Shown in pieces: positions 1 to 64,000 of a stretch of 64,000 nucleotides of DNA. The stretch lies in IMG/VR virus record IMGVR_UViG_3300034122_002094; one strand, given 5' to 3'. Position numbers and translations under genes: made by a program. The stretch comes from a virus. Position 1 is the stretch's first letter. Every line of letters begins with the position of its first letter. Under the pieces are notes generated by a model. It was given only the letters and a program-made list of their open reading frames with translations, was not told the DNA's origin and ran no database searches.

Positions 1-3000
1 CAGTAGTCAGTGGGTTTATTGAGCGCGATGTAGCTCCTTCCATTGAAGGACTCCTTGATTCCGCGCAGCTCGATGAGATCTCCTTGAGAGGGGCGCCGTC
101 TGGTGCGGTCGAGTGCAGGATTATCCCAGAACTCATTCCAGCACTTGACAACGTAACGCTCTGATCCGTCTTCGATGACGAGCTGCGCCCAGTTCTTGCC
201 AGCGTTTCGGCCAGACTTGTACTTGTAATAAGACACCTGCTTGACCTCGCCGCCGATGAACACGAGCTTGCCGTCATCGATCTTGTTGAACTGAGCCTCA
301 GTGAACGTCTGGATGTTCTCGTGGTCGAAACCAGCGATCTCCTTCCATCTGCCGACCTGGCAGTTGAGCGTCTCGTTGCGGAGCTTCGCCCAGTAGAACT
401 GAGAAGCAGTATGGTCGAAGTTGCCCTTGCCGTCAACGAAAGTCTTGAGAAACTCGGGCGGCAGCTCGTCTGCGACCTTCTTCTTGTTCAAGACCCTCAT
501 GTACTCTCGATAGCGTTTCATCGCCTCGATCGGTGTGTACTCAGGCGCAAAGAAGCCAGCTCCGATGAGAGCAGTCATGACGCGCGAGTTCATGACCTGA
601 CCCGTCGACTCCTGGACTGTCACACCGTCGATCACCTCCTTCTTGCGGATGAGCGTCGACATGAAGCTGTCCATGTCAGGGAAGCTGTTGATCGTGCCGT
701 TGTTGGTGATGAGCGCGGCGGCCTTGTCGCCGACGCCCTTGATGGCGCTGATCTTCCAGAAGACCTGATTGCCAGCTCCAGCAGGCTTGAAGTCCTGTGA
801 GAAGCCATGCACGGTCGGGAACAGGAACTCGATACCCTCTTCCTCTGCATACCGCTTGAGCTCGTACACGTTGTTCGGATGCTTGAGATCATCCTTCGCA
901 AACCGCATCTTGGCTGCCCAGAAGTAGAGCGGGTAGCGCGACTTGATCCAGGCCTGATAGAACGAGGTCAGGGTGTACGCAACGCTGTGGCTGTTGTGAG
1001 AGACGATGCCGTTGGCGATGAAGTTGTGCTCCTCCTCGACCATCTCGATGTCATACGTCATCTCCTCGCCAGCAGGCTCGATCGAGACGATCTTGCTCGT
1101 GACTGTCGGCAGTCCCTGACTCCATGCCTTCTTGCGCTCGCCCTTCTGGTAGTCGAGGCTCTTGTGGCATGAGTTGCAGAGGTAGCGCACGTTCCCGATC
1201 GCGTGGAACTTGAGGAAGTCTCCACCACACTCCTCGAAGGTGTCCATGTGGGCTACCTCGAATCGTGCATCATCGCGCTCGATGAGATTACATGACTCAC
1301 ACTTGCCCTGAGCCCGCTCGATACAGGCCTCCCGAGCTTCTTTCAGAGCCTTGGTTCTGCCATCAAGGAAAGCGGGATTCGCTGCGCCCGTCCTGTCGTA
1401 ACCGGCCTCTGTCATCTCACCCTGCCACGCGCGGCCCTTGTGATAGCCAGATGGCAGCGCCCTCTCAATGTACTGGCTGGTCGCCTTCTCTTTGACGCCC
1501 ATCACGAGCAGCTCGTCGCCAACCTCCAGATCGTCGATACACACATACCCGGTGGAAGCGAGCAGACGGTGGTTGTATGTGCCGGTGATGCTCATGCCGT
1601 TCTGAAGCGTGACCTTGATGACCGGCTGAACGCCGTTCTGCGTGATCGCCTTGATGTGGCCGAGGCGGATGCGGCCATCAGCGCTCATCATCCGGATCTT
1701 CTGCCGACCAGCGAGGATCTTCTCGCCCCAGTGTGTGCGTGAGCGCCCGTTCGGACCTTGCTTGAGCGTCTCCTGATAGAGCTCCTCGATCGTCATCTCG
1801 ACAGTGTCACAGAATCTGTTGCGACCACCTCGATAGACAATCGTATTACCGATCAAGCACTTGTTGAAGCTGTACGATGCAAACTCAACGATCTGAGACC
1901 ACATCTTGTTCGTGACGTCTTCCGTATAGCCCCGCTTGCGCGAGCCGGTCTTGAAGTGGGCCTCCCACTTTGCCATCTCCTCTGGCTTCTTCTTGCCGCA
2001 GGCCTTGCGCAGCTTCTCGGCCTCCTCGCCGGTGAAGCCCGCCATGACCTGTGACAGCTTCATCATCTGCTCCTGATAGATCATCAGGCCATGACTCTCC
2101 GACAGCACCTCACTGATCGAGGCGTGATCATCGGGACGCTTCTCGCGACCATGCTTGATGTCGATGAAGAGCTTGTCGGTTCCAGCCTGCATGGGGCCTG
2201 GGCGCACGAGCGCGACAGCAGCGACGAGCTCCTCGAAGGAATCCACCGCCAGCGGGCGAAGGAAGCGGCGCTGGCTCCATGTGCCGAACTGGAAGATCGG
2301 GTGGGTCTGCACGTTACGGAACGTCAGCAGAGCCTGCTTGTCCTGGAGGTTGATCTCCTCGACGCCAGGGATCGTGATACCCTCGTAGTCCTTGAGCATC
2401 TGCTTCGCAGCGGTCACAACGTCCACCGCCTCGATGACCAGCAGATCGAGCTTTGGGCGGCCAGCATCGTCGACAGCGTCCATCTCATACTGCGTGACGT
2501 AGCCTTCCAGCGTGCTGTTGTAGAGCACTGGCAGCTCGCTCATGGCGTCACCAAGACAGATCACGATGCCCGCAGCGTGCATCCCGTTGGAGGTGATCGA
2601 CTCCAGCAGCGGCATCACCTTGGTCATGAAGAAGCGGCTGTGCTTGGCGTAGAACTCCATGAAGCGATCGTTGGTGAGCATCTCATCGAGCTCATCCTGG
2701 CCGCGCGAGGTCTGCGTCGTATGCACGTCGAGGATCTGATTCAGGAAGTAGGGATCGTAGGGGACCTCTTCTCCATCATTGTCCGTGATCGTGTACGCCG
2801 CAGCAGCAGCCAGAGCCTTCACAGCCGACTTGACCTTCATGCGGTTGTAGGTGCCGATGTTGAGCAAGCGCTGACGCCCATACACGCTGGCGAGGTAGCG
2901 GTGGACCTCTCGACGAGCGATGTCCGAGAAGTCAAGATCGATGTCCGGGAGGTCCGTTCGTGCGCTCGACAGGAATCGAGAGAAGGACAGTCCGTGGCGC

Positions 3001-4205
3001 AGCGGATCGCATTGGGTAATGTTGGTCAGATAGTTGAAGATAGAGCCTGCGCCCGATCCGCGACCCACACCACGATCCAGACCCACGCGATCGATGTGCG
3101 CGCAGATGTCGTCGATGATGTAGAAGTAGGGCAGGAACTTCTTGGACACGATGAGCGGGATCTCCTCGTTCAAGAGCTGATCCATGTACTCCTTGAGCGT
3201 GTGCTTGTTGGCATACTTATCACCAGCTTTCTCAAGGAGATATGAGAACTTCTTGTCGAGATCTGGGTCTTGCGCGATCTGACGAAGAGTCGTGCCTGGC
3301 TTGACGGTCGGGTCGAGCTTCTGGCGCCAGCCGTCAGCCAGCCGCTGCTCCATATAAGCCAGCAGGTCAGGGACGGGAGGCTCGGGCAGCTTGTAGTCGC
3401 CCACGACGAAGAAGTCAGTCACCATGTCGAACAGGCGCTTCATGCCGAAATCGAACTTCTGGAGAGCTGGTTCGCCAAGCCGTGACTCAGCCAGCGCCTG
3501 AGTTGGCAAAGAGTAGACGCCGCCGTTATTGCAGATCGGCTTGTCCTCCTTCATCAGCGACATGAGGGTGCGAGATGCCTCGGCGGCCTCTGTGGTGGGG
3601 CCGGTGCAGTTGAAGCTGTACACGACGTCATAGGGCATCGTGCCACGGTCGAGCAGCGCCTCGATCTCTTCTGGGTTCTCCAGCGGATTGCAGCCGATGA
3701 AGAAGCGCGTCTCGAACATGCTGTGGAGCTGGCTGACGATGCCTGAGAACTTGCCCTTGGAGCCCTCAAAGACCGCCGTAGAGAGCTTCCCGCCGCCGTT
3801 GTAGGGCAACACACAGGCCACATCCTTGCAAGCGCCCAGAAGGGCCTCCATCGTGACGCGAGGGCGGAAGTAGAACAGCCCCTCGCGGTCCTGAGAGCGG
3901 TTGTTGAGCTTGACCAGACGCTGATAGCCGTCGTCGTTCAGAGCGAACAGCAGCAGGCGGGCGATGGGCTTGTTGTTCTCATCTCGCTCATCTGACTCGT
4001 GGAGGTAGACGTCCATGCCGAGCAGGGGCTTGATACCAGCCTCACGACAAGCCTTGACGAGACGGGGCGCACCGGCAAGCGTGGTACGATCGCAGACGCC
4101 GAGAGCAGGGTAGCCAAGCTTCTTGGCTGCCTTCGCCCAGTCCTTGATGTTTGCCGTGCCGAAGCCGCGAGAGTATGCAGTGTAGTTCTGAAGCGAGTAC
4201 ATCAT
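1..4205 (-). CDS. dnaE: DNA polymerase III alpha subunit (DnaE-type), intein-containing; runs off the left edge of the window
   Basis: Absent from the ORF track, so translated manually from ATG at 4205: MMYSLQNYTAYSRGFG (PHP-like N-terminus), GRGSGAGS, RFLSSARTDLPDIDLDF (catalytic DxD), GMHAAGIVI, FASYSFNK/SHSVAY, and an OB-fold-like region near position 1-300. Confidence 0.95.
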   Translation of the reverse strand, partial: MMYSLQNYTAYSRGFGTANIKDWAKAAKKLGYPALGVCDRTTLAGAPRLVKACREAGIKPLLGMDVYLHESDERDENNKPIARLLLFALNDDGYQRLVKLNNRSQDREGLFYFRPRVTMEALLGACKDVACVLPYNGGGKLSTAVFEGSKGKFSGIVSQLHSMFETRFFIGCNPLENPEEIEALLDRGTMPYDVVYSFNCTGPTTEAAEASRTLMSLMKEDKPICNNGGVYSLPTQALAESRLGEPALQKFDFGMKRLFDMVTDFFVVGDYKLPEPPVPDLLAYMEQRLADGWRQKLDPTVKPGTTLRQIAQDPDLDKKFSYLLEKAGDKYANKHTLKEYMDQLLNEEIPLIVSKKFLPYFYIIDDICAHIDRVGLDRGVGRGSGAGSIFNYLTNITQCDPLRHGLSFSRFLSSARTDLPDIDLDFSDIARREVHRYLASVYGRQRLLNIGTYNRMKVKSAVKALAAAAAYTITDNDGEEVPYDPYFLNQILDVHTTQTSRGQDELDEMLTNDRFMEFYAKHSRFFMTKVMPLLESITSNGMHAAGIVICLGDAMSELPVLYNSTLEGYVTQYEMDAVDDAGRPKLDLLVIEAVDVVTAAKQMLKDYEGITIPGVEEINLQDKQALLTFRNVQTHPIFQFGTWSQRRFLRPLAVDSFEELVAAVALVRPGPMQAGTDKLFIDIKHGREKRPDDHASISEVLSESHGLMIYQEQMMKLSQVMAGFTGEEAEKLRKACGKKKPEEMAKWEAHFKTGSRKRGYTEDVTNKMWSQIVEFASYSFNKCLIGNTIVYRGGRNRFCDTVEMTIEELYQETLKQGPNGRSRTHWGEKILAGRQKIRMMSADGRIRLGHIKAITQNGVQPVIKVTLQNGMSITGTYNHRLLASTGYVCIDDLEVGDELLVMGVKEKATSQYIERALPSGYHKGRAWQGEMTEAGYDRTGAANPAFLDGRTKALKEAREACIERAQGKCESCNLIERDDARFEVAHMDTFEECGGDFLKFHAIGNVRYLCNSCHKSLDYQKGERKKAWSQGLPTVTSKIVSIEPAGEEMTYDIEMVEEEHNFIANGIVSHNSHSVAYTLTSFYQAWIKSRYPLYFWAAKMRFAKDDLKHPNNVYELKRYAEEEGIEFLFPTVHGFSQDFKPAGAGNQVFWKISAIKGVGDKAAALITNNGTINSFPDMDSFMSTLIRKKEVIDGVTVQESTGQVMNSRVMTALIGAGFFAPEYTPIEAMKRYREYMRVLNKKKVADELPPEFLKTFVDGKGNFDHTASQFYWAKLRNETLNCQVGRWKEIAGFDHENIQTFTEAQFNKIDDGKLVFIGGEVKQVSYYKYKSGRNAGKNWAQLVIEDGSERYVVKCWNEFWDNPALDRTRRRPSQGDLIELRGIKESFNGRSYIALNKPTDY
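993..1859 (-). mobile_element. Intein (289 aa) with HNH-type homing endonuclease in DnaE
   Basis: FNK|CLIGNTIV...TGTYNHRLL (block B TxxH)...YDIEMVEEEHNFIANGIVSHN|SHS; the internal CESC...EVAH...NVRYLCNSCH is an HNH motif. Confidence 0.93.
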
Positions 4206-4325
4206 GTTGTTTTCTTTCCGTATTTGGTTTCTAACCGTGCAGCTTGGAGCTTGAACATGTTGCACACTCTCTGGTGTGCGAGGTCACATGTTTGACACTC
4301 GGGATGCGCTTGGTCGAACAGCCCA

Positions 4326-5357
4326 TCAGCAGGCTCGCAGCTTCTGATGGAGTCGGTGGTTTGGAGAGTAGATTCGTCGGCTGTTGAAGGCTTCGACGAA
4401 CTCGTCTTCTGAGCAGTCATCGGGATCCTTGTCCTCGGGGAGCCTCATGACGGAGATGACCTTGCCACAGTCGGTGGCGTTCGTCAACGCGAACCACTCG
4501 TCCTTGTGGAACTGCTTGCCCGTCGAGGTCTCGTGTTTCTTGAACTTGGCGGTCACGATGTCACCATCCAGGCAGATACAGATCTCTTTTGCTGGAAGAT
4601 CAGCGAGGAGTTGGCGCTGCGTCTCTGAGATGTTGGTGCCAAAGATGGCGACTGCGGCGAGCTCCCGCTGGGTGGATCTGATCACGTCGAAGATACCCTC
4701 ATGGACAAAGACCACGTCTGGCTCGGTCAGGACGTTGTTGTAGTTGAAGAGGTGCTGAGACAGGATCTCAGCCTTCGGGTTGAGCGTCTTCCTCTCGTGT
4801 CGCCCGGTATATGAGTAGAGCTGGTAGGCCTGGTTGTCGTGTGTCGTGACGTAAAAGCCGACGCGCCCAAAGTGCTCCGGGGGCAAGAAGCAGGGAAAGT
4901 TCTGAATGACCCAGGTAGGGTCAAAGCCTCTCGACTCTATCCACTTGGCCATCGGCGGCGTAAAGTAGGAGAGCGAGATGGCGCCAGGGATCTCCACGTT
5001 CGGATCGTGGTAGACGTATTCAGGCAGGACTGGCTCTCGAAGATGGGAGCGCATCGTTGCAAGCTCGGACGGCTGCTCCGATGCAGAGTCTCCGCTATAA
5101 GGCTGGCCAGTGATCTGCTGATACAGCGCTGGGAACTTGCCGGACCAGCCGCAGGTTGCTCGGTGGCACAGGCCGTATCCGTATGTAATATTGAAGTAAA
5201 AGTTTGATACGCGCTTTGATCCTCCATCGCAGAACGGACAACGGGCAGTGAAGTGCTGCCCGTTTGAGGATCCTTCGCGGGCGTTCTCGACGTATTCATC
5301 GAAGAATGCCCGGATGTCAGCCTGTGTCTGCTCTGGCAATGGAAGGTTACGGCTCAT
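4326..5357 (-). CDS. DNA primase (Zn finger + TOPRIM)
   Basis: CPFC...CHRATC zinc ribbon, HEGIFD and LDGD TOPRIM motifs, DKDPDD. Start placed at MSRNL, overlapping the helicase stop. Confidence 0.9.
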   Translation of the reverse strand: MSRNLPLPEQTQADIRAFFDEYVENAREGSSNGQHFTARCPFCDGGSKRVSNFYFNITYGYGLCHRATCGWSGKFPALYQQITGQPYSGDSASEQPSELATMRSHLREPVLPEYVYHDPNVEIPGAISLSYFTPPMAKWIESRGFDPTWVIQNFPCFLPPEHFGRVGFYVTTHDNQAYQLYSYTGRHERKTLNPKAEILSQHLFNYNNVLTEPDVVFVHEGIFDVIRSTQRELAAVAIFGTNISETQRQLLADLPAKEICICLDGDIVTAKFKKHETSTGKQFHKDEWFALTNATDCGKVISVMRLPEDKDPDDCSEDEFVEAFNSRRIYSPNHRLHQKLRAC

Positions 5358-6711
5358 CAAACAGCTCTTCTGCGGTCTTCTCTTTGCTGCCGAACTGGCG
5401 GGCGAAGTCATCCTCGTGGATGAACCTCAGCGAAGAGGTTACTAGCAGACGAATGCGCTCGTTGTCAACCTGACCGCCATCACGAAGCTTGGTGATGGTC
5501 GCGATGCGGTGGTTACTTGTTGCTGTCTCAAGGTCATCGACGTGGAACGCAATCTCTGCGTCGAGCAGTCGGGTGATCTTCTGGCCGTTGGCGCCCGAGC
5601 TGGCGGTCAGCTTCTCGACGTCGTTCTTCTTCTTGGCCACACGGAACTTCTCGTCCATCGGGCGCGTCCCGATCACGCCCACGTCCAGGTCCTCAGCCAG
5701 CACCTTGAGGTCGATCCAGGCCTGTGTCTTGTCCAGGTAGTAGTCTTCTCGCGCCGTGCTGCCTGTCATGTGGTCAGGGCTGTCGACGAACACATAATCG
5801 ATCTTGATCTTGTGCTCATGGTGGATGCGCGAGATCGCCTCCCTGATGTCGGTCGCACTGAACTTGTCGAGCTGGAGGCGACAGTAGAAGATCTCCGAAT
5901 GCTCCTTTGTAGATGTCAGATCTTGCATCTCGTCAACTGTCAGATTTGATGTGTACAGCGACAGATACGGCTTGTTGAGCAGCACAGCATCCAGTCGCCC
6001 GATCGCCTCCTCTGCACGGTTTTCGGAGAAAACATACAGTACGGTGTGTCGGTTTGCTGGCAGGGTCGCCATTCGGATCATGTTCGTCATGAAGATCGAC
6101 TTGCCGAGGTTGGTCGGCGCTGTGATGGCCACGGTCGTCTTCTTCTGAATCCCGAACGGAAAATACTTCTGGAAGTATGCCAGGTTGTCGATGAATTGAA
6201 GCCCTGGTGCAAGCTCCATTCTCTCTCGCCGATCACGATCGCGAGCCATCACTGTGTTGCGATACTGGTGGACCTCCACCTCTACTCGACCGCTCGTGAG
6301 CTCATCCACCCGATTCTTGAGCTCATCCAGCACCTGATCGATCGGGTCACCCTTCCAGACGCGGTCCACAGTCTCTTGCAGGACCTCACGAGTCCGAGCC
6401 TGACGCTGCTTGGACCGGAAGAAGTTGATGGTGAACTCCTTCTCTGGAAGAGGCATCTTCTCCATAGAGGAGATCGAGTTGTGCAGCAGGGTCTTCTGCT
6501 GGCTGTCGATGCTGTCACTTGTGATCAGCGCTCTGATGGCGTTGGGAGATGTGTCTCCCAAATCATGCGCTCTCAAGCAATACTCGAACAGCGCTTTGGG
6601 CACCGCTTCGCTGAGGTCGTTTGCTGTCAGATTGGCGAGCACCGCCATCTCGATCAGATCTGTCTCGCCCTGGAGGATCGATGCGATCAGCAATTTTTCA
6701 CTTGACATCAC
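5347..6711 (-). CDS. DnaB-like replicative helicase
   Basis: Walker A TAPTNLGKS, YVFSEN, Walker B VFVDSPDH and TKLRDG arginine finger; adjacent to primase. Confidence 0.85.
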   Translation of the reverse strand: MMSSEKLLIASILQGETDLIEMAVLANLTANDLSEAVPKALFEYCLRAHDLGDTSPNAIRALITSDSIDSQQKTLLHNSISSMEKMPLPEKEFTINFFRSKQRQARTREVLQETVDRVWKGDPIDQVLDELKNRVDELTSGRVEVEVHQYRNTVMARDRDRRERMELAPGLQFIDNLAYFQKYFPFGIQKKTTVAITAPTNLGKSIFMTNMIRMATLPANRHTVLYVFSENRAEEAIGRLDAVLLNKPYLSLYTSNLTVDEMQDLTSTKEHSEIFYCRLQLDKFSATDIREAISRIHHEHKIKIDYVFVDSPDHMTGSTAREDYYLDKTQAWIDLKVLAEDLDVGVIGTRPMDEKFRVAKKKNDVEKLTASSGANGQKITRLLDAEIAFHVDDLETATSNHRIATITKLRDGGQVDNERIRLLVTSSLRFIHEDDFARQFGSKEKTAEELFDEP

Positions 6712-7541
6712 CAGCCTCCTGTCTTCTTGCGAAACTCGCCTTCGCGATTGAAGCCATACACTCTATATTTTTCATGCAGCAGGTTGGTGAGCGACGAACC
6801 GTAGCGATTGTCGAACTCTTGCTTCGCCATGTCGAGGTTGGTCACGATGATCGTGGCTCGATTCTCTGTTGTTCGCTTCTTGAGGAGGAGCTCGAACAGC
6901 GACAGCGCATTCTCAGTCAAGGACTCCTTGCCGAGCTCGTCGAGCACCAGCAGATCGCAGTTCTCGATATGCTCGATCTCCAGGCGCTCATAGAACGATA
7001 CGTCCTTTGAGAACAAGACCTTGTTCATCAGGATCTGGAGATCCTTTGCGTTGATGTAGTAGGTGTCATAGTTCTGACGTGTCGCCTCATACTGGATGAG
7101 GAGCGCGCTGAAGGTCTTCCCAGAGCCGTTGAAGCCGAAGAAGACAAAGCTGTGCCCAAACCCGAGGTGCTCATCGAGCGCAGCGAAGTAGGGCATCAGA
7201 ATGTGCTTTGTCGCCGACAGCTCTCGCTTCTCAAGCTTCTTGGCTGCGTGAGAGTATTGGTAGACCGTCTTCGGCAGGGGGCGCATCTCACCACTGAGCA
7301 AGCCCCAGGTGTAGGTCGATGGGATTCCCTGAGCGATATACTTTTTGCCGAGCTCAAGATAGACCGAGCGCTCGGCAGGGTTGGCCACCTTGAGCTTGAG
7401 CAGACGCTCATAATGCTCGTACTCTCGCTCGTGCTGGACCAGCAGCTTGTAGACAACCTCGTTGACACGCTTCAGCAGGAGTACGTCTCCTTGCTCTTCT
7501 TGCCTGTTATCTCCGGCGTCACGTCTTTGCGTCTCTGCCAT
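6708..7541 (-). CDS. DnaC/IstB-like AAA+ helicase loader
   Basis: GFNGSGKT, LLVLDELGKE and IIVTNL motifs; directly upstream of the helicase. Start uncertain. Confidence 0.85.
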   Translation of the reverse strand: MAETQRRDAGDNRQEEQGDVLLLKRVNEVVYKLLVQHEREYEHYERLLKLKVANPAERSVYLELGKKYIAQGIPSTYTWGLLSGEMRPLPKTVYQYSHAAKKLEKRELSATKHILMPYFAALDEHLGFGHSFVFFGFNGSGKTFSALLIQYEATRQNYDTYYINAKDLQILMNKVLFSKDVSFYERLEIEHIENCDLLVLDELGKESLTENALSLFELLLKKRTTENRATIIVTNLDMAKQEFDNRYGSSLTNLLHEKYRVYGFNREGEFRKKTGGW

Positions 7542-7831
7542 TTTCTCATCCTGTCTGCGTTCTCAAGATACCCTAGCCAGTTATCAGAGCACGCCTCGCT
7601 CCACCTGCCAAACGCCTGAGCGCTGGTCTCGCAGTATTCGATGAAGGCGGCCAGAGACCCGTCAGGATCTCGATCAGTGTCGTACCCGCCGATCACAAAA
7701 AACGCAACGAGAATTTTGGACGCGCGCGTCTTCTTCCCGGTGAGGTTGAGCGGCTGCTTGATGGCCTCCCAGCAGCAGCGCTCGATCGCCTCGTACACGA
7801 TCTCCTTCTGCTCACTCTTGATCTTGCTCAT
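7472..7831 (-). CDS. Hypothetical protein
   Basis: Fits the operon and has phage-like codon usage; no motif recognised. Confidence 0.6.
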   Translation of the reverse strand: MSKIKSEQKEIVYEAIERCCWEAIKQPLNLTGKKTRASKILVAFFVIGGYDTDRDPDGSLAAFIEYCETSAQAFGRWSEACSDNWLGYLENADRMRKWQRRKDVTPEITGKKSKETYSC

Positions 7832-7834
7832 GGA

Positions 7835-8143
7835 TCAGTCCTCAAACACTGAGTCGCCTGGATCTGCCTGGATGATACGCGGCTGGTTCATCGCCTTGTT
7901 GATCGCCTCGTCGTTGGCGGCCTGCTCAGCCTTGACGCGCTCACACGCGCAGGCGATGTTGTTGCCGCAGATGATCAGCGTGGCTGTCTTCTCGCCCTGA
8001 TCCTGCCAGTTGTCAAGCACTCCTTGACAGACCTTGTAGCCCTTGCTGGCATAGGCGTCCCCGAGCAGGTTGATGATCTCCTCCTCGTTGAGGATCTGTC
8101 TGATTGGATCTTTGAAATCGATCTTTGGCTTCTCTTCACTCAT
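7835..8143 (-). CDS. Hypothetical protein
   Basis: ATGA-coupled to the upstream helicase gene. Confidence 0.7.
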   Translation of the reverse strand: MSEEKPKIDFKDPIRQILNEEEIINLLGDAYASKGYKVCQGVLDNWQDQGEKTATLIICGNNIACACERVKAEQAANDEAINKAMNQPRIIQADPGDSVFED

Positions 8144-9705
8144 ATTGAGTAGTCTCCATTTGATGCAACGCTTGGCTGCAACATGATGATCTGATGGCCT
8201 TCTTGCTCGTAGCGCTCACGTCTCAAGCGGCCATGCTTTCGGAACATTGGGTGGTGGACCACGCCCTTGGGGGCTCGGCCAACGTGACCGCTGTCAAGCA
8301 TATCATAGAACGCGACGTGACGCACGTCACTTTTCACAACATCTTGACCCTCGCTCTTTGGCTTGCGGAGGACGCGCCCGAGCGCCTGCACGATGTACCT
8401 GCCGGAGCGGCCACCACCCAGGTTCACGCCCGTTGAGACGACAAAGTTCAAGCCTTCCGTCAAGACAGTGCCGATGAGGATCTTGGTCGTGCCCTGCTTG
8501 AAGTTTTCGATCGCCTCTGACCTCTTGCTGCCCTCGGTGGTGCCGTTGATGTAGGCGACCTGGTCTTTGTGGACGCCCATATCAATCAGCATGTCTCTGA
8601 CGATCAGGCCGTGGGCCACGCGCTTGACGAAGATGATGACGTTCTCGCCCTTGTGGTAAGCCTCAAGCGCGATCTGACACCCCATGCGGTTGCGGGCCTC
8701 GCCATTGACGAGGTGCAGCTCGGTCTCAAGCCCATAGTCCGTGGTGAAGTCTGTGACGATGATCTCGTTCTGGATGAGCTTGATGACCGGGCGGGAGAGC
8801 CAGCCCTGCTCGATGAGATGCTTCATCTTGAGCTCATAGATCACAGGACCGATGTTCGCTTTGATGAGGATCGTATTGGAGGCCAGATCTTCATCGCCGT
8901 CGTAAGAGGATCCCTCTGGCGTAGCAGTGAAGCCAAAGCGATATGTCGCGTTTGGCAGCGATGAGAAGATCTTGTCATACCCATCACTTGTCGCGTGATG
9001 GCACTCGTCAACGATAATGCAGCCGATCGTCTTGGCCCACTTGCTCATGGGTGCATTGTCGCCAGCGATGCGGTTGACAAGCGTCTGTCGCAGACACACG
9101 ACAAACTGACACTCGGTCTCTTTGGCGGGTGTGCCTGTCCAGAGGCGCCCGGTGGAGACACCTGTGGCCTCTTCGATCTCGCGCTTGAGCTGCTTGGCGA
9201 GATCCTCTGAGTCTACCACGATCAGGGTCTTGAGGTTGAGCGCGGCTGCGACGCCAGCCAGCACGACGGACTTACCACCACCCGTAGGAATGGCGATGAC
9301 GCCACGGCCCTGCTCGATCGCAGTGAAGATCGCGTCATACTGGTAATCGCGCGGCACGAACGGGATCGCCTCAAGCCTCTTGGCTGCCGCATCAACGTCC
9401 AGAGGAGGATGAGGCACGAGGTTGTCGATCTCATACTCGTAGTTGGCCAGCCGTGGGTCTGTGTTCAGGACCTCGACGGCCTGGCTGAGCAGACCAGTCT
9501 TGAAGCTGCCTGTGCCATGCACCAGCGACTGGCGATCAGGTGGTGGAGCGAAGCCCTTTGCCTTGGCCATCTGGCGCGCGAAGACGCGACCCTTCTTCGG
9601 AGTCTCGTAGCTCAGCACCTCCGAGAGCACCTCTTTGAGCGTGCTGTCCCAGGGCCTGATCTTCGTCCTGGACGGATCGACATGCAGTGTAATCTTCTTT
9701 TTCAT
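8140..9705 (-). CDS. SF2 DExH helicase (UvsW/XPB-like)
   Basis: PRDYQ, IPTGGGKS, DECHH, FTATP and QALGRVLR motifs. Confidence 0.92.
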   Translation of the reverse strand: MKKKITLHVDPSRTKIRPWDSTLKEVLSEVLSYETPKKGRVFARQMAKAKGFAPPPDRQSLVHGTGSFKTGLLSQAVEVLNTDPRLANYEYEIDNLVPHPPLDVDAAAKRLEAIPFVPRDYQYDAIFTAIEQGRGVIAIPTGGGKSVVLAGVAAALNLKTLIVVDSEDLAKQLKREIEEATGVSTGRLWTGTPAKETECQFVVCLRQTLVNRIAGDNAPMSKWAKTIGCIIVDECHHATSDGYDKIFSSLPNATYRFGFTATPEGSSYDGDEDLASNTILIKANIGPVIYELKMKHLIEQGWLSRPVIKLIQNEIIVTDFTTDYGLETELHLVNGEARNRMGCQIALEAYHKGENVIIFVKRVAHGLIVRDMLIDMGVHKDQVAYINGTTEGSKRSEAIENFKQGTTKILIGTVLTEGLNFVVSTGVNLGGGRSGRYIVQALGRVLRKPKSEGQDVVKSDVRHVAFYDMLDSGHVGRAPKGVVHHPMFRKHGRLRRERYEQEGHQIIMLQPSVASNGDYSI

Positions 9706-12700
9706 TCAATCTCCAGGGCCATGAGCTTGAGCTCGTTTCGCTCGTTCTCCTGTGAACGTAGACCCATAACAACGCATGGAAGTTCTGTTATTCCAAGCTC
9801 TGCACATGTGAATGGGATGCGATCTCCCACTTGCGCGTCACGCTCATCACCAAAGCGCTTGACCTCAATCTCATACTGACGGCGCTTCGAGCAGAATACC
9901 TTCACGATGCGGCTGGTGACATCGCGCGCTGTGCGCTGGTCCAGCACCCAGTCTGCGTCGACGATCAGAGGCTCCTTACCCTGGAAGGCGCGACTCGTGC
10001 GGGCGAGCTGGGCGTTGTTGGCTGAGTGCTTGTGGATCGTCTTGCTGAGCTTGTCGTTGACGCGGTTCAGCGCAAAATTGTACACCACCTCAGTGTAGTT
10101 TGGACGGTAGCCGTCCTCGATCTCCTTGGGTTCGCCGAGCAGATTGTAGTTGTCGGAGATTTTTTTGGTCCATTCGATCCTGTCGGTGTCGATACGATGG
10201 AACGTGATCTTGCCATCCTTGAAAGATCTGAAGAGGCAGAACTGCTTGCAGATCTTCTCAAGGAACTCCTCGATCTTCATCGGCTGATCGATCAGGATGC
10301 TCGCTCGATAGAACGAGGTCGAGGCCTTGACAAATGCGATCGAGTCAAGGTCCAGGATCGACAGATTGTACGGATAGCGCCCATACTGCGCGAAGTAGTG
10401 GATCACCACGTCGAGAGGGTGCTCGATCATGCGACCAACCTCTCCCGTAATCAGTCCATTGCTGTCCGTGTAGCCCGAGAAAGAGCCGTAGAGAGGCGTT
10501 GTGCCAAAGCCGTTGCGTACAGGGTAGCGCTTGTCTGCTACGCCTGCTGTGGGCTCCCATAGAGCGCCCTGGAGCCTGATCCCATAATAGGTCCGGTTGT
10601 CCAATGAGACCGCCTCCTCCAGGGCATGATACGGTGTCTGGATCTGACCTCTGAAGGTTGGCTGGCCGTTGAACAGCTCAACGTGCCCATCCTCAAAGTT
10701 CGGGAACGGGTTCTTGGCGATCTTGCCGTACAAGCCTCCTCTCGTTCTCTGAAACTCCTGCTCATCAGACTTCACGCCGTCGCTGTTGTCCTCGAAGTGC
10801 TCAATGACGATGTCCTGCGCGCTTCTCACCGCACATGGGTGCGAAGCATAGATGTAGAGATCGTCTCCCGCTGTGGTCTTGTCCTCCATCAGGGTCTTCT
10901 TCGAGATCACCTGCATCAGCGGCGCGCGCCAGATGTTGCCGTAGCAAATCGGGAAGTAGCGGCCAAGATCGTCAGAGTTCTCGGGCACAGGATCATAGAT
11001 GATGCGATAACGGTTCTGGAGGAAGAACCGCTCAGCGTCACGGCGTCTGTGATCGCGGTTAATGAAGAACTCTGGTGACTCTTGATCTGATGCAGAGTCA
11101 AAAGACGGCTTATATGTCATGTAGTTAGAATACTGCTTGTATTGCGATTTGGTGATTGCAATACGATATGGGCTTGAAGCCTCAGCCTCAGTCGTCGAGT
11201 CATACTTCGGGCTGTCGCTCAGGACTGTGAGGGACGACTCACCTGGCACGAAGAATGTCAAGCGCTCGATGACGCGGTCATAATCGTCAGCAGGCTCCAC
11301 CACGATCTCAGAGGACTGGATCACTGCGAAGCGAGAAGTTGCGTTGTTGACGATTGCAGCGTTCTCCTGGCTTGCCGAAGAAGTGTCCCCTCCGCGACTG
11401 GCGCGCGTGATGTCGACGGCGAGCTGCTGGTAGTCCTTGATCATGTCAAGTCTCAGCCCTCTGAGACGGTTCTTGAGCTGGTCTCGCAAGGAGGAGCTCG
11501 CGATCAAAGCCTGTCGAGTCGACTCATCGAGGTTGTCGACGAACACATCCATCTGACCCACCATCCATTGGAACGTGAAGATCTCAACAGGGTGCTCTCT
11601 GAACTTCGACATGAGGTCGAACGGCTTGAGGTTTGTATTCGTCCGATCACTGATCGTGAAGTCTGGCAGGCTACCAGAGGTCTCGGGTGGGCCTGCAAAA
11701 GAGAAGGGCTGGTTGTAGTCGAAGAAGCGATCCTGGATGGACAGCCGCGCCACCGCGACAGTCTGTACAAGAGGAGGCGTGGACGGGTCGTTGGGATCAG
11801 GGGTAAAGGTGCCCTTGAAGACTGGGTTGGACAGATCACCGACGTTGAAAGCATCAACGACCTCAACGTAGTCTTCGATCTTGAATCGAGTGAACAGCTT
11901 GTAGAAGAGCGGATCGAGGAATGTGATCTCGGTCCCGTCCTCAAGAATCTGGGTGCGCATCGGCAGCTTCTGACCGAGGTACATGAAGCCCGCCCCGAAC
12001 TCCGGGTCCTCTGGATCTGGAGTGAAGCCGTTAGCCTTGACGTACAAGGTGTCAACGGTGTCCGTAGGCGCGTTCGGCTGCGTCTCGCTGATGCGACATG
12101 GCGCAACGCTCTCGCCGATGCCGTGGGGCCTCTTCAGAGCGTATGGCGTCGTGTCAATGGCCGCTGACAGTGGGTTGGCGAGCGCTGGGATCGCGTTCAG
12201 GATTGGGATCCCCGAGAGGTAGTGGCTGGTCTCAATCTGCCAGCAATGGCGATCTGGCGTTGGGCTCAAGCTGTAAAAGAAGCGGCCCTTCCCTGAGACG
12301 GAGTAAGCCACAACCTCAGCGTTCTCGGTCAGGCATGGATCGCCCACCTGAGCATAGGCATAGTCCGACAGGCCTTGCACAAGACGCTCCTGCCCTGTTG
12401 TCGTCTCGACCAGATCCAGCAGCACGTCGCCCGTCGCTGGCGTGTAGCTGGCTTCAGCGATCAGGCTAAAGGGTCCTCGGCCCTCGTTGGCGCTATCTAC
12501 ATAGTAGTGTGTCACACCGTTTGTGGTGATCTTCTGATTCGTCAAGAAGTTCCAGTGATCACTTGTGTAGTTTTGGAAGAGGTATTCGCTGGTCTGATCG
12601 GTCTCTGGAAGCTCATAGAGATAGACCTGGTTGTTGACCGCATTGAAGTCAAAATCAGACTCGATGATTGTGTTTCGATACGGATGCGTCACCTTGATGC

Positions 12701-13376
12701 GAGCCACTCCTTTGCCACCATTGGCATAGGCGTTCGGGTCAAGAGAGTCGTAGTTTGGCGGATTGTCCAGCGGCGATCCGAAGCCGACAACAGGCGCGAT
12801 CGCCCCGTTGTAGTTCTGGTTGCCCGCGATCGCGGCCTTTCGGAACGCGGCATGGTAGATCTGCCACTTGACATCGGGGCCTCTATCAAAGGAAGCGGAC
12901 ATCCTGACAGATCTTGGCGTCAATGCCTTGACATACTGGAAGCTTGATGCAGTGAAGAACCGCATGAAGTCCTGCTGGAGCAGATCCTCTGGCAGGCGGA
13001 TGTCAGCGGTTGCGACACCGTCGCTCCACTTCACATCGCTGATGACTGCGTCGAAGCGGTACAGCGGCTGGTTGTTCACGAGAGCGTAGACATTGACGAG
13101 CACCTGTCCTGTCGTGGTCTGCTGAGCAAAGTCCTGGAACAGCTTCTCAGGATCGGAGATCTGGACTGCGGCAGATGGGATCGGAGGGGCCGCCTCAAAG
13201 CCGATCTCGAACATCATGGGATCGAAGGCGATGACGCGAGGCTCGTAAGAGAGCTGGATCAGATCTCCCGAGATGTCTTCCAGGATCTGCGCTCGGCGTG
13301 TGGCGATCCTCACAGCGTTGTAGCCATTGTCAAACTTGAATGCGTATGTGATGATGTCTCTTGTCATGTTTGTCAT
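9702..13376 (-). CDS. Tail tip / baseplate hub-like protein
   Basis: 1224 aa, last of three large genes after the tape measure; FPICYG and EHPLDVV...AQVGDRI segments resemble tail-tip hub proteins. Confidence 0.6.
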   Translation of the reverse strand: MTNMTRDIITYAFKFDNGYNAVRIATRRAQILEDISGDLIQLSYEPRVIAFDPMMFEIGFEAAPPIPSAAVQISDPEKLFQDFAQQTTTGQVLVNVYALVNNQPLYRFDAVISDVKWSDGVATADIRLPEDLLQQDFMRFFTASSFQYVKALTPRSVRMSASFDRGPDVKWQIYHAAFRKAAIAGNQNYNGAIAPVVGFGSPLDNPPNYDSLDPNAYANGGKGVARIKVTHPYRNTIIESDFDFNAVNNQVYLYELPETDQTSEYLFQNYTSDHWNFLTNQKITTNGVTHYYVDSANEGRGPFSLIAEASYTPATGDVLLDLVETTTGQERLVQGLSDYAYAQVGDPCLTENAEVVAYSVSGKGRFFYSLSPTPDRHCWQIETSHYLSGIPILNAIPALANPLSAAIDTTPYALKRPHGIGESVAPCRISETQPNAPTDTVDTLYVKANGFTPDPEDPEFGAGFMYLGQKLPMRTQILEDGTEITFLDPLFYKLFTRFKIEDYVEVVDAFNVGDLSNPVFKGTFTPDPNDPSTPPLVQTVAVARLSIQDRFFDYNQPFSFAGPPETSGSLPDFTISDRTNTNLKPFDLMSKFREHPVEIFTFQWMVGQMDVFVDNLDESTRQALIASSSLRDQLKNRLRGLRLDMIKDYQQLAVDITRASRGGDTSSASQENAAIVNNATSRFAVIQSSEIVVEPADDYDRVIERLTFFVPGESSLTVLSDSPKYDSTTEAEASSPYRIAITKSQYKQYSNYMTYKPSFDSASDQESPEFFINRDHRRRDAERFFLQNRYRIIYDPVPENSDDLGRYFPICYGNIWRAPLMQVISKKTLMEDKTTAGDDLYIYASHPCAVRSAQDIVIEHFEDNSDGVKSDEQEFQRTRGGLYGKIAKNPFPNFEDGHVELFNGQPTFRGQIQTPYHALEEAVSLDNRTYYGIRLQGALWEPTAGVADKRYPVRNGFGTTPLYGSFSGYTDSNGLITGEVGRMIEHPLDVVIHYFAQYGRYPYNLSILDLDSIAFVKASTSFYRASILIDQPMKIEEFLEKICKQFCLFRSFKDGKITFHRIDTDRIEWTKKISDNYNLLGEPKEIEDGYRPNYTEVVYNFALNRVNDKLSKTIHKHSANNAQLARTSRAFQGKEPLIVDADWVLDQRTARDVTSRIVKVFCSKRRQYEIEVKRFGDERDAQVGDRIPFTCAELGITELPCVVMGLRSQENERNELKLMALEIE

Positions 13377-16300
13377 GGCGTCACCGTGATGAGGATAGAT
13401 CTTGTCTCGATATAATTTTCGCCGAAGTCAACCGTTGCGACGACCCTGTAACGACCTGGGTTCGTCCAGGTGTGGATCACTGAAGAGCCAGAACCCGTTG
13501 AACCGTCGCCAAAGTCCCAGGCGATCGTTGAGGTGTTCGTCGTGATCACGTTGATCGACAAAGTGTAGCTCTCACCGACCTCAAACAGCTCGGAGGGTGC
13601 TGACAGTTCGATGTAAGCCTGATCCGGCTCCAGTGGCAGCCGCTGGAGCTGATAGTCTTGAGAGGTGAACGTGAGGCGCCCCGTCTTGTCATACGCGATG
13701 CTTGAGATGTCGAGCTCGGTGAGCTGGCCAAAGCTCGTGTAGTCTTGCTCTGAGTCTTGATAGACCAGCGCAGTATAGACAGACCGCTGCTTGAGATCTG
13801 CAAGCGCAGACAGCGTTCTATGGATAGAGGTCGTCGGCAGGTACATGTCGAACGAAGTCTTGTACTGGAGCGGCTTGTCGCTGACAGACCTTGTGTGAGA
13901 GAAGTTGTTCGCAGAGGTCACGATCTTTGATGAAGAGTCGATCGCCTCTGACAGTCCCATAGCTGTTTGGCTGATCTCCAGAAAATCGCCAAAGACCACG
14001 CTGCCGATCGTCACGAGCTGCAAGCCTGTGTCGTCAGGCGCCTCCATCACGAGGCCGATGTGTGGAGCTCGCGCGCGGCCAACCTCGTCTGGGACCGAGA
14101 ATGTGAAGCTGTGATAGGTCAGCGCGATCGTCTCGTTGGCCAGAAGAACTGGCGAGTAATCGAGAACGATGACGTCATCAAAGTTGTCGATCACTCGATA
14201 TTGCGGTGTCCTGAACGCGCCAGTATCGGTGTTGTAGACGTAGGCATACTGGTTGAGTAGGCGATGCGTCTCCAGTGGCAGCTCCTGCACCGTCAGGATC
14301 GCGCCATCCTGCTCCGCGATGATGAGCGGCATGAATGGGGCCTGCATGACCTGGCTCGCCACGATGCTGGAGAAGGTGTTCGTTGTCGTGTCAAAAGTCC
14401 CGGCTGCGATGGAGAACTTGGTGACGCCCACGACGTTGCTCAAGCCGATGGCGTTGAAGCTCTGTCGCCTTGTGTTCTCAAAGACATAGAACGGCGGGTT
14501 CAAGCTGTCGTAGAGAGGCGTCACGTCGTGGACAAGGTTGGAGATTGGCACCAGCAGGTTGGACGCAATGTTGTTGGCGCTCACCCGATCATACGAGAAG
14601 TCAGCGGGTGCGCGCTCAGTGATCAAGCCACCGTAGAAGCTCAGCGCGACTCCATCTGGCAGCTCGATCTTGTTTGAATAGGCCCTCAGTGGTCTTGACG
14701 GCAGCTTGGTCTCATCAAGCACCTGACCCAGTGGCTCCTCCGGCGCGTCAGCCAGTTCAGCAGAGCGCATGAATGGACGATAGCCCTGCCCCAGCGAGGA
14801 GAGCCGAACGTCTGCCACCGTGGCAGTATGACCTGTGCCGTGAATGTCATAGCTGACCACGCCCACAGCGAACTGCGTCGACGCTGGTGAGCTGGAGCTG
14901 ATCGTGTCGACCACCCACGGCCCGACCCAGGTACGGTCGCCCTCCGCTCTCACAAAGACCCACGCTCCGTATGTCTGTGAGCTATTGCTCAAACGGCCAA
15001 ACCCATTGTAGATCAAGAACTCGACCATGCCCTCTGGCACCACAAAGCTGCCAGTCGAGGTCAAAGTGGTCCCTGCTGAGTCCGTGAAAGACAGGTCTCT
15101 GGTAGAGGTGAGTGACAGCCTCAGCGAGATACCAGCGCTCTCGCCAAGCAGGTGCAGCCGCCAAAACTCAAGCAATCCGCTCGGTGTGGTGAGCTCCAGC
15201 TTGATCCTTGACTTGAACGAGAAGAAATCGTCTCTATTGAGAACAATACGCTCTGGCACAGACAGCAGCACTTCTACCGACTCAAAATAGCCAGTGTCAC
15301 CGTCAACCGAGGTGTCGAACTCGTAGCCTTCTCCAGTGAGCGTCGTGTCCATCGATCCTGTCGATGTTACATCGAGTCCTCCCAGCGTTGGATCGCCCGC
15401 ATAGTGCGTCCATGACATCTCGTACCCATAGTCCTCACCGAGCGCAGACTGAGCGCCATGCACAATGAAACACGGAACCTGTTCCTCGAACAAAGGGAAG
15501 TCGGGGTCGGCGAAACGCACCGTCGACCACACCTCATGGTTGTGCATTGCCAAGGCAGGGTCTTCAAGGTTCAACAGGTTGCTTGTGCTGCGATAGTCTC
15601 CGGCATGATAGACGCCTGACTGCGCTGCGTCGAAGGCATCGCAGACAAAAGAGAAGTCAGCGTGGACAGACGAACCGTAGGCCATGATCTTGTCATGGAA
15701 ACCCTTTGGGAGCTGCTGAACTGGCGTCATCTGGAAGCGCGTAAACACACTCTCTGAGCTCCTCAAGCCATCACGATTCGTGGACTGGCCAGTCATCATG
15801 ATGAAGCTCTCAGTGCCATTTGTGCAGACAGCCAGATCATAGATCCAGAAGTTGTAGTCGCGATCCGTATCACCTGGGTCGGTGACCGCAGGCACATCGT
15901 ATGGATCTTCGCTCACCTGGTATCCCATCGTCGTGGCGTCGAGGTTCAGGGCGATGCAAGCGGACCATGTGTTCGGATCCTCGGGGGAGGCGCAGATACC
16001 GATCAGCCTGTTGTTGCCAGAAGAAGCTGGCGGCAGATCGGCATCACCGATCAGGAAGGTCGGATCTCCTCCCTTGAGGATGATGAACTGGCCCATGATC
16101 TGGTCAAAGTAGAGATCAAAGTTGACCGTGGCGCGCAAAAAGTCATCCTCGTCGACGCCATCTGATGCCATGAAAAACATCGCTGAGAAGTTTGCGTCAG
16201 ATCTCTTTGCGTAGATAGATCCCTGGCTTTCAACGATAAATGGCCTGTGATCATTCGATGCAGACTCGAAAAGGAAGCCATCGTTGTAGGAGATGTACAC

Positions 16301-17170
16301 GCGAGCGTCACGAACGCGATACAGGTTCGAGAGACCATCGCGGGTCACAGGTGCCACGCCGTAGCTCACAAGCATGATCGTATCGCCCGAGCTGGCCAGA
16401 CGCAGCCGGTAGGAGGCGTAGTTGCCCTGTGGATCTGGGTGGTTTGGCAACTGGATCTTTGCGATCATCTCAAATGTCAAGCCATTGTCGTCTGATCGCC
16501 AGACAAGCAGCCTGTTCTCACTGGTGCTCGCCTCAACCGATCTGTAAGCCAGATACAGACGGCCCTCATGCACGCACATGGCTGGACTGCCAACCTCGTT
16601 GTCAAAGTTCCTGGTCGAGATCGGCTCGTCATCAAAGCGGCGAACGAGCTCAAGATTCCCGGCGTCGTTGCGACGATAGATTACCGCGTGGGAAGACACG
16701 CCCTGAGAGCCAGCGGTGACCCTCTCGCCGCTCATATAGATCCTGCCATTGAAGCTCTGGATGCGCGGGCTGATCAGGCCGATCGTGGAGCTCGCATCAC
16801 CAGTATCCGCCATCTTGAGCGCGACATACTCCTTGACTGCGTAGCTGTGCTGGCCGATCAAGTGGCCATTGCCATCTGGCGGCGTGGAGTCAAAGCTGTG
16901 GTAAAGCTCAAACGGCTCCAGAAGATCCGATGGTGTGATGCCAGACTGTGGCGGGCGTGTGATGGTGCGGCCAGAGTTCCCTCCCACCGGCCCAGACAGA
17001 ACAACCGTATGCAGGTGCGTCTGGCTGCTATTAAGCGACAGCCCCTGCCTTGTGACCTCGATCTGATAGCCAGGATCGACAGACGTGACCATGCTGCGCT
17101 TGCCACCCGTCACCAGGTTGGCGTAGAGTAGCGAGAAGGAGATCGGGTTAATCAGTGCTGTTCTGGCCAT
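13373..17170 (-). CDS. Large tail protein with a propeller/BNR-like region and C-terminal PKD domain
   Basis: SDDNGLTF Asp-box; WDFGDGSTGSG...HTWTNPGRYRV PKD motif. Confidence 0.7.
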   Translation of the reverse strand: MARTALINPISFSLLYANLVTGGKRSMVTSVDPGYQIEVTRQGLSLNSSQTHLHTVVLSGPVGGNSGRTITRPPQSGITPSDLLEPFELYHSFDSTPPDGNGHLIGQHSYAVKEYVALKMADTGDASSTIGLISPRIQSFNGRIYMSGERVTAGSQGVSSHAVIYRRNDAGNLELVRRFDDEPISTRNFDNEVGSPAMCVHEGRLYLAYRSVEASTSENRLLVWRSDDNGLTFEMIAKIQLPNHPDPQGNYASYRLRLASSGDTIMLVSYGVAPVTRDGLSNLYRVRDARVYISYNDGFLFESASNDHRPFIVESQGSIYAKRSDANFSAMFFMASDGVDEDDFLRATVNFDLYFDQIMGQFIILKGGDPTFLIGDADLPPASSGNNRLIGICASPEDPNTWSACIALNLDATTMGYQVSEDPYDVPAVTDPGDTDRDYNFWIYDLAVCTNGTESFIMMTGQSTNRDGLRSSESVFTRFQMTPVQQLPKGFHDKIMAYGSSVHADFSFVCDAFDAAQSGVYHAGDYRSTSNLLNLEDPALAMHNHEVWSTVRFADPDFPLFEEQVPCFIVHGAQSALGEDYGYEMSWTHYAGDPTLGGLDVTSTGSMDTTLTGEGYEFDTSVDGDTGYFESVEVLLSVPERIVLNRDDFFSFKSRIKLELTTPSGLLEFWRLHLLGESAGISLRLSLTSTRDLSFTDSAGTTLTSTGSFVVPEGMVEFLIYNGFGRLSNSSQTYGAWVFVRAEGDRTWVGPWVVDTISSSSPASTQFAVGVVSYDIHGTGHTATVADVRLSSLGQGYRPFMRSAELADAPEEPLGQVLDETKLPSRPLRAYSNKIELPDGVALSFYGGLITERAPADFSYDRVSANNIASNLLVPISNLVHDVTPLYDSLNPPFYVFENTRRQSFNAIGLSNVVGVTKFSIAAGTFDTTTNTFSSIVASQVMQAPFMPLIIAEQDGAILTVQELPLETHRLLNQYAYVYNTDTGAFRTPQYRVIDNFDDVIVLDYSPVLLANETIALTYHSFTFSVPDEVGRARAPHIGLVMEAPDDTGLQLVTIGSVVFGDFLEISQTAMGLSEAIDSSSKIVTSANNFSHTRSVSDKPLQYKTSFDMYLPTTSIHRTLSALADLKQRSVYTALVYQDSEQDYTSFGQLTELDISSIAYDKTGRLTFTSQDYQLQRLPLEPDQAYIELSAPSELFEVGESYTLSINVITTNTSTIAWDFGDGSTGSGSSVIHTWTNPGRYRVVATVDFGENYIETRSILITVTP

Positions 17171-20100
17171 TATTCTACTGCCTTGAGCTTCAGAGTGATC
17201 GAGTATGCTCTGGCCTCGACCTTGTCGACCAGTAGCTCTCTTGTCGCCTCGCCGTCACACAGACACAAGCGGCATGAGTCTGGATCATTGACATCTTCAA
17301 TAACCCAGATCGGTTTTGCATTCAACGAGATCTTGGACAGGATCGCCTCGATCTTGTGGGCTGTCGAGCTCTTTGTCACGCCGTAGCTCAGGTTGTACTG
17401 CTTGCTGACGTTCTTGACGTTGGACTCAGACACCTGGTTGTTCAGCACATACTGCACGTCAGAGGCGTACTCGTACTGGAAACCTCTGCCGTTGTCTGGC
17501 AGTGTATCAATCAGATCCGAAGCGTATCCAAGGTCAAAGCTCTCAAGCTCGACCGCGCCGCCTGGTAGAGGCGTGGAGGATGAGACTCTAATGCCAGCGT
17601 ACCGCGCACGCAGAGGCTCGCTGAGGCGATGGAAGTGGTCAGACGAGTATACCTGTGCATCGAAGTCAAACGAGCTTCCTGGGGCGTCTGGGACGTCCTG
17701 GTAGCGTACTGGCAGCGCCAGTGTCGGCGTGGGCAGCCTGATGGACTCGGTGAAGGGCGACAGGATCTGGTTGATGACCTGTGTTGTCGGAGGAGCGCAG
17801 ACCATCGCCTCGTCGTCGAGCGCGAGCAGCTCCAACGTGTCCAGCGACTGAACCCATGATCTGCGATCAAGCATGGCGTGGTGATCTGGATAGATCTTCA
17901 TGTCCGCCTCAAGGATCCTTGAGTTTGGGAAGGACAGATTGGCCAGCGCGCGGTATCTCGTGTGCGAGCTGTTGACGGTCGCGACCACCTGCCAGGGATC
18001 ACTCACGCTGTCTCGCACGATCACCTGGTAGTCCTTGAAATTCTTGCCCTTCAAGAGGATGGTGTCAAAGACAAAGCTCGTCAGCCCGCTGTCCTGTGCG
18101 TCAGCCCAGATGACTGCGGTGGAGCTTGAGGCTCGCCAAAAGCCATGCAGCTTGCTTGACAGCATGTTGTTGGGGCTCGTGACGACCGATCGCGTCAGCG
18201 TCAAAGAGTCGCCTGTGAGGTTGCTCGTCCCGGTAAACCTTGTCTTGAAGCCCTGGGGGTAGTAGAGTTCGCACGACACGTTGCCAGACGTCGCTGCAAG
18301 CATCCACTGGGTGCGCGCGTGACCATCCTGAAGCGCGAACGTCGGGGTGTCGTTGCGTGGCATCGAAGAGCTTCCGATGAATGGGTTTGCTCCATAGTCC
18401 ACAAATGCTCCATCGACAGGCTCCCTTGGGCCATTGTCAAAGATGAGGTCGCCGAGCTGGACCTCCCAGACATCCATCGTCATATCACCGCCAAAGCTGC
18501 TGATCCGATAGTAGAGCTCGATGTCGCCGTCTGAGAGCGAAGCCTTGGCGCTGGCGTTGAACATGAGAGATGCTGGCGCATACGACTGGCTGTAAACCAC
18601 TCCAGTCTCGCTGAGGCGCGGCTTGATGATCACCATATAGTCAGATTTGCCCTGGGCCGCCTGCTTGCAAGCAAGGTCGAGATCGTAGAGAACTCCCGGT
18701 AGAAGCTCTGTTGTGGCGAACGTCACATACGCCAGCGTGCCTGCGTCCATGTACTGTGCGCGCAGCTCATAGACGTCGGCTGTCGTCGGCTTTGTGATTC
18801 GAGCCCTGAGCAGGCTCTCAAGCGTCGTGCCAGAGCCATCAGGATTGCTTGTGTTGTCATGCAACACAATCTCCATCCCGTCTTCATCGACAGAAGAAGA
18901 GAGGCTTGGCAGGACGAAGCTAAAGCGTGCGCGACAGCCTCTATTGCCCTCAAAGTTTCTCAGTCGAAGCTTCTTTGATACACCCAGCGCGTCAATGAGG
19001 AAACCGCTGGAGTTGATGGTTGTGGCACCTGTCGAGCTGTTGGTGACGAGATCTGATTGCACAAGAGCTGGTGTGGTGTTCAGGAAGCTCGGGTGGTAGA
19101 CTGTGTGCGCAGGGATCCCGAACGGGAACGAATCGGCAAACTGAGAGTGGTAGAAGGCTGGCTCCTCATAAGCGCTGCCTGAAGCGCTGACGCGCAGGAA
19201 GTGCTTGTCGCGCGTCAGCGACAGATTGTCCATGAAGCGCGCTGGCATCTCGGGGCGATCCTCATAAGTGTTGAAGGTCACCTCTGGCACAATGTTGTAT
19301 GAGTAAGTGAAAGTCCTCAGCGCTTTGTCGTGATGGGCGTTGAAGACAGGCACCGCCTCGAAGCGACGCGCAGGCTGATAGGCATTGACCAGTTGCCAGT
19401 TGCCAACCCAGTTGGAGCCCATATCAAACTCAAAGAATCGATCTCTGTTGGAGCGGAGGATCGATGCGTCGAGGCTCATGAGCTCAGCATGAGGCTGATC
19501 TGGCTGACTGGCGAAGTCTTGCATGTTCTCAAGCTGGATCGTCGTCGCGAGCGCCACGATGTCGCCGTCGATGTTCCAGCACGCCTCAAGGCTCTCGATG
19601 GGGCGCATCTGGTTGATGTCGTTGTAAGCGATGTCGAAGAATGGCGGCAGGCACACCTCTTTCAGCGTCTTGCCAGAACCTGCGAGGATGAAGGGCAGGC
19701 GCCTCGACTGCTCGATGACCGATACGACGATCGAGTTGTGATCAGAGCTTGCCTGGCACTTGATCTCCTGAGCGCCAGCATAGTAGCCAAACTCTCGATA
19801 CGCGACCGTCGCGAGCTCAGCCTCGTTGAAGGTCCAGAACTCTCGCATCTGAAGCGCGACCTCCAGCGACGAGACCGCGTAGTCCACGGCGTTGGACATG
19901 TAGCATCTTGAGAGACCATTGGCGAACAGCGTCACCTCATTGAGTGGCAACGTCGCAATCTTGAGCGTTCTCGTCAGGTGCGGGAAGCTGGAGATGGCGA
20001 GCGGAACGTCGACATACTCGTTGGTCGAGCGACCATAGATGTCCCTGTCCGCCACCTGGAGCGCCTTCCTTGTGTAGCGGTTGTTGCGCTTCTGAGCGAC

Positions 20101-22059
20101 CGTGTAGTAGACGTGAAGCTGGCTGTTGAGAACGCAAGCGTCAAACGACCAGATCTGATCGCCCTGAGCGACAGACGGCAGGTGCAGCTCGTTACCACGC
20201 TGGATGACATCCGTCTCGGGGTCGTATGTTGACACCATGATCGGCTGGTTCACAGGTCTCAGGCTGTCCCTCAGATCCAGGTTGGTCTCAAGATAGCAGA
20301 AGTGCAACAAGCCGCTCGCGCCCTCAAATGCGCTGATAGACTTGGTTGTCAGATCTGCAAGGCGCTCAGATCCTGACACGTCGATAGCTACAAAAGAATT
20401 TGCGCTTACGTCATGCAAGTAGGCGAAAAACTTGCCTTTTGCAAAATAGTTGTAGTCAAAGTAAAGTCGAGTCAGACCTGGATCTGCTCTATCAGCCAGG
20501 CTTTGTTTGTTTACATACGCGACAGGATACTCGAATGAAGAGATTGGATCGACATAGTCAATCTGACACTCGAAGTCAGCCCCTCGACCTGCGTTGTAGT
20601 TGGTGACCTCGTGCTCAACGTAGTAGTGGCCGCGCGGCATGGTCAACAGGAGGTTGCCTGTCTCGCTTGACGATGGCGCTGTTACAAAGCTTTGAGAGTA
20701 GATCGGGGTGTCGTCCCCAATTCGGAAGACTCTCAGGCGGTGGGCCATGTCAGGCACACCAGGTCCGCCAGGTTGTACAAAAATTGTAAACTGGAGACGA
20801 TGCTGAGCGCTCTCATCATAATCGTCGACTCCGGCGCCGCCCTCTACGCCATAGTAGAGAACGTCTCCATTGGTCAGCGCCAGCGTCCTGCTATAAGCTG
20901 TGCGCAATGGACTCAGCAGCTCTGATGTCAGGCTGATGTTCTTCTGGAACACATGGTTGCAGCCGAGACGGGCTCCGTCAATGCGCATGGAGAAGCCTGG
21001 AAGAGCCGCCTCGGGCTGGATCGAGCCAGCCGTGCGCACCTCATATGTGGCTGTCGTCAAGTCCTGAGGCGAACCATCATCAAAGCAAGTGTTGTAAGCT
21101 TCTGTATTGCCTCTGTTATTTTCTGATGGAAGACCTCTGAGCGGGCAGACGGCAGGAGGGTTGCTGTCAGAATAGATCTGCGTTGTGAGAGACGTGACGA
21201 GAGCGAGCTCATCTCCATTGCGATCAGGGCGAAGGCTCGTGAAGTCCTCGATCACCGCCGTATCGCCAAGACCAGCGCCACAACCATAGAGGAGCGCGCC
21301 TGTGAACTCTCCATAGCACAGGTTGTCGGACATGAAGACGGCTGCACGATCTGTCATCGACAGGCAGATAGGCAGGGTCGAAGGGTGTCCGTCGTACCAG
21401 TGCGGATGCCAGAAGACCGGGAAGGTGTGCAGATGGATCGGCGTCACCTCTCCATTGCCAGGAGCGGTGGACGTCCCTGCCAAACGAACGGTCAGCGAGA
21501 AGGCGCCTGTTTGGCTGATGCCTGCTGTGGGGGTGCTCAGGCCGGAGATCCAGCGACCCTCGTGGAAGAGGCATGGCACAAGTTGATCGTCTGGCGTTCT
21601 CGTGAAGCGGAACACAAGTGTGTCTGGCAACGAGAGCGTCATCGCCACCGCTGGATCGCTGTATGTAAAGAATGTGACTGTGTACTTGCCTGAAGCCAGC
21701 TTGGCGATCCGCACCTCCGCATCCGAGACGAGGACCCTCAGGACCTGCCCTGATGTTGACAGCTCATTCAAGTTGTGGCGAAGCGCATACTCAACGGACA
21801 GGATTCGTGTCTCGTCACCAGCGAAGGTGTAGCGCTCCTGGTGAACGCCCGAGCCAGTCCCCTCCAGCGCAAAGCGATGCGGACCTGTCTTGACCACAGC
21901 ATTCGTTGTCACGTCGGTCACGAAAGGCGTCTGCTCGGAGAGACCGTAGCACTCGGTCTGGTCGAAGACTGGCGTGCCTTGCGCCTCAATGGCAAAGCCT
22001 GCGCTGCGCCCCTGGATGATGTTCGTCGAGGGATTCGTCAAAGACTTAAATTTGTACAT
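17170..22059 (-). CDS. Large virion tail protein (distal tail region)
   Basis: About 1630 aa and beta-rich; first gene after the tape measure; GGAG RBS before ATG at 22059. Confidence 0.6.
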   Translation of the reverse strand: MYKFKSLTNPSTNIIQGRSAGFAIEAQGTPVFDQTECYGLSEQTPFVTDVTTNAVVKTGPHRFALEGTGSGVHQERYTFAGDETRILSVEYALRHNLNELSTSGQVLRVLVSDAEVRIAKLASGKYTVTFFTYSDPAVAMTLSLPDTLVFRFTRTPDDQLVPCLFHEGRWISGLSTPTAGISQTGAFSLTVRLAGTSTAPGNGEVTPIHLHTFPVFWHPHWYDGHPSTLPICLSMTDRAAVFMSDNLCYGEFTGALLYGCGAGLGDTAVIEDFTSLRPDRNGDELALVTSLTTQIYSDSNPPAVCPLRGLPSENNRGNTEAYNTCFDDGSPQDLTTATYEVRTAGSIQPEAALPGFSMRIDGARLGCNHVFQKNISLTSELLSPLRTAYSRTLALTNGDVLYYGVEGGAGVDDYDESAQHRLQFTIFVQPGGPGVPDMAHRLRVFRIGDDTPIYSQSFVTAPSSSETGNLLLTMPRGHYYVEHEVTNYNAGRGADFECQIDYVDPISSFEYPVAYVNKQSLADRADPGLTRLYFDYNYFAKGKFFAYLHDVSANSFVAIDVSGSERLADLTTKSISAFEGASGLLHFCYLETNLDLRDSLRPVNQPIMVSTYDPETDVIQRGNELHLPSVAQGDQIWSFDACVLNSQLHVYYTVAQKRNNRYTRKALQVADRDIYGRSTNEYVDVPLAISSFPHLTRTLKIATLPLNEVTLFANGLSRCYMSNAVDYAVSSLEVALQMREFWTFNEAELATVAYREFGYYAGAQEIKCQASSDHNSIVVSVIEQSRRLPFILAGSGKTLKEVCLPPFFDIAYNDINQMRPIESLEACWNIDGDIVALATTIQLENMQDFASQPDQPHAELMSLDASILRSNRDRFFEFDMGSNWVGNWQLVNAYQPARRFEAVPVFNAHHDKALRTFTYSYNIVPEVTFNTYEDRPEMPARFMDNLSLTRDKHFLRVSASGSAYEEPAFYHSQFADSFPFGIPAHTVYHPSFLNTTPALVQSDLVTNSSTGATTINSSGFLIDALGVSKKLRLRNFEGNRGCRARFSFVLPSLSSSVDEDGMEIVLHDNTSNPDGSGTTLESLLRARITKPTTADVYELRAQYMDAGTLAYVTFATTELLPGVLYDLDLACKQAAQGKSDYMVIIKPRLSETGVVYSQSYAPASLMFNASAKASLSDGDIELYYRISSFGGDMTMDVWEVQLGDLIFDNGPREPVDGAFVDYGANPFIGSSSMPRNDTPTFALQDGHARTQWMLAATSGNVSCELYYPQGFKTRFTGTSNLTGDSLTLTRSVVTSPNNMLSSKLHGFWRASSSTAVIWADAQDSGLTSFVFDTILLKGKNFKDYQVIVRDSVSDPWQVVATVNSSHTRYRALANLSFPNSRILEADMKIYPDHHAMLDRRSWVQSLDTLELLALDDEAMVCAPPTTQVINQILSPFTESIRLPTPTLALPVRYQDVPDAPGSSFDFDAQVYSSDHFHRLSEPLRARYAGIRVSSSTPLPGGAVELESFDLGYASDLIDTLPDNGRGFQYEYASDVQYVLNNQVSESNVKNVSKQYNLSYGVTKSSTAHKIEAILSKISLNAKPIWVIEDVNDPDSCRLCLCDGEATRELLVDKVEARAYSITLKLKAVE

Positions 22060-22324
22060 TTTTTCTCCTTGGTGGGCTGAAGTCAAACGACATGAGGCCT
22101 GGGTTCATTCCTTTTTCGCCAGACCGTCTGGCGTCGCTTCAGAGGCCTTCGGTGGCGTTGGACGGCTCTTCACTCGCAGTCGACGAACGAACGTCTCCTG
22201 AAGCCTGCTAGAGGCCTCCAAAGCGAGTGTCGTTGTGCTGGCCACAGTATGGCCTCTCCGTGGCGCTGGTCCGGCTGAGTCTTTCATTTTTTATTTTCAG
22301 ACCACCACTACACTGACCGAAGTG

Positions 22325-22807
22325 GTGACTCGCGAGTCAGTCGCTGTGTACCGATGGTGCCGACACACAGCGGAAAGGGAGGGCCGGTACACGCTTTTAC
22401 CTATTGGACTCAGGTGCTTAAACACCATCTGAGAGCTTCGGTGTACCGGGCCAATCAGGGTGTGTGCAAGCCGTGTGCAGCGGTGCCCGGTACACACTTA
22501 AATCAATATGGCGTATGTCTTTTATTCTCTTTGGAATGGGCGTGTACCGGGGGGCGTGCTCTTTTCTTGTTTTCTCTTAGAACATATAAAGAAAGAGACC
22601 AGAGTGGCGGTACACGCCATTGCTCTTGTCATTAAGTAGTTGGTAAATAAAGAGAAAAGCGTGTACCGGGCCTTGCCGACACACGCTTGCACACATACAC
22701 GGTCAGCGCCTGTAAAAACGAGCCGATTCAAATGTTTAAGTGTGTACCGGGCATCAAGGCCTTCCGACCCGTCCGCCCGGTACACACTTCACTGACTCAC
22801 GAGTCAC
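22325..22807. repeat. Array 1 of alternately oriented GTGTACCGG boxes, bounded by 17-bp palindromic inverted repeats
   Basis: Forward boxes near 22346, 22441, 22542, 22661, 22742; reverse boxes at 22384, 22487, 22607, 22777. Ends are GTGACTCGCGAGTCAGT (22325-22341) and ACTGACTCACGAGTCAC (22791-22807). Confidence 0.9.
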
Positions 22808-25800
22808 TCGCGGTTCTTGTCGGCCTGCTTCATCTTCTTGCGGAGCTCAGCCACCATCAGCCTGCTGTTGCGCAGCGTCTCATCTCTGCTTGTGCCGCTG
22901 GCGGCATTGACAGTGAGGTTGAACGTCTGCGTCTTCTGGTTGTTGGTGTTGTAGGTCTGAGGAGCCGCGCTGACGCGAGACGGCGCTGACATGGGAGTGG
23001 ACGATGTGGCTGCACGCTGGTAGTCAGGGATGAACTGACCGCCGTTGATGTTGTTGATGGCCTTGACGCCACCGAGCATCGCCACCGCCTCACGAGTGAG
23101 CACCGCCTCACCGCCGAGCAGCATCGCTGGTCGCTCACCTCTGCCCGGCACAAGACCACCCTCGTGGAACTTGTCCAGCCCGAGGGCACCGCCAAGCGCG
23201 TTGGTGATCGTCTTTGTGACCGAGAAGCCCTTGGTGATGTCCGTGCCTGTGAGCCCCTTCGAGATACCACCGATGGTGCGCAGGATGAGATCCGGCACGA
23301 TGCCGATGACGGCGCCGATGATAGCTGGGATGAGTCGAGCGATGAGCATTGGGAGGTTCTCCACAAGGCCAACGATCATGAGGACCGCCAGCGTTGGGAT
23401 GACCGCCGTGAGCTCAGCGATGAGGTTCGCCAGGTTGGGCAGCAGCGCGCCTGCCATCTCGAAGACCACACCAATGAGCGGGCGGATGAGCTGGAACAGG
23501 GCGCCGAGCATCATGGAGATGATCTCGGGGAACTTCTGAACCACCGTCACGATCACCTCGCTCAGGAGGCCTGGCAGCACCTCGACCAGCGCTGTCAGCA
23601 CGTTCGGCAAGACGTCGTCCACGAGGATCAGGAAGATCTCCTTGAACAGCGGTCCGACCTCCTTCATGACAGTCTTGATGGTGTTCGGCAGCTCACTTGC
23701 AAACTTCTTGATGAAGTCGATGAGATACTCGCTCTGGCCTGTCAACGCCGAGTTGAAGACCATACCGAACACTGTCCCGATCGCCGAGATCGTTGTCGTC
23801 GCGAGCGAGATGCCTCCTGCGCCGACAAGCCCGAGTCCAGCATCCAGCATATCCGATCCGCCAACCTGGGCTCCACCAGTGAGGCCATCGAACAACGTCC
23901 CGAGGTTGTTCTTGGTGTTGAGCGCGCCGAGGGGCGCAGTGAACACCTCAAGCTCCTGGAGACCAGCCAGCGCATTGCTGAATCCAGCGCCGATGTTCTC
24001 GACAGCAGGACCGAGGAAGTTGTCCTTGAAGACCTGACCAGTGCGCATGAGCGCATCCTGGTATGTCTTCTCAGCGGCCATCAGCGCCTCATATCGAGTA
24101 CGCTCAGCATCCTGAATCGAGTTGATGTAGTCGTAGTAGCTGTTCTCATTTCGAGCAAGACCATCGTTGGCCGTTTGAACGCTCGAAGCGAACTCCTGGC
24201 TTGCAGTCTTGATGTCCTCGATGAGCTGCTCGAACGACTGAGCATTGGAGACCGCATACTCGATGTTACCGATCGCCTCAAGCGCAGGCGTCAGCCCCGT
24301 TGTGATGGACGCGAACATCGACGGGATTCGCTTCACCAGCGCGGCTGCGAGGCCCTTCCATGAGCCCTCTGCCATCGCTGTGTTCATCATCTCATCGACA
24401 CCCTTCAGGAACGCCTCCCTGACAGCCAGAGGAGTGTTCTTGTAGGTGATCTCCATGAGCTTGGCCTCTCGCTCACGATCGACCTGCGACTGCTGAGCAC
24501 CGATCGCGGCATCAGCCACGGCCTTGCTCGTCGCACGCTCCATCGTGTTCTCGATGCCTACGCCGATGACGCGCGTGAGCATACGAGCCGCAGCCTGATC
24601 GCCTGCGAGCTTTGCAGCCTCCTCAGCCTTGCCAAGAGTGTAGTCTGCCGCGACCTTGAGGGCAGAGCTCATGGTCACAGCCTGCTCCTCATAGAGCTCG
24701 GCTGCTCGGCCAATGAATGTGCCAAGGCTTGCACCAGCTCCCGCCGCCGCAGCGACGCCACTGTTGCGCAGATCCGAGACATCAGGATTCGATCTGTAAC
24801 CACCTGTCTCAGTCTTGAGGTTCGCGGCAAGGTTCTTCTTGGCCGCCGCCCTACCAGACTTTGTAGTCTGACTCTGGAGCGCAGCGAAGCTGTCGACGAT
24901 GTTTTGGAGTCGAGTGATCTCGTTAGACAGGAAGTCAAGGTTGACCTCGAAGTCCTTCTCGATCTGAGGCAGACGGAACGACCCCTCGCCCTTGAGGGCA
25001 GCGGCCAGATCCATGTTACCATCGCCCATCATCGGGCCAAGGATGCTCATGATGGAGCGCAGCTCATCACGGATGAGCGCTGCGTCCCTCTTGAAGACAT
25101 CCATGTTGCGGAAGCCGACAGAGATCAGCATCTCGTTCTTGGCTGCCTTCTCCAGGCCTCTGACCTGCTCGTCCATCTGCATACGCAGCGTGTCAAGAGC
25201 TGCCAGGCCAGCCGCGTTTGTGCGGGAGGCCATCTCGACGAAGTCCTTGTCGAAGTCTGCCAGCGCCTTGTTCGCGCCCTCGTAGTCTCCCTCACGGATA
25301 GACTCGTTGAAGCGCGCCGCGTTGAGGTCCATGCGCTGCTGTGTCAGCTTGAGCAGCACTCTCTCGCGCTCAGCCTCCAGGTCATAGAGCTTCTTCGCCT
25401 CTCGGGCCGCGCGAGCGATGGGCTCGGGCAGTGCGTCAATGTTCACCTTGCCAGCGCGCAACGCATCGAGCAGTGTGTCGGCGAACTCACTGGTCTGTCC
25501 GACGACCTGTCCGAAAGACACGCCCAGAGCCTTGGAGAGCGTCAGAGAGGCCTTCAGAGGCGCTCTGGCGATGTCTGTCCCCATCGCGCTCTTGATGAAG
25601 CTCTCAAGCGGCGCACGGACCGTCTGGATCGCCTTGATGAAGTCCTTGCCGATCTCGGGGCGTCGATCATCGAACATGGCCTCAGCCATCTTCTTCTTGA
25701 TCTTGTCCAGCATGTCTGCTCGATCCTTGAGCAGCTTGACCTCCTTGTTCAACAGACGGATTGTCTCAGACTGCATCTGGAATGCAGTCGTCGCGCCGCT

Positions 25801-28800
25801 CGCGTAGGCCTTGTTGACCTCGTTGATCTGCTGACGGATGCGATTGATCGCTGGCAGCTTCGATGCGAGCGTCAGGATGTCGAGCGTCACCTCACGGAAG
25901 CCCTTCGGCGCCAGCATGGAAGCTGCGATGCCGTAGGTTTCCATCAGCATTTCATTCTCCTCGGCATAGGTGTCAAGGAGCTTGATGCGGTCCTTGAGGT
26001 ACGTCTGCTGGAGGTTGATGATCTGCGTGTACGCCGCGACCGACTCCTTTCCGTTGCCGAGCAGCTCACGGTCAAGCTTCATCTCGCGCAGCTTCTGCTC
26101 CACGATCAGTCGAGAGCGCTTCGCTGTGGACGAGAGGATAGCCAGACCATCAGTCTGGAATGTGTTGATCTGCTTTGCCGCAAAAGCTGCATCGTTGAAG
26201 GCATTCTTCTCCTTCTCGATCTGCGCAGCGATCTCGCGGTTCTGGCGGATGCGGTTCGCCTGTGACTCGAACAAGACCTTCGCAAGCTGGTTGATAAAAT
26301 CAAACTGCTGGCCTTGCTTGTCGAGCTGCTTGTTACCCTCCTCTCGCTGCTGCTGGGCCTCCTCCGACAGAGAAGACTGCGCAGCCTGCTCTGCAAAGCC
26401 CTTCTCCTGGAGCACGAGCTTGTCGCGCTCCATCTTGAGGATCGACTGAGCCATCGCCAGACGCTTCTGATCGGACAGGCCGATGCCGCCCGATGCCGCT
26501 GCACCGCCGTTCTGAGCTGCGTTCAAGTCCTCGACAGCGGCGATAGCCTCGCGGACCTTCTCCCTCGTCGTATCGAACTGCTGGGCGAACTCGTTGCGCT
26601 TGTAGATCTTCGACATCAGAGCATTGGACTCGACTGCGCGGATGGCGCCCTGCTCGATGTCCATGAAGAATCTCTCGAACTCTCTGGCCGTGTCCTCCAA
26701 GATCTTGTTCTGAGTGATGGCCATGATCGACGAGATGGTCTTGTCGAACGCCTCCGTGAATCCATCAGCGCTCGTGGATGCGTCCATCATCGACAGAGAC
26801 ATGACCTCGATGGCCTTGACGAACTGCTCGGAGCTCAGCGTCGCCATGCCGCTCTTCTCGTCATATGCCGAGAACAGTGACTCGATCGCAGCCTCCATAT
26901 CAGCGCCACCGAGAGACTCGATGAAGCGCTTCTGGAGATCCTTGTCGACCATCACGGCGTCCTCGATCAGACGACGAGTGCCCGCCTTGTCGACCTTCAG
27001 GCCACCAGGCATTGCGGCTGGCTGGAAGCCGCGCTCAGAGAAGTCGCGACCGCTCAGCTCTCCAGTCTTCCTCTGGTTGAGAGACTGCAAGCCCAGACGA
27101 CGGAACTCTGCAAAGTTCTGCTTCGATACAGCGACGCGAGCGTTGATGTCGCGCAGGTTGCTCATCACAGAGTTGAACATCTTCGGATCCAGAGGGACGC
27201 CAAACTGCTCACGCAGGTCATCGATCGAGCGGAAGGTCGCCGCGAAGGCATCCTGCGCTCCGACCTCCTGGATGTCAGCGATGGAGACCTTGAACTCATC
27301 GAGGCGGCCCTTGAGCCAGTCAAGGTTCTTGCCTGTCAGGCGCGTCATCTCGAAGACCTTCTCATCGATCTTCTTCAGACCCTCCAGATCTGTTGGCTTC
27401 ACCGCAAACGCTGTGCGCAGACGAGAGCGAGCCTTGATCACCGAGGAGACGAACTCCTCTGTTCTCTTGGTCGAAGTGATGATCTGGTCCTTGAAGGACT
27501 TGTCATCGATCAGAGAGAAGTCGCCTGAGCGGATACCAGCAGACATCTGCTCACGGCGCTTGTTGATGTCGTTGATGGCTGCCACCGCCTCAGCCATATT
27601 CTTCTCGTTGACCATCTGGCCACGACTGTCACCAGCGACCACGTCGTACTCGTTTTGACGCTGTGCGTCTGCGAGCTTCTTTGTCTGTACAGCGAGCTCG
27701 TCATCGAGCTTCTTGAACAGGCCCTTCATGCTCGATGGGTCGACGATGTTCGCGATGTCCTTCTCGATACTGTCCTTGAGACCGTCAGGCAGCCCCTGGA
27801 GCGCGCGCATGGGCACACGGATACCTGCCCACATGTCGCTCGACATCGAGGCCGCTGCGAGCGTCTGGAGCGATCCGATGAAGGTGTCCTCGTGCGACAT
27901 GATCGCTTCTGTGATCGCATCGTCGATCGACTTGCCGCCGCCGAACTGGAGGTCGAGATCGAGGGCGAGACCCTTGACGATCGCGACGCGCTGCTCGTCC
28001 TGCTCGATCTTGAGCGCCTTCTCGCGCTCCTTGGCGTAGCCGCGCACCTGTTGAGCCAGCAAGCGATAGCTCTCACCGATCTCCTTGTTGGACATCATGG
28101 TGATGCCTGAGACGGTCAGAGCCTCGTCGCCGAGCTTTGTGATCTGCTGACGGAGCGCTGCTCCGAAGTTCTCTGGATCTGTCTTGCCGAGGTTGGCGAT
28201 CTTGTCGAACTGGTCAAACGCCTCGCCAACTCCCTTCATGGCCGACTGCTTTGCAGAGGTCTTCGAGAGGGATGCGTTGAGATCATCAATGCGGCCCTGG
28301 AGGTTCTCCACAAACGATGCAGCCTCTGCCGCACCAGTCGAGAAGGCGTAGAAGACGGCGCCAGCGGCCACGATAGCGAGCATTGGAGCCATCAGGGCGT
28401 ACAGAGCCTTGACGTTTGTCCAGATTGCAGCTCCCATCGCCCTGAAACCAACCGTGTTGGTGACGCTGACGACGCCAAGAGCCGCCAGCGATGGCAAGCC
28501 TGCTGTGACAGACGTGTTGAGAGCTCCCTGCGCAGCCGCTGCTTGAGCTGTTGCATAAGCCTCTTGCTGCTGAGCAACAGTCTTCGTCTTGATCGCGATG
28601 ACGAACTTTGCGTAAGCCCCGATGGCGCCAACTGTCTGCTGGATGAGAACTCGGCTCTGGAGCGCTCCAAGACCGTACACAACAGCCGCGAGGACGCGGA
28701 GCGTATTGGCCAGCGTGATCACGCCGAAAGCGAAGATGGCCAGCTTGCCGATGATGCCGCCCGTCGCGTTGTTCATCTGGGTGATCGCCATCGCCGATCC

Positions 28801-31800
28801 CTTGATGAACTCCAGGAACTGGATCGCATACGGCGCGAGCTTGTCAAAGCCCTGACGGATCAGATCGAGGATGGCTTGACGCATCTGATTAAACTTGCGA
28901 TCAAGCGACTTTGTGACGAGCGAGGAGAGCTCGTCGTTCACGCCTGCCGACTCATCCTTGATGCGACGCAGCGCCTTCTGGACCTCTGGGAACTTCTGAG
29001 CGAGCGTCACGAAGCCACGAGCACCCTCGCGGTCGAAGATCTGGAAGACCTTGTTGAGCTCGCCAGCCGAGATGGCGCCCGTCGCGAGCTTCTTGTTCAT
29101 CTGCTCAAGGATCGACATGAACTGCTCAGCGAGCGGCATGTTTGGATCGATCTCGACGCCGAACATCTTCTTGAGCATCTCGCCCTTGCTGGAGAGCTGA
29201 GCGAAGATCGTCTGGAGGCCACGACCGGCCATACCGCTCTTGATCATGTTGTCGTTGAGGACAGCGAGGTACGTTCCCATCTCCTGGAACGTGAAGCCAG
29301 CAGCACGACCCGTACCGATCACGAACTTGTAGCCCTGGACCATCTCGTCCATCTCGGCCTGGTGATTACGGAATACGGCAACGAGCGTGTTGTTGATTGT
29401 CTCGAACTCCATGCCCTGCGCACCAGCATCAGCCATGTTCTTTTTGAACACGTTGTAGATACCGGCCACAGCTCGGGTGATCTGAGTCGTCTCAGCGTTC
29501 GTCGAGTTAATGGTCTTGAGCGTTGGGATAAGAGCGGACAGCGTCTCCTCAGTGGAGAGACCTGCCGAACCGAGCTCCTTGACGACGTCAGCGGCAGCCG
29601 CCAGAGGCAGACCGAAGCGGACAGCCGCCGAGCGGACAGCCTCGGTTGCAGCGACAGTGATCTCCTCAAAGCTCTTTGTGTCCGACTGGAGGACAGTGAA
29701 TGCTCGCGTCATATTGCGCGCCTCACTGATGACCTCTCGGAAGGCGATGCCTACCGATCCAAGCACAGCCGTCATGGCACCAGCGCCGATGGCGAAGTCG
29801 AGCTGCTGCTTGATACCCTCCACGAGCTGGAAGGCATAGTCCCTGAATGTCGTGCTGGTCGCGTTGACCACGAGGTCAGCGGTCTTCACAGACCCGGCCA
29901 TGTGGTTTGTCGTGGCGATCAGGCGCTCGGACTCAACCAGCGTGCGACGCAGCTCGTTGCGGTAGACCTGCTGCTCCTGCGTGAGCTCTCCCATGCTCAC
30001 CTCAAGAGCATCGAAGCTGCGCACGCCCTTGAGCGCTGCATTGTAGGCAGCCTGGAGCTCAGTCCTCAGAGACTTGAACTCGTTGGACGCCATCGCCAGG
30101 CGAGTCGTGTCCATCGAGCTGAGATCCTGGTTGATCTCAGCAAGCTGCTGGCGCATGGCGCCCGAGTCAAACGTCTGGGTGTTGAAGGCGGCCTGACGAC
30201 CACGATCAGCGAATCCAGCGTTGGTCTGCTGCTGCTGGAACTCAGGCGAGAAGCGCATGTCCGACAGCTTCTGAGCACGAGCCATGAAAGACGCAAGCGC
30301 CGCATCAGCGCGGTCGAGCTGCATCTGGAGCTGAGCTGTCTCCTCCGCGCCCGCGCCCATCGACTGCGCAAGGTTCAGACCAGCCTTGGCCTCGTTGCGG
30401 ATCTTGTTCAGGCTCTGGAAGAGCTGCTGAGCCTCCTGCACTGCATTCTTGGACTGCAACGACAGGATCTCAAGATCCTCGGGCGCAACCTTGGTCTTCG
30501 ACATGCGCTGGAAGCCAAGCTCAAGCAGGTCAATCTTCTGACGCGCCTGCTCGACCTGGTTCTCGATGTCGTTGTACCCCTCCGAGATCTTGATGTTGGC
30601 TGCGCTTGCAGATCTGGATACATCGGTGTTCTGCTGCTTGAGACGGCCAAGCAGATCCACCATGCCGTCAACGACCTTGACATCAGCCGAGCTCACAACA
30701 ACAGAGCCGTCAAGACCTCTGCGCTCTACGCGCTGAGACTCGACGACGCCCTTGATGGTGTCGTCATAATACTTGTTCTTGGCCTTGCGGGCCTCATCGG
30801 CAGCCTTAGCGATCAGGCGCAGACGCTGCTCCTCGCTCTCAGCGCCACGAGCGACCTCCGAGAAGATCGAGCTGCCGCCAGCGCGGGCGTTGGCCTCCTC
30901 TGTGTCGATGCCACCGATCTCACGGCGACGAGCGATCTCAAGACGCTTGACAAGCTGATCGCCCTGACGGACAAGGCCAGCCAGACGAGTGTCGAGGCTC
31001 TTGGCGATCTCCACCTGAGATGGATCGAGGATGAGGCCGTCCCAGCCCTGGACCTCTGCGATGGTGTCCTGAATCTCAAGGAAGGCAACACGGAAGCGCT
31101 CCGCGTCTCTGAGCGTCTTCTCAGTGATGCGAGCAGGCTCCTCCGTCACACGAGTCTTGGAGCGGATGTCAGCCAGTACAGCCGAGGTCTGCGTCGAGAT
31201 GCCACGCACATCGTTCTGACGAACACCAGCCTCCTCTCGCGCCTCCTTCACTCGGATGAGGTTGAAGAACAGCTCCTCCAGAGAAGCTGCGGCCTGCTCG
31301 GCCTGTGGCGCGATGGCGCTGATGCCCTGGGCAACGGCGACTCCTGCGCCAGACAGCAGGTCCTCGCGCGCGCTACCAGCACCAGCAAGAGCGCCAATGC
31401 GGCTCATCAGGGTAGAGATCGCCTGGATGACCTGCGAGGATGTCGCAGGATCCTGGATCGCCTCGTTGAGCTTTGTGACGAGCTCAGACTGGAACTGCGC
31501 GACCATCGAAGGTGGCAGGAACTGCGAGCGGTTGTTCTGAGAGAACAGGCGCTCGATCATCTGAGGGCCAATGATCCCAGACAGCGCCGGATCGGAGGCT
31601 GCCTCCTGGAGCTGTGCGATGAACGGAGCGAATGTCGCGCTGCCGCCCGAGCGCTGAGAGCGGCCATCAGCGGCCTGTGTCAGGGCGATGAACTCGCGCA
31701 GTCGCGGCATGACCTGAGCAAACTGTGTCGCAGTCTGCGTAGCGCGCTCACGGATCTGGCCCAGATAGCCAGTCTCAAGGTTCGAGGCGCGCTCCATAAC

Positions 31801-37970: not shown

Positions 37971-38031
37971 CGCATTACCTTCGGTTGGCGATGTGTTGGA
38001 ATGGCGTCCTGGTGTCGGGCGCAGGTTACAG

Positions 38032-38106
38032 TGTGTAGGGAGGGAATCGAACCCTCGACCCCAGGATTAAGAATCCCATGCTCTGACCTAGCTGAGCTAC
38101 CCACAC
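38032..38106 (-). tRNA. tRNA-Lys(CTT)
   Basis: Cloverleaf, loop TT-CTT-AA. Confidence 0.92.
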
Positions 38107-38111
38107 AAAAG

Positions 38112-38193
38112 AGGAAGAGGTGGGGGTCGAACCCACAGCCCTTGACGGGCGACGACTTAGCAAGTCGCTTGATGCGCCAGTTTCCGCTCTTCC
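38112..38193 (-). tRNA. tRNA-Ser(GCT)
   Basis: GGAAGAG acceptor, loop TT-GCT-AA, long variable arm, weak D arm. Confidence 0.8.
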
Positions 38194-38204
38194 TTTTGAC
38201 GACG

Positions 38205-38480
38205 TCAGTGCTTGCAGACTACCGCGAGGCAGTCATACTCATCGAGCAGGACAGTGTCGACGCCCTGGAAGGTGATCTCCTTGCCAGTGTGGACCGGGTA
38301 CAGGACGACGTCGCCCTGATGGACCAGATCCTTGTTGACGCCGGGTCCGATCTCCAGCACTTCGCCCTGACGAACGTCGGAGTACATGGGCGCAGCGAGG
38401 AGGATGCCACCCTCAGTCTTCGACTCGAAGGGGATGGGGCGAACGAGGATACGATCGCGGAGCGGTTGCAGATGACTCAT
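38205..38480 (-). CDS. groES: Co-chaperonin GroES-like protein
   Basis: LQPLRDRILVRP...KTEGGILL...GEVLEIGPG...GDVVLY; GGAG RBS. Confidence 0.9.
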   Translation of the reverse strand: MSHLQPLRDRILVRPIPFESKTEGGILLAAPMYSDVRQGEVLEIGPGVNKDLVHQGDVVLYPVHTGKEITFQGVDTVLLDEYDCLAVVCKH

Positions 38481-38505
38481 GGGACTCCTTGTTTTTTAGA
38501 ACCAG

Positions 38506-38578
38506 TCTGGGTGACAGGACTCGAACCTGCGTGTTCTGGTTCCCAAAACCAGCCGTTGACCACTAACGTAACACCCAG
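38506..38578 (-). tRNA. tRNA-Pro(TGG)
   Basis: C1-G72, loop TT-TGG-GA, A73. Confidence 0.88.
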
Positions 38579-38640
38579 ATGCTGCCGACCGGGTTTTAAT
38601 CGGTCGGCTCTACTCCTTCTACACTTGGTAGATGAGCTGA

Positions 38641-38726
38641 TGGTTGATGCAGGATTCGCACCTGCTGACGTTTGTACAGACGCCGCCTCGTCCGCGAGGC
38701 CTCCGCTACTACACGGCCCTTCAACC
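38641..38726 (-). ncRNA. tRNA-like RNA with closed-down anticodon loop and long variable arm
   Basis: GGTTGA/TCAACC acceptor, GCCTCG-CGGA-CGAGGC arm, GCAGG-TGCGAAT-CCTGC T arm. Confidence 0.55.
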
Positions 38727-38728
38727 AA

Positions 38729-38884
38729 GGGCAAGGCGTGGAATCGAACCACGTTCTCTCTATCATCTCAGCGATGAATCCAAGACGGGACACTCGCGCC
38801 TACTTCCGGCTCAGCGGTCGGCCTACCCGTCTCTTCAATCAGAGCGATACGATCAGAGCGTTCTACCTCATGAACTACCCTGCC
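38729..38884 (-). ncRNA. tRNA body with a ~90-nt structured insertion at the anticodon loop
   Basis: Canonical acceptor (GGCAGGG/CCTTGCC), D arm (GTTC/GAAC) and T arm (GTGG-TTCGATT-CCAC); the insertion contains a GAGACGGG/CCCGTCTT stem. Confidence 0.7.
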
Positions 38885-38911
38885 ATGTGCCTTTTTAAGG
38901 AAGGCTAACCT

Positions 38912-38988
38912 TCGTCGACGTGAAGGGACTCTCACCCTGCTCCCAGACCCGAAGGTCTCGCGCTCGCTCACCGGCGAGAAGTCAACGA
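38912..38988 (-). ncRNA. tRNA-like RNA with a UUCG tetraloop in place of the anticodon loop
   Basis: TCGTTGAC/GTCGACGA stem, CTCGC/GCGAG arm, AGACC-TTCG-GGTCT arm, AGGG-TGAGAGT-CCCT T-like arm. Confidence 0.5.
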
Positions 38989-39069
38989 TGCCAGAAGGTG
39001 GACTCGAACCACTGACCTGCCCTTGCCCTAGCGGAACGTGGGCCGCTCTACCAACTGAGCTATTCCGGC
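38989..39069 (-). ncRNA. tRNA-like RNA with enlarged (17-nt) anticodon loop
   Basis: Canonical TAGCTCAGTTGGTAGAGC D arm and TTCGAGT T loop; GCCC-N17-GGGC. Confidence 0.7.
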
Positions 39070-39079
39070 CATCGAACAG

Positions 39080-39173
39080 TCGCCAGGTGTGGCATCGAAC
39101 CACAACCTTCAGTTCGCTCTTCTCTAGTAGGAGACGAGTCTGATCTGATGCTCTACCCTAGAGCTCCCTGGCG
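39080..39173 (-). ncRNA. tRNA-like RNA with an extended hairpin replacing the anticodon loop
   Basis: CGCCAGG/CCTGGCG acceptor, GCTC/GAGC D arm, TCAG...CTGA enclosing ~30 nt, T loop TTCGATG. Confidence 0.65.
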
Positions 39174-39292
39174 GGAATTTTCGCCAGAGTCTTTTTACAA
39201 GGACTGGCTGCCTTGACTGGAGCTTGTTGGGCTTGGTCGACATTACCCAACTGGCCGTTACCAGCGTACCGCACACCTGTGACAGTGTGGGA

Positions 39293-39359
39293 TGCCAGGA
39301 GATGGACTTGCACCATCACCACCAACTCCGCGTTAGTGTGCTGCTTACACTACCCTGGC
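39293..39359 (-). ncRNA. Minimal tRNA-like RNA with 5-nt anticodon loop
   Basis: GCCAGGG/TCCTGGC acceptor, short D loop, CTAAC-GCGGA-GTTGG, GATGG-TGCAAGT-CCATC. Confidence 0.55.
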
Positions 39360-39444
39360 GATCGCCATTTTTGCTGGATGGCTTACCAGTTTTGCCTGAG
39401 CTGTAAAGGTCACACTCGTGAGTGATCGCTGTGAGGCCAGGCAG

Positions 39445-39518
39445 TAGCGGTGGTGGGATTCGCACCCACGATCTCAGACTTATGAGGCCTGCGAGGACGG
39501 CTACTCCTCTACACCGCA
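39445..39518 (-). tRNA. tRNA-Met(CAT), initiator-like
   Basis: Loop CT-CAT-AA, 1:72 mismatch, A11-U24 pair. Confidence 0.8.
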
Positions 39519-39591
39519 AGCAAGTGAAGGGACTCGAACCCTTAATCTCCACCGTGGCGGGGTGGCGCGCTACCAATTGCGCTACACTCGC
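39519..39591 (-). tRNA. tRNA-Gly(GCC), atypical loop
   Basis: GCG acceptor start, loop CC-GCC-AC, U73. Confidence 0.85.
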
Positions 39592-39616
39592 GTTCGCTCT
39601 ATCGAGCGATGAGCAG

Positions 39617-39645
39617 ACTATAACAACTGCTCTGGAACCTGTCAA
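39617..39645 (-). promoter_or_regulatory. Sigma70-type promoter
   Basis: TTGACA-N17-TATAGT upstream of tRNA-Gly(GCC). Confidence 0.85.
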
Positions 39646-39677
39646 CAGATTTTGTCAGAATCTTTTGACCTCGAACA

Positions 39678-39755
39678 TCGGCGCCCTGAGAATCGAACTC
39701 AGTTGCTTTCGCGGCGGGGTTACAGTCCGCAGCTCGTCCATCGAGCATGACGCCG
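39678..39755 (-). tRNA. tRNA-Tyr(GTA)
   Basis: Loop CT-GTA-AC, variable arm, C1-G72, A73. Confidence 0.85.
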
Positions 39756-39761
39756 TCATGG

Positions 39762-39846
39762 TTGGTCGCCCAGGAATCGCACCTGGCGGCGCATCACACG
39801 CCACCGCATAAAATACGGACCCTGCCGCTTAGCAGGCCTCGACCAG
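39762..39846 (-). ncRNA. tRNA-like RNA with long D stem and long variable arm
   Basis: TGGTCG/CGACCA, CCTGC/GCAGG, CCGT-ATTTTAT-GCGG, GGCGT/GCGCC, CCAGG-TGCGATT-CCTGG. Confidence 0.55.
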
Positions 39847-39920
39847 TGTTCTGGGAGGGGCTTGAACCCCCGACCTGATGGTTCGTAGCCATCCGCTCTA
39901 TCCAACTGAGCTACCAGAAC
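39847..39920 (-). tRNA. tRNA-Arg(ACG)
   Basis: Loop CT-ACG-AA; GGATA D loop (A20). Confidence 0.92.
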
Positions 39921-39928
39921 AAGACACA

Positions 39929-39999
39929 TAGCTGGTGGCAGAATCGAACTGCCATTAACCGCTTATCAAGCAGACGTTTTACCACTAAACTAACCAGCC
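39929..39999 (-). tRNA. tRNA-Ile(GAT)
   Basis: Loop TT-GAT-AA. Confidence 0.85.
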
Positions 40000-40008
40000 T
40001 CACGAACA

Positions 40009-40082
40009 TGCCGCCTCTGAGAATCGAACTCAGGACCTGCGATTTACAAAATCGCTGCTGCTACCAACTGAGCTAAAGCGGC
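40009..40082 (-). tRNA. tRNA-Thr(TGT)
   Basis: GCC acceptor start, loop TT-TGT-AA. Confidence 0.9.
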
Positions 40083-40182
40083 GTCGAACGCTTGCACTTT
40101 TAACGTGAAGGGCGTCAACCTCCACAAACATTCTGACCGGATGACTTCTTTATTTAACGTGGGAAACATCCTTCCGCCACAA

Positions 40183-40254
40183 TTGCCAGTCTCGGGATTG
40201 AACCGAGGACCTTGTGCTTGTAAGGCACCTGCTCTTCCGCTGAGCTAACCGGCA
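40183..40254 (-). tRNA. tRNA-Val(TAC)
   Basis: Loop CT-TAC-AA. Confidence 0.88.
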
Positions 40255-40327
40255 TGGACCTTATGGGAATCGAACCCATCAAAAACTGCTTGCAAGGCAG
40301 CCGTATTCCCCAGCTTACTCAAGGCCC
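40255..40327 (-). tRNA. tRNA-Ala(TGC)
   Basis: G3:U70, loop CT-TGC-AA. Confidence 0.88.
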
Positions 40328-40328
40328 T

Positions 40329-40402
40329 TGGGGTGTCCGCCCGGAGTCGCACCGGGACGACCTGCTTCACAGGCAGGTGCTCTTCTGTTGAGCTACGAAC
40401 AC
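40329..40402 (-). tRNA. tRNA-His(GTG)
   Basis: Loop CT-GTG-AA, C73, encoded CCA. Confidence 0.85.
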
Positions 40403-40404
40403 AG

Positions 40405-40475
40405 TGCCAGATAGTGGAGTCGCACCACTTCATTCGGGGTTTCAAGCCGACGCTCTACTGTTGAGCTAATCTGGC
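40405..40475 (-). tRNA. tRNA-Phe(GAA)
   Basis: Loop TT-GAA-AC with C31/C39 mismatch. Confidence 0.85.
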
Positions 40476-40504
40476 GAACAGCCGCTCTCGCAGCCGACTT
40501 CTTT

Positions 40505-40533
40505 CTTCTAGTCGAGGCCATCGCAGCCGTCAA
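40505..40533 (-). promoter_or_regulatory. Probable sigma70-type promoter
   Basis: TTGACG-N17-TAGAAG; shares upstream CTTTCTCGTTGAC with the promoter at 36258. Confidence 0.55.
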
Positions 40534-40634
40534 CGAGAAAGAGAAGATTTTTACACTGGGACGTCTGCACCGCTGAATTCGATTTGTAAGCCGCCGAATT
40601 TTTTAGGTTCGAGGGCTCATCCTGGAGCAGACAG

Positions 40635-40706
40635 TATCGGCACCGGGGATCGAACCCGGTTCTTGGCCTTGAGAGGGCCGAGGTTTACCATATAACCTAT
40701 GCCGAC
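40635..40706 (-). tRNA. tRNA-Glu(CTC)
   Basis: Loop CT-CTC-AA. Confidence 0.88.
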
Positions 40707-40840
40707 AAAAAACGGAGCGCGCCATATTGTCCCAAGGCTGTGAGGGCCTCTTTGGTGTGGGTCGCAAATCGTCGCTCCGCGCAGTCCCGTATGCCAAGCC
40801 CTCACGCATTGGCAGAGGCGGGTGCTGCTGTCGAAAAAGC

Positions 40841-40902
40841 AAACGCGGGCTGCCGAGACTTTATTCACCCTGAGGTGTTTTTTGTCTCGGCAGCCCGCGT
40901 TT
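40841..40902. terminator. 19-bp inverted repeat after the tail tube gene (terminator or processing stem)
   Basis: AAACGCGGGCTGCCGAGAC / GTCTCGGCAGCCCGCGTTT. Confidence 0.6.
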
Positions 40903-40924
40903 TTCACGGGCGGGTTATCTTCGG

Positions 40925-43168
40925 TCAGGGAGCGACCACGTCGTAACGTGAGCGGTTGACGAAGAGAACCGTCAGAGCCGAGCCATTGTAGCACTTGTCG
41001 ATCATCGCCATGATCGGGAGGTCATGGGTGACCATCGAGTCGCGACCCTCGATTGCCGGTGTCGAGCCGGTGTAGCGGCAGCGGGGGCAGAAGAAGTAGG
41101 CCTGGTTGGGGATGCCAGTCAGGTCGACGCCCTCGCACGACTGCTCGATGGGCTGAGCACAGCGCCACTCGATGGCGAACTTTGTGCCGTTCTTGAACTT
41201 GGTGTGGTTGGCACCGTTGTCGAACTCTACGTTCAGGGTCGCATCGACATCGCGCGACTGCTCAGGGAGCTCGGCGCGATACTGATCACCGTGAACGTAC
41301 TTGCCCTCTTCCATCGTGTTGGCGATCGTCAGAGAGCTCGACAGCACCTCCTCGATCTCGCCGTCGATGTAGATGATCGACTGGTGCTGAACCAGCGCTC
41401 CGAGCTGCGGCTGGACGATGCCCTGAACAGCGAAGTCCTCAGTCAGCGCCAGCGTCGACGTACCGGTGCCAGTTGCACCAACCACGATCTCTGGGCTTGC
41501 GCCATACGCCAGCACCACCGTGATGACACCGAGGGCCGAGACAGCACTCTCGACAGACAGGTCCTCAGCGATGAGCGCTGCGACGCCTGCGGCGATCGTC
41601 GTGTTGGTGTCGGCACCCGAGGCGACGAACTGGTACGCGCGACCATCGATCTCGACATCGTACTCCTGGAGGTTCGCAGCCGTGCCAGCGATGGTGATCG
41701 TGTAGGTGCGGCTGCCCAGGTTTGCCCATGCGAGGCTCGTGCGCAGATCGACGTTCTCGTTGCGCAGGTGCAGACGAGTGATCGAGGTGTCACCGGTGGC
41801 GTCGTCAGCGAGCTGGTTGACATACAGGCGGACGGTGCCGTCTGCGTTCACCATGATCGAGTTGACCTGGATGTTCGTCTCGTTCTTGATGGTGATCATC
41901 GCTGGAGACTCCAGATCGATCTGCACGCCCAGCGCATACGCCGGGACGAGCTGGACGAACTGGTCGGCCTCCTTCACGAGGATCGACGCAGCGTCAGGCG
42001 CCACGTCAGCCACGAGACGACCCGAGGCATACTCGCGACGACCCATGAACGAGGCGCTGGCTGTGAGGATCGCCTGCTGCTCGAAGTTCGTGACGAGCTG
42101 ACCGATCTTCTGACCGGAGTTGGTCATCACGACCGCATCCTTGTCAGCCTCCAGCGTCAGACCTGGGGGCTGTGTGCGTCCGCCGTCGATGAAGTGAGTG
42201 AAGATCTCGTACTCATCGCCAGGGAAGTTCGCCGCATCGAGCTTGCGCAGGACCCATGCGCCCTTCTGCATACCAGCGATGACAGGGAACGTCGTGCTGT
42301 CACGGTTGATCGAAGGTGCGATGATGACAGCATCACCGACAGCCAGAGCAGCAGCGGGCAGACCCGTCGCGTTGTCAGCAGCCCAGTCAGCCTGGAGCAG
42401 CCAAATGTCGGTGCCGTTACCCGATGCAGGCTGGTCATCAGCCTGGTAGTAGCGGACGCGGACACGATTGGGACCGACATAGGCGATACCCTCTGTCGCC
42501 AGCGGCGGGTTCACCAGCAGACCACCTGGGCCTGTGATGCGCTGGAGGCGAACGCGGAGAGCAGGCGCTGCGGAGTTCGGCGAAGTGGTGCTGGAGACGC
42601 CCAGAGCGGTGATGTACGTCACGACCTGTGGGTTGCTTCGCTGGTAACGGATCGGCTGGCCGCCATCGAGATCGACGAGCGTCAGGAGGCCGTTGCTGCG
42701 GTAGACGTAAGCGATCGCAGGATCGAGCGTCGTGTAGTCCTCGTCGCCCTCCTGTGGGAAGCGGATCGGCGTCTCCTGGAGGAACTCGTGGATGTAGCGC
42801 ACGAGGTTGGTGCCGACGACGGGGATCGTGGTGATGACGTTCTCGCCCTCAAGACGTGCATGGTAGCCGCCGTCACAGCGCTCAATGAGCTGATAGTCGC
42901 CCAGAGCGTTGTAGTAGAGCATACCAGCGCCATCTGGGCCGAGCTCGAACTCGACGTCGCCACCGACATCGAACGTGCCAGGCAGCACGTCGTTGCGATC
43001 GCGGAAGCCGTTGATGCCCTCGGACTCCAGGACGTTCTCTGTCGAGCCCAGCGACTCCGACAGGTGCTCCAGGCGGTGCGTCGGCTTGACGAAGACACCG
43101 AACTGGCTCTCCTGACCGAACTTGAACTGCGAGCGCGCGCCAGCCGCTGCGTTAGTGAGCTTACCCAT
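40925..43168 (-). CDS. Major tail (tube) protein with inserted domains
   Basis: GQESQFG...GTFDVGGDVEFEL N-terminus and SLTIANTM...RDVDATLNVEFD C-terminus typical of tube proteins; lies after the neck genes. Confidence 0.7.
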   Translation of the reverse strand: MGKLTNAAAGARSQFKFGQESQFGVFVKPTHRLEHLSESLGSTENVLESEGINGFRDRNDVLPGTFDVGGDVEFELGPDGAGMLYYNALGDYQLIERCDGGYHARLEGENVITTIPVVGTNLVRYIHEFLQETPIRFPQEGDEDYTTLDPAIAYVYRSNGLLTLVDLDGGQPIRYQRSNPQVVTYITALGVSSTTSPNSAAPALRVRLQRITGPGGLLVNPPLATEGIAYVGPNRVRVRYYQADDQPASGNGTDIWLLQADWAADNATGLPAAALAVGDAVIIAPSINRDSTTFPVIAGMQKGAWVLRKLDAANFPGDEYEIFTHFIDGGRTQPPGLTLEADKDAVVMTNSGQKIGQLVTNFEQQAILTASASFMGRREYASGRLVADVAPDAASILVKEADQFVQLVPAYALGVQIDLESPAMITIKNETNIQVNSIMVNADGTVRLYVNQLADDATGDTSITRLHLRNENVDLRTSLAWANLGSRTYTITIAGTAANLQEYDVEIDGRAYQFVASGADTNTTIAAGVAALIAEDLSVESAVSALGVITVVLAYGASPEIVVGATGTGTSTLALTEDFAVQGIVQPQLGALVQHQSIIYIDGEIEEVLSSSLTIANTMEEGKYVHGDQYRAELPEQSRDVDATLNVEFDNGANHTKFKNGTKFAIEWRCAQPIEQSCEGVDLTGIPNQAYFFCPRCRYTGSTPAIEGRDSMVTHDLPIMAMIDKCYNGSALTVLFVNRSRYDVVAP

Positions 43169-43171
43169 TTG

Positions 43172-43717
43172 TTACACCTTGTAGGGGACCGTGGATGTGT
43201 AGTCGACCATCTCACGACTATAAGCTGCGTGAATGATGGCGGTTTGCGTCAGGAGCATCTGCTTGACAGCATAGTGTTTATCGACAACCAGAACCTCATG
43301 AATGTTTGCGCCATTGACCAGCCCGTTGAGGTTCTGGTTGCGCCGCACATGGTCCGTCAGGAACGAAGCCACTGTCATGAGATCAACTCGTGTCTGCTGA
43401 GACGTATTTGAGCTGTGAATGTACTGGATATTCACAAAAGCAAGCTGGTGAGTTCTGAAGGTGACGCCAGGGGTCTGTTGCCCGAGAGCTGGAGTATCAA
43501 ACGTCACACGGTTCACCCAGACATGCAGCGAAGGGAGCGACTCGATCGGACCAACATCTGGTGCGTAGCAGTAGTTGGTCGATGGATAAAACTCCCGGAG
43601 CTCAGGGATGGACGTGAAGGCCTCCAGACAGATGTCGGTGACGTTCGCCACCAGATCCGTCATCCAGCCCTTGCCCATCCGAAGCGCGTTCTCGTTCGGA
43701 GATACAACGTGAGCCAT
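43172..43717 (-). CDS. Tail terminator / neck protein (putative)
   Basis: Size and position immediately before the tail tube. Confidence 0.5.
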   Translation of the reverse strand: MAHVVSPNENALRMGKGWMTDLVANVTDICLEAFTSIPELREFYPSTNYCYAPDVGPIESLPSLHVWVNRVTFDTPALGQQTPGVTFRTHQLAFVNIQYIHSSNTSQQTRVDLMTVASFLTDHVRRNQNLNGLVNGANIHEVLVVDKHYAVKQMLLTQTAIIHAAYSREMVDYTSTVPYKV

Positions 43718-43721
43718 GTGA

Positions 43722-46688
43722 TCACCTAAAGTATTCGCTGAAGAGCGAAAATTCTCCAAGTTCTACCGCCCCCTTCAAAAACTTATTCAATTCGTCTTCA
43801 ATGGATGCGCCCTCTGGAGATCTCTCTTTTGCGAACACGCGGTGGAACGCCTGGTTCTTTTTGTACTCACCGATCTCGCGCTGGTAGTCAGTGATGTTCT
43901 GCTCGATGTCAATGGCGAAGTCGAAGCCACCAGTCATGGGGTTCACTGAGCCCACGGATGTGCGACGGTAGTTCGCTGTCAGTCCTGCTCTGGCCGCGTT
44001 GGTTTGCGCGTTGAGGCGTCCTCTGCCGCCCTCTGCCTTGGACATGGCGAACAGGCGCACAAGGCCTCCAAGCTCTCGCTTGGCGCCCACAAGGGCCTTG
44101 TCGTAGGCTTTCTCAATCTGCTCTGCTGGCTCCTTGTATACTGCATTGGCGACATCAACCAGCGCATCAGCCGCGCGACGCCCGAGGATCTTTGGTGACA
44201 GCTCGACGTCCTTCTCCAGCGCATCAAGGTTGTCGATCAAGGAGCGATAAAGCTTTTTGATACGGAAGGCGACATTGTTCTTATCTCTGACCAGAGTCAG
44301 GTTCTTGACTTTGTAGTTGGAGTTGAGCTTCTCGACATCCTGCCTGATCTCAGCCAGAGCGGCAGCGTAGTGCTCGTGGTTCTTTTGATGCTCCTTGACC
44401 ATCTGGAGAACGCGCGACTGAATGCGTCCGTTGGCCTGAGAAAGGTGATAGTTCATCTTTCTCAAATCAGCGTAAGTCTTGGCGATTGTATTGGTGATTT
44501 GAGAGACATGCTCTTGATATGTCTTGAGCCTTGCACCACCGCTTCGCTTGAAGACTCGGGAGCTGCGGTTCCACAGCTTGCGCTCGCGATAGAACTCTTT
44601 GATCTCGTCAGCCGGGAAGCGGATGGCTGTCGGGCCGCTCTTTCGAGCTGGCACAGCGGCCTGAGCCTCTCTGGCAGACTTGACCGCCTGACTCTGCTGG
44701 TAGCGATAGGTCCATCGCATGTCCTCGTTGTCAGTCGCAAAGATCTCGTTGAGCGTGCGCGCGAGCAGCATCATCTCATCGAGACCTGCCTCGCTGTCAC
44801 GCTTCGAGGCGTTGAGGGAGCCTGTAACGGCGAGCAGGTTCTGAGGCAGCGTCTGTCCAGCTCGGACGTATGCGTTGACGTGGTCTCCCTGAGGGCTCTC
44901 AAAGCCCTGTGAAGGGTTTCTCAGGATGGGGACGAGGTTGGAGTTGACTCCGACAAACCTCTCGTCCTGGCGCACGTCCTTGCGGTCGTAGACAGCCTGG
45001 AGGGTCTGTCCATCCTTACCCTTGACGAGGAACCGCTGCTCCATCTCATAAAATAAGGTCATATCCCTTGAGAACTCTGCTGGCAAGATCGAGTAGAGGA
45101 TGTCGTTGACCTTTCGCTCCATCGAATCGCCAGACCCAAAGACAAGTCGCTCTGATGTCTTGTCACCGCGTCCATAGATCGACATGGGGACGACGAGGTT
45201 CTGGATGTCAACCTGCGCAGTCTTCTTCGTGAGTCGATCGCGGATCATGCCCTCCAGGCTCTTGACCATCAGCAGTCGAGACTGTGTGGTCAACGCACGA
45301 GAATATGCTCCATCCTTGAAGATGTCGTTGACGGCAGCCTGATTGGCCCTGAAGGACACGTCAGGGATGTCGACGAACGCTGCAAAGAGCAGCTTTGAGA
45401 TGGTTGAGAGATCGGTGTCATCAAAGATCGACTCCTTGGATCCGTTTGCCATGATCAGGTGAACGTCCTTCAGGATGTCCTTTGAGTCACGCGCCATCTT
45501 GCGGGACTCACCAGCCTTGCCCCTGAGATGGCGCAGCTCGACTGCCTCCTTGTACTCTCTGGAGTCCTTGTCGTATGGCGTCGGCAGGTTGGTTCCTCGG
45601 GCGTTCATGAAGTAGTATCCAGCGATGTCAACTGGATTGTTCTTGAACTTGTGAGCCAAGGTCTTGAGCTGCTGAACCTGCTTCTTCGGATCATCGTTGA
45701 ACAGCTTCAGGAACTCTCCGATATTCAATGTGTCTCTGGACTTTTTGACCTTGTGAGCGTCGGCGGGAGATCGCACCATGACACCAGATCCGGTCATGGT
45801 AATGTCAATGTCCTGAAGCCACTTGGACTGAAGCACACGAGCATCCATCTCAGTCTTGAGTGTTGCAAAGGCTGCCTCTCTCTCGGCGAGCGGCGCGTCA
45901 GCCAGATCAATCACAGTCTGGATCTTATCCAGAGCGTCAGTGATCACAGCCGATCGATCCAGTCCTGTACCAAAGAGGTCACCGCCACCAGTCCCCTCTG
46001 CATCGCCAGACAGCGCCTGAACGATACGCGAGAGCGCCTGGAAATCTGGATCGACGTGCTGGGCAAGGTTCTCAGTCGCCTTCTCAAGCCCCTCTCCACC
46101 GAGCAGGTTCTGGGACATCGCTGCGAAGTAGTCGTTGACCTTGTCTCGCGTGATGAAGGCCTGACCAGACTGATCCTTCTGTGTGAAGCTGTTTGCATAG
46201 AAGCGACGATCGCCGCCACGATCCGAAGCGACCTCGAACTTTACAGAATCAAGGCGCTGTACGATCGTCTCGTACATCTCGTTGAAGCGACGAAGGTATG
46301 TGAGCTCCACAGGGAGAGTAATCACTGTGAAGGAGGTCACAGTCTGGAACGCCGAGCTCTGGATAGAGAGAAACGCCTTGAGGTCGTTGATGCCAGCCTG
46401 AACCTTGACGATGCCGTCAGCAGCGTCTTGCTTGTACTCGAAGAATTTGTTGTTGATGAGCTGGCCATGCACGTTCGCACGGTGAGCGCTGATCACAATA
46501 CCAAACTCGTTCTCAAACACAGCTCGGATCGCCTTGGGGCTGACAGAGCTGAGCGGATCTGTCGCGTGCGACTTGACCTTCTTGGCCAGATTCGCAAGCT
46601 TTCGATCAATGCCCTGGAGGCGGTTCTTGATCGCCGTCTCCTTCGAGGCACTTGTAGACTTCGAGGCACTGCCAGCCTTCTTAGCCAT
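43722..46688 (-). CDS. Large hypothetical protein (~988 aa) in the neck gene cluster
   Basis: Long ORF with phage codon usage; no motif recognised. Confidence 0.75.
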   Translation of the reverse strand: MAKKAGSASKSTSASKETAIKNRLQGIDRKLANLAKKVKSHATDPLSSVSPKAIRAVFENEFGIVISAHRANVHGQLINNKFFEYKQDAADGIVKVQAGINDLKAFLSIQSSAFQTVTSFTVITLPVELTYLRRFNEMYETIVQRLDSVKFEVASDRGGDRRFYANSFTQKDQSGQAFITRDKVNDYFAAMSQNLLGGEGLEKATENLAQHVDPDFQALSRIVQALSGDAEGTGGGDLFGTGLDRSAVITDALDKIQTVIDLADAPLAEREAAFATLKTEMDARVLQSKWLQDIDITMTGSGVMVRSPADAHKVKKSRDTLNIGEFLKLFNDDPKKQVQQLKTLAHKFKNNPVDIAGYYFMNARGTNLPTPYDKDSREYKEAVELRHLRGKAGESRKMARDSKDILKDVHLIMANGSKESIFDDTDLSTISKLLFAAFVDIPDVSFRANQAAVNDIFKDGAYSRALTTQSRLLMVKSLEGMIRDRLTKKTAQVDIQNLVVPMSIYGRGDKTSERLVFGSGDSMERKVNDILYSILPAEFSRDMTLFYEMEQRFLVKGKDGQTLQAVYDRKDVRQDERFVGVNSNLVPILRNPSQGFESPQGDHVNAYVRAGQTLPQNLLAVTGSLNASKRDSEAGLDEMMLLARTLNEIFATDNEDMRWTYRYQQSQAVKSAREAQAAVPARKSGPTAIRFPADEIKEFYRERKLWNRSSRVFKRSGGARLKTYQEHVSQITNTIAKTYADLRKMNYHLSQANGRIQSRVLQMVKEHQKNHEHYAAALAEIRQDVEKLNSNYKVKNLTLVRDKNNVAFRIKKLYRSLIDNLDALEKDVELSPKILGRRAADALVDVANAVYKEPAEQIEKAYDKALVGAKRELGGLVRLFAMSKAEGGRGRLNAQTNAARAGLTANYRRTSVGSVNPMTGGFDFAIDIEQNITDYQREIGEYKKNQAFHRVFAKERSPEGASIEDELNKFLKGAVELGEFSLFSEYFR

Positions 46689-47571
46689 GATCGGGATCCT
46701 CTGTAAGGCAGGTATCGGGGCAAGGGTAGATCTTCTTGAAGTCACATGGTGACAGCATACGTCGAGTGTTCCACTCTCTTACCAGAGTGAGCATGTTGTC
46801 CTGGAGCTTGTCTCCAATCGCTCTTGTCGATGGAGGAAGCCTTGTCTTGTGGGCGATGTAGGTGGCGAGCGTTCGCAGCGCGGTTGCCTTCCATCGCTCA
46901 GAGAAGTGCGCCTGACCATTGCCAGTCTTATCCGCAACCTCAGAGGCAAAGACACCCGAGTAGATGTAATACGCCGACAAGAACTCGGCGACCATCTTGA
47001 TCGCTGGCGGGATGTCTGGCGATACGAACAGACGGTCCTCACCTGGCTGGAGGTAGTGTAGACGACCTCCAGCGCACATGTTGTCGATGTCGATCTCGGT
47101 GTTCTCCAGGAAGTATTCTGCGTCGTCGTTCGAGATGTCAACCTCGAAGTCGATCTTCACGACAGATCCTCTCTGGAAGGTGCCGATCCATGCCGTACTC
47201 GGGATCGTGATGAGCCCCTGGTAATCAAAAGAGGCGCCGATGGAGCCCGAGCCGTAAAGGATCTGGCGCTCATCGTAACCATCCAGCGTCCATCGGTTGT
47301 GGTATACATCGAAGTCTGTCGGCGAGCTGAAGACAATCTGGAGCTGCACTCGGCCCGCCAGCGATGAGGCATAGGTCAGGACAGCCCAGTTGAAGCCGCC
47401 AACAAAGTCCGTCGCGCCCTTCTGGTTGTTTCGGAACTGATTGCCCGCTGCGACGTCAGCGCGCATCTCGACTGTCACTCGCTTGAAGGCGTTCTCGCTA
47501 AAGCGAACACCCTCGCGTCCCGAGGAGCGAAGGATCTTCTTTACGTCGTTCAACGTGCAATATGTAGGCAT
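46681..47571 (-). CDS. Head-tail adaptor-like protein
   Basis: MPTYCTLNDVK N-terminus and ...DID...IPPAIKMVAEFLSAYYIY, similar to Mu gp36-like adaptors. Confidence 0.6.
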   Translation of the reverse strand: MPTYCTLNDVKKILRSSGREGVRFSENAFKRVTVEMRADVAAGNQFRNNQKGATDFVGGFNWAVLTYASSLAGRVQLQIVFSSPTDFDVYHNRWTLDGYDERQILYGSGSIGASFDYQGLITIPSTAWIGTFQRGSVVKIDFEVDISNDDAEYFLENTEIDIDNMCAGGRLHYLQPGEDRLFVSPDIPPAIKMVAEFLSAYYIYSGVFASEVADKTGNGQAHFSERWKATALRTLATYIAHKTRLPPSTRAIGDKLQDNMLTLVREWNTRRMLSPCDFKKIYPCPDTCLTEDPDHG

Positions 47572-48032
47572 TACTGATCACTCCATTGCCAGACAGCGAA
47601 TGTTGCCGCGCATACAGCGAAACCCAGCGCCTGGTTTACCTGGGTCTTCTCGAAAAAAGGCTGCTCCCTCTGAGCGAGCTTTGAAAGCTCTCGGTGAGCC
47701 TGTCGCCTGTCTTCGACGCAGACAGAGAGATCTTGTTTACGATCAGCCGCCAGCTCACTGAGCTTCTCGATCGCGATGCGCTGCTGATCGATGATGTCTC
47801 GCTGATATGGCATCTTGAGACGACACTCGGACAGCTCGCCTTCTCGCTCCCTGGCCTTGTCCTCACTGACAAGGACGTAGATCTCGCCGTCCAGCTCAAC
47901 GGCCAGTGGGACGATACCCTTGTCGTCGTACACGTCTTTATAGATGCGCTTCTTTGTGTCGGCGTCGGCTGCAAAAGCCAGAAGGGTCGTGACGACCACT
48001 GCCGTCACGACCCTCACTGTATCAATCTTCAT
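47571..48032 (-). CDS. Secreted coiled-coil membrane protein (spanin-like)
   Basis: Signal peptide, coiled coil, hydrophobic C-terminus; third gene of a membrane-protein trio. Confidence 0.45.
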   Translation of the reverse strand: MKIDTVRVVTAVVVTTLLAFAADADTKKRIYKDVYDDKGIVPLAVELDGEIYVLVSEDKAREREGELSECRLKMPYQRDIIDQQRIAIEKLSELAADRKQDLSVCVEDRRQAHRELSKLAQREQPFFEKTQVNQALGFAVCAATFAVWQWSDQ

Positions 48033-48376
48033 TTGTTGAGAGCCTCGCTGATCTCTCGTGGGGTCATCCCCCGCACCCTCGCTCGCCGCTCATTGTCGAG
48101 TCGCACCATGTCGAGCTCTTTCTCTGCGACTCTGGCGAGCGCCTCCTCGGCCTGAGCCTGGACCTTGCTGTCGCGTTGCTCGATGACGATCTGCTCGCGA
48201 ACAAGGATGTCATCAAGCTTCTTGTCTCGATACTGGTCCAGCGTCTCTTTGTACTTCTCCTGCTTGGAGCTTGACCCAAAGCCGCGCGCGACGTAGGCCA
48301 GGACTGCACAGAAGGCGAACAAGACAAACCAGCGGATCTGGCCCCAAAGGGTCTGGATCTGTTCTGTGTCGATCAT
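48029..48376 (-). CDS. Inner-membrane spanin-like protein
   Basis: One N-terminal TM helix followed by a charged coiled coil. Confidence 0.5.
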   Translation of the reverse strand: MIDTEQIQTLWGQIRWFVLFAFCAVLAYVARGFGSSSKQEKYKETLDQYRDKKLDDILVREQIVIEQRDSKVQAQAEEALARVAEKELDMVRLDNERRARVRGMTPREISEALNK

Positions 48377-48759
48377 AGCGGATTCTCCGGCTCGTCGTAG
48401 CTCTTACCAGTGGATGCCTCAAGACGCTGGAAGGTCTTGTCGATGGCCCACTGGATGATGCCTTTGAGGGCGTTGTAAGAGAAGGAGACCAGCGCCGCGA
48501 GCACCAGAGAGTGCTTGACAATCGTCTGCCAGTCCTGCCCCGTAGAGGTCAGCAGGTGCATGGCAAACGATGCGACGAGGCTCGACATTGTCAGGAAGGT
48601 CTTCTTTGCTCCAGCATGGACCTTCATGTCGAACAGGCTCCTCAGGATCGACACCGCCATCAGAACAGGAAGCCCGAGGATGGGATCGAAGCCGAGGATT
48701 GCTGTGAGAGCCTTCTGAAGCTCTCCTAGCTGAGAGAGGTAGCTGAGGATGGTTTCCAT
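48373..48759 (-). CDS. Holin-like membrane protein
   Basis: 128 aa, about three TM segments, charged C-terminal tail. Confidence 0.55.
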   Translation of the reverse strand: METILSYLSQLGELQKALTAILGFDPILGLPVLMAVSILRSLFDMKVHAGAKKTFLTMSSLVASFAMHLLTSTGQDWQTIVKHSLVLAALVSFSYNALKGIIQWAIDKTFQRLEASTGKSYDEPENPL

Positions 48760-48786
48760 TTTTTACTCCCCCTCTCGAAGAGGGTG

Positions 48787-49350
48787 TCAGTCGCCCTTGG
48801 GGCTGTCATCACTGTCTGCGGCAGCCTCCTTGCGGGGACGGCCTCCCTTGCGCTTCGCTGGCGCCTCAACCGCATCGAGCTCAGGAGCGGGGTCAGCCGC
48901 CACCTGAACGGGCTCCGGGGCATCGACGAGCCGTGGCTCGCTCACTGTGCCCTGTGGGCGCGTCTTCGGCCCCTCCATCTCAAGCTTGAGACGGGCCAGA
49001 CGGGCCTCCTCCTCTGCCACCACATGCGGGACGCCGTGGGCCAGATCCTCGTTGCGGCGCCTCTCGATTGCCAACAGGTCAGACGGCGAAGGCTTGTTCA
49101 GATTCGGGAAGCGATCCTCCAGGGTCTGGTGCTTCACGTCCTGGAGATCGGCCTCGTCACAAACGAGGATGCGGGTGCGCTTGTTGATCTCTGCTGCGCT
49201 CTGAGCGACGTGCGACGCCGCAACAGGGATCCCGCGCAGGATCTGATCATAGCGCGGGTGATCTGGTCTGATGACATCACCGATCTTCAGGTTGCAGCCT
49301 GCGACGATCAGGTTCTTGCCAGCGAGGATCTGAATGTACTTCTTGCTCAT
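48787..49350 (-). CDS. Hypothetical protein downstream of capsid
   Basis: ORF with KRKGGRPRK basic tail. Confidence 0.7.
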   Translation of the reverse strand: MSKKYIQILAGKNLIVAGCNLKIGDVIRPDHPRYDQILRGIPVAASHVAQSAAEINKRTRILVCDEADLQDVKHQTLEDRFPNLNKPSPSDLLAIERRRNEDLAHGVPHVVAEEEARLARLKLEMEGPKTRPQGTVSEPRLVDAPEPVQVAADPAPELDAVEAPAKRKGGRPRKEAAADSDDSPKGD

Positions 49351-49371
49351 TTACATGCCTTTAGACAGATA

Positions 49372-49393
49372 AGGGGGCGCCGAAGCGCCCCCT
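49372..49393 (-). terminator. Hairpin/terminator after the major capsid gene
   Basis: AGGGGGCGC-TTCG-GCGCCCCCT followed by TAT on the minus strand. Confidence 0.6.
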
Positions 49394-49415
49394 GGGTTAG
49401 ACTCGGGCCTCAAGC

Positions 49416-50708
49416 TCAGTAGAAGAGCTCACAGACCATGTGCGCGTTGCCGACGTTGAGGCGAGGCAGCATGTTGATACCCATGAGGGTCCACAGCATC
49501 TTCGTCTCCTTGTCGAGCTCATCGATCGTCTGCATGAACAGGCCAGGCTTCGGATCGCGCTGAGCGCTGGTGATGGAGTCGAGCGCGCGGGTCGACACGA
49601 TCTCCAGCCAGTTCTCGCGGAGCTCGCCGTCAGGCTGCGCCTCCAGACCGAGGTCGAAGGGAGCCTCTGGGTTGGTGCCCAGGATGACGCCGAGGCCCTC
49701 GGGCACCGTGTACTTGTTGACGTGGACGTCGTCACCGATCGCATACGCGAGGGTCGTCACGCCAGTCAGCGTCAGGGTGCGGCCAGAGACGGACGCGATC
49801 TCAACGATCTCGTTCGCGCCGTCCGAGATGCGGACCAGACGAGCCTGATCACCAGCAGCCCAGTCGTAGGGGTTCTGGACGGTGACCGTCGAAGCGCCAG
49901 CCGACACTGTCGCCGTGATGTACGTCACGCTTGGCAGACGGTCATACGACTCCACGATCTCCAGGTCGCCGATGTAGTCGCGGATGAACGCCGCGACAGA
50001 CGGGTTGTTGCCGCTGAACGCCTGGTAGTTGTTCACAGCGAACTGCTGGAAGAAGTCGTGCGTGCGCAGCTTCATCCATGTGCTGTTCGGGAGGAGCAGC
50101 TTCGACGGGGTGTAGTCCGAGTGCTTGCGATAGTGGTTCGTCCAGTTCGCGATGTCCTCGACAACCTTGGCGTTGGCGTTGTCGTCCCACGAGACCTGGG
50201 CCTGCACCTCGAAGTCAGGCGAGTGGTTCAGGTAGTCCCACTGGACCGACTGACCAGCCGTCTTGAGCTGACCGACCACGCGGTTGTAGAAGATCACGTC
50301 ACGGATCATCTGCTCCTTGCGGACTGCCAGACGATACATGAGCTTGCGCTCCTTCGCTGCATGGAGCTCATCGAGCGCCGTCAGGGCGTCATAGGTGCCG
50401 ACCTTACGACGATCGTAGATCTCGATGTGCGAGGTGCCGACCTTCTCCTTCCAGACGGGGATCTCGGACTCGACCTTGCTGCGACGATTCGATGTACGAA
50501 TCGCGTCAGCCATCGCTCCGATACTCGACAGCGGTGTCATACCACCGAAGTCTTGCATCACGATTTCCATCTCGATGCGGTCCTTGTCGTACTGGTTGAC
50601 CGGGATCATCGGCGAGAACAGGAAGCGTGGGTTGAACGCCTGCCAGCGCTGCATGATGCCGTCGATATTGTCGGTGCGGAAGTGTGGGGCGTTGATCAGA
50701 GCGCTCAT
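49416..50708 (-). CDS. Major capsid protein (lambda E-like) with inserted beta domain
   Basis: Follows protease and decoration genes; RKEQMIRDVI, SWDDNANAKVVEDI and MGINMLP segments; strongly biased codons. Confidence 0.85.
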   Translation of the reverse strand: MSALINAPHFRTDNIDGIMQRWQAFNPRFLFSPMIPVNQYDKDRIEMEIVMQDFGGMTPLSSIGAMADAIRTSNRRSKVESEIPVWKEKVGTSHIEIYDRRKVGTYDALTALDELHAAKERKLMYRLAVRKEQMIRDVIFYNRVVGQLKTAGQSVQWDYLNHSPDFEVQAQVSWDDNANAKVVEDIANWTNHYRKHSDYTPSKLLLPNSTWMKLRTHDFFQQFAVNNYQAFSGNNPSVAAFIRDYIGDLEIVESYDRLPSVTYITATVSAGASTVTVQNPYDWAAGDQARLVRISDGANEIVEIASVSGRTLTLTGVTTLAYAIGDDVHVNKYTVPEGLGVILGTNPEAPFDLGLEAQPDGELRENWLEIVSTRALDSITSAQRDPKPGLFMQTIDELDKETKMLWTLMGINMLPRLNVGNAHMVCELFY

Positions 50709-50789
50709 TTATTCACCTTGTCTGCCACTTGGGCTTTGAAGACTTGTTGGTTGTACTGCCAAAGGGCGCCTTGCGGCGCCCAGTTAATG

Positions 50790-51212
50790 TCAGCCGATGC
50801 TGTCGAGGTTGGCGTTCGGGACGAACGTCAGGTTCTTGGCATCTGCGGTCACGAAGCCCGAGCCCACCAGGAGCTGAGCGAGCGACACGGGACCGGAATA
50901 CTGGACACCGGCCTCAATGTCGTTGGACGAGCCGTAGCGCGTCAGGTCGATGTCATACTGCAAGACCACAGCGTGCTCCTCGTTCGCGCGACCATCGACG
51001 GCGGACGAGTCGAAGTGGGCGTACAGGCCCGAAGCGCTGATGCGTGTCAGGACGAGGCCTGCGCGCAGCGTTGTGGTCGGCGTGTGGCCACCGACTGCAT
51101 CAGCAGCGACGCTGGCGTCGATGAAGACGGTGCAGGTGCCGCGCTCGTTCTGATTGGGGACGACGCCGTAGCGCTCGATGCTGACTGCCTCAGCCGTGTT
51201 TGTGCGTGCCAT
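50790..51212 (-). CDS. Head decoration protein
   Basis: TLRAGLVLTRISASGLY...DG...AVVL, lambda gpD-like; precedes capsid. Confidence 0.75.
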   Translation of the reverse strand: MARTNTAEAVSIERYGVVPNQNERGTCTVFIDASVAADAVGGHTPTTTLRAGLVLTRISASGLYAHFDSSAVDGRANEEHAVVLQYDIDLTRYGSSNDIEAGVQYSGPVSLAQLLVGSGFVTADAKNLTFVPNANLDSIG

Positions 51213-51274
51213 TCATATCACCTTGTCATGGGCGCTATGGCGCCCTGTTGTTTCTTGAGAAGACCGAGGTAGGA

Positions 51275-53098
51275 TCAGTACCAGGGGTTGATGCCAGGCT
51301 CTGCGGGACGGCCCTTGAGGCTCGAAGCCTTCACAGGAGGCTCACCCGTAGGAGCGGCCTGCTGAGGCGCGACCGGCGCGAGCACCTTCTTCTGGAAGTT
51401 GCCCTTGTCGTCACAGCGCTGCCAGAAGCTGACAGGGATCTCGGAGGCCTGGCTGAACTTCTGACCGTACAGCTCCTCAAGCCACTGGCGGTTCGCAGAG
51501 AACATCTGCGTCTGCTGCTCAGCGCTGAAGCGGGTGCGGAAGGTGTCAGGCTTCGACGGATCGAGCGGGGTGACCTCGCTTGCCTTGACCTGCTCTGGGG
51601 TCGGCGCAGCCACAGGGGTGACCTCAGCGACCTTGGTCTCATCCACAGGCTTGCCGAGACGAGCCTCGTTGGGCAGCGAGTCGAAGATGGCCTTGGCCAG
51701 ATCCTTCAGCTCAAACTGCTTGTCGCCGGTGACCGTCGAGAACTTCAGGGTGTGCGCGTCGGGGTGGACCGAGAGCAACAGCTCGCTCATGGCCTTGATT
51801 GGCGCCTCGTGGTGACCATCGGTGCGCAGCGCCTGAGCGAAGAGATCGATGCTCTGCTGATAGCTGAGCTGCGCGTTCTCCATCGCCTTCTTGCGGAGCT
51901 CGACCTGCTCAGACTCCAGACGGGCCTTCTCGGTCTGGAGCATCGAAGCCTTGGCTGTCTGCTCGCGGGCGAGGCGGTCGTTGGCGATCGAGAGCTCCAG
52001 CATCTTGCGATAACCAGCGATCTGCTTCTGGTCCTCGACATCGGTCGAGAAGGTCGCCGAGAGCTCGTCCATCTTGGCGAGCTGCTCTGCCGGTGTTGCG
52101 AGGGCGCTGAGCGTCACGAACAGTTGCATGAACTTCATCTTGTCTTCCTTCTCTTCTGCTGGCGTGGCCAGGGGGTCAATGTCGTTTTTTGACAAATTGA
52201 CCGGGGGGTTATTCAAATCGTTGCCAATAGGCGGGTTGATGGGCTCGCTGGCCGCGACGTCGCTGTACTCTTCGTCCTCATCATCACCAGGCTCCGGCTC
52301 AAGGTCCGGCATCTCATCTTCGTCGCCCTCCTCCTCGTCACCCGGATCAGAAGCCTTCGCCGCGCCCTTTGGCTTGGAGCTCTTCTTGTTCTCGCGAACG
52401 AACGTGACGAAGTCGGATCCATCGTCGATACCGACGAGACCAGACATCTCGACAGGAGCTGCGCCATCTACCGAGAGGCTGATGGGCGCGAGGTCCGGGA
52501 TGAACGGACGGTTTGTGAGTGCTCCTGACAACAGACAATACCCCTTCGGATCTTCCATCTCGTACTCAGAAGTGTCATCTTCTGGGCTGATCTGTCTGCT
52601 GCGGCGCACCTTCTCCTGGCTTTGGTACTGGAGCGCCATCTCGACGCTGAAGAACTTGTAGCGACGGTCCTTGACCAGCGCGTAGCCGAGCGAGTTCAGA
52701 TTGACCTTGCCGACCAGCACATAACAGGTGCGCGCCACGCCATCAGGATCGGTGTACGTCTTGTTGCGGATGTAGAGCGCGTCGTCTGCATCATCGAGCC
52801 ACGCCACCGCACCCACAGAACCTGGGTTGTGATCCAGATCAAACGAGAGTGGGGTGTGCGGACGGCCAGCGTTGCGGTTGTCGACGATCTGCTGGAGCTG
52901 CTGACGACCGAGCTTGATCTCTCGCCACCAATACTGGTAGACGCCTGTGCGGAGCATCTCGATCTCAACCGGATACGTCTCGCCAGGGTTGATGGAGAGT
53001 GGTGCGTCGTCGGGGAGCTGGATGCCGCCCTTGTTGAGCTGCACAATGGACTTTGGCCCCCTGGCTGGTCCCTTGCGCTTGTCCTTATTCATACCCAT
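51275..53098 (-). CDS. Prohead protease / scaffold (Mu gpI-like)
   Basis: FDLDH, GAVAW, YKFFSVE and GALTNRPFI motifs; acidic linker and coiled-coil C-terminus. Confidence 0.88.
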   Translation of the reverse strand: MGMNKDKRKGPARGPKSIVQLNKGGIQLPDDAPLSINPGETYPVEIEMLRTGVYQYWWREIKLGRQQLQQIVDNRNAGRPHTPLSFDLDHNPGSVGAVAWLDDADDALYIRNKTYTDPDGVARTCYVLVGKVNLNSLGYALVKDRRYKFFSVEMALQYQSQEKVRRSRQISPEDDTSEYEMEDPKGYCLLSGALTNRPFIPDLAPISLSVDGAAPVEMSGLVGIDDGSDFVTFVRENKKSSKPKGAAKASDPGDEEEGDEDEMPDLEPEPGDDEDEEYSDVAASEPINPPIGNDLNNPPVNLSKNDIDPLATPAEEKEDKMKFMQLFVTLSALATPAEQLAKMDELSATFSTDVEDQKQIAGYRKMLELSIANDRLAREQTAKASMLQTEKARLESEQVELRKKAMENAQLSYQQSIDLFAQALRTDGHHEAPIKAMSELLLSVHPDAHTLKFSTVTGDKQFELKDLAKAIFDSLPNEARLGKPVDETKVAEVTPVAAPTPEQVKASEVTPLDPSKPDTFRTRFSAEQQTQMFSANRQWLEELYGQKFSQASEIPVSFWQRCDDKGNFQKKVLAPVAPQQAAPTGEPPVKASSLKGRPAEPGINPWY

Positions 53099-53100
53099 CG

Positions 53101-54756
53101 TCACTCACCTTCCGTGATGTCTTTATCTTTTGCGTCGCGGACTCGATCACGCTTTTGAGGCGTCCGCTTGTCTGGATCGTTGGAGGCTTCGTTGCGCTGA
53201 TCCTGGCTCTGAGCAGCCTGCTTGGCTTGCGCCTGAGCCTGCTGCTGCTTCTCGGCTTGCTTCTGCTTCTCAGCCTCAATGGTCGAGCTGGAACGCTCCT
53301 CAAGCTGAGAGAGCTGGCTGCGGAACGGAATCCCGAGGTCGCTGCACATGGCCTTGATGTCCGGCATTGCGTCAGCCATGTAGCCAAGAGCCGCATAGCT
53401 CGACTGAATCTGCATGGACGACTTGAGGATCTCCTTGATCATCTTGGATCTACCAAGACTATTGCGATCGATCTCAAATTCAACTTCGTCAATACGCTTC
53501 GGTCCGAAGTTGTAGGCGATGATCTGGTTGACGACGTCAACACGGACCACCTGCTCGATCTGATCGACGATGTCCTCGACCGTGATCATGACCAGATCTT
53601 CCTTCGCATCGAGCTCAGAGAAGTTGGACTTGCCGACAAATGCACCGAATACACCGAGAGACTGGGCCTTCTGCTTCTCCAGAAGATCCAGCACTGTCAT
53701 ATAGTTGCTGACATCAGCATTCGAGATCTCAAGGAACTTGATGTTCCAGAGCGGCTCGCCAGACTTCTCGTCGCGCTCGCTCGGGAGAGCGACTGCCTTG
53801 TTGGTCATCGCCTGCTCAAGGATGTCCAGCGCGATCTCGTCATTCTGGCGTGGGCCATCAGACGTATCGGTCTCGCCCGGTGGGAACTCGACGACTACGG
53901 GCGGATCACCGGTCTTGGCGAGCTTTTGCAGGAGCGCGATCATCGTCGCCCCGAAGTAGAACCAGGGCTTGTAGGCGCTCTTGTATCGAGAGTTGCCCCA
54001 GACACCAGAGTAAGTCCTGTCGAGAGCAAACCAGACAAGCTGGTGCCGCCAGAACGTCTCATTGGTCATGCCCACGTTCTGCTCGACGCGGACGATCTCA
54101 TCAGCCACTGTGTCAAGGTAGAACCTGAAGCGATTGTTCGGGTTCAGGGTCTTGATCTTCTCAGGGTATACCATGTAGCCCTGATAGATGATCTCCTTCT
54201 CCTGAGATGACTTGTCAGTCAGGGTCACCCGCTTTCTGCCCCAGACCTTCTGAGAGAACATGAAGCCGTTCTTCAGGCCCTCTCGGACCATGTCTCGAAT
54301 GAGCTGAGCGAACACAGGCTCCAAGGCTGCTCGGACGACAGCGGCGACGCGAGGGTCAGAGCTGCGCACACGGAAACCAAGCTTGCTGATGAAGCCCACG
54401 ATGATCTGAGTTGACAACCGGATGGTGTCATCATCGATCATCTCATTGTAAGTGTAGAGATCGTAGCGGAGAGGGTTGTAGATCTCCAGCTCGGGCTCAC
54501 TGGTGCCACGATTGTTGACAGCGCGCTCGCGCATGTCAGACGGCTTGGGATCGTTGAGATCGTAAGCCGTCTTCTTGACGACTCGCTTCTTGCGAAGCAA
54601 ACCGTTCGGGCTCATGGCATCAAAGAGGGCATCCATTGGACCCTTGACGTCACGATCGCCGGAGACGCTGACGAAGTGATTCGTCGCGACCTCCGGGGTG
54701 AGCCAGCTCTGCGAGCCACAATACAGGCTCAACAGCTTCAGATCATTTTCTTGCAT
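53101..54756 (-). CDS. Portal protein (DUF935/Mu gp29-like)
   Basis: Between terminase and protease; WGNSRYKSAYKPW, QIIAYNFG. Confidence 0.85.
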   Translation of the reverse strand: MQENDLKLLSLYCGSQSWLTPEVATNHFVSVSGDRDVKGPMDALFDAMSPNGLLRKKRVVKKTAYDLNDPKPSDMRERAVNNRGTSEPELEIYNPLRYDLYTYNEMIDDDTIRLSTQIIVGFISKLGFRVRSSDPRVAAVVRAALEPVFAQLIRDMVREGLKNGFMFSQKVWGRKRVTLTDKSSQEKEIIYQGYMVYPEKIKTLNPNNRFRFYLDTVADEIVRVEQNVGMTNETFWRHQLVWFALDRTYSGVWGNSRYKSAYKPWFYFGATMIALLQKLAKTGDPPVVVEFPPGETDTSDGPRQNDEIALDILEQAMTNKAVALPSERDEKSGEPLWNIKFLEISNADVSNYMTVLDLLEKQKAQSLGVFGAFVGKSNFSELDAKEDLVMITVEDIVDQIEQVVRVDVVNQIIAYNFGPKRIDEVEFEIDRNSLGRSKMIKEILKSSMQIQSSYAALGYMADAMPDIKAMCSDLGIPFRSQLSQLEERSSSTIEAEKQKQAEKQQQAQAQAKQAAQSQDQRNEASNDPDKRTPQKRDRVRDAKDKDITEGE

Positions 54757-54759
54757 AGC

Positions 54760-56694
54760 TCACCTACTGAAGGGGTTCTTTAGGCCTTGACCATGAATTT
54801 GGGGCGCCAAGCCACCGGGGCTTTTACCGAGAGGAGTTGCGAGGACCGCATCCAGAGGGCCTGCTTTGCGAGCAGGTTTGCCGAAGATGTTGGGCTTCGT
54901 GTCTCGTTCTTTCTCGATCTGAGGCCTGAAGATGTTGCGACTCACCGTCAACCTCTGCGCTGAGGCCTTTGTTCCAGCCAGGCTGGCAAACATCAACGCC
55001 CAGGCGATGTCTGAGTGGTGACGAACCTTCTCGTCAGCCTCATACACGACCGTCTTGTTCGCGCGGACCTTTCGCTTGATCGCGTAGAGCTGATCGACCG
55101 TCTCCTTGTCGAAGAAGATGCCGATCGTCTGATGCTCCATTCGGATCTTGAAGTTTGTGGCGAGCAGCTCCTTCTTCTTGGCGGTGCCGCCCATCTGCCA
55201 CTCTTCCACGTTGCTGCGGTAGCGTTTCTTCAGATTTTGAGCCATCTGCATACCGATGCCGGTGGCGTCGATATTGAGCTTTCGGATGATGCCGTAGCTC
55301 ATGAGCTGCATAAGCTTCGCCTCTTGCTCCTTGAGCAGAAGGCCATCAAACTTCTCTCTCAGGCGCTCGATCTGGAAGGTGGCGCCGTCTGGCATCCTGA
55401 ACTCCTCCAGGACGACCAGCACAGCGCTGTGGTGCGTCGCGCCCACGTCGTAACCAGCATACAGGTATCTTCCAACAATACCCTGGTGAACCCCGAGCAA
55501 CAGATCCTCGATGCGAGTATAGCGCACCCTGTTGATGCCAAGCAGGTCGATCTGGCCAGACATACCCTCCTGCATATCGTCGAAGACCTGCTCAGCCGTC
55601 ATGGCCGCGCCAGTCTTTGGATCGATCCAGTCGTCCTGATCATCGGGCTGGTAGTCAGTCTCCATATCGGTCGGCAGATCGAACATGCAGTCGAAGATGA
55701 GCTCCTTGTGGAAGAACGCAGCCTCCTCATCAAGGAACTCGCCCTCAAACTCCTGGCGGAAAGAGTCTGTGCTGATGGCCGCACGCCACTGCTTCTTGAG
55801 GATGTCGCTGCCAAATGCCTCGACGCGCTCCTCGGTTGTCATGTGCTCGGCCTGCTCAGCCGCAAGCGCCATGCCCTCTGGGCTCGAATCCTCAAGGTAG
55901 ATTCGACAGTTCCACCAGTTGAGGTGCATACGGTGAAAGTCTGGATACTGCGACTCAAGAGACAAGATGTCGTGGTACAGTCCACCCTTGCCGAACGGCG
56001 TAGAGATGATGTCCATTGTACCGCGAGTCTGGCCGAGAGCAGGAACCGCCGACTCGTAGATGGTGTTGGCGAGCGTGAAGAACGCGAACTCGTCGAACAG
56101 GATCTTGTTGGCGGTCAGACCACGAATCGGCTTCTGGGCGTGGCTCATGATGCGAGCCTTGGTGCCGTTTGATGGGTTGATCCACTCGATCATCTGGAGG
56201 GGGTCGCGGCTGATCGGCTTGCGGAACTCGGGCGGCAGACAGTCCATAATCTGCCGCACATAGTTGATCTTGTTGATCGCCTCTTCCTTTTTATAGGATA
56301 CAAAGATAGCCGTGAAGGTCGTATTGCTCATCATCGCGACGATGAAATACTTCACGGCAGCGGCGAGGCTCAGACCGACCTGGCGAGGCTTGTTGGTGAT
56401 CATCCCCATCACAAGATCGAAGTAGAAGCGCTGATAAGGCTCCCACTCCCATTTGCGCCCGAGGCGGTTCATCCGGTCGAGCGCCTCCTGATCGAACAGG
56501 ATGTCAGCGAAGTCAGACTCGCTGTCAGCGATGTGCTTGACGATCTTTGGTAGATCCTGCTTCTCGATCTGCCTTGGCACAACGATCAGCGGCCCATGCG
56601 CCGTAGACTCCAGGATGCCTCTGCGCGTGGGTTGTCTGCCTCCGGCCTCCCCATCCAGGCTCTCGATCACTTTGCTCTGGATGATCTTGCTCAT
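54760..56694 (-). CDS. terL: Terminase large subunit
   Basis: KPRQVGLS, LFDEFAF, ISTPFG, FRQEFEGEF, AGYDVG, IDATGIG and HSDIAWA motifs. Confidence 0.95.
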   Translation of the reverse strand: MSKIIQSKVIESLDGEAGGRQPTRRGILESTAHGPLIVVPRQIEKQDLPKIVKHIADSESDFADILFDQEALDRMNRLGRKWEWEPYQRFYFDLVMGMITNKPRQVGLSLAAAVKYFIVAMMSNTTFTAIFVSYKKEEAINKINYVRQIMDCLPPEFRKPISRDPLQMIEWINPSNGTKARIMSHAQKPIRGLTANKILFDEFAFFTLANTIYESAVPALGQTRGTMDIISTPFGKGGLYHDILSLESQYPDFHRMHLNWWNCRIYLEDSSPEGMALAAEQAEHMTTEERVEAFGSDILKKQWRAAISTDSFRQEFEGEFLDEEAAFFHKELIFDCMFDLPTDMETDYQPDDQDDWIDPKTGAAMTAEQVFDDMQEGMSGQIDLLGINRVRYTRIEDLLLGVHQGIVGRYLYAGYDVGATHHSAVLVVLEEFRMPDGATFQIERLREKFDGLLLKEQEAKLMQLMSYGIIRKLNIDATGIGMQMAQNLKKRYRSNVEEWQMGGTAKKKELLATNFKIRMEHQTIGIFFDKETVDQLYAIKRKVRANKTVVYEADEKVRHHSDIAWALMFASLAGTKASAQRLTVSRNIFRPQIEKERDTKPNIFGKPARKAGPLDAVLATPLGKSPGGLAPQIHGQGLKNPFSR

Positions 56695-56695
56695 G

Positions 56696-56989
56696 TTACG
56701 CTCGCCAGCCGTGGCCAAAGTAAGGGCGGCAGCTCTTGTCCATGCCCTTCTTCGCAAGCTCATACTTGCGCTCGGTCGGCTCCATGTCGACAAGCGCGCT
56801 GTCCTTGCTCATGGCGCCCTTCTTCTCGACAGGCTTGTCAGAGGCCTTCAGAGGGGCTGGAGGCAGTGGGTTGGTCTCTTCCATCAGGCCGAGCTCTGCA
56901 ACCGCTCCTGGAGCGTCTACGGCGGTCTCAGCCGCATCGTCGAGCAGCAGCTCAAAGTTGATAGGGGTCAGATCGTCTTGATCGCTCAT
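56696..56989 (-). CDS. Hypothetical protein
   Basis: Translationally coupled between the terminase genes. Confidence 0.6.
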   Translation of the reverse strand: MSDQDDLTPINFELLLDDAAETAVDAPGAVAELGLMEETNPLPPAPLKASDKPVEKKGAMSKDSALVDMEPTERKYELAKKGMDKSCRPYFGHGWRA

Positions 56990-57750
56990 TTCGGGCCTCT
57001 CGTGGTCGTCTTGGTCTTGATTGTGACTTCCATCAAATCTTCGGTGGAGTCTTCATCTGAGTCAATGATGGCGTCGGGCATACCGAGCTTCTGGCGGTCG
57101 AGCACCTGCTGGCGCCCCTCTGCACGTCGGGCCATCTGCTTCTTGTAGTCAAACAGCTCGCCGATCGGGTTCGACTGCTTCTCGACCTCTCCGCGCAGCA
57201 AGCGCTTCTCGAAGTCGGCGCGGCGCTGAACGGTGAGCTCGTAGTTGGAGCGGATCTTCTCGGTCATGTCCTGGAAAGACATCACCGTCTCGGACTCGAT
57301 CTCGGTCGGCATCATGAGGCGCGTGGACTTGTTGATGGCCTCAAAAGCTCTGACGGTGTCCTTGTAAGACGCCATGCGAGCGAAGCGGTCCAGATACGCC
57401 TGCCTTGCTGCTGCATCGGGCAGCCCCTTGTAATGCTCCATGTCCGGCTCGTCGAAGCGGCTCTCAAGCTCGACAGCCTGCTTCTCATACAAACGATAAG
57501 TCGTCTGCTTCGCTCGCTCCATGAACTCACGATCGGACACGACCTCCTCGGTCAGCGCTTCGATGTAAGCCTTGCAGTGTTTGTTTTTGCGCCACAGGCG
57601 GATGCTGGTGTCTGGCACCCCGAGGAGGCGAGACAGATCGTCGTCTGACAAAGAGGTCGTTCGGACCATCATCTGGCAGAACTGGCGCTGCTTCAAGTTC
57701 AGAGAAGCGCCTGGAGCTTGCTGTGGTAGTGTTGGGATCTTGCTGGCCAT
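56986..57750 (-). CDS. Terminase small subunit (putative)
   Basis: LNLKQRQF...LSRLLGVPDTSIRLWRK N-terminal HTH; GGAGG RBS; upstream of TerL. Confidence 0.65.
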   Translation of the reverse strand: MASKIPTLPQQAPGASLNLKQRQFCQMMVRTTSLSDDDLSRLLGVPDTSIRLWRKNKHCKAYIEALTEEVVSDREFMERAKQTTYRLYEKQAVELESRFDEPDMEHYKGLPDAAARQAYLDRFARMASYKDTVRAFEAINKSTRLMMPTEIESETVMSFQDMTEKIRSNYELTVQRRADFEKRLLRGEVEKQSNPIGELFDYKKQMARRAEGRQQVLDRQKLGMPDAIIDSDEDSTEDLMEVTIKTKTTTRGPK

Positions 57751-58175
57751 GCGGACCTCCTGAGCCGTGTTTGACAGCAAACATCGGAGTTCATTTATAT
57801 TTGTGGGCTGATGTACGGCGGGAGGGGGGCAGCGGAACTGGGGGAGGTGGTCTTCCTTTCAGTTCAATTATCACTTCAAGATACTGCCGCAGGCTGTTTC
57901 CCCGTCAAAACCGCATCGTAACTTTCCCTTTAACATCGCGAAAACCATGTCAAAACTGTCTTCAGAACGAGCCTCTGGTATATGCGCTCCACGAAGTGGA
58001 GTGCGTATACCCTTTTTTTCGTAGAAAAAAAGAATAGTTAATAGATATAATAGTGGGGCGGAGCCGTTCTATTAAATTTGTAAAGTCGCCCATAAGAAAA
58101 TGGGACGTTGGCGTTAGGCATCGAAGATAACGCAGTGAATGGTGCGTTTTATTTCCTCGGCATGAGACAATTATT

Positions 58176-58630
58176 TGACATGTCACTGTGTACCGATGGC
58201 TCAGAGCCGCAACATAAACTAGCCGGTACACACCTATCGTTTTGATTTTACTACCGAAGAATTTTTTTGGCTTGAGGCGTGTACCGGGCGTGTGTCGACG
58301 TGCCCGGTACACGCCTATCGTTTTGTTTTATTTGATGTTTACAACACGAAGAAGGAGCGAGTACCGGGCATCACCCATGTTTCTTTATGGATCGAGTTTG
58401 TATATAGAAAGAAAGGCCTAACCCCCCGGTACACACCGCTCGACTCAGAGAATAATAGATTTGATCTCATACGTTTAAGTGTGTACCGGGTGCGCCGACA
58501 CACACCCGGTACACACTTGCGGAATCTTCGGGAGGTTCTCTCGCCATCATAAAGAAAACATTATATTTTACATTGATTTAAGTGTGTACCGGGCTGCGTT
58601 TGGAGTACCAGGATCGACCCCCGGTACACA
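58176..58630. repeat. Array 2 of alternately oriented GTGTACCGG boxes
   Basis: Forward boxes at 58188, 58279, 58359 (GAG variant), 58481, 58584; reverse boxes at 58223, 58304, 58426, 58506, 58621; begins with palindrome TGACATGTCA. Confidence 0.9.
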
Positions 58631-58688
58631 GGAACAAGGGGCAGGCGCCCGCTGTTGGACAAGAAACCCAACGACCACGAGGTCAAAG

Positions 58689-59171
58689 ATGAGCGATGCC
58701 AATGACTGGGCCTTCATGCTGAAGGAGCCCACCATCTCTAAAGTGCAAGATCTTATTGTGATTTTGCAGTACGCAGTGTCCCTGTATCGCGATGACGCGA
58801 GCAACCCGATGAATGACCCGACCACCCTGTGCCTGATCGCCAGAAAGGCCAGGAAGGTGCGGTGGAACCACCCTCGTGTTAAATTTATTGATCTGCCATC
58901 TCACAGCGCAAGTCATGATCCTGGTGAAAGAAAAGCAACGATCGACTACTGGGTCACGACGATCCAGCGGTCGATTGACGAAGTTCTCAGTTGCCAGACC
59001 GACCGTGATGCGGCTATATGGCTGGAGCGTCGCATGAGCGACGAGGAACGACTGGAGCAGCTTGACCGATGGCAGGTCAGCGAGAAGAAGGTCGCCTCCA
59101 CGCTGAAGCGGATCGACGCCCTCGTATTACAGCGATACCTGCTAAACCATAATAAAAACAAGAATATCTAG
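58689..59171 (+). CDS. Hypothetical protein
   Basis: First plus-strand gene after array 2; GAGG RBS before ATG at 58689; ends in TAG. Confidence 0.65.
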   Translation: MSDANDWAFMLKEPTISKVQDLIVILQYAVSLYRDDASNPMNDPTTLCLIARKARKVRWNHPRVKFIDLPSHSASHDPGERKATIDYWVTTIQRSIDEVLSCQTDRDAAIWLERRMSDEERLEQLDRWQVSEKKVASTLKRIDALVLQRYLLNHNKNKNI

Positions 59172-59178
59172 GAGCGCT

Positions 59179-60900
59179 ATGACATCCGAAGAGCCAATGA
59201 ACGACCGCCGCCTCGCGAAGCTCACCTCGATGTGGCACAAGGTCGGCCAGCCAACATCGACACCAGAAGGGATGATGAAGCTGCTGCTGCTCAAGGGCTC
59301 GCGTCAGAATGATCTCTATATCTGGGATGAGAAGCTTGAGACCTACATCTTCTGGGATGCCAAGGACGATCTTGAGGGGGCGCTCAACTCCTTCTGCCCC
59401 ACGATCTTCTACGGCGTGAAGTCATGGTACGAGGATGGCGGCTTTGGCATGTCGTTCAAAGAGGTCTCGACCCGCTTCATGACCCGCATGAAGAAGTTCA
59501 ACATGCAGATGATGAACTATGGCAGCCATGTCGATCTTGAGAATCGAATCGCAACAATCTCGGTGCTCGCGCCCCAGCGCTTCAAACCCAAAGAGCATCG
59601 CGACGTCGCCGAGTGGCTCTTGGCGCTGCTCGGGGATCAGCAGATCGAGTATGGCCTGAATTGGCTCGCGGGATCCGTTGATCTGAGCCGTCCCATCTGC
59701 GCCATCTATATCGCTGGCGCCCCCGACGTTGGCAAGAACCTGCTCGCAGCGGGCCTCTCTGCAATGTTTGGTGGGTTTGCAAACTGGAAAGAGGTGGCGC
59801 TCAACTTCCAGAGCATGATGGGTCAGACCCCGATGATCTGGGCGAACGAGAAGATGGAGAAGCCAAAGTTCGCCGATCTGCTCGACGTCATGCGAGATCT
59901 CATCGGCACTGATCAGATCAGCCTGGAAGAGAAGAACCGCCAGGTCTACAACCTCACAACCAACTACCGTCTCGTCATCACAGCCAACAACGAGCGGCTG
60001 GTCAAGGCGCTGGGCAGCTACAACACTGATGACTTGAACGCCGTCAAACAGCGTATCGGCTACATCCAGTGCTCTGAGAACGGCAGGCACTGTCTGGCAA
60101 AGCTCGCAGAGCAGCAGAGCCTCACGCTCAACGAGCTCACGACGAGCTTCGCCAAGTACAAGATTGCAGAGCACGTCCTCTGGCTCGCGAAGACGCGGGT
60201 GCTGCCCAACGCAGGCAATCAGCGCTTCATCGTCCGTGGCTGGCAGAACCAGGTCACAGACAGCCTGGAGTTCAAGTCGGGCAACATGCGCGCGCTGGCG
60301 CAGCTCATCTATCGTCTTCTGCGGACCCCAGGCGCAAGAGGCGTGATTCGGAAGCAAGGTCAGATCTGGGTCAACGTCGGCTGCTGTCAGGAAGAGTGGG
60401 ACCTGTACATGCCGAAGACGATCGCAAAGGGCGTCGACTGGCTCAAGATGTCGGAGATGGTCCAGATGGTTCAGGCCGAGAAGAAGCGGATGAGGCCACC
60501 AGTGCCAGACTCCGTCTCAGCGCGCAGCATCGCGGCTGTCAACTACTACCGTCTCAAGAGTGAGACGATCAAGATGATCCTGACCTGCAACGGATTTGAT
60601 GACGAGGAAGCCGAGGCGATCATCAACGACGTCGAGCTCGCAGAGGACGCTGATGTGGTGGCTGATCTTGCCCCTATCGAGGTCGGAGCAGTAGAGACGA
60701 TGGTGCGCGAGCCCGAGGAGATCGACATCGAGAACTGCCCGTTGGAGCAGCTCAAAGCTCACGTTGAGACTTTGAGAGCAGACCATGCTCAGGAGACCAA
60801 GTTCAGCAGCAAGGTCACAAAGAAAGCCCGGTATGACAGAGCAAACCTTGTCCTTGGTCAACGAACCAAGCTGGCAAAGATTCAGGCGGTGACAGGATGA
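59179..60900 (+). CDS. SF3-like (D5/NrS-1-type) helicase without a primase domain
   Basis: IAGAPDVGKN Walker A, IWANE Walker B, ISLEEKNRQVY and VITAN motif C. Confidence 0.75.
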   Translation: MTSEEPMNDRRLAKLTSMWHKVGQPTSTPEGMMKLLLLKGSRQNDLYIWDEKLETYIFWDAKDDLEGALNSFCPTIFYGVKSWYEDGGFGMSFKEVSTRFMTRMKKFNMQMMNYGSHVDLENRIATISVLAPQRFKPKEHRDVAEWLLALLGDQQIEYGLNWLAGSVDLSRPICAIYIAGAPDVGKNLLAAGLSAMFGGFANWKEVALNFQSMMGQTPMIWANEKMEKPKFADLLDVMRDLIGTDQISLEEKNRQVYNLTTNYRLVITANNERLVKALGSYNTDDLNAVKQRIGYIQCSENGRHCLAKLAEQQSLTLNELTTSFAKYKIAEHVLWLAKTRVLPNAGNQRFIVRGWQNQVTDSLEFKSGNMRALAQLIYRLLRTPGARGVIRKQGQIWVNVGCCQEEWDLYMPKTIAKGVDWLKMSEMVQMVQAEKKRMRPPVPDSVSARSIAAVNYYRLKSETIKMILTCNGFDDEEAEAIINDVELAEDADVVADLAPIEVGAVETMVREPEEIDIENCPLEQLKAHVETLRADHAQETKFSSKVTKKARYDRANLVLGQRTKLAKIQAVTG

Positions 60901-61340
60901 GAGTGACAGTGTTGAGTATGCCGCCCTCGCAGGTGGTGATGGATACCATCTGCGAGGTCATCGAGATGAAGATCGTGAAGGGCGGCAGCAAGTATGCAAG
61001 CCTTGGCCCGATGAGCTCTGACCAGCTCATCGAGAAAGTGTTCGTGGACGACATGCCCGATCCAGTACCCTGGACGAGCTTCTTCAAAGAGCACTTCAGC
61101 ACCTTCCAGACAGTGCTGACATCCCGTCAAATTATTGGCATGACACAAGAAGGACTCTTTTATGTTGCACCCGAGGCTCATGGGCGCTATATAGAGAGGG
61201 TCGTCAAGGTTGGCGAAGCTGAGCAGATCGAGTATGAGTATCTGCTGCGAACAGAAGAGCCAGCCGAGATCAGCAGCCATGAGCCTGCGCGCACGAGAGC
61301 GTGGCGCTGGTTTACAAAACTCATCAGGAAGAAGACATGA
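60897..61340 (+). CDS. Hypothetical protein
   Basis: ATGA-coupled on both sides. Confidence 0.7.
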   Translation: MRVTVLSMPPSQVVMDTICEVIEMKIVKGGSKYASLGPMSSDQLIEKVFVDDMPDPVPWTSFFKEHFSTFQTVLTSRQIIGMTQEGLFYVAPEAHGRYIERVVKVGEAEQIEYEYLLRTEEPAEISSHEPARTRAWRWFTKLIRKKT

Positions 61341-62275
61341 ACGAAATCAAGAACTACCATGCCCACATCTCGATGCTTCAAGACAAGCACGTCGATCAGC
61401 CGATCTTCAACGGCGGATATGTTCGTTACGTCGAGCACCACGGCTCAGACCAGCTCATCGCCAAGGCAGCCCGCACCTCGTTCGCCCGAGACGAGTACAA
61501 GGACGACGCCGCCAATGAAGGTCTCATCGACTACCTGGTCCGCAACCACCACGGCAGCCCGCTGGAGCTGCCAGGCATCACGGTTCAGATCAAGGTGCCG
61601 ATGCAGCTCAAGAACCAGCTCATCCGCCACAGGACAGCTCGTCTGAACGAGAGCAGCCTGCGCTACATCGAGCACGACGGCACGTTCTATGTGCCCGACT
61701 ACGACCAGTGCTGCCACCAGTCGTCGACCAAGAAGCAGGGATCTGGCGATGAGATGTCGCTGGAGATGGCGACTGCTGTGCAACAGATCATCATCGATCA
61801 GTGTGAGGCGGCCAACGCCACATACGCTCGTCTCCTGGCGCCGCCCTACAACATGGCCAAGGAGCAGGCTCGCGGCGTCCTGACGCTCAACCACTACGTC
61901 ACGATGGTCTGGCAGATGGACATTCGCAACATGCTCTGGCTGCTGCGACTGCGCCTCGATCACCATGCACAGGGACCGATCAGGCAGTTCGCTCGCCTGC
62001 TCGCCAACATCGTTGAGGATCTGTTCCCGATGACCTACAAGGCCTTCGACGAGCACATCCTCAATGGCATGACCCTGAGCAAGAGTGACATCCAGTATCT
62101 GGCTGATAACGACTGCAATATCAAGACGGCCCACCTGCGGATCCTGGAGGACATCAACCTGATGAAGACCTACAATCCCAACAAGCCAGTGCCTGGTGTG
62201 CTGCTGGAGCGGGCCGCCAAGTTTGAGCGCATCGTGATGCTGTGGCAGGATGGTCCAGCCGATGACGCTGACTGA
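61337..62275 (+). CDS. thyX: Flavin-dependent thymidylate synthase
   Basis: AARTS, HGSPLE, QLIRHRTARLNESSLRY, KEQARGVL and LRLDHHAQ motifs. Confidence 0.95.
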   Translation: MNEIKNYHAHISMLQDKHVDQPIFNGGYVRYVEHHGSDQLIAKAARTSFARDEYKDDAANEGLIDYLVRNHHGSPLELPGITVQIKVPMQLKNQLIRHRTARLNESSLRYIEHDGTFYVPDYDQCCHQSSTKKQGSGDEMSLEMATAVQQIIIDQCEAANATYARLLAPPYNMAKEQARGVLTLNHYVTMVWQMDIRNMLWLLRLRLDHHAQGPIRQFARLLANIVEDLFPMTYKAFDEHILNGMTLSKSDIQYLADNDCNIKTAHLRILEDINLMKTYNPNKPVPGVLLERAAKFERIVMLWQDGPADDAD

Positions 62276-62489
62276 TAGCGAGGTCGTGGCGCTGGTCAAG
62301 ATGATCGGCGCCACGAACTTCGATGCGATCGTGCTCGTGTCTCAGAAGCTGCTCACGACGTATCCCAATCCAAATAAACGGCACGCCGTCTTTGTTGAAA
62401 AGCTGCTGACGATGTCAGCGCTGCACACCCAGTATATTCAGGATCGACAGTCCCTGTCGCCTGACGAGCTCGCCAGAAAATGGAGTTAA
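62262..62489 (+). CDS. Hypothetical protein
   Basis: Small ORF filling the operon gap. Confidence 0.55.
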   Translation: MTLTDSEVVALVKMIGATNFDAIVLVSQKLLTTYPNPNKRHAVFVEKLLTMSALHTQYIQDRQSLSPDELARKWS

Positions 62490-62494
62490 AAAAG

Positions 62495-64000: not shown

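Follow-up and report, generated by a model that had tools for sequence, protein, structure and literature searches.

The arrays described here belong to an uncultured tailed phage of 177 kb, a siphophage, represented by a complete IMG/VR virus record of 176,695 bp with a GC content of 56.5%. The window, meaning the whole stretch of 64,000 nucleotides that was analysed, is the reverse strand of genome bases 108713-172712. Its minus strand encodes the large terminase, the portal, the major head protein, the tape-measure protein and very large tail proteins, together with 24 tRNA genes. The lineage is without cultured relatives: blastn gave no match to cultured phages, and the best match of the large terminase among these is 28% identical. 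Searches of IMG/VR by peptide patterns, single proteins or alignments likewise returned no relatives.

The first array, A1, occupies the 717-bp gap between the stop codon of the tape-measure gene and the next tail gene. Its parts and the two adjoining genes are as follows, in window coordinates and in the order of transcription.

22804..33282, minus strand: tape-measure protein, 3492 aa (Pfam PhageMin_Tail), the gene upstream of A1
22325..22807, minus strand: array A1 as a whole, H1-S1-H2-S2-H3-S3-H4-S4-H5 between two palindromes; the minus strand is the sense strand of the tail operon
22791..22807, no strand: upstream palindrome, core TGACTC-AC-GAGTCA, with the tape-measure stop codon inside
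22738..22789, minus strand: H1, boxes 22777-22785 and 22742-22750
22685..22741, minus strand: S1, 57-bp spacer with a degenerate extra box position in its 3' part (alignment column 123)
22647..22688, minus strand: H2, variant GTGTGTCGG (22676-22684) pairing with CCGGTACAC (22661-22669)
22616..22660, minus strand: S2, 45-bp AT-rich spacer
22539..22618, minus strand: H3, boxes 22607-22615 and 22542-22550, an internal stem within the ~58-nt loop
22496..22541, minus strand: S3, 46-bp AT-rich spacer
22441..22495, minus strand: H4, boxes 22487-22495 and 22441-22449, with degenerate inner boxes (alignment columns 352 and 363)
22393..22440, minus strand: S4, 48-bp AT-rich spacer
22346..22392, minus strand: H5, outer box 22384-22392, inner variant box 22360-22368, closing box 22346-22354
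22325..22341, no strand: downstream palindrome, core TGACTC-GC-GAGTCA, found at the same place in the relative L047
17170..22059, minus strand: tail protein of 1629 aa, no known family, separated from A1 by a leader of ~265 nt
22346, 22441, 22542, 22661 and 22742, plus strand: GTGTACCG boxes of A1
22385, 22488, 22608 and 22778, minus strand: GTGTACCG boxes of A1

The original prediction, made from the letters alone, had listed nine GTGTACCG boxes in A1, and all nine lie where it placed them; the ninth G is present in seven of them. The boxes had been called mostly alternating in direction, which is right for A1, and the apparent break in the alternation is filled by two degenerate CCGACACAC boxes (22360-22368 and 22676-22684) that read GTGTGTCGG on the sense strand. 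These bring A1 to 11 boxes, arranged as five pairs. The lengths given for the reverse-to-forward gaps, 48, 46 and 45 bp, are correct, and the gaps are AT-rich as described (GC 0.35-0.46 vs 0.53 for other intergenic DNA). As stated, one mismatch separates the 17-bp repeats at the two ends (22325-22341 and 22791-22807), each is a TGACTC-NN-GAGTCA palindrome, and the right one includes the tape-measure stop codon (22804-22806). This palindrome occurs twice in the whole genome, both times flanking A1.

We also agree that A1 is neither a CRISPR nor a tandem repeat, as it consists of 9-bp boxes in alternating orientation and has no constant direct repeats, and that it is non-coding, since its paralogues and orthologues preserve the boxes and the lengths only. 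Rfam gave no family match for the array; the matches in the window are tRNAs only, and those admitted at E<=1 are chance hairpins far below threshold.

The box is a 9-bp GTGTACCGG with the variant GTGTGTCGG, present in 10-13 oriented copies per array. The window contains 15 exact 9-mers, against 0.11 expected, and none of 100 shuffles reached 15. The prediction would have failed if the motif were no more common here than elsewhere, or if neither motif nor spacing were conserved in relatives; this did not turn out to be the case. A genome-wide count, which it had proposed as a check, gave 29 copies of GTGTACCG in 176,695 bp, of which 28 fall within three non-coding arrays of ~440 bp each, together 0.8% of the genome, and A1 is kept in place in a relative whose neighbouring tail protein is only 59% identical. 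The whole genome contains no fourth array, even a degenerate one. As for what the box might be, a DnaA box was rejected, the two having only TACACA of the R2-type box in common, and the avoidance of GTAC or CCGG as restriction sites is mild and uninformative. A full-text search of the literature for the motif returned primer matches only.

The two further arrays and the genes beside A2 are located as follows.

58188..58629, plus strand: array A2, a paralogue with the five-pair plan, at the divergent junction of the terminase operon and the helicase operon
Genome 52824-53263, genome minus strand: array A3, outside the window
58689..59171, plus strand: 160-aa protein of no family, first gene downstream of A2, 60 bp from the array
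59179..60900, plus strand: SF3 helicase, DUF5906-type, 573 aa, second gene downstream of A2
56986..57780, minus strand: 264-aa protein, N-terminal HTH match (weak), its gene preceding that of the large terminase

The genes to one side of A2 encode the 264-aa protein, which is probably the small terminase subunit and lies ~400 bp downstream of the array, then a 97-aa protein, the large terminase and the portal. In the opposite direction, ThyX and PhoH follow the 160-aa protein and the SF3 helicase. Among the replication genes, the helicase is near A2 and none is near A1 or A3. The arrays divide each of the two long divergent gene arms of the genome into two blocks.

We read each array along local transcription, that is, on the window minus strand for A1, the window plus strand for A2 and the genome minus strand for A3. 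Read in this way, all three are co-oriented with transcription and have the same plan of five convergent box pairs (H1-H5) and four AT-rich spacers, each divergent box pair flanking one spacer. In H1, the 8-mer boxes are 28 nt apart (26 nt for the 9-mer arms). The loop of H2 is short in all three, that of H3 measures ~58-60 nt, that of H4 18-39 nt and that of H5 ~30 nt. The spacers are 45-57 bp long: in A1 and A3, S1 covers 57 bp up to the variant box, and S2-S4 mostly measure 45-48 bp. H2, H4 and H5 carry a second, degenerate box ~11 or 24 bp from the full box; the distance is 11 bp for the extra degenerate boxes at alignment columns 123/134 and 352/363. The boxes are 15-67 bp apart, and a clear helical phasing was not seen.

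Judged by their sequence, A1 and A3 are clear paralogues, with 86.6% identity over 157 bp around H3, the best-conserved part between them. They are inverted relative to each other in the genome, so that both are co-oriented with their operons. A2 has little in common with A1 and A3 except the boxes and the box positions. An CTTTATAT motif in the H3 loop is kept in five of seven aligned copies; it is CTTTAT in A2 and degenerate in the relative L072.

Relatives were obtained as metagenome contigs from exact-protein look-ups. In L047, the 3' half of an A1-type array is present together with the downstream palindrome, beside a tail protein with 59% identity; L072 has a full A2-type array beside a terminase-like protein with 67% identity, and L079 and L080 have a full A3-type array each, beside a neighbouring protein with 82% and 97% identity, respectively. 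We aligned these four copies with A1, A2 and A3. The seven copies are colinear, with arms that are 75-99% identical, loops and spacers that are 38-50% identical, which approaches random identity for their composition, and almost no indels. Between A1 and A3, the spacers show no gaps in 186 columns at 47% identity. Shared box positions agree within ~3 nt among the five complete A1/A3-type and A2 copies (this genome and L080), and shift by up to ~7 nt towards the 3' end in L072 and L079. Spacer GC is 0.34-0.40 in the six complete copies and 0.48 in the partial L047 copy, against 0.53 in other intergenic DNA; the loops, unlike the AT-rich spacers, are of ordinary composition.

Since loops and spacers have diverged without indels while the arms are kept and the spacers stay AT-rich, selection acts on the box sequence, its position, and the length and AT content of the spacers. 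The sequence of spacers and loops itself is free of selection, and spacer sequence is not conserved between orthologues, S1 of A2 excepted.

The location of the arrays is stable. Relatives with 59-82% identity in the neighbouring proteins carry them at syntenic positions. Three further metagenome assemblies contain A1 in identical and colinear form, and four contain a colinear A2. Every relative recovered has an array at the site, the A1 site being covered by only one relative at 59% neighbour identity. Sequence has nevertheless moved between copies: the S2-H3 segment of the L080 array is nearer to A1 of this genome (82% and 93%) than to its A3 (67% and 80%), so the copies exchange sequence. 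In addition, the H1 loop of L080, 26 nt long, matches the A3 loop of this genome as its reverse complement (25/26 positions identical when inverted, 13/26 when direct).

The arrays are a real, conserved and so far undescribed cis element. Of the two proposals made in the original prediction, a multi-site protein-binding platform has held up as the best single reading, the box sequence and position being kept in seven copies, and a small mobile or invertible unit has not. For the partition and packaging roles also named there, the data give neither support nor a refutation. We consider it rather probable that the arrays are some kind of DNA-level platform for a protein. The confinement of 28 of the 29 boxes to the arrays, the fixed geometry and the conserved location all favour a DNA platform. 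A platform in duplex DNA in particular is favoured by the length constraint, by boxes that outlast their pairing, by spacers selected for AT content and by the neighbouring helicase.

More specifically, the arrays may be homologous-region or origin-like sites on which a phage protein assembles or a helicase is loaded, an assignment that we make tentatively. A1 would then be one of three paralogous cis-acting DNA scaffolds ('homologous regions'), whose boxes a phage-encoded, sequence-specific protein would occupy, building a higher-order complex of defined geometry. The likeliest binder would be the SF3 helicase encoded beside A2, a candidate box-binding or loading protein, or a partner protein. 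The complex may open or bend the easily melted AT-rich spacers, and the arrays would serve as origin-type helicase-loading sites or as enhancers of replication or transcription, A2 as the primary site and A1 and A3 as auxiliary ones. The intrinsic terminator predicted on the sense strand at H2 could at the same time close the upstream transcription unit.

Two features looked for in an iteron origin are present, namely oriented repeated sites (10-13 boxes per array, confined to the arrays) and an AT-rich region (the four spacers). Against an origin-type platform, A1 and A3 lie inside operons far from replication genes, which would give three origin-like sites per genome, and the boxes are not packed like known iterons and their phasing is unclear. 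GC skew, which had been suggested as a check, gave no origin signal; it is flat and uninformative, and both GC and AT skew follow the coding strand only. Also against the platform, no binder was identified, and the 160-aa protein lacks usable homologues: it has only weak helix-turn-helix leads, and its four homologues among 1.8 billion representatives are too few for a useful structure model.

The nearest precedent, by analogy, would be the origins of self-loading SF3 helicases. In origins of the SaPI type, sets of short iterons, ~300 bp in all, are 'oppositely disposed' around AT-rich DNA, the inverted iterons flank the melting points, and a self-loading SF3 helicase binds the iterons through its winged-helix C-terminal domain (bioRxiv 10.64898/2026.10.17.759575). 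Like the SaPI/PICI ori and the P4 ori and crr, the arrays extend over a few hundred bp and place short opposed repeats around AT-rich DNA that is thought to melt, and, as in the SaPI/PICI/P4 origins, one of them, A2, adjoins the SF3 helicase gene. Phage P4 has a second, distant cis site with the same repeats. The arrays differ from these origins in several respects: 9-bp boxes stand 15-67 bp apart here, whereas the iterons are 5-7 bp long and nearly adjacent; each array has four AT-rich units rather than one in the centre; the genome has three arrays, of which two are located within structural or other operons; and the arms extend into longer inverted repeats, one of which resembles a terminator.

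A looser analogy may be drawn with the homologous regions of large eukaryotic dsDNA viruses. Baculovirus hr and herpesvirus oriS/oriL are likewise non-coding and paralogous arrays of imperfect palindromes, dispersed in a large dsDNA virus; their copies exchange sequence, and their role is that of origins and/or enhancers. Herpesvirus oriS has an AT-rich spacer between inverted initiator boxes, which can refold as a hairpin. The sequences, the host domain and the proteins are unrelated, and the phage has three copies only, built on one fixed five-pair plan and co-oriented with transcription.

This co-orientation would be needless for a pure DNA platform, as would the terminator at H2 and the closeness of H1 to the stop codon, and these features therefore argue against it. 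They favour instead a role of the sense strand as RNA or a boundary between transcription units. The RNA role is a reading that we regard as doubtful, though it is not exclusive with the DNA platform, the two being the main readings of the data. The array would be transcribed with its operon and fold into five local stem-loops, H1 and H2 terminating or attenuating the upstream unit and the other hairpins acting as 3' or 5' protective structures. AU-rich linkers would be entry sites for endonucleases, so that the upstream and downstream messages would be uncoupled in stability and amount, and concerted evolution or a protein that binds the hairpins would maintain the shared stem.

The arrays fit tightly between the neighbouring genes, which favours this reading. 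H1 starts 5-18 nt past the upstream stop codon, and in the A3-type copies H5 ends ~6 nt before the next ribosome-binding site. On the sense strand of A1, A2, A3, L079 and L080, H2 resembles an intrinsic terminator in having a GC-rich stem-loop and, behind it, a run of U residues; this is not the case in L072. In A1, the stem of H2 measures 13 bp, includes two G.U pairs when read on the sense strand, and has a T-run behind it. A2, on the other hand, has no upstream gene to terminate.

The stems also outgrow the box, since box pairs extend into longer, pair-specific inverted repeats such as AAGT/ACTT, GGC/GCC and AAGC/GCTT. H1 of A1, whose boxes are 28 nt apart as 8-mers and 26 nt as 9-mer arms, reaches ~15 bp in this way through AAGT/ACTT and GC/GC. 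In L079, the variant (GTGTGTCGG with CCGACACAC) is found on the two arms of H1 and likewise on those of H2, and H4 shows an exchange of G-C to A-U. In H2 of this genome, the variant is present on the 5' arm only, giving a G.U intermediate, whose two G.U pairs form on the sense strand only. The pair-specific complementary flanks and the joint changes of the L079 arms thus favour a hairpin of single-stranded nucleic acid.

The alignment as a whole points in the same direction. Cells of the alignment pair in 81.6% of cases, vs 23-49% with the partners slid, and two-sided changes are found in eight pairs, against a shuffled mean of 4.6, with 15 of 500 shuffles reaching the observed value. The folding z-score is -9.2. 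The covariation in favour of hairpins appears real but modest, because most stem positions never vary. An alternative register, with the R box of one pair joined to the F box of the next as in an antiterminator, was rejected, as the flanks support the local pairs only.

On the other hand, the hairpins show no consistent strand preference in whole-array folding energies, G.U counts or per-stem tallies of wobbles and mismatches. The antisense strand folds equally well or better in five of seven copies, G.U pairs number 86 on the sense strand vs 117 on the antisense strand, and A.C mismatches, which are G.U on the opposite strand, also occur. The joint changes of the arms could be mutational, through template switching within inverted repeats, a process that occurs here, as the flipped 26-nt loop of L080 indicates. 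Two hairpins of L072, H2 and H4, have decayed to stems of 6 bp, and the GTACAC core of the boxes is still in place. Independent hairpins, furthermore, need neither identical stems nor lengths fixed to ~3 nt amid randomised sequence, and the sequence-specific reading of a perfect RNA stem with variable loops of 7-60 nt is unusual.

The same terminators could belong to an operator-controlled terminator/promoter cassette at a transcription-unit boundary, which seems unlikely to us. Here, H2 would end the upstream unit (as its structure in A1, A2 and A3 would allow), a promoter in a spacer would start the next, and the boxes would be operators through which a phage regulator times or insulates the restart; the division of both divergent gene arms by the arrays agrees with this. 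S4 of the A3-type copies indeed contains TTGACA-N18-TATAAA pointing downstream, with a predicted start just 5' of H5, and this site is kept in L080 and L081 and weakly in L079. No spacer of A1, however, contains a promoter-like site, its S4 being without a convincing sigma-70 promoter, unlike that of A3, and the sole good promoter match in A2 points in the wrong direction. The lack of spacer conservation noted above also speaks against the cassette, and neither 10-13 boxes nor four equal spacers are needed for one promoter. A promoter in every spacer was considered and is not supported by the spacers of A1, A2 and A3, and a box doubling as a -35 element fits one spacer only.

Composite promoter-terminator motifs of this kind (PeSLs) are known in T4-type phages, where a terminator-like stem-loop and a sigma-70 promoter are repeated between genes and recombine between copies, as single units of ~50-70 bp at dozens of gene boundaries (PMC2839356, PMC4122927). 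In the present phage, five hairpins sharing one stem form a block of 440 bp at three sites only, and a promoter is evident in A3 only and absent from A1. REP/BIME elements differ in other respects, being chromosomal, in hundreds of copies and associated with a RAYT transposase, in contrast to three phage loci and no Y1 transposase. These elements of enterobacteria are palindromic units in alternating orientation with fixed-length linkers, located in intergenic DNA within operons, and roles in termination, mRNA stability and protein (gyrase, IHF) binding have been proposed for them.

The DNA and transcript functions might also be combined in a 'homologous region' of two levels, a kind not previously described, in which transcription triggers replication or recombination at several start points; we find this improbable. 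The boxes in duplex DNA would recruit the SF3 helicase or its partner protein, and transcription stopped at H2 would expose the sense strand, on which the box pairs could refold as hairpins while the spacers open. Start points would then be placed once per gene arm and once at the arm junction.

Recognition of the arrays by the small terminase, as a pac- or cosB-like platform in which inverted boxes are joined across a bent AT-rich spacer, is very unlikely. A2 does lie ~400 bp upstream of the 264-aa HTH protein, followed by the 97-aa gene, the large terminase and the portal, and in lambda cosB inverted R sites are arranged around a bend site. An unrelated marine phage group also has a GTGTACC array at a divergent junction, several small genes upstream of the terminase operon. 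Three sites per genome, two of them far from packaging genes, would however be unexpected, and the spacers contain neither an IHF consensus nor an IHF-like site. The genome record has a terminal overlap of 127 bp, which resembles an assembly overlap.

Least probable of all is a small mobile or invertible element of the non-autonomous kind (similar to a MITE or MPME, or a DNA switch), despite three paralogous copies of ~440 bp, the palindromes that bracket A1 and no other place in the genome, the inverted 26-nt loop between close relatives and the exchange of S2-H3, because each copy keeps its site in relatives at 59-82% neighbour identity and the complete genome has no match to a tyrosine (PF00589) or serine (PF00239) recombinase, be it integrase or resolvase/invertase, or to a Y1 transposase (PF01797). 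Contrary to the original suggestion, seven other assemblies carry A1 or A2 in colinear and identical or almost identical form, inversion of a whole unit was not found in them, the terminal palindromes are absent from A2 and A3, and the flanks of A1 (..GAAGTG, TCGCGG..) show no target-site duplication. The only inversion seen is that of the A3 hairpin loop in L080, the 97% relative, and, to our knowledge, segments of 7-60 bp are too short for any known site-specific inversion.

Annotation ends at the genes, which is why hardly any cis-acting DNA elements are known from large uncultured phages, and the arrays carry an unusually clean evolutionary signature, in which the sequence drifts and yet 10-13 box positions and four spacer lengths stay fixed across paralogues and relatives. 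If they are origins or helicase-loading sites, as in our preferred reading of a DNA platform, they would offer a handle on how replication starts in a 177-kb siphophage with an SF3 helicase, and on why there are three sites. If they are RNA punctuation modules, they would represent a new way to partition very long phage operons. The box is directly testable, being a defined 9-mer with defined candidate binders.

Finally, we scanned viral, metagenome and genome collections with the box pattern. The scans returned arrays of the same word in unrelated contigs, along with satellite-like tandem repeats and chance matches. None of the contigs with GTGTACC arrays has proteins in common with the phage, no neighbouring family recurs among them, and DUF5906 was not found on four viral contigs with such arrays, all of which are fragments. 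That unrelated phage contigs and plasmid-like ones also carry the GTGTACC word in arrays hints that its recognition may be a wider theme; it may reflect a recurrent recognition specificity or coincidence in very large collections, and we treat it as a lead only. Arrays of this word were seen in the marine phage group, which has a P22-like portal, in a viral contig with a GC content of 72% and in several others, and a Ruminococcus contig carries one between a Bro-N/Toprim/AAA_25 replicase and a MobA relaxase.

The sequence features considered here are the following (window coordinates unless stated otherwise):
22060-22324: GC-rich leader of about 265 nt, between A1 (the array under study) and the tail gene
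22804-33282: gene of the tape-measure protein (3492 aa)
35648-40706: two tRNA gene clusters (24 genes in total) within the structural gene arm
58188-58629: array A2, with the same five-pair plan as A1
58689-59171: gene of a 160-aa protein, adjoining A2
L001 1497-1971 (genome 52820-53294, outside the window): array A3

Comparison of the arrays shows that A3 and A1 are paralogues, with 86.6% identity over 157 bp, and that A3 lies between two small genes in the other gene arm. Its last AT-rich spacer, S4, contains TTGACA-N18-TATAAA, and a ribosome-binding site is found about 6 nt past the end of the array. We compared the phage's own copy of A3 (contig L001) with that of the related-phage contig L080, in which the protein neighbouring the array is 97% identical: the 26-nt loop of the first hairpin, H1 (L080 1392-1436), is inverted in L080 with respect to L001. 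In the same L080 copy, the segment from spacer S2 to hairpin H3 is closer to A1 than to A3, thus indicating exchange between arrays. The metagenome contigs L077 and L078, both from this phage, end inside A2, and the related-phage contig L047 starts inside an A1-type array; assemblies therefore tend to break at the array repeats.

A2 is flanked by the terminase operon on one side and by the genes for the 160-aa protein and an SF3 helicase on the other. Residues ~51-105 of the 160-aa protein match 11 stretches of P0008, a 1250-aa metagenomic protein, so a repeat module may be its building block. Within 57977-58051, a strong terminator-like hairpin on the + strand (16-bp stem and T-run) is directly followed by a promoter-like site, TAGAAA-N18-TATAAT, directed into A2.

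In the leader beside A1, the final ~80 nt are conserved with L047 in the blocks AGCGACGCCAGA, AAAGGAATGA and TCGTTTGAC, and GAGGCCTCT is among the words found again close to other genes. The length of the tape-measure protein implies an exceptionally long tail. Downstream of its gene are five large tail-region ORFs (1638, 1265, 1224, 521 and >1421 aa); Pfam and PHROG scans of the 1638-, 1265- and 1224-aa ORFs gave no match beyond a PKD domain in the 1265-aa protein.

Box arrays were also observed in a group of marine viral contigs (L012, array at 9341-9656, and L021, L032, L039, L040, L042 and L045) with a GC content of ~0.40, a P22-like portal and no proteins in common with the phage. These arrays, of ~320 bp, hold 10-12 GGTGTACC boxes, part in tandem at 9-10 bp and part inverted, at a divergent junction that is separated from the downstream terminase operon by several small genes. 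Finally, eight GTGTACC boxes in a Ruminococcus MAG contig (L085, 3036-3215) have a replicase-like gene (Bro-N/Toprim/AAA_25) on one side and a MobA/MobL relaxase gene on the other, a placement like that of an origin, on an element that resembles a plasmid.
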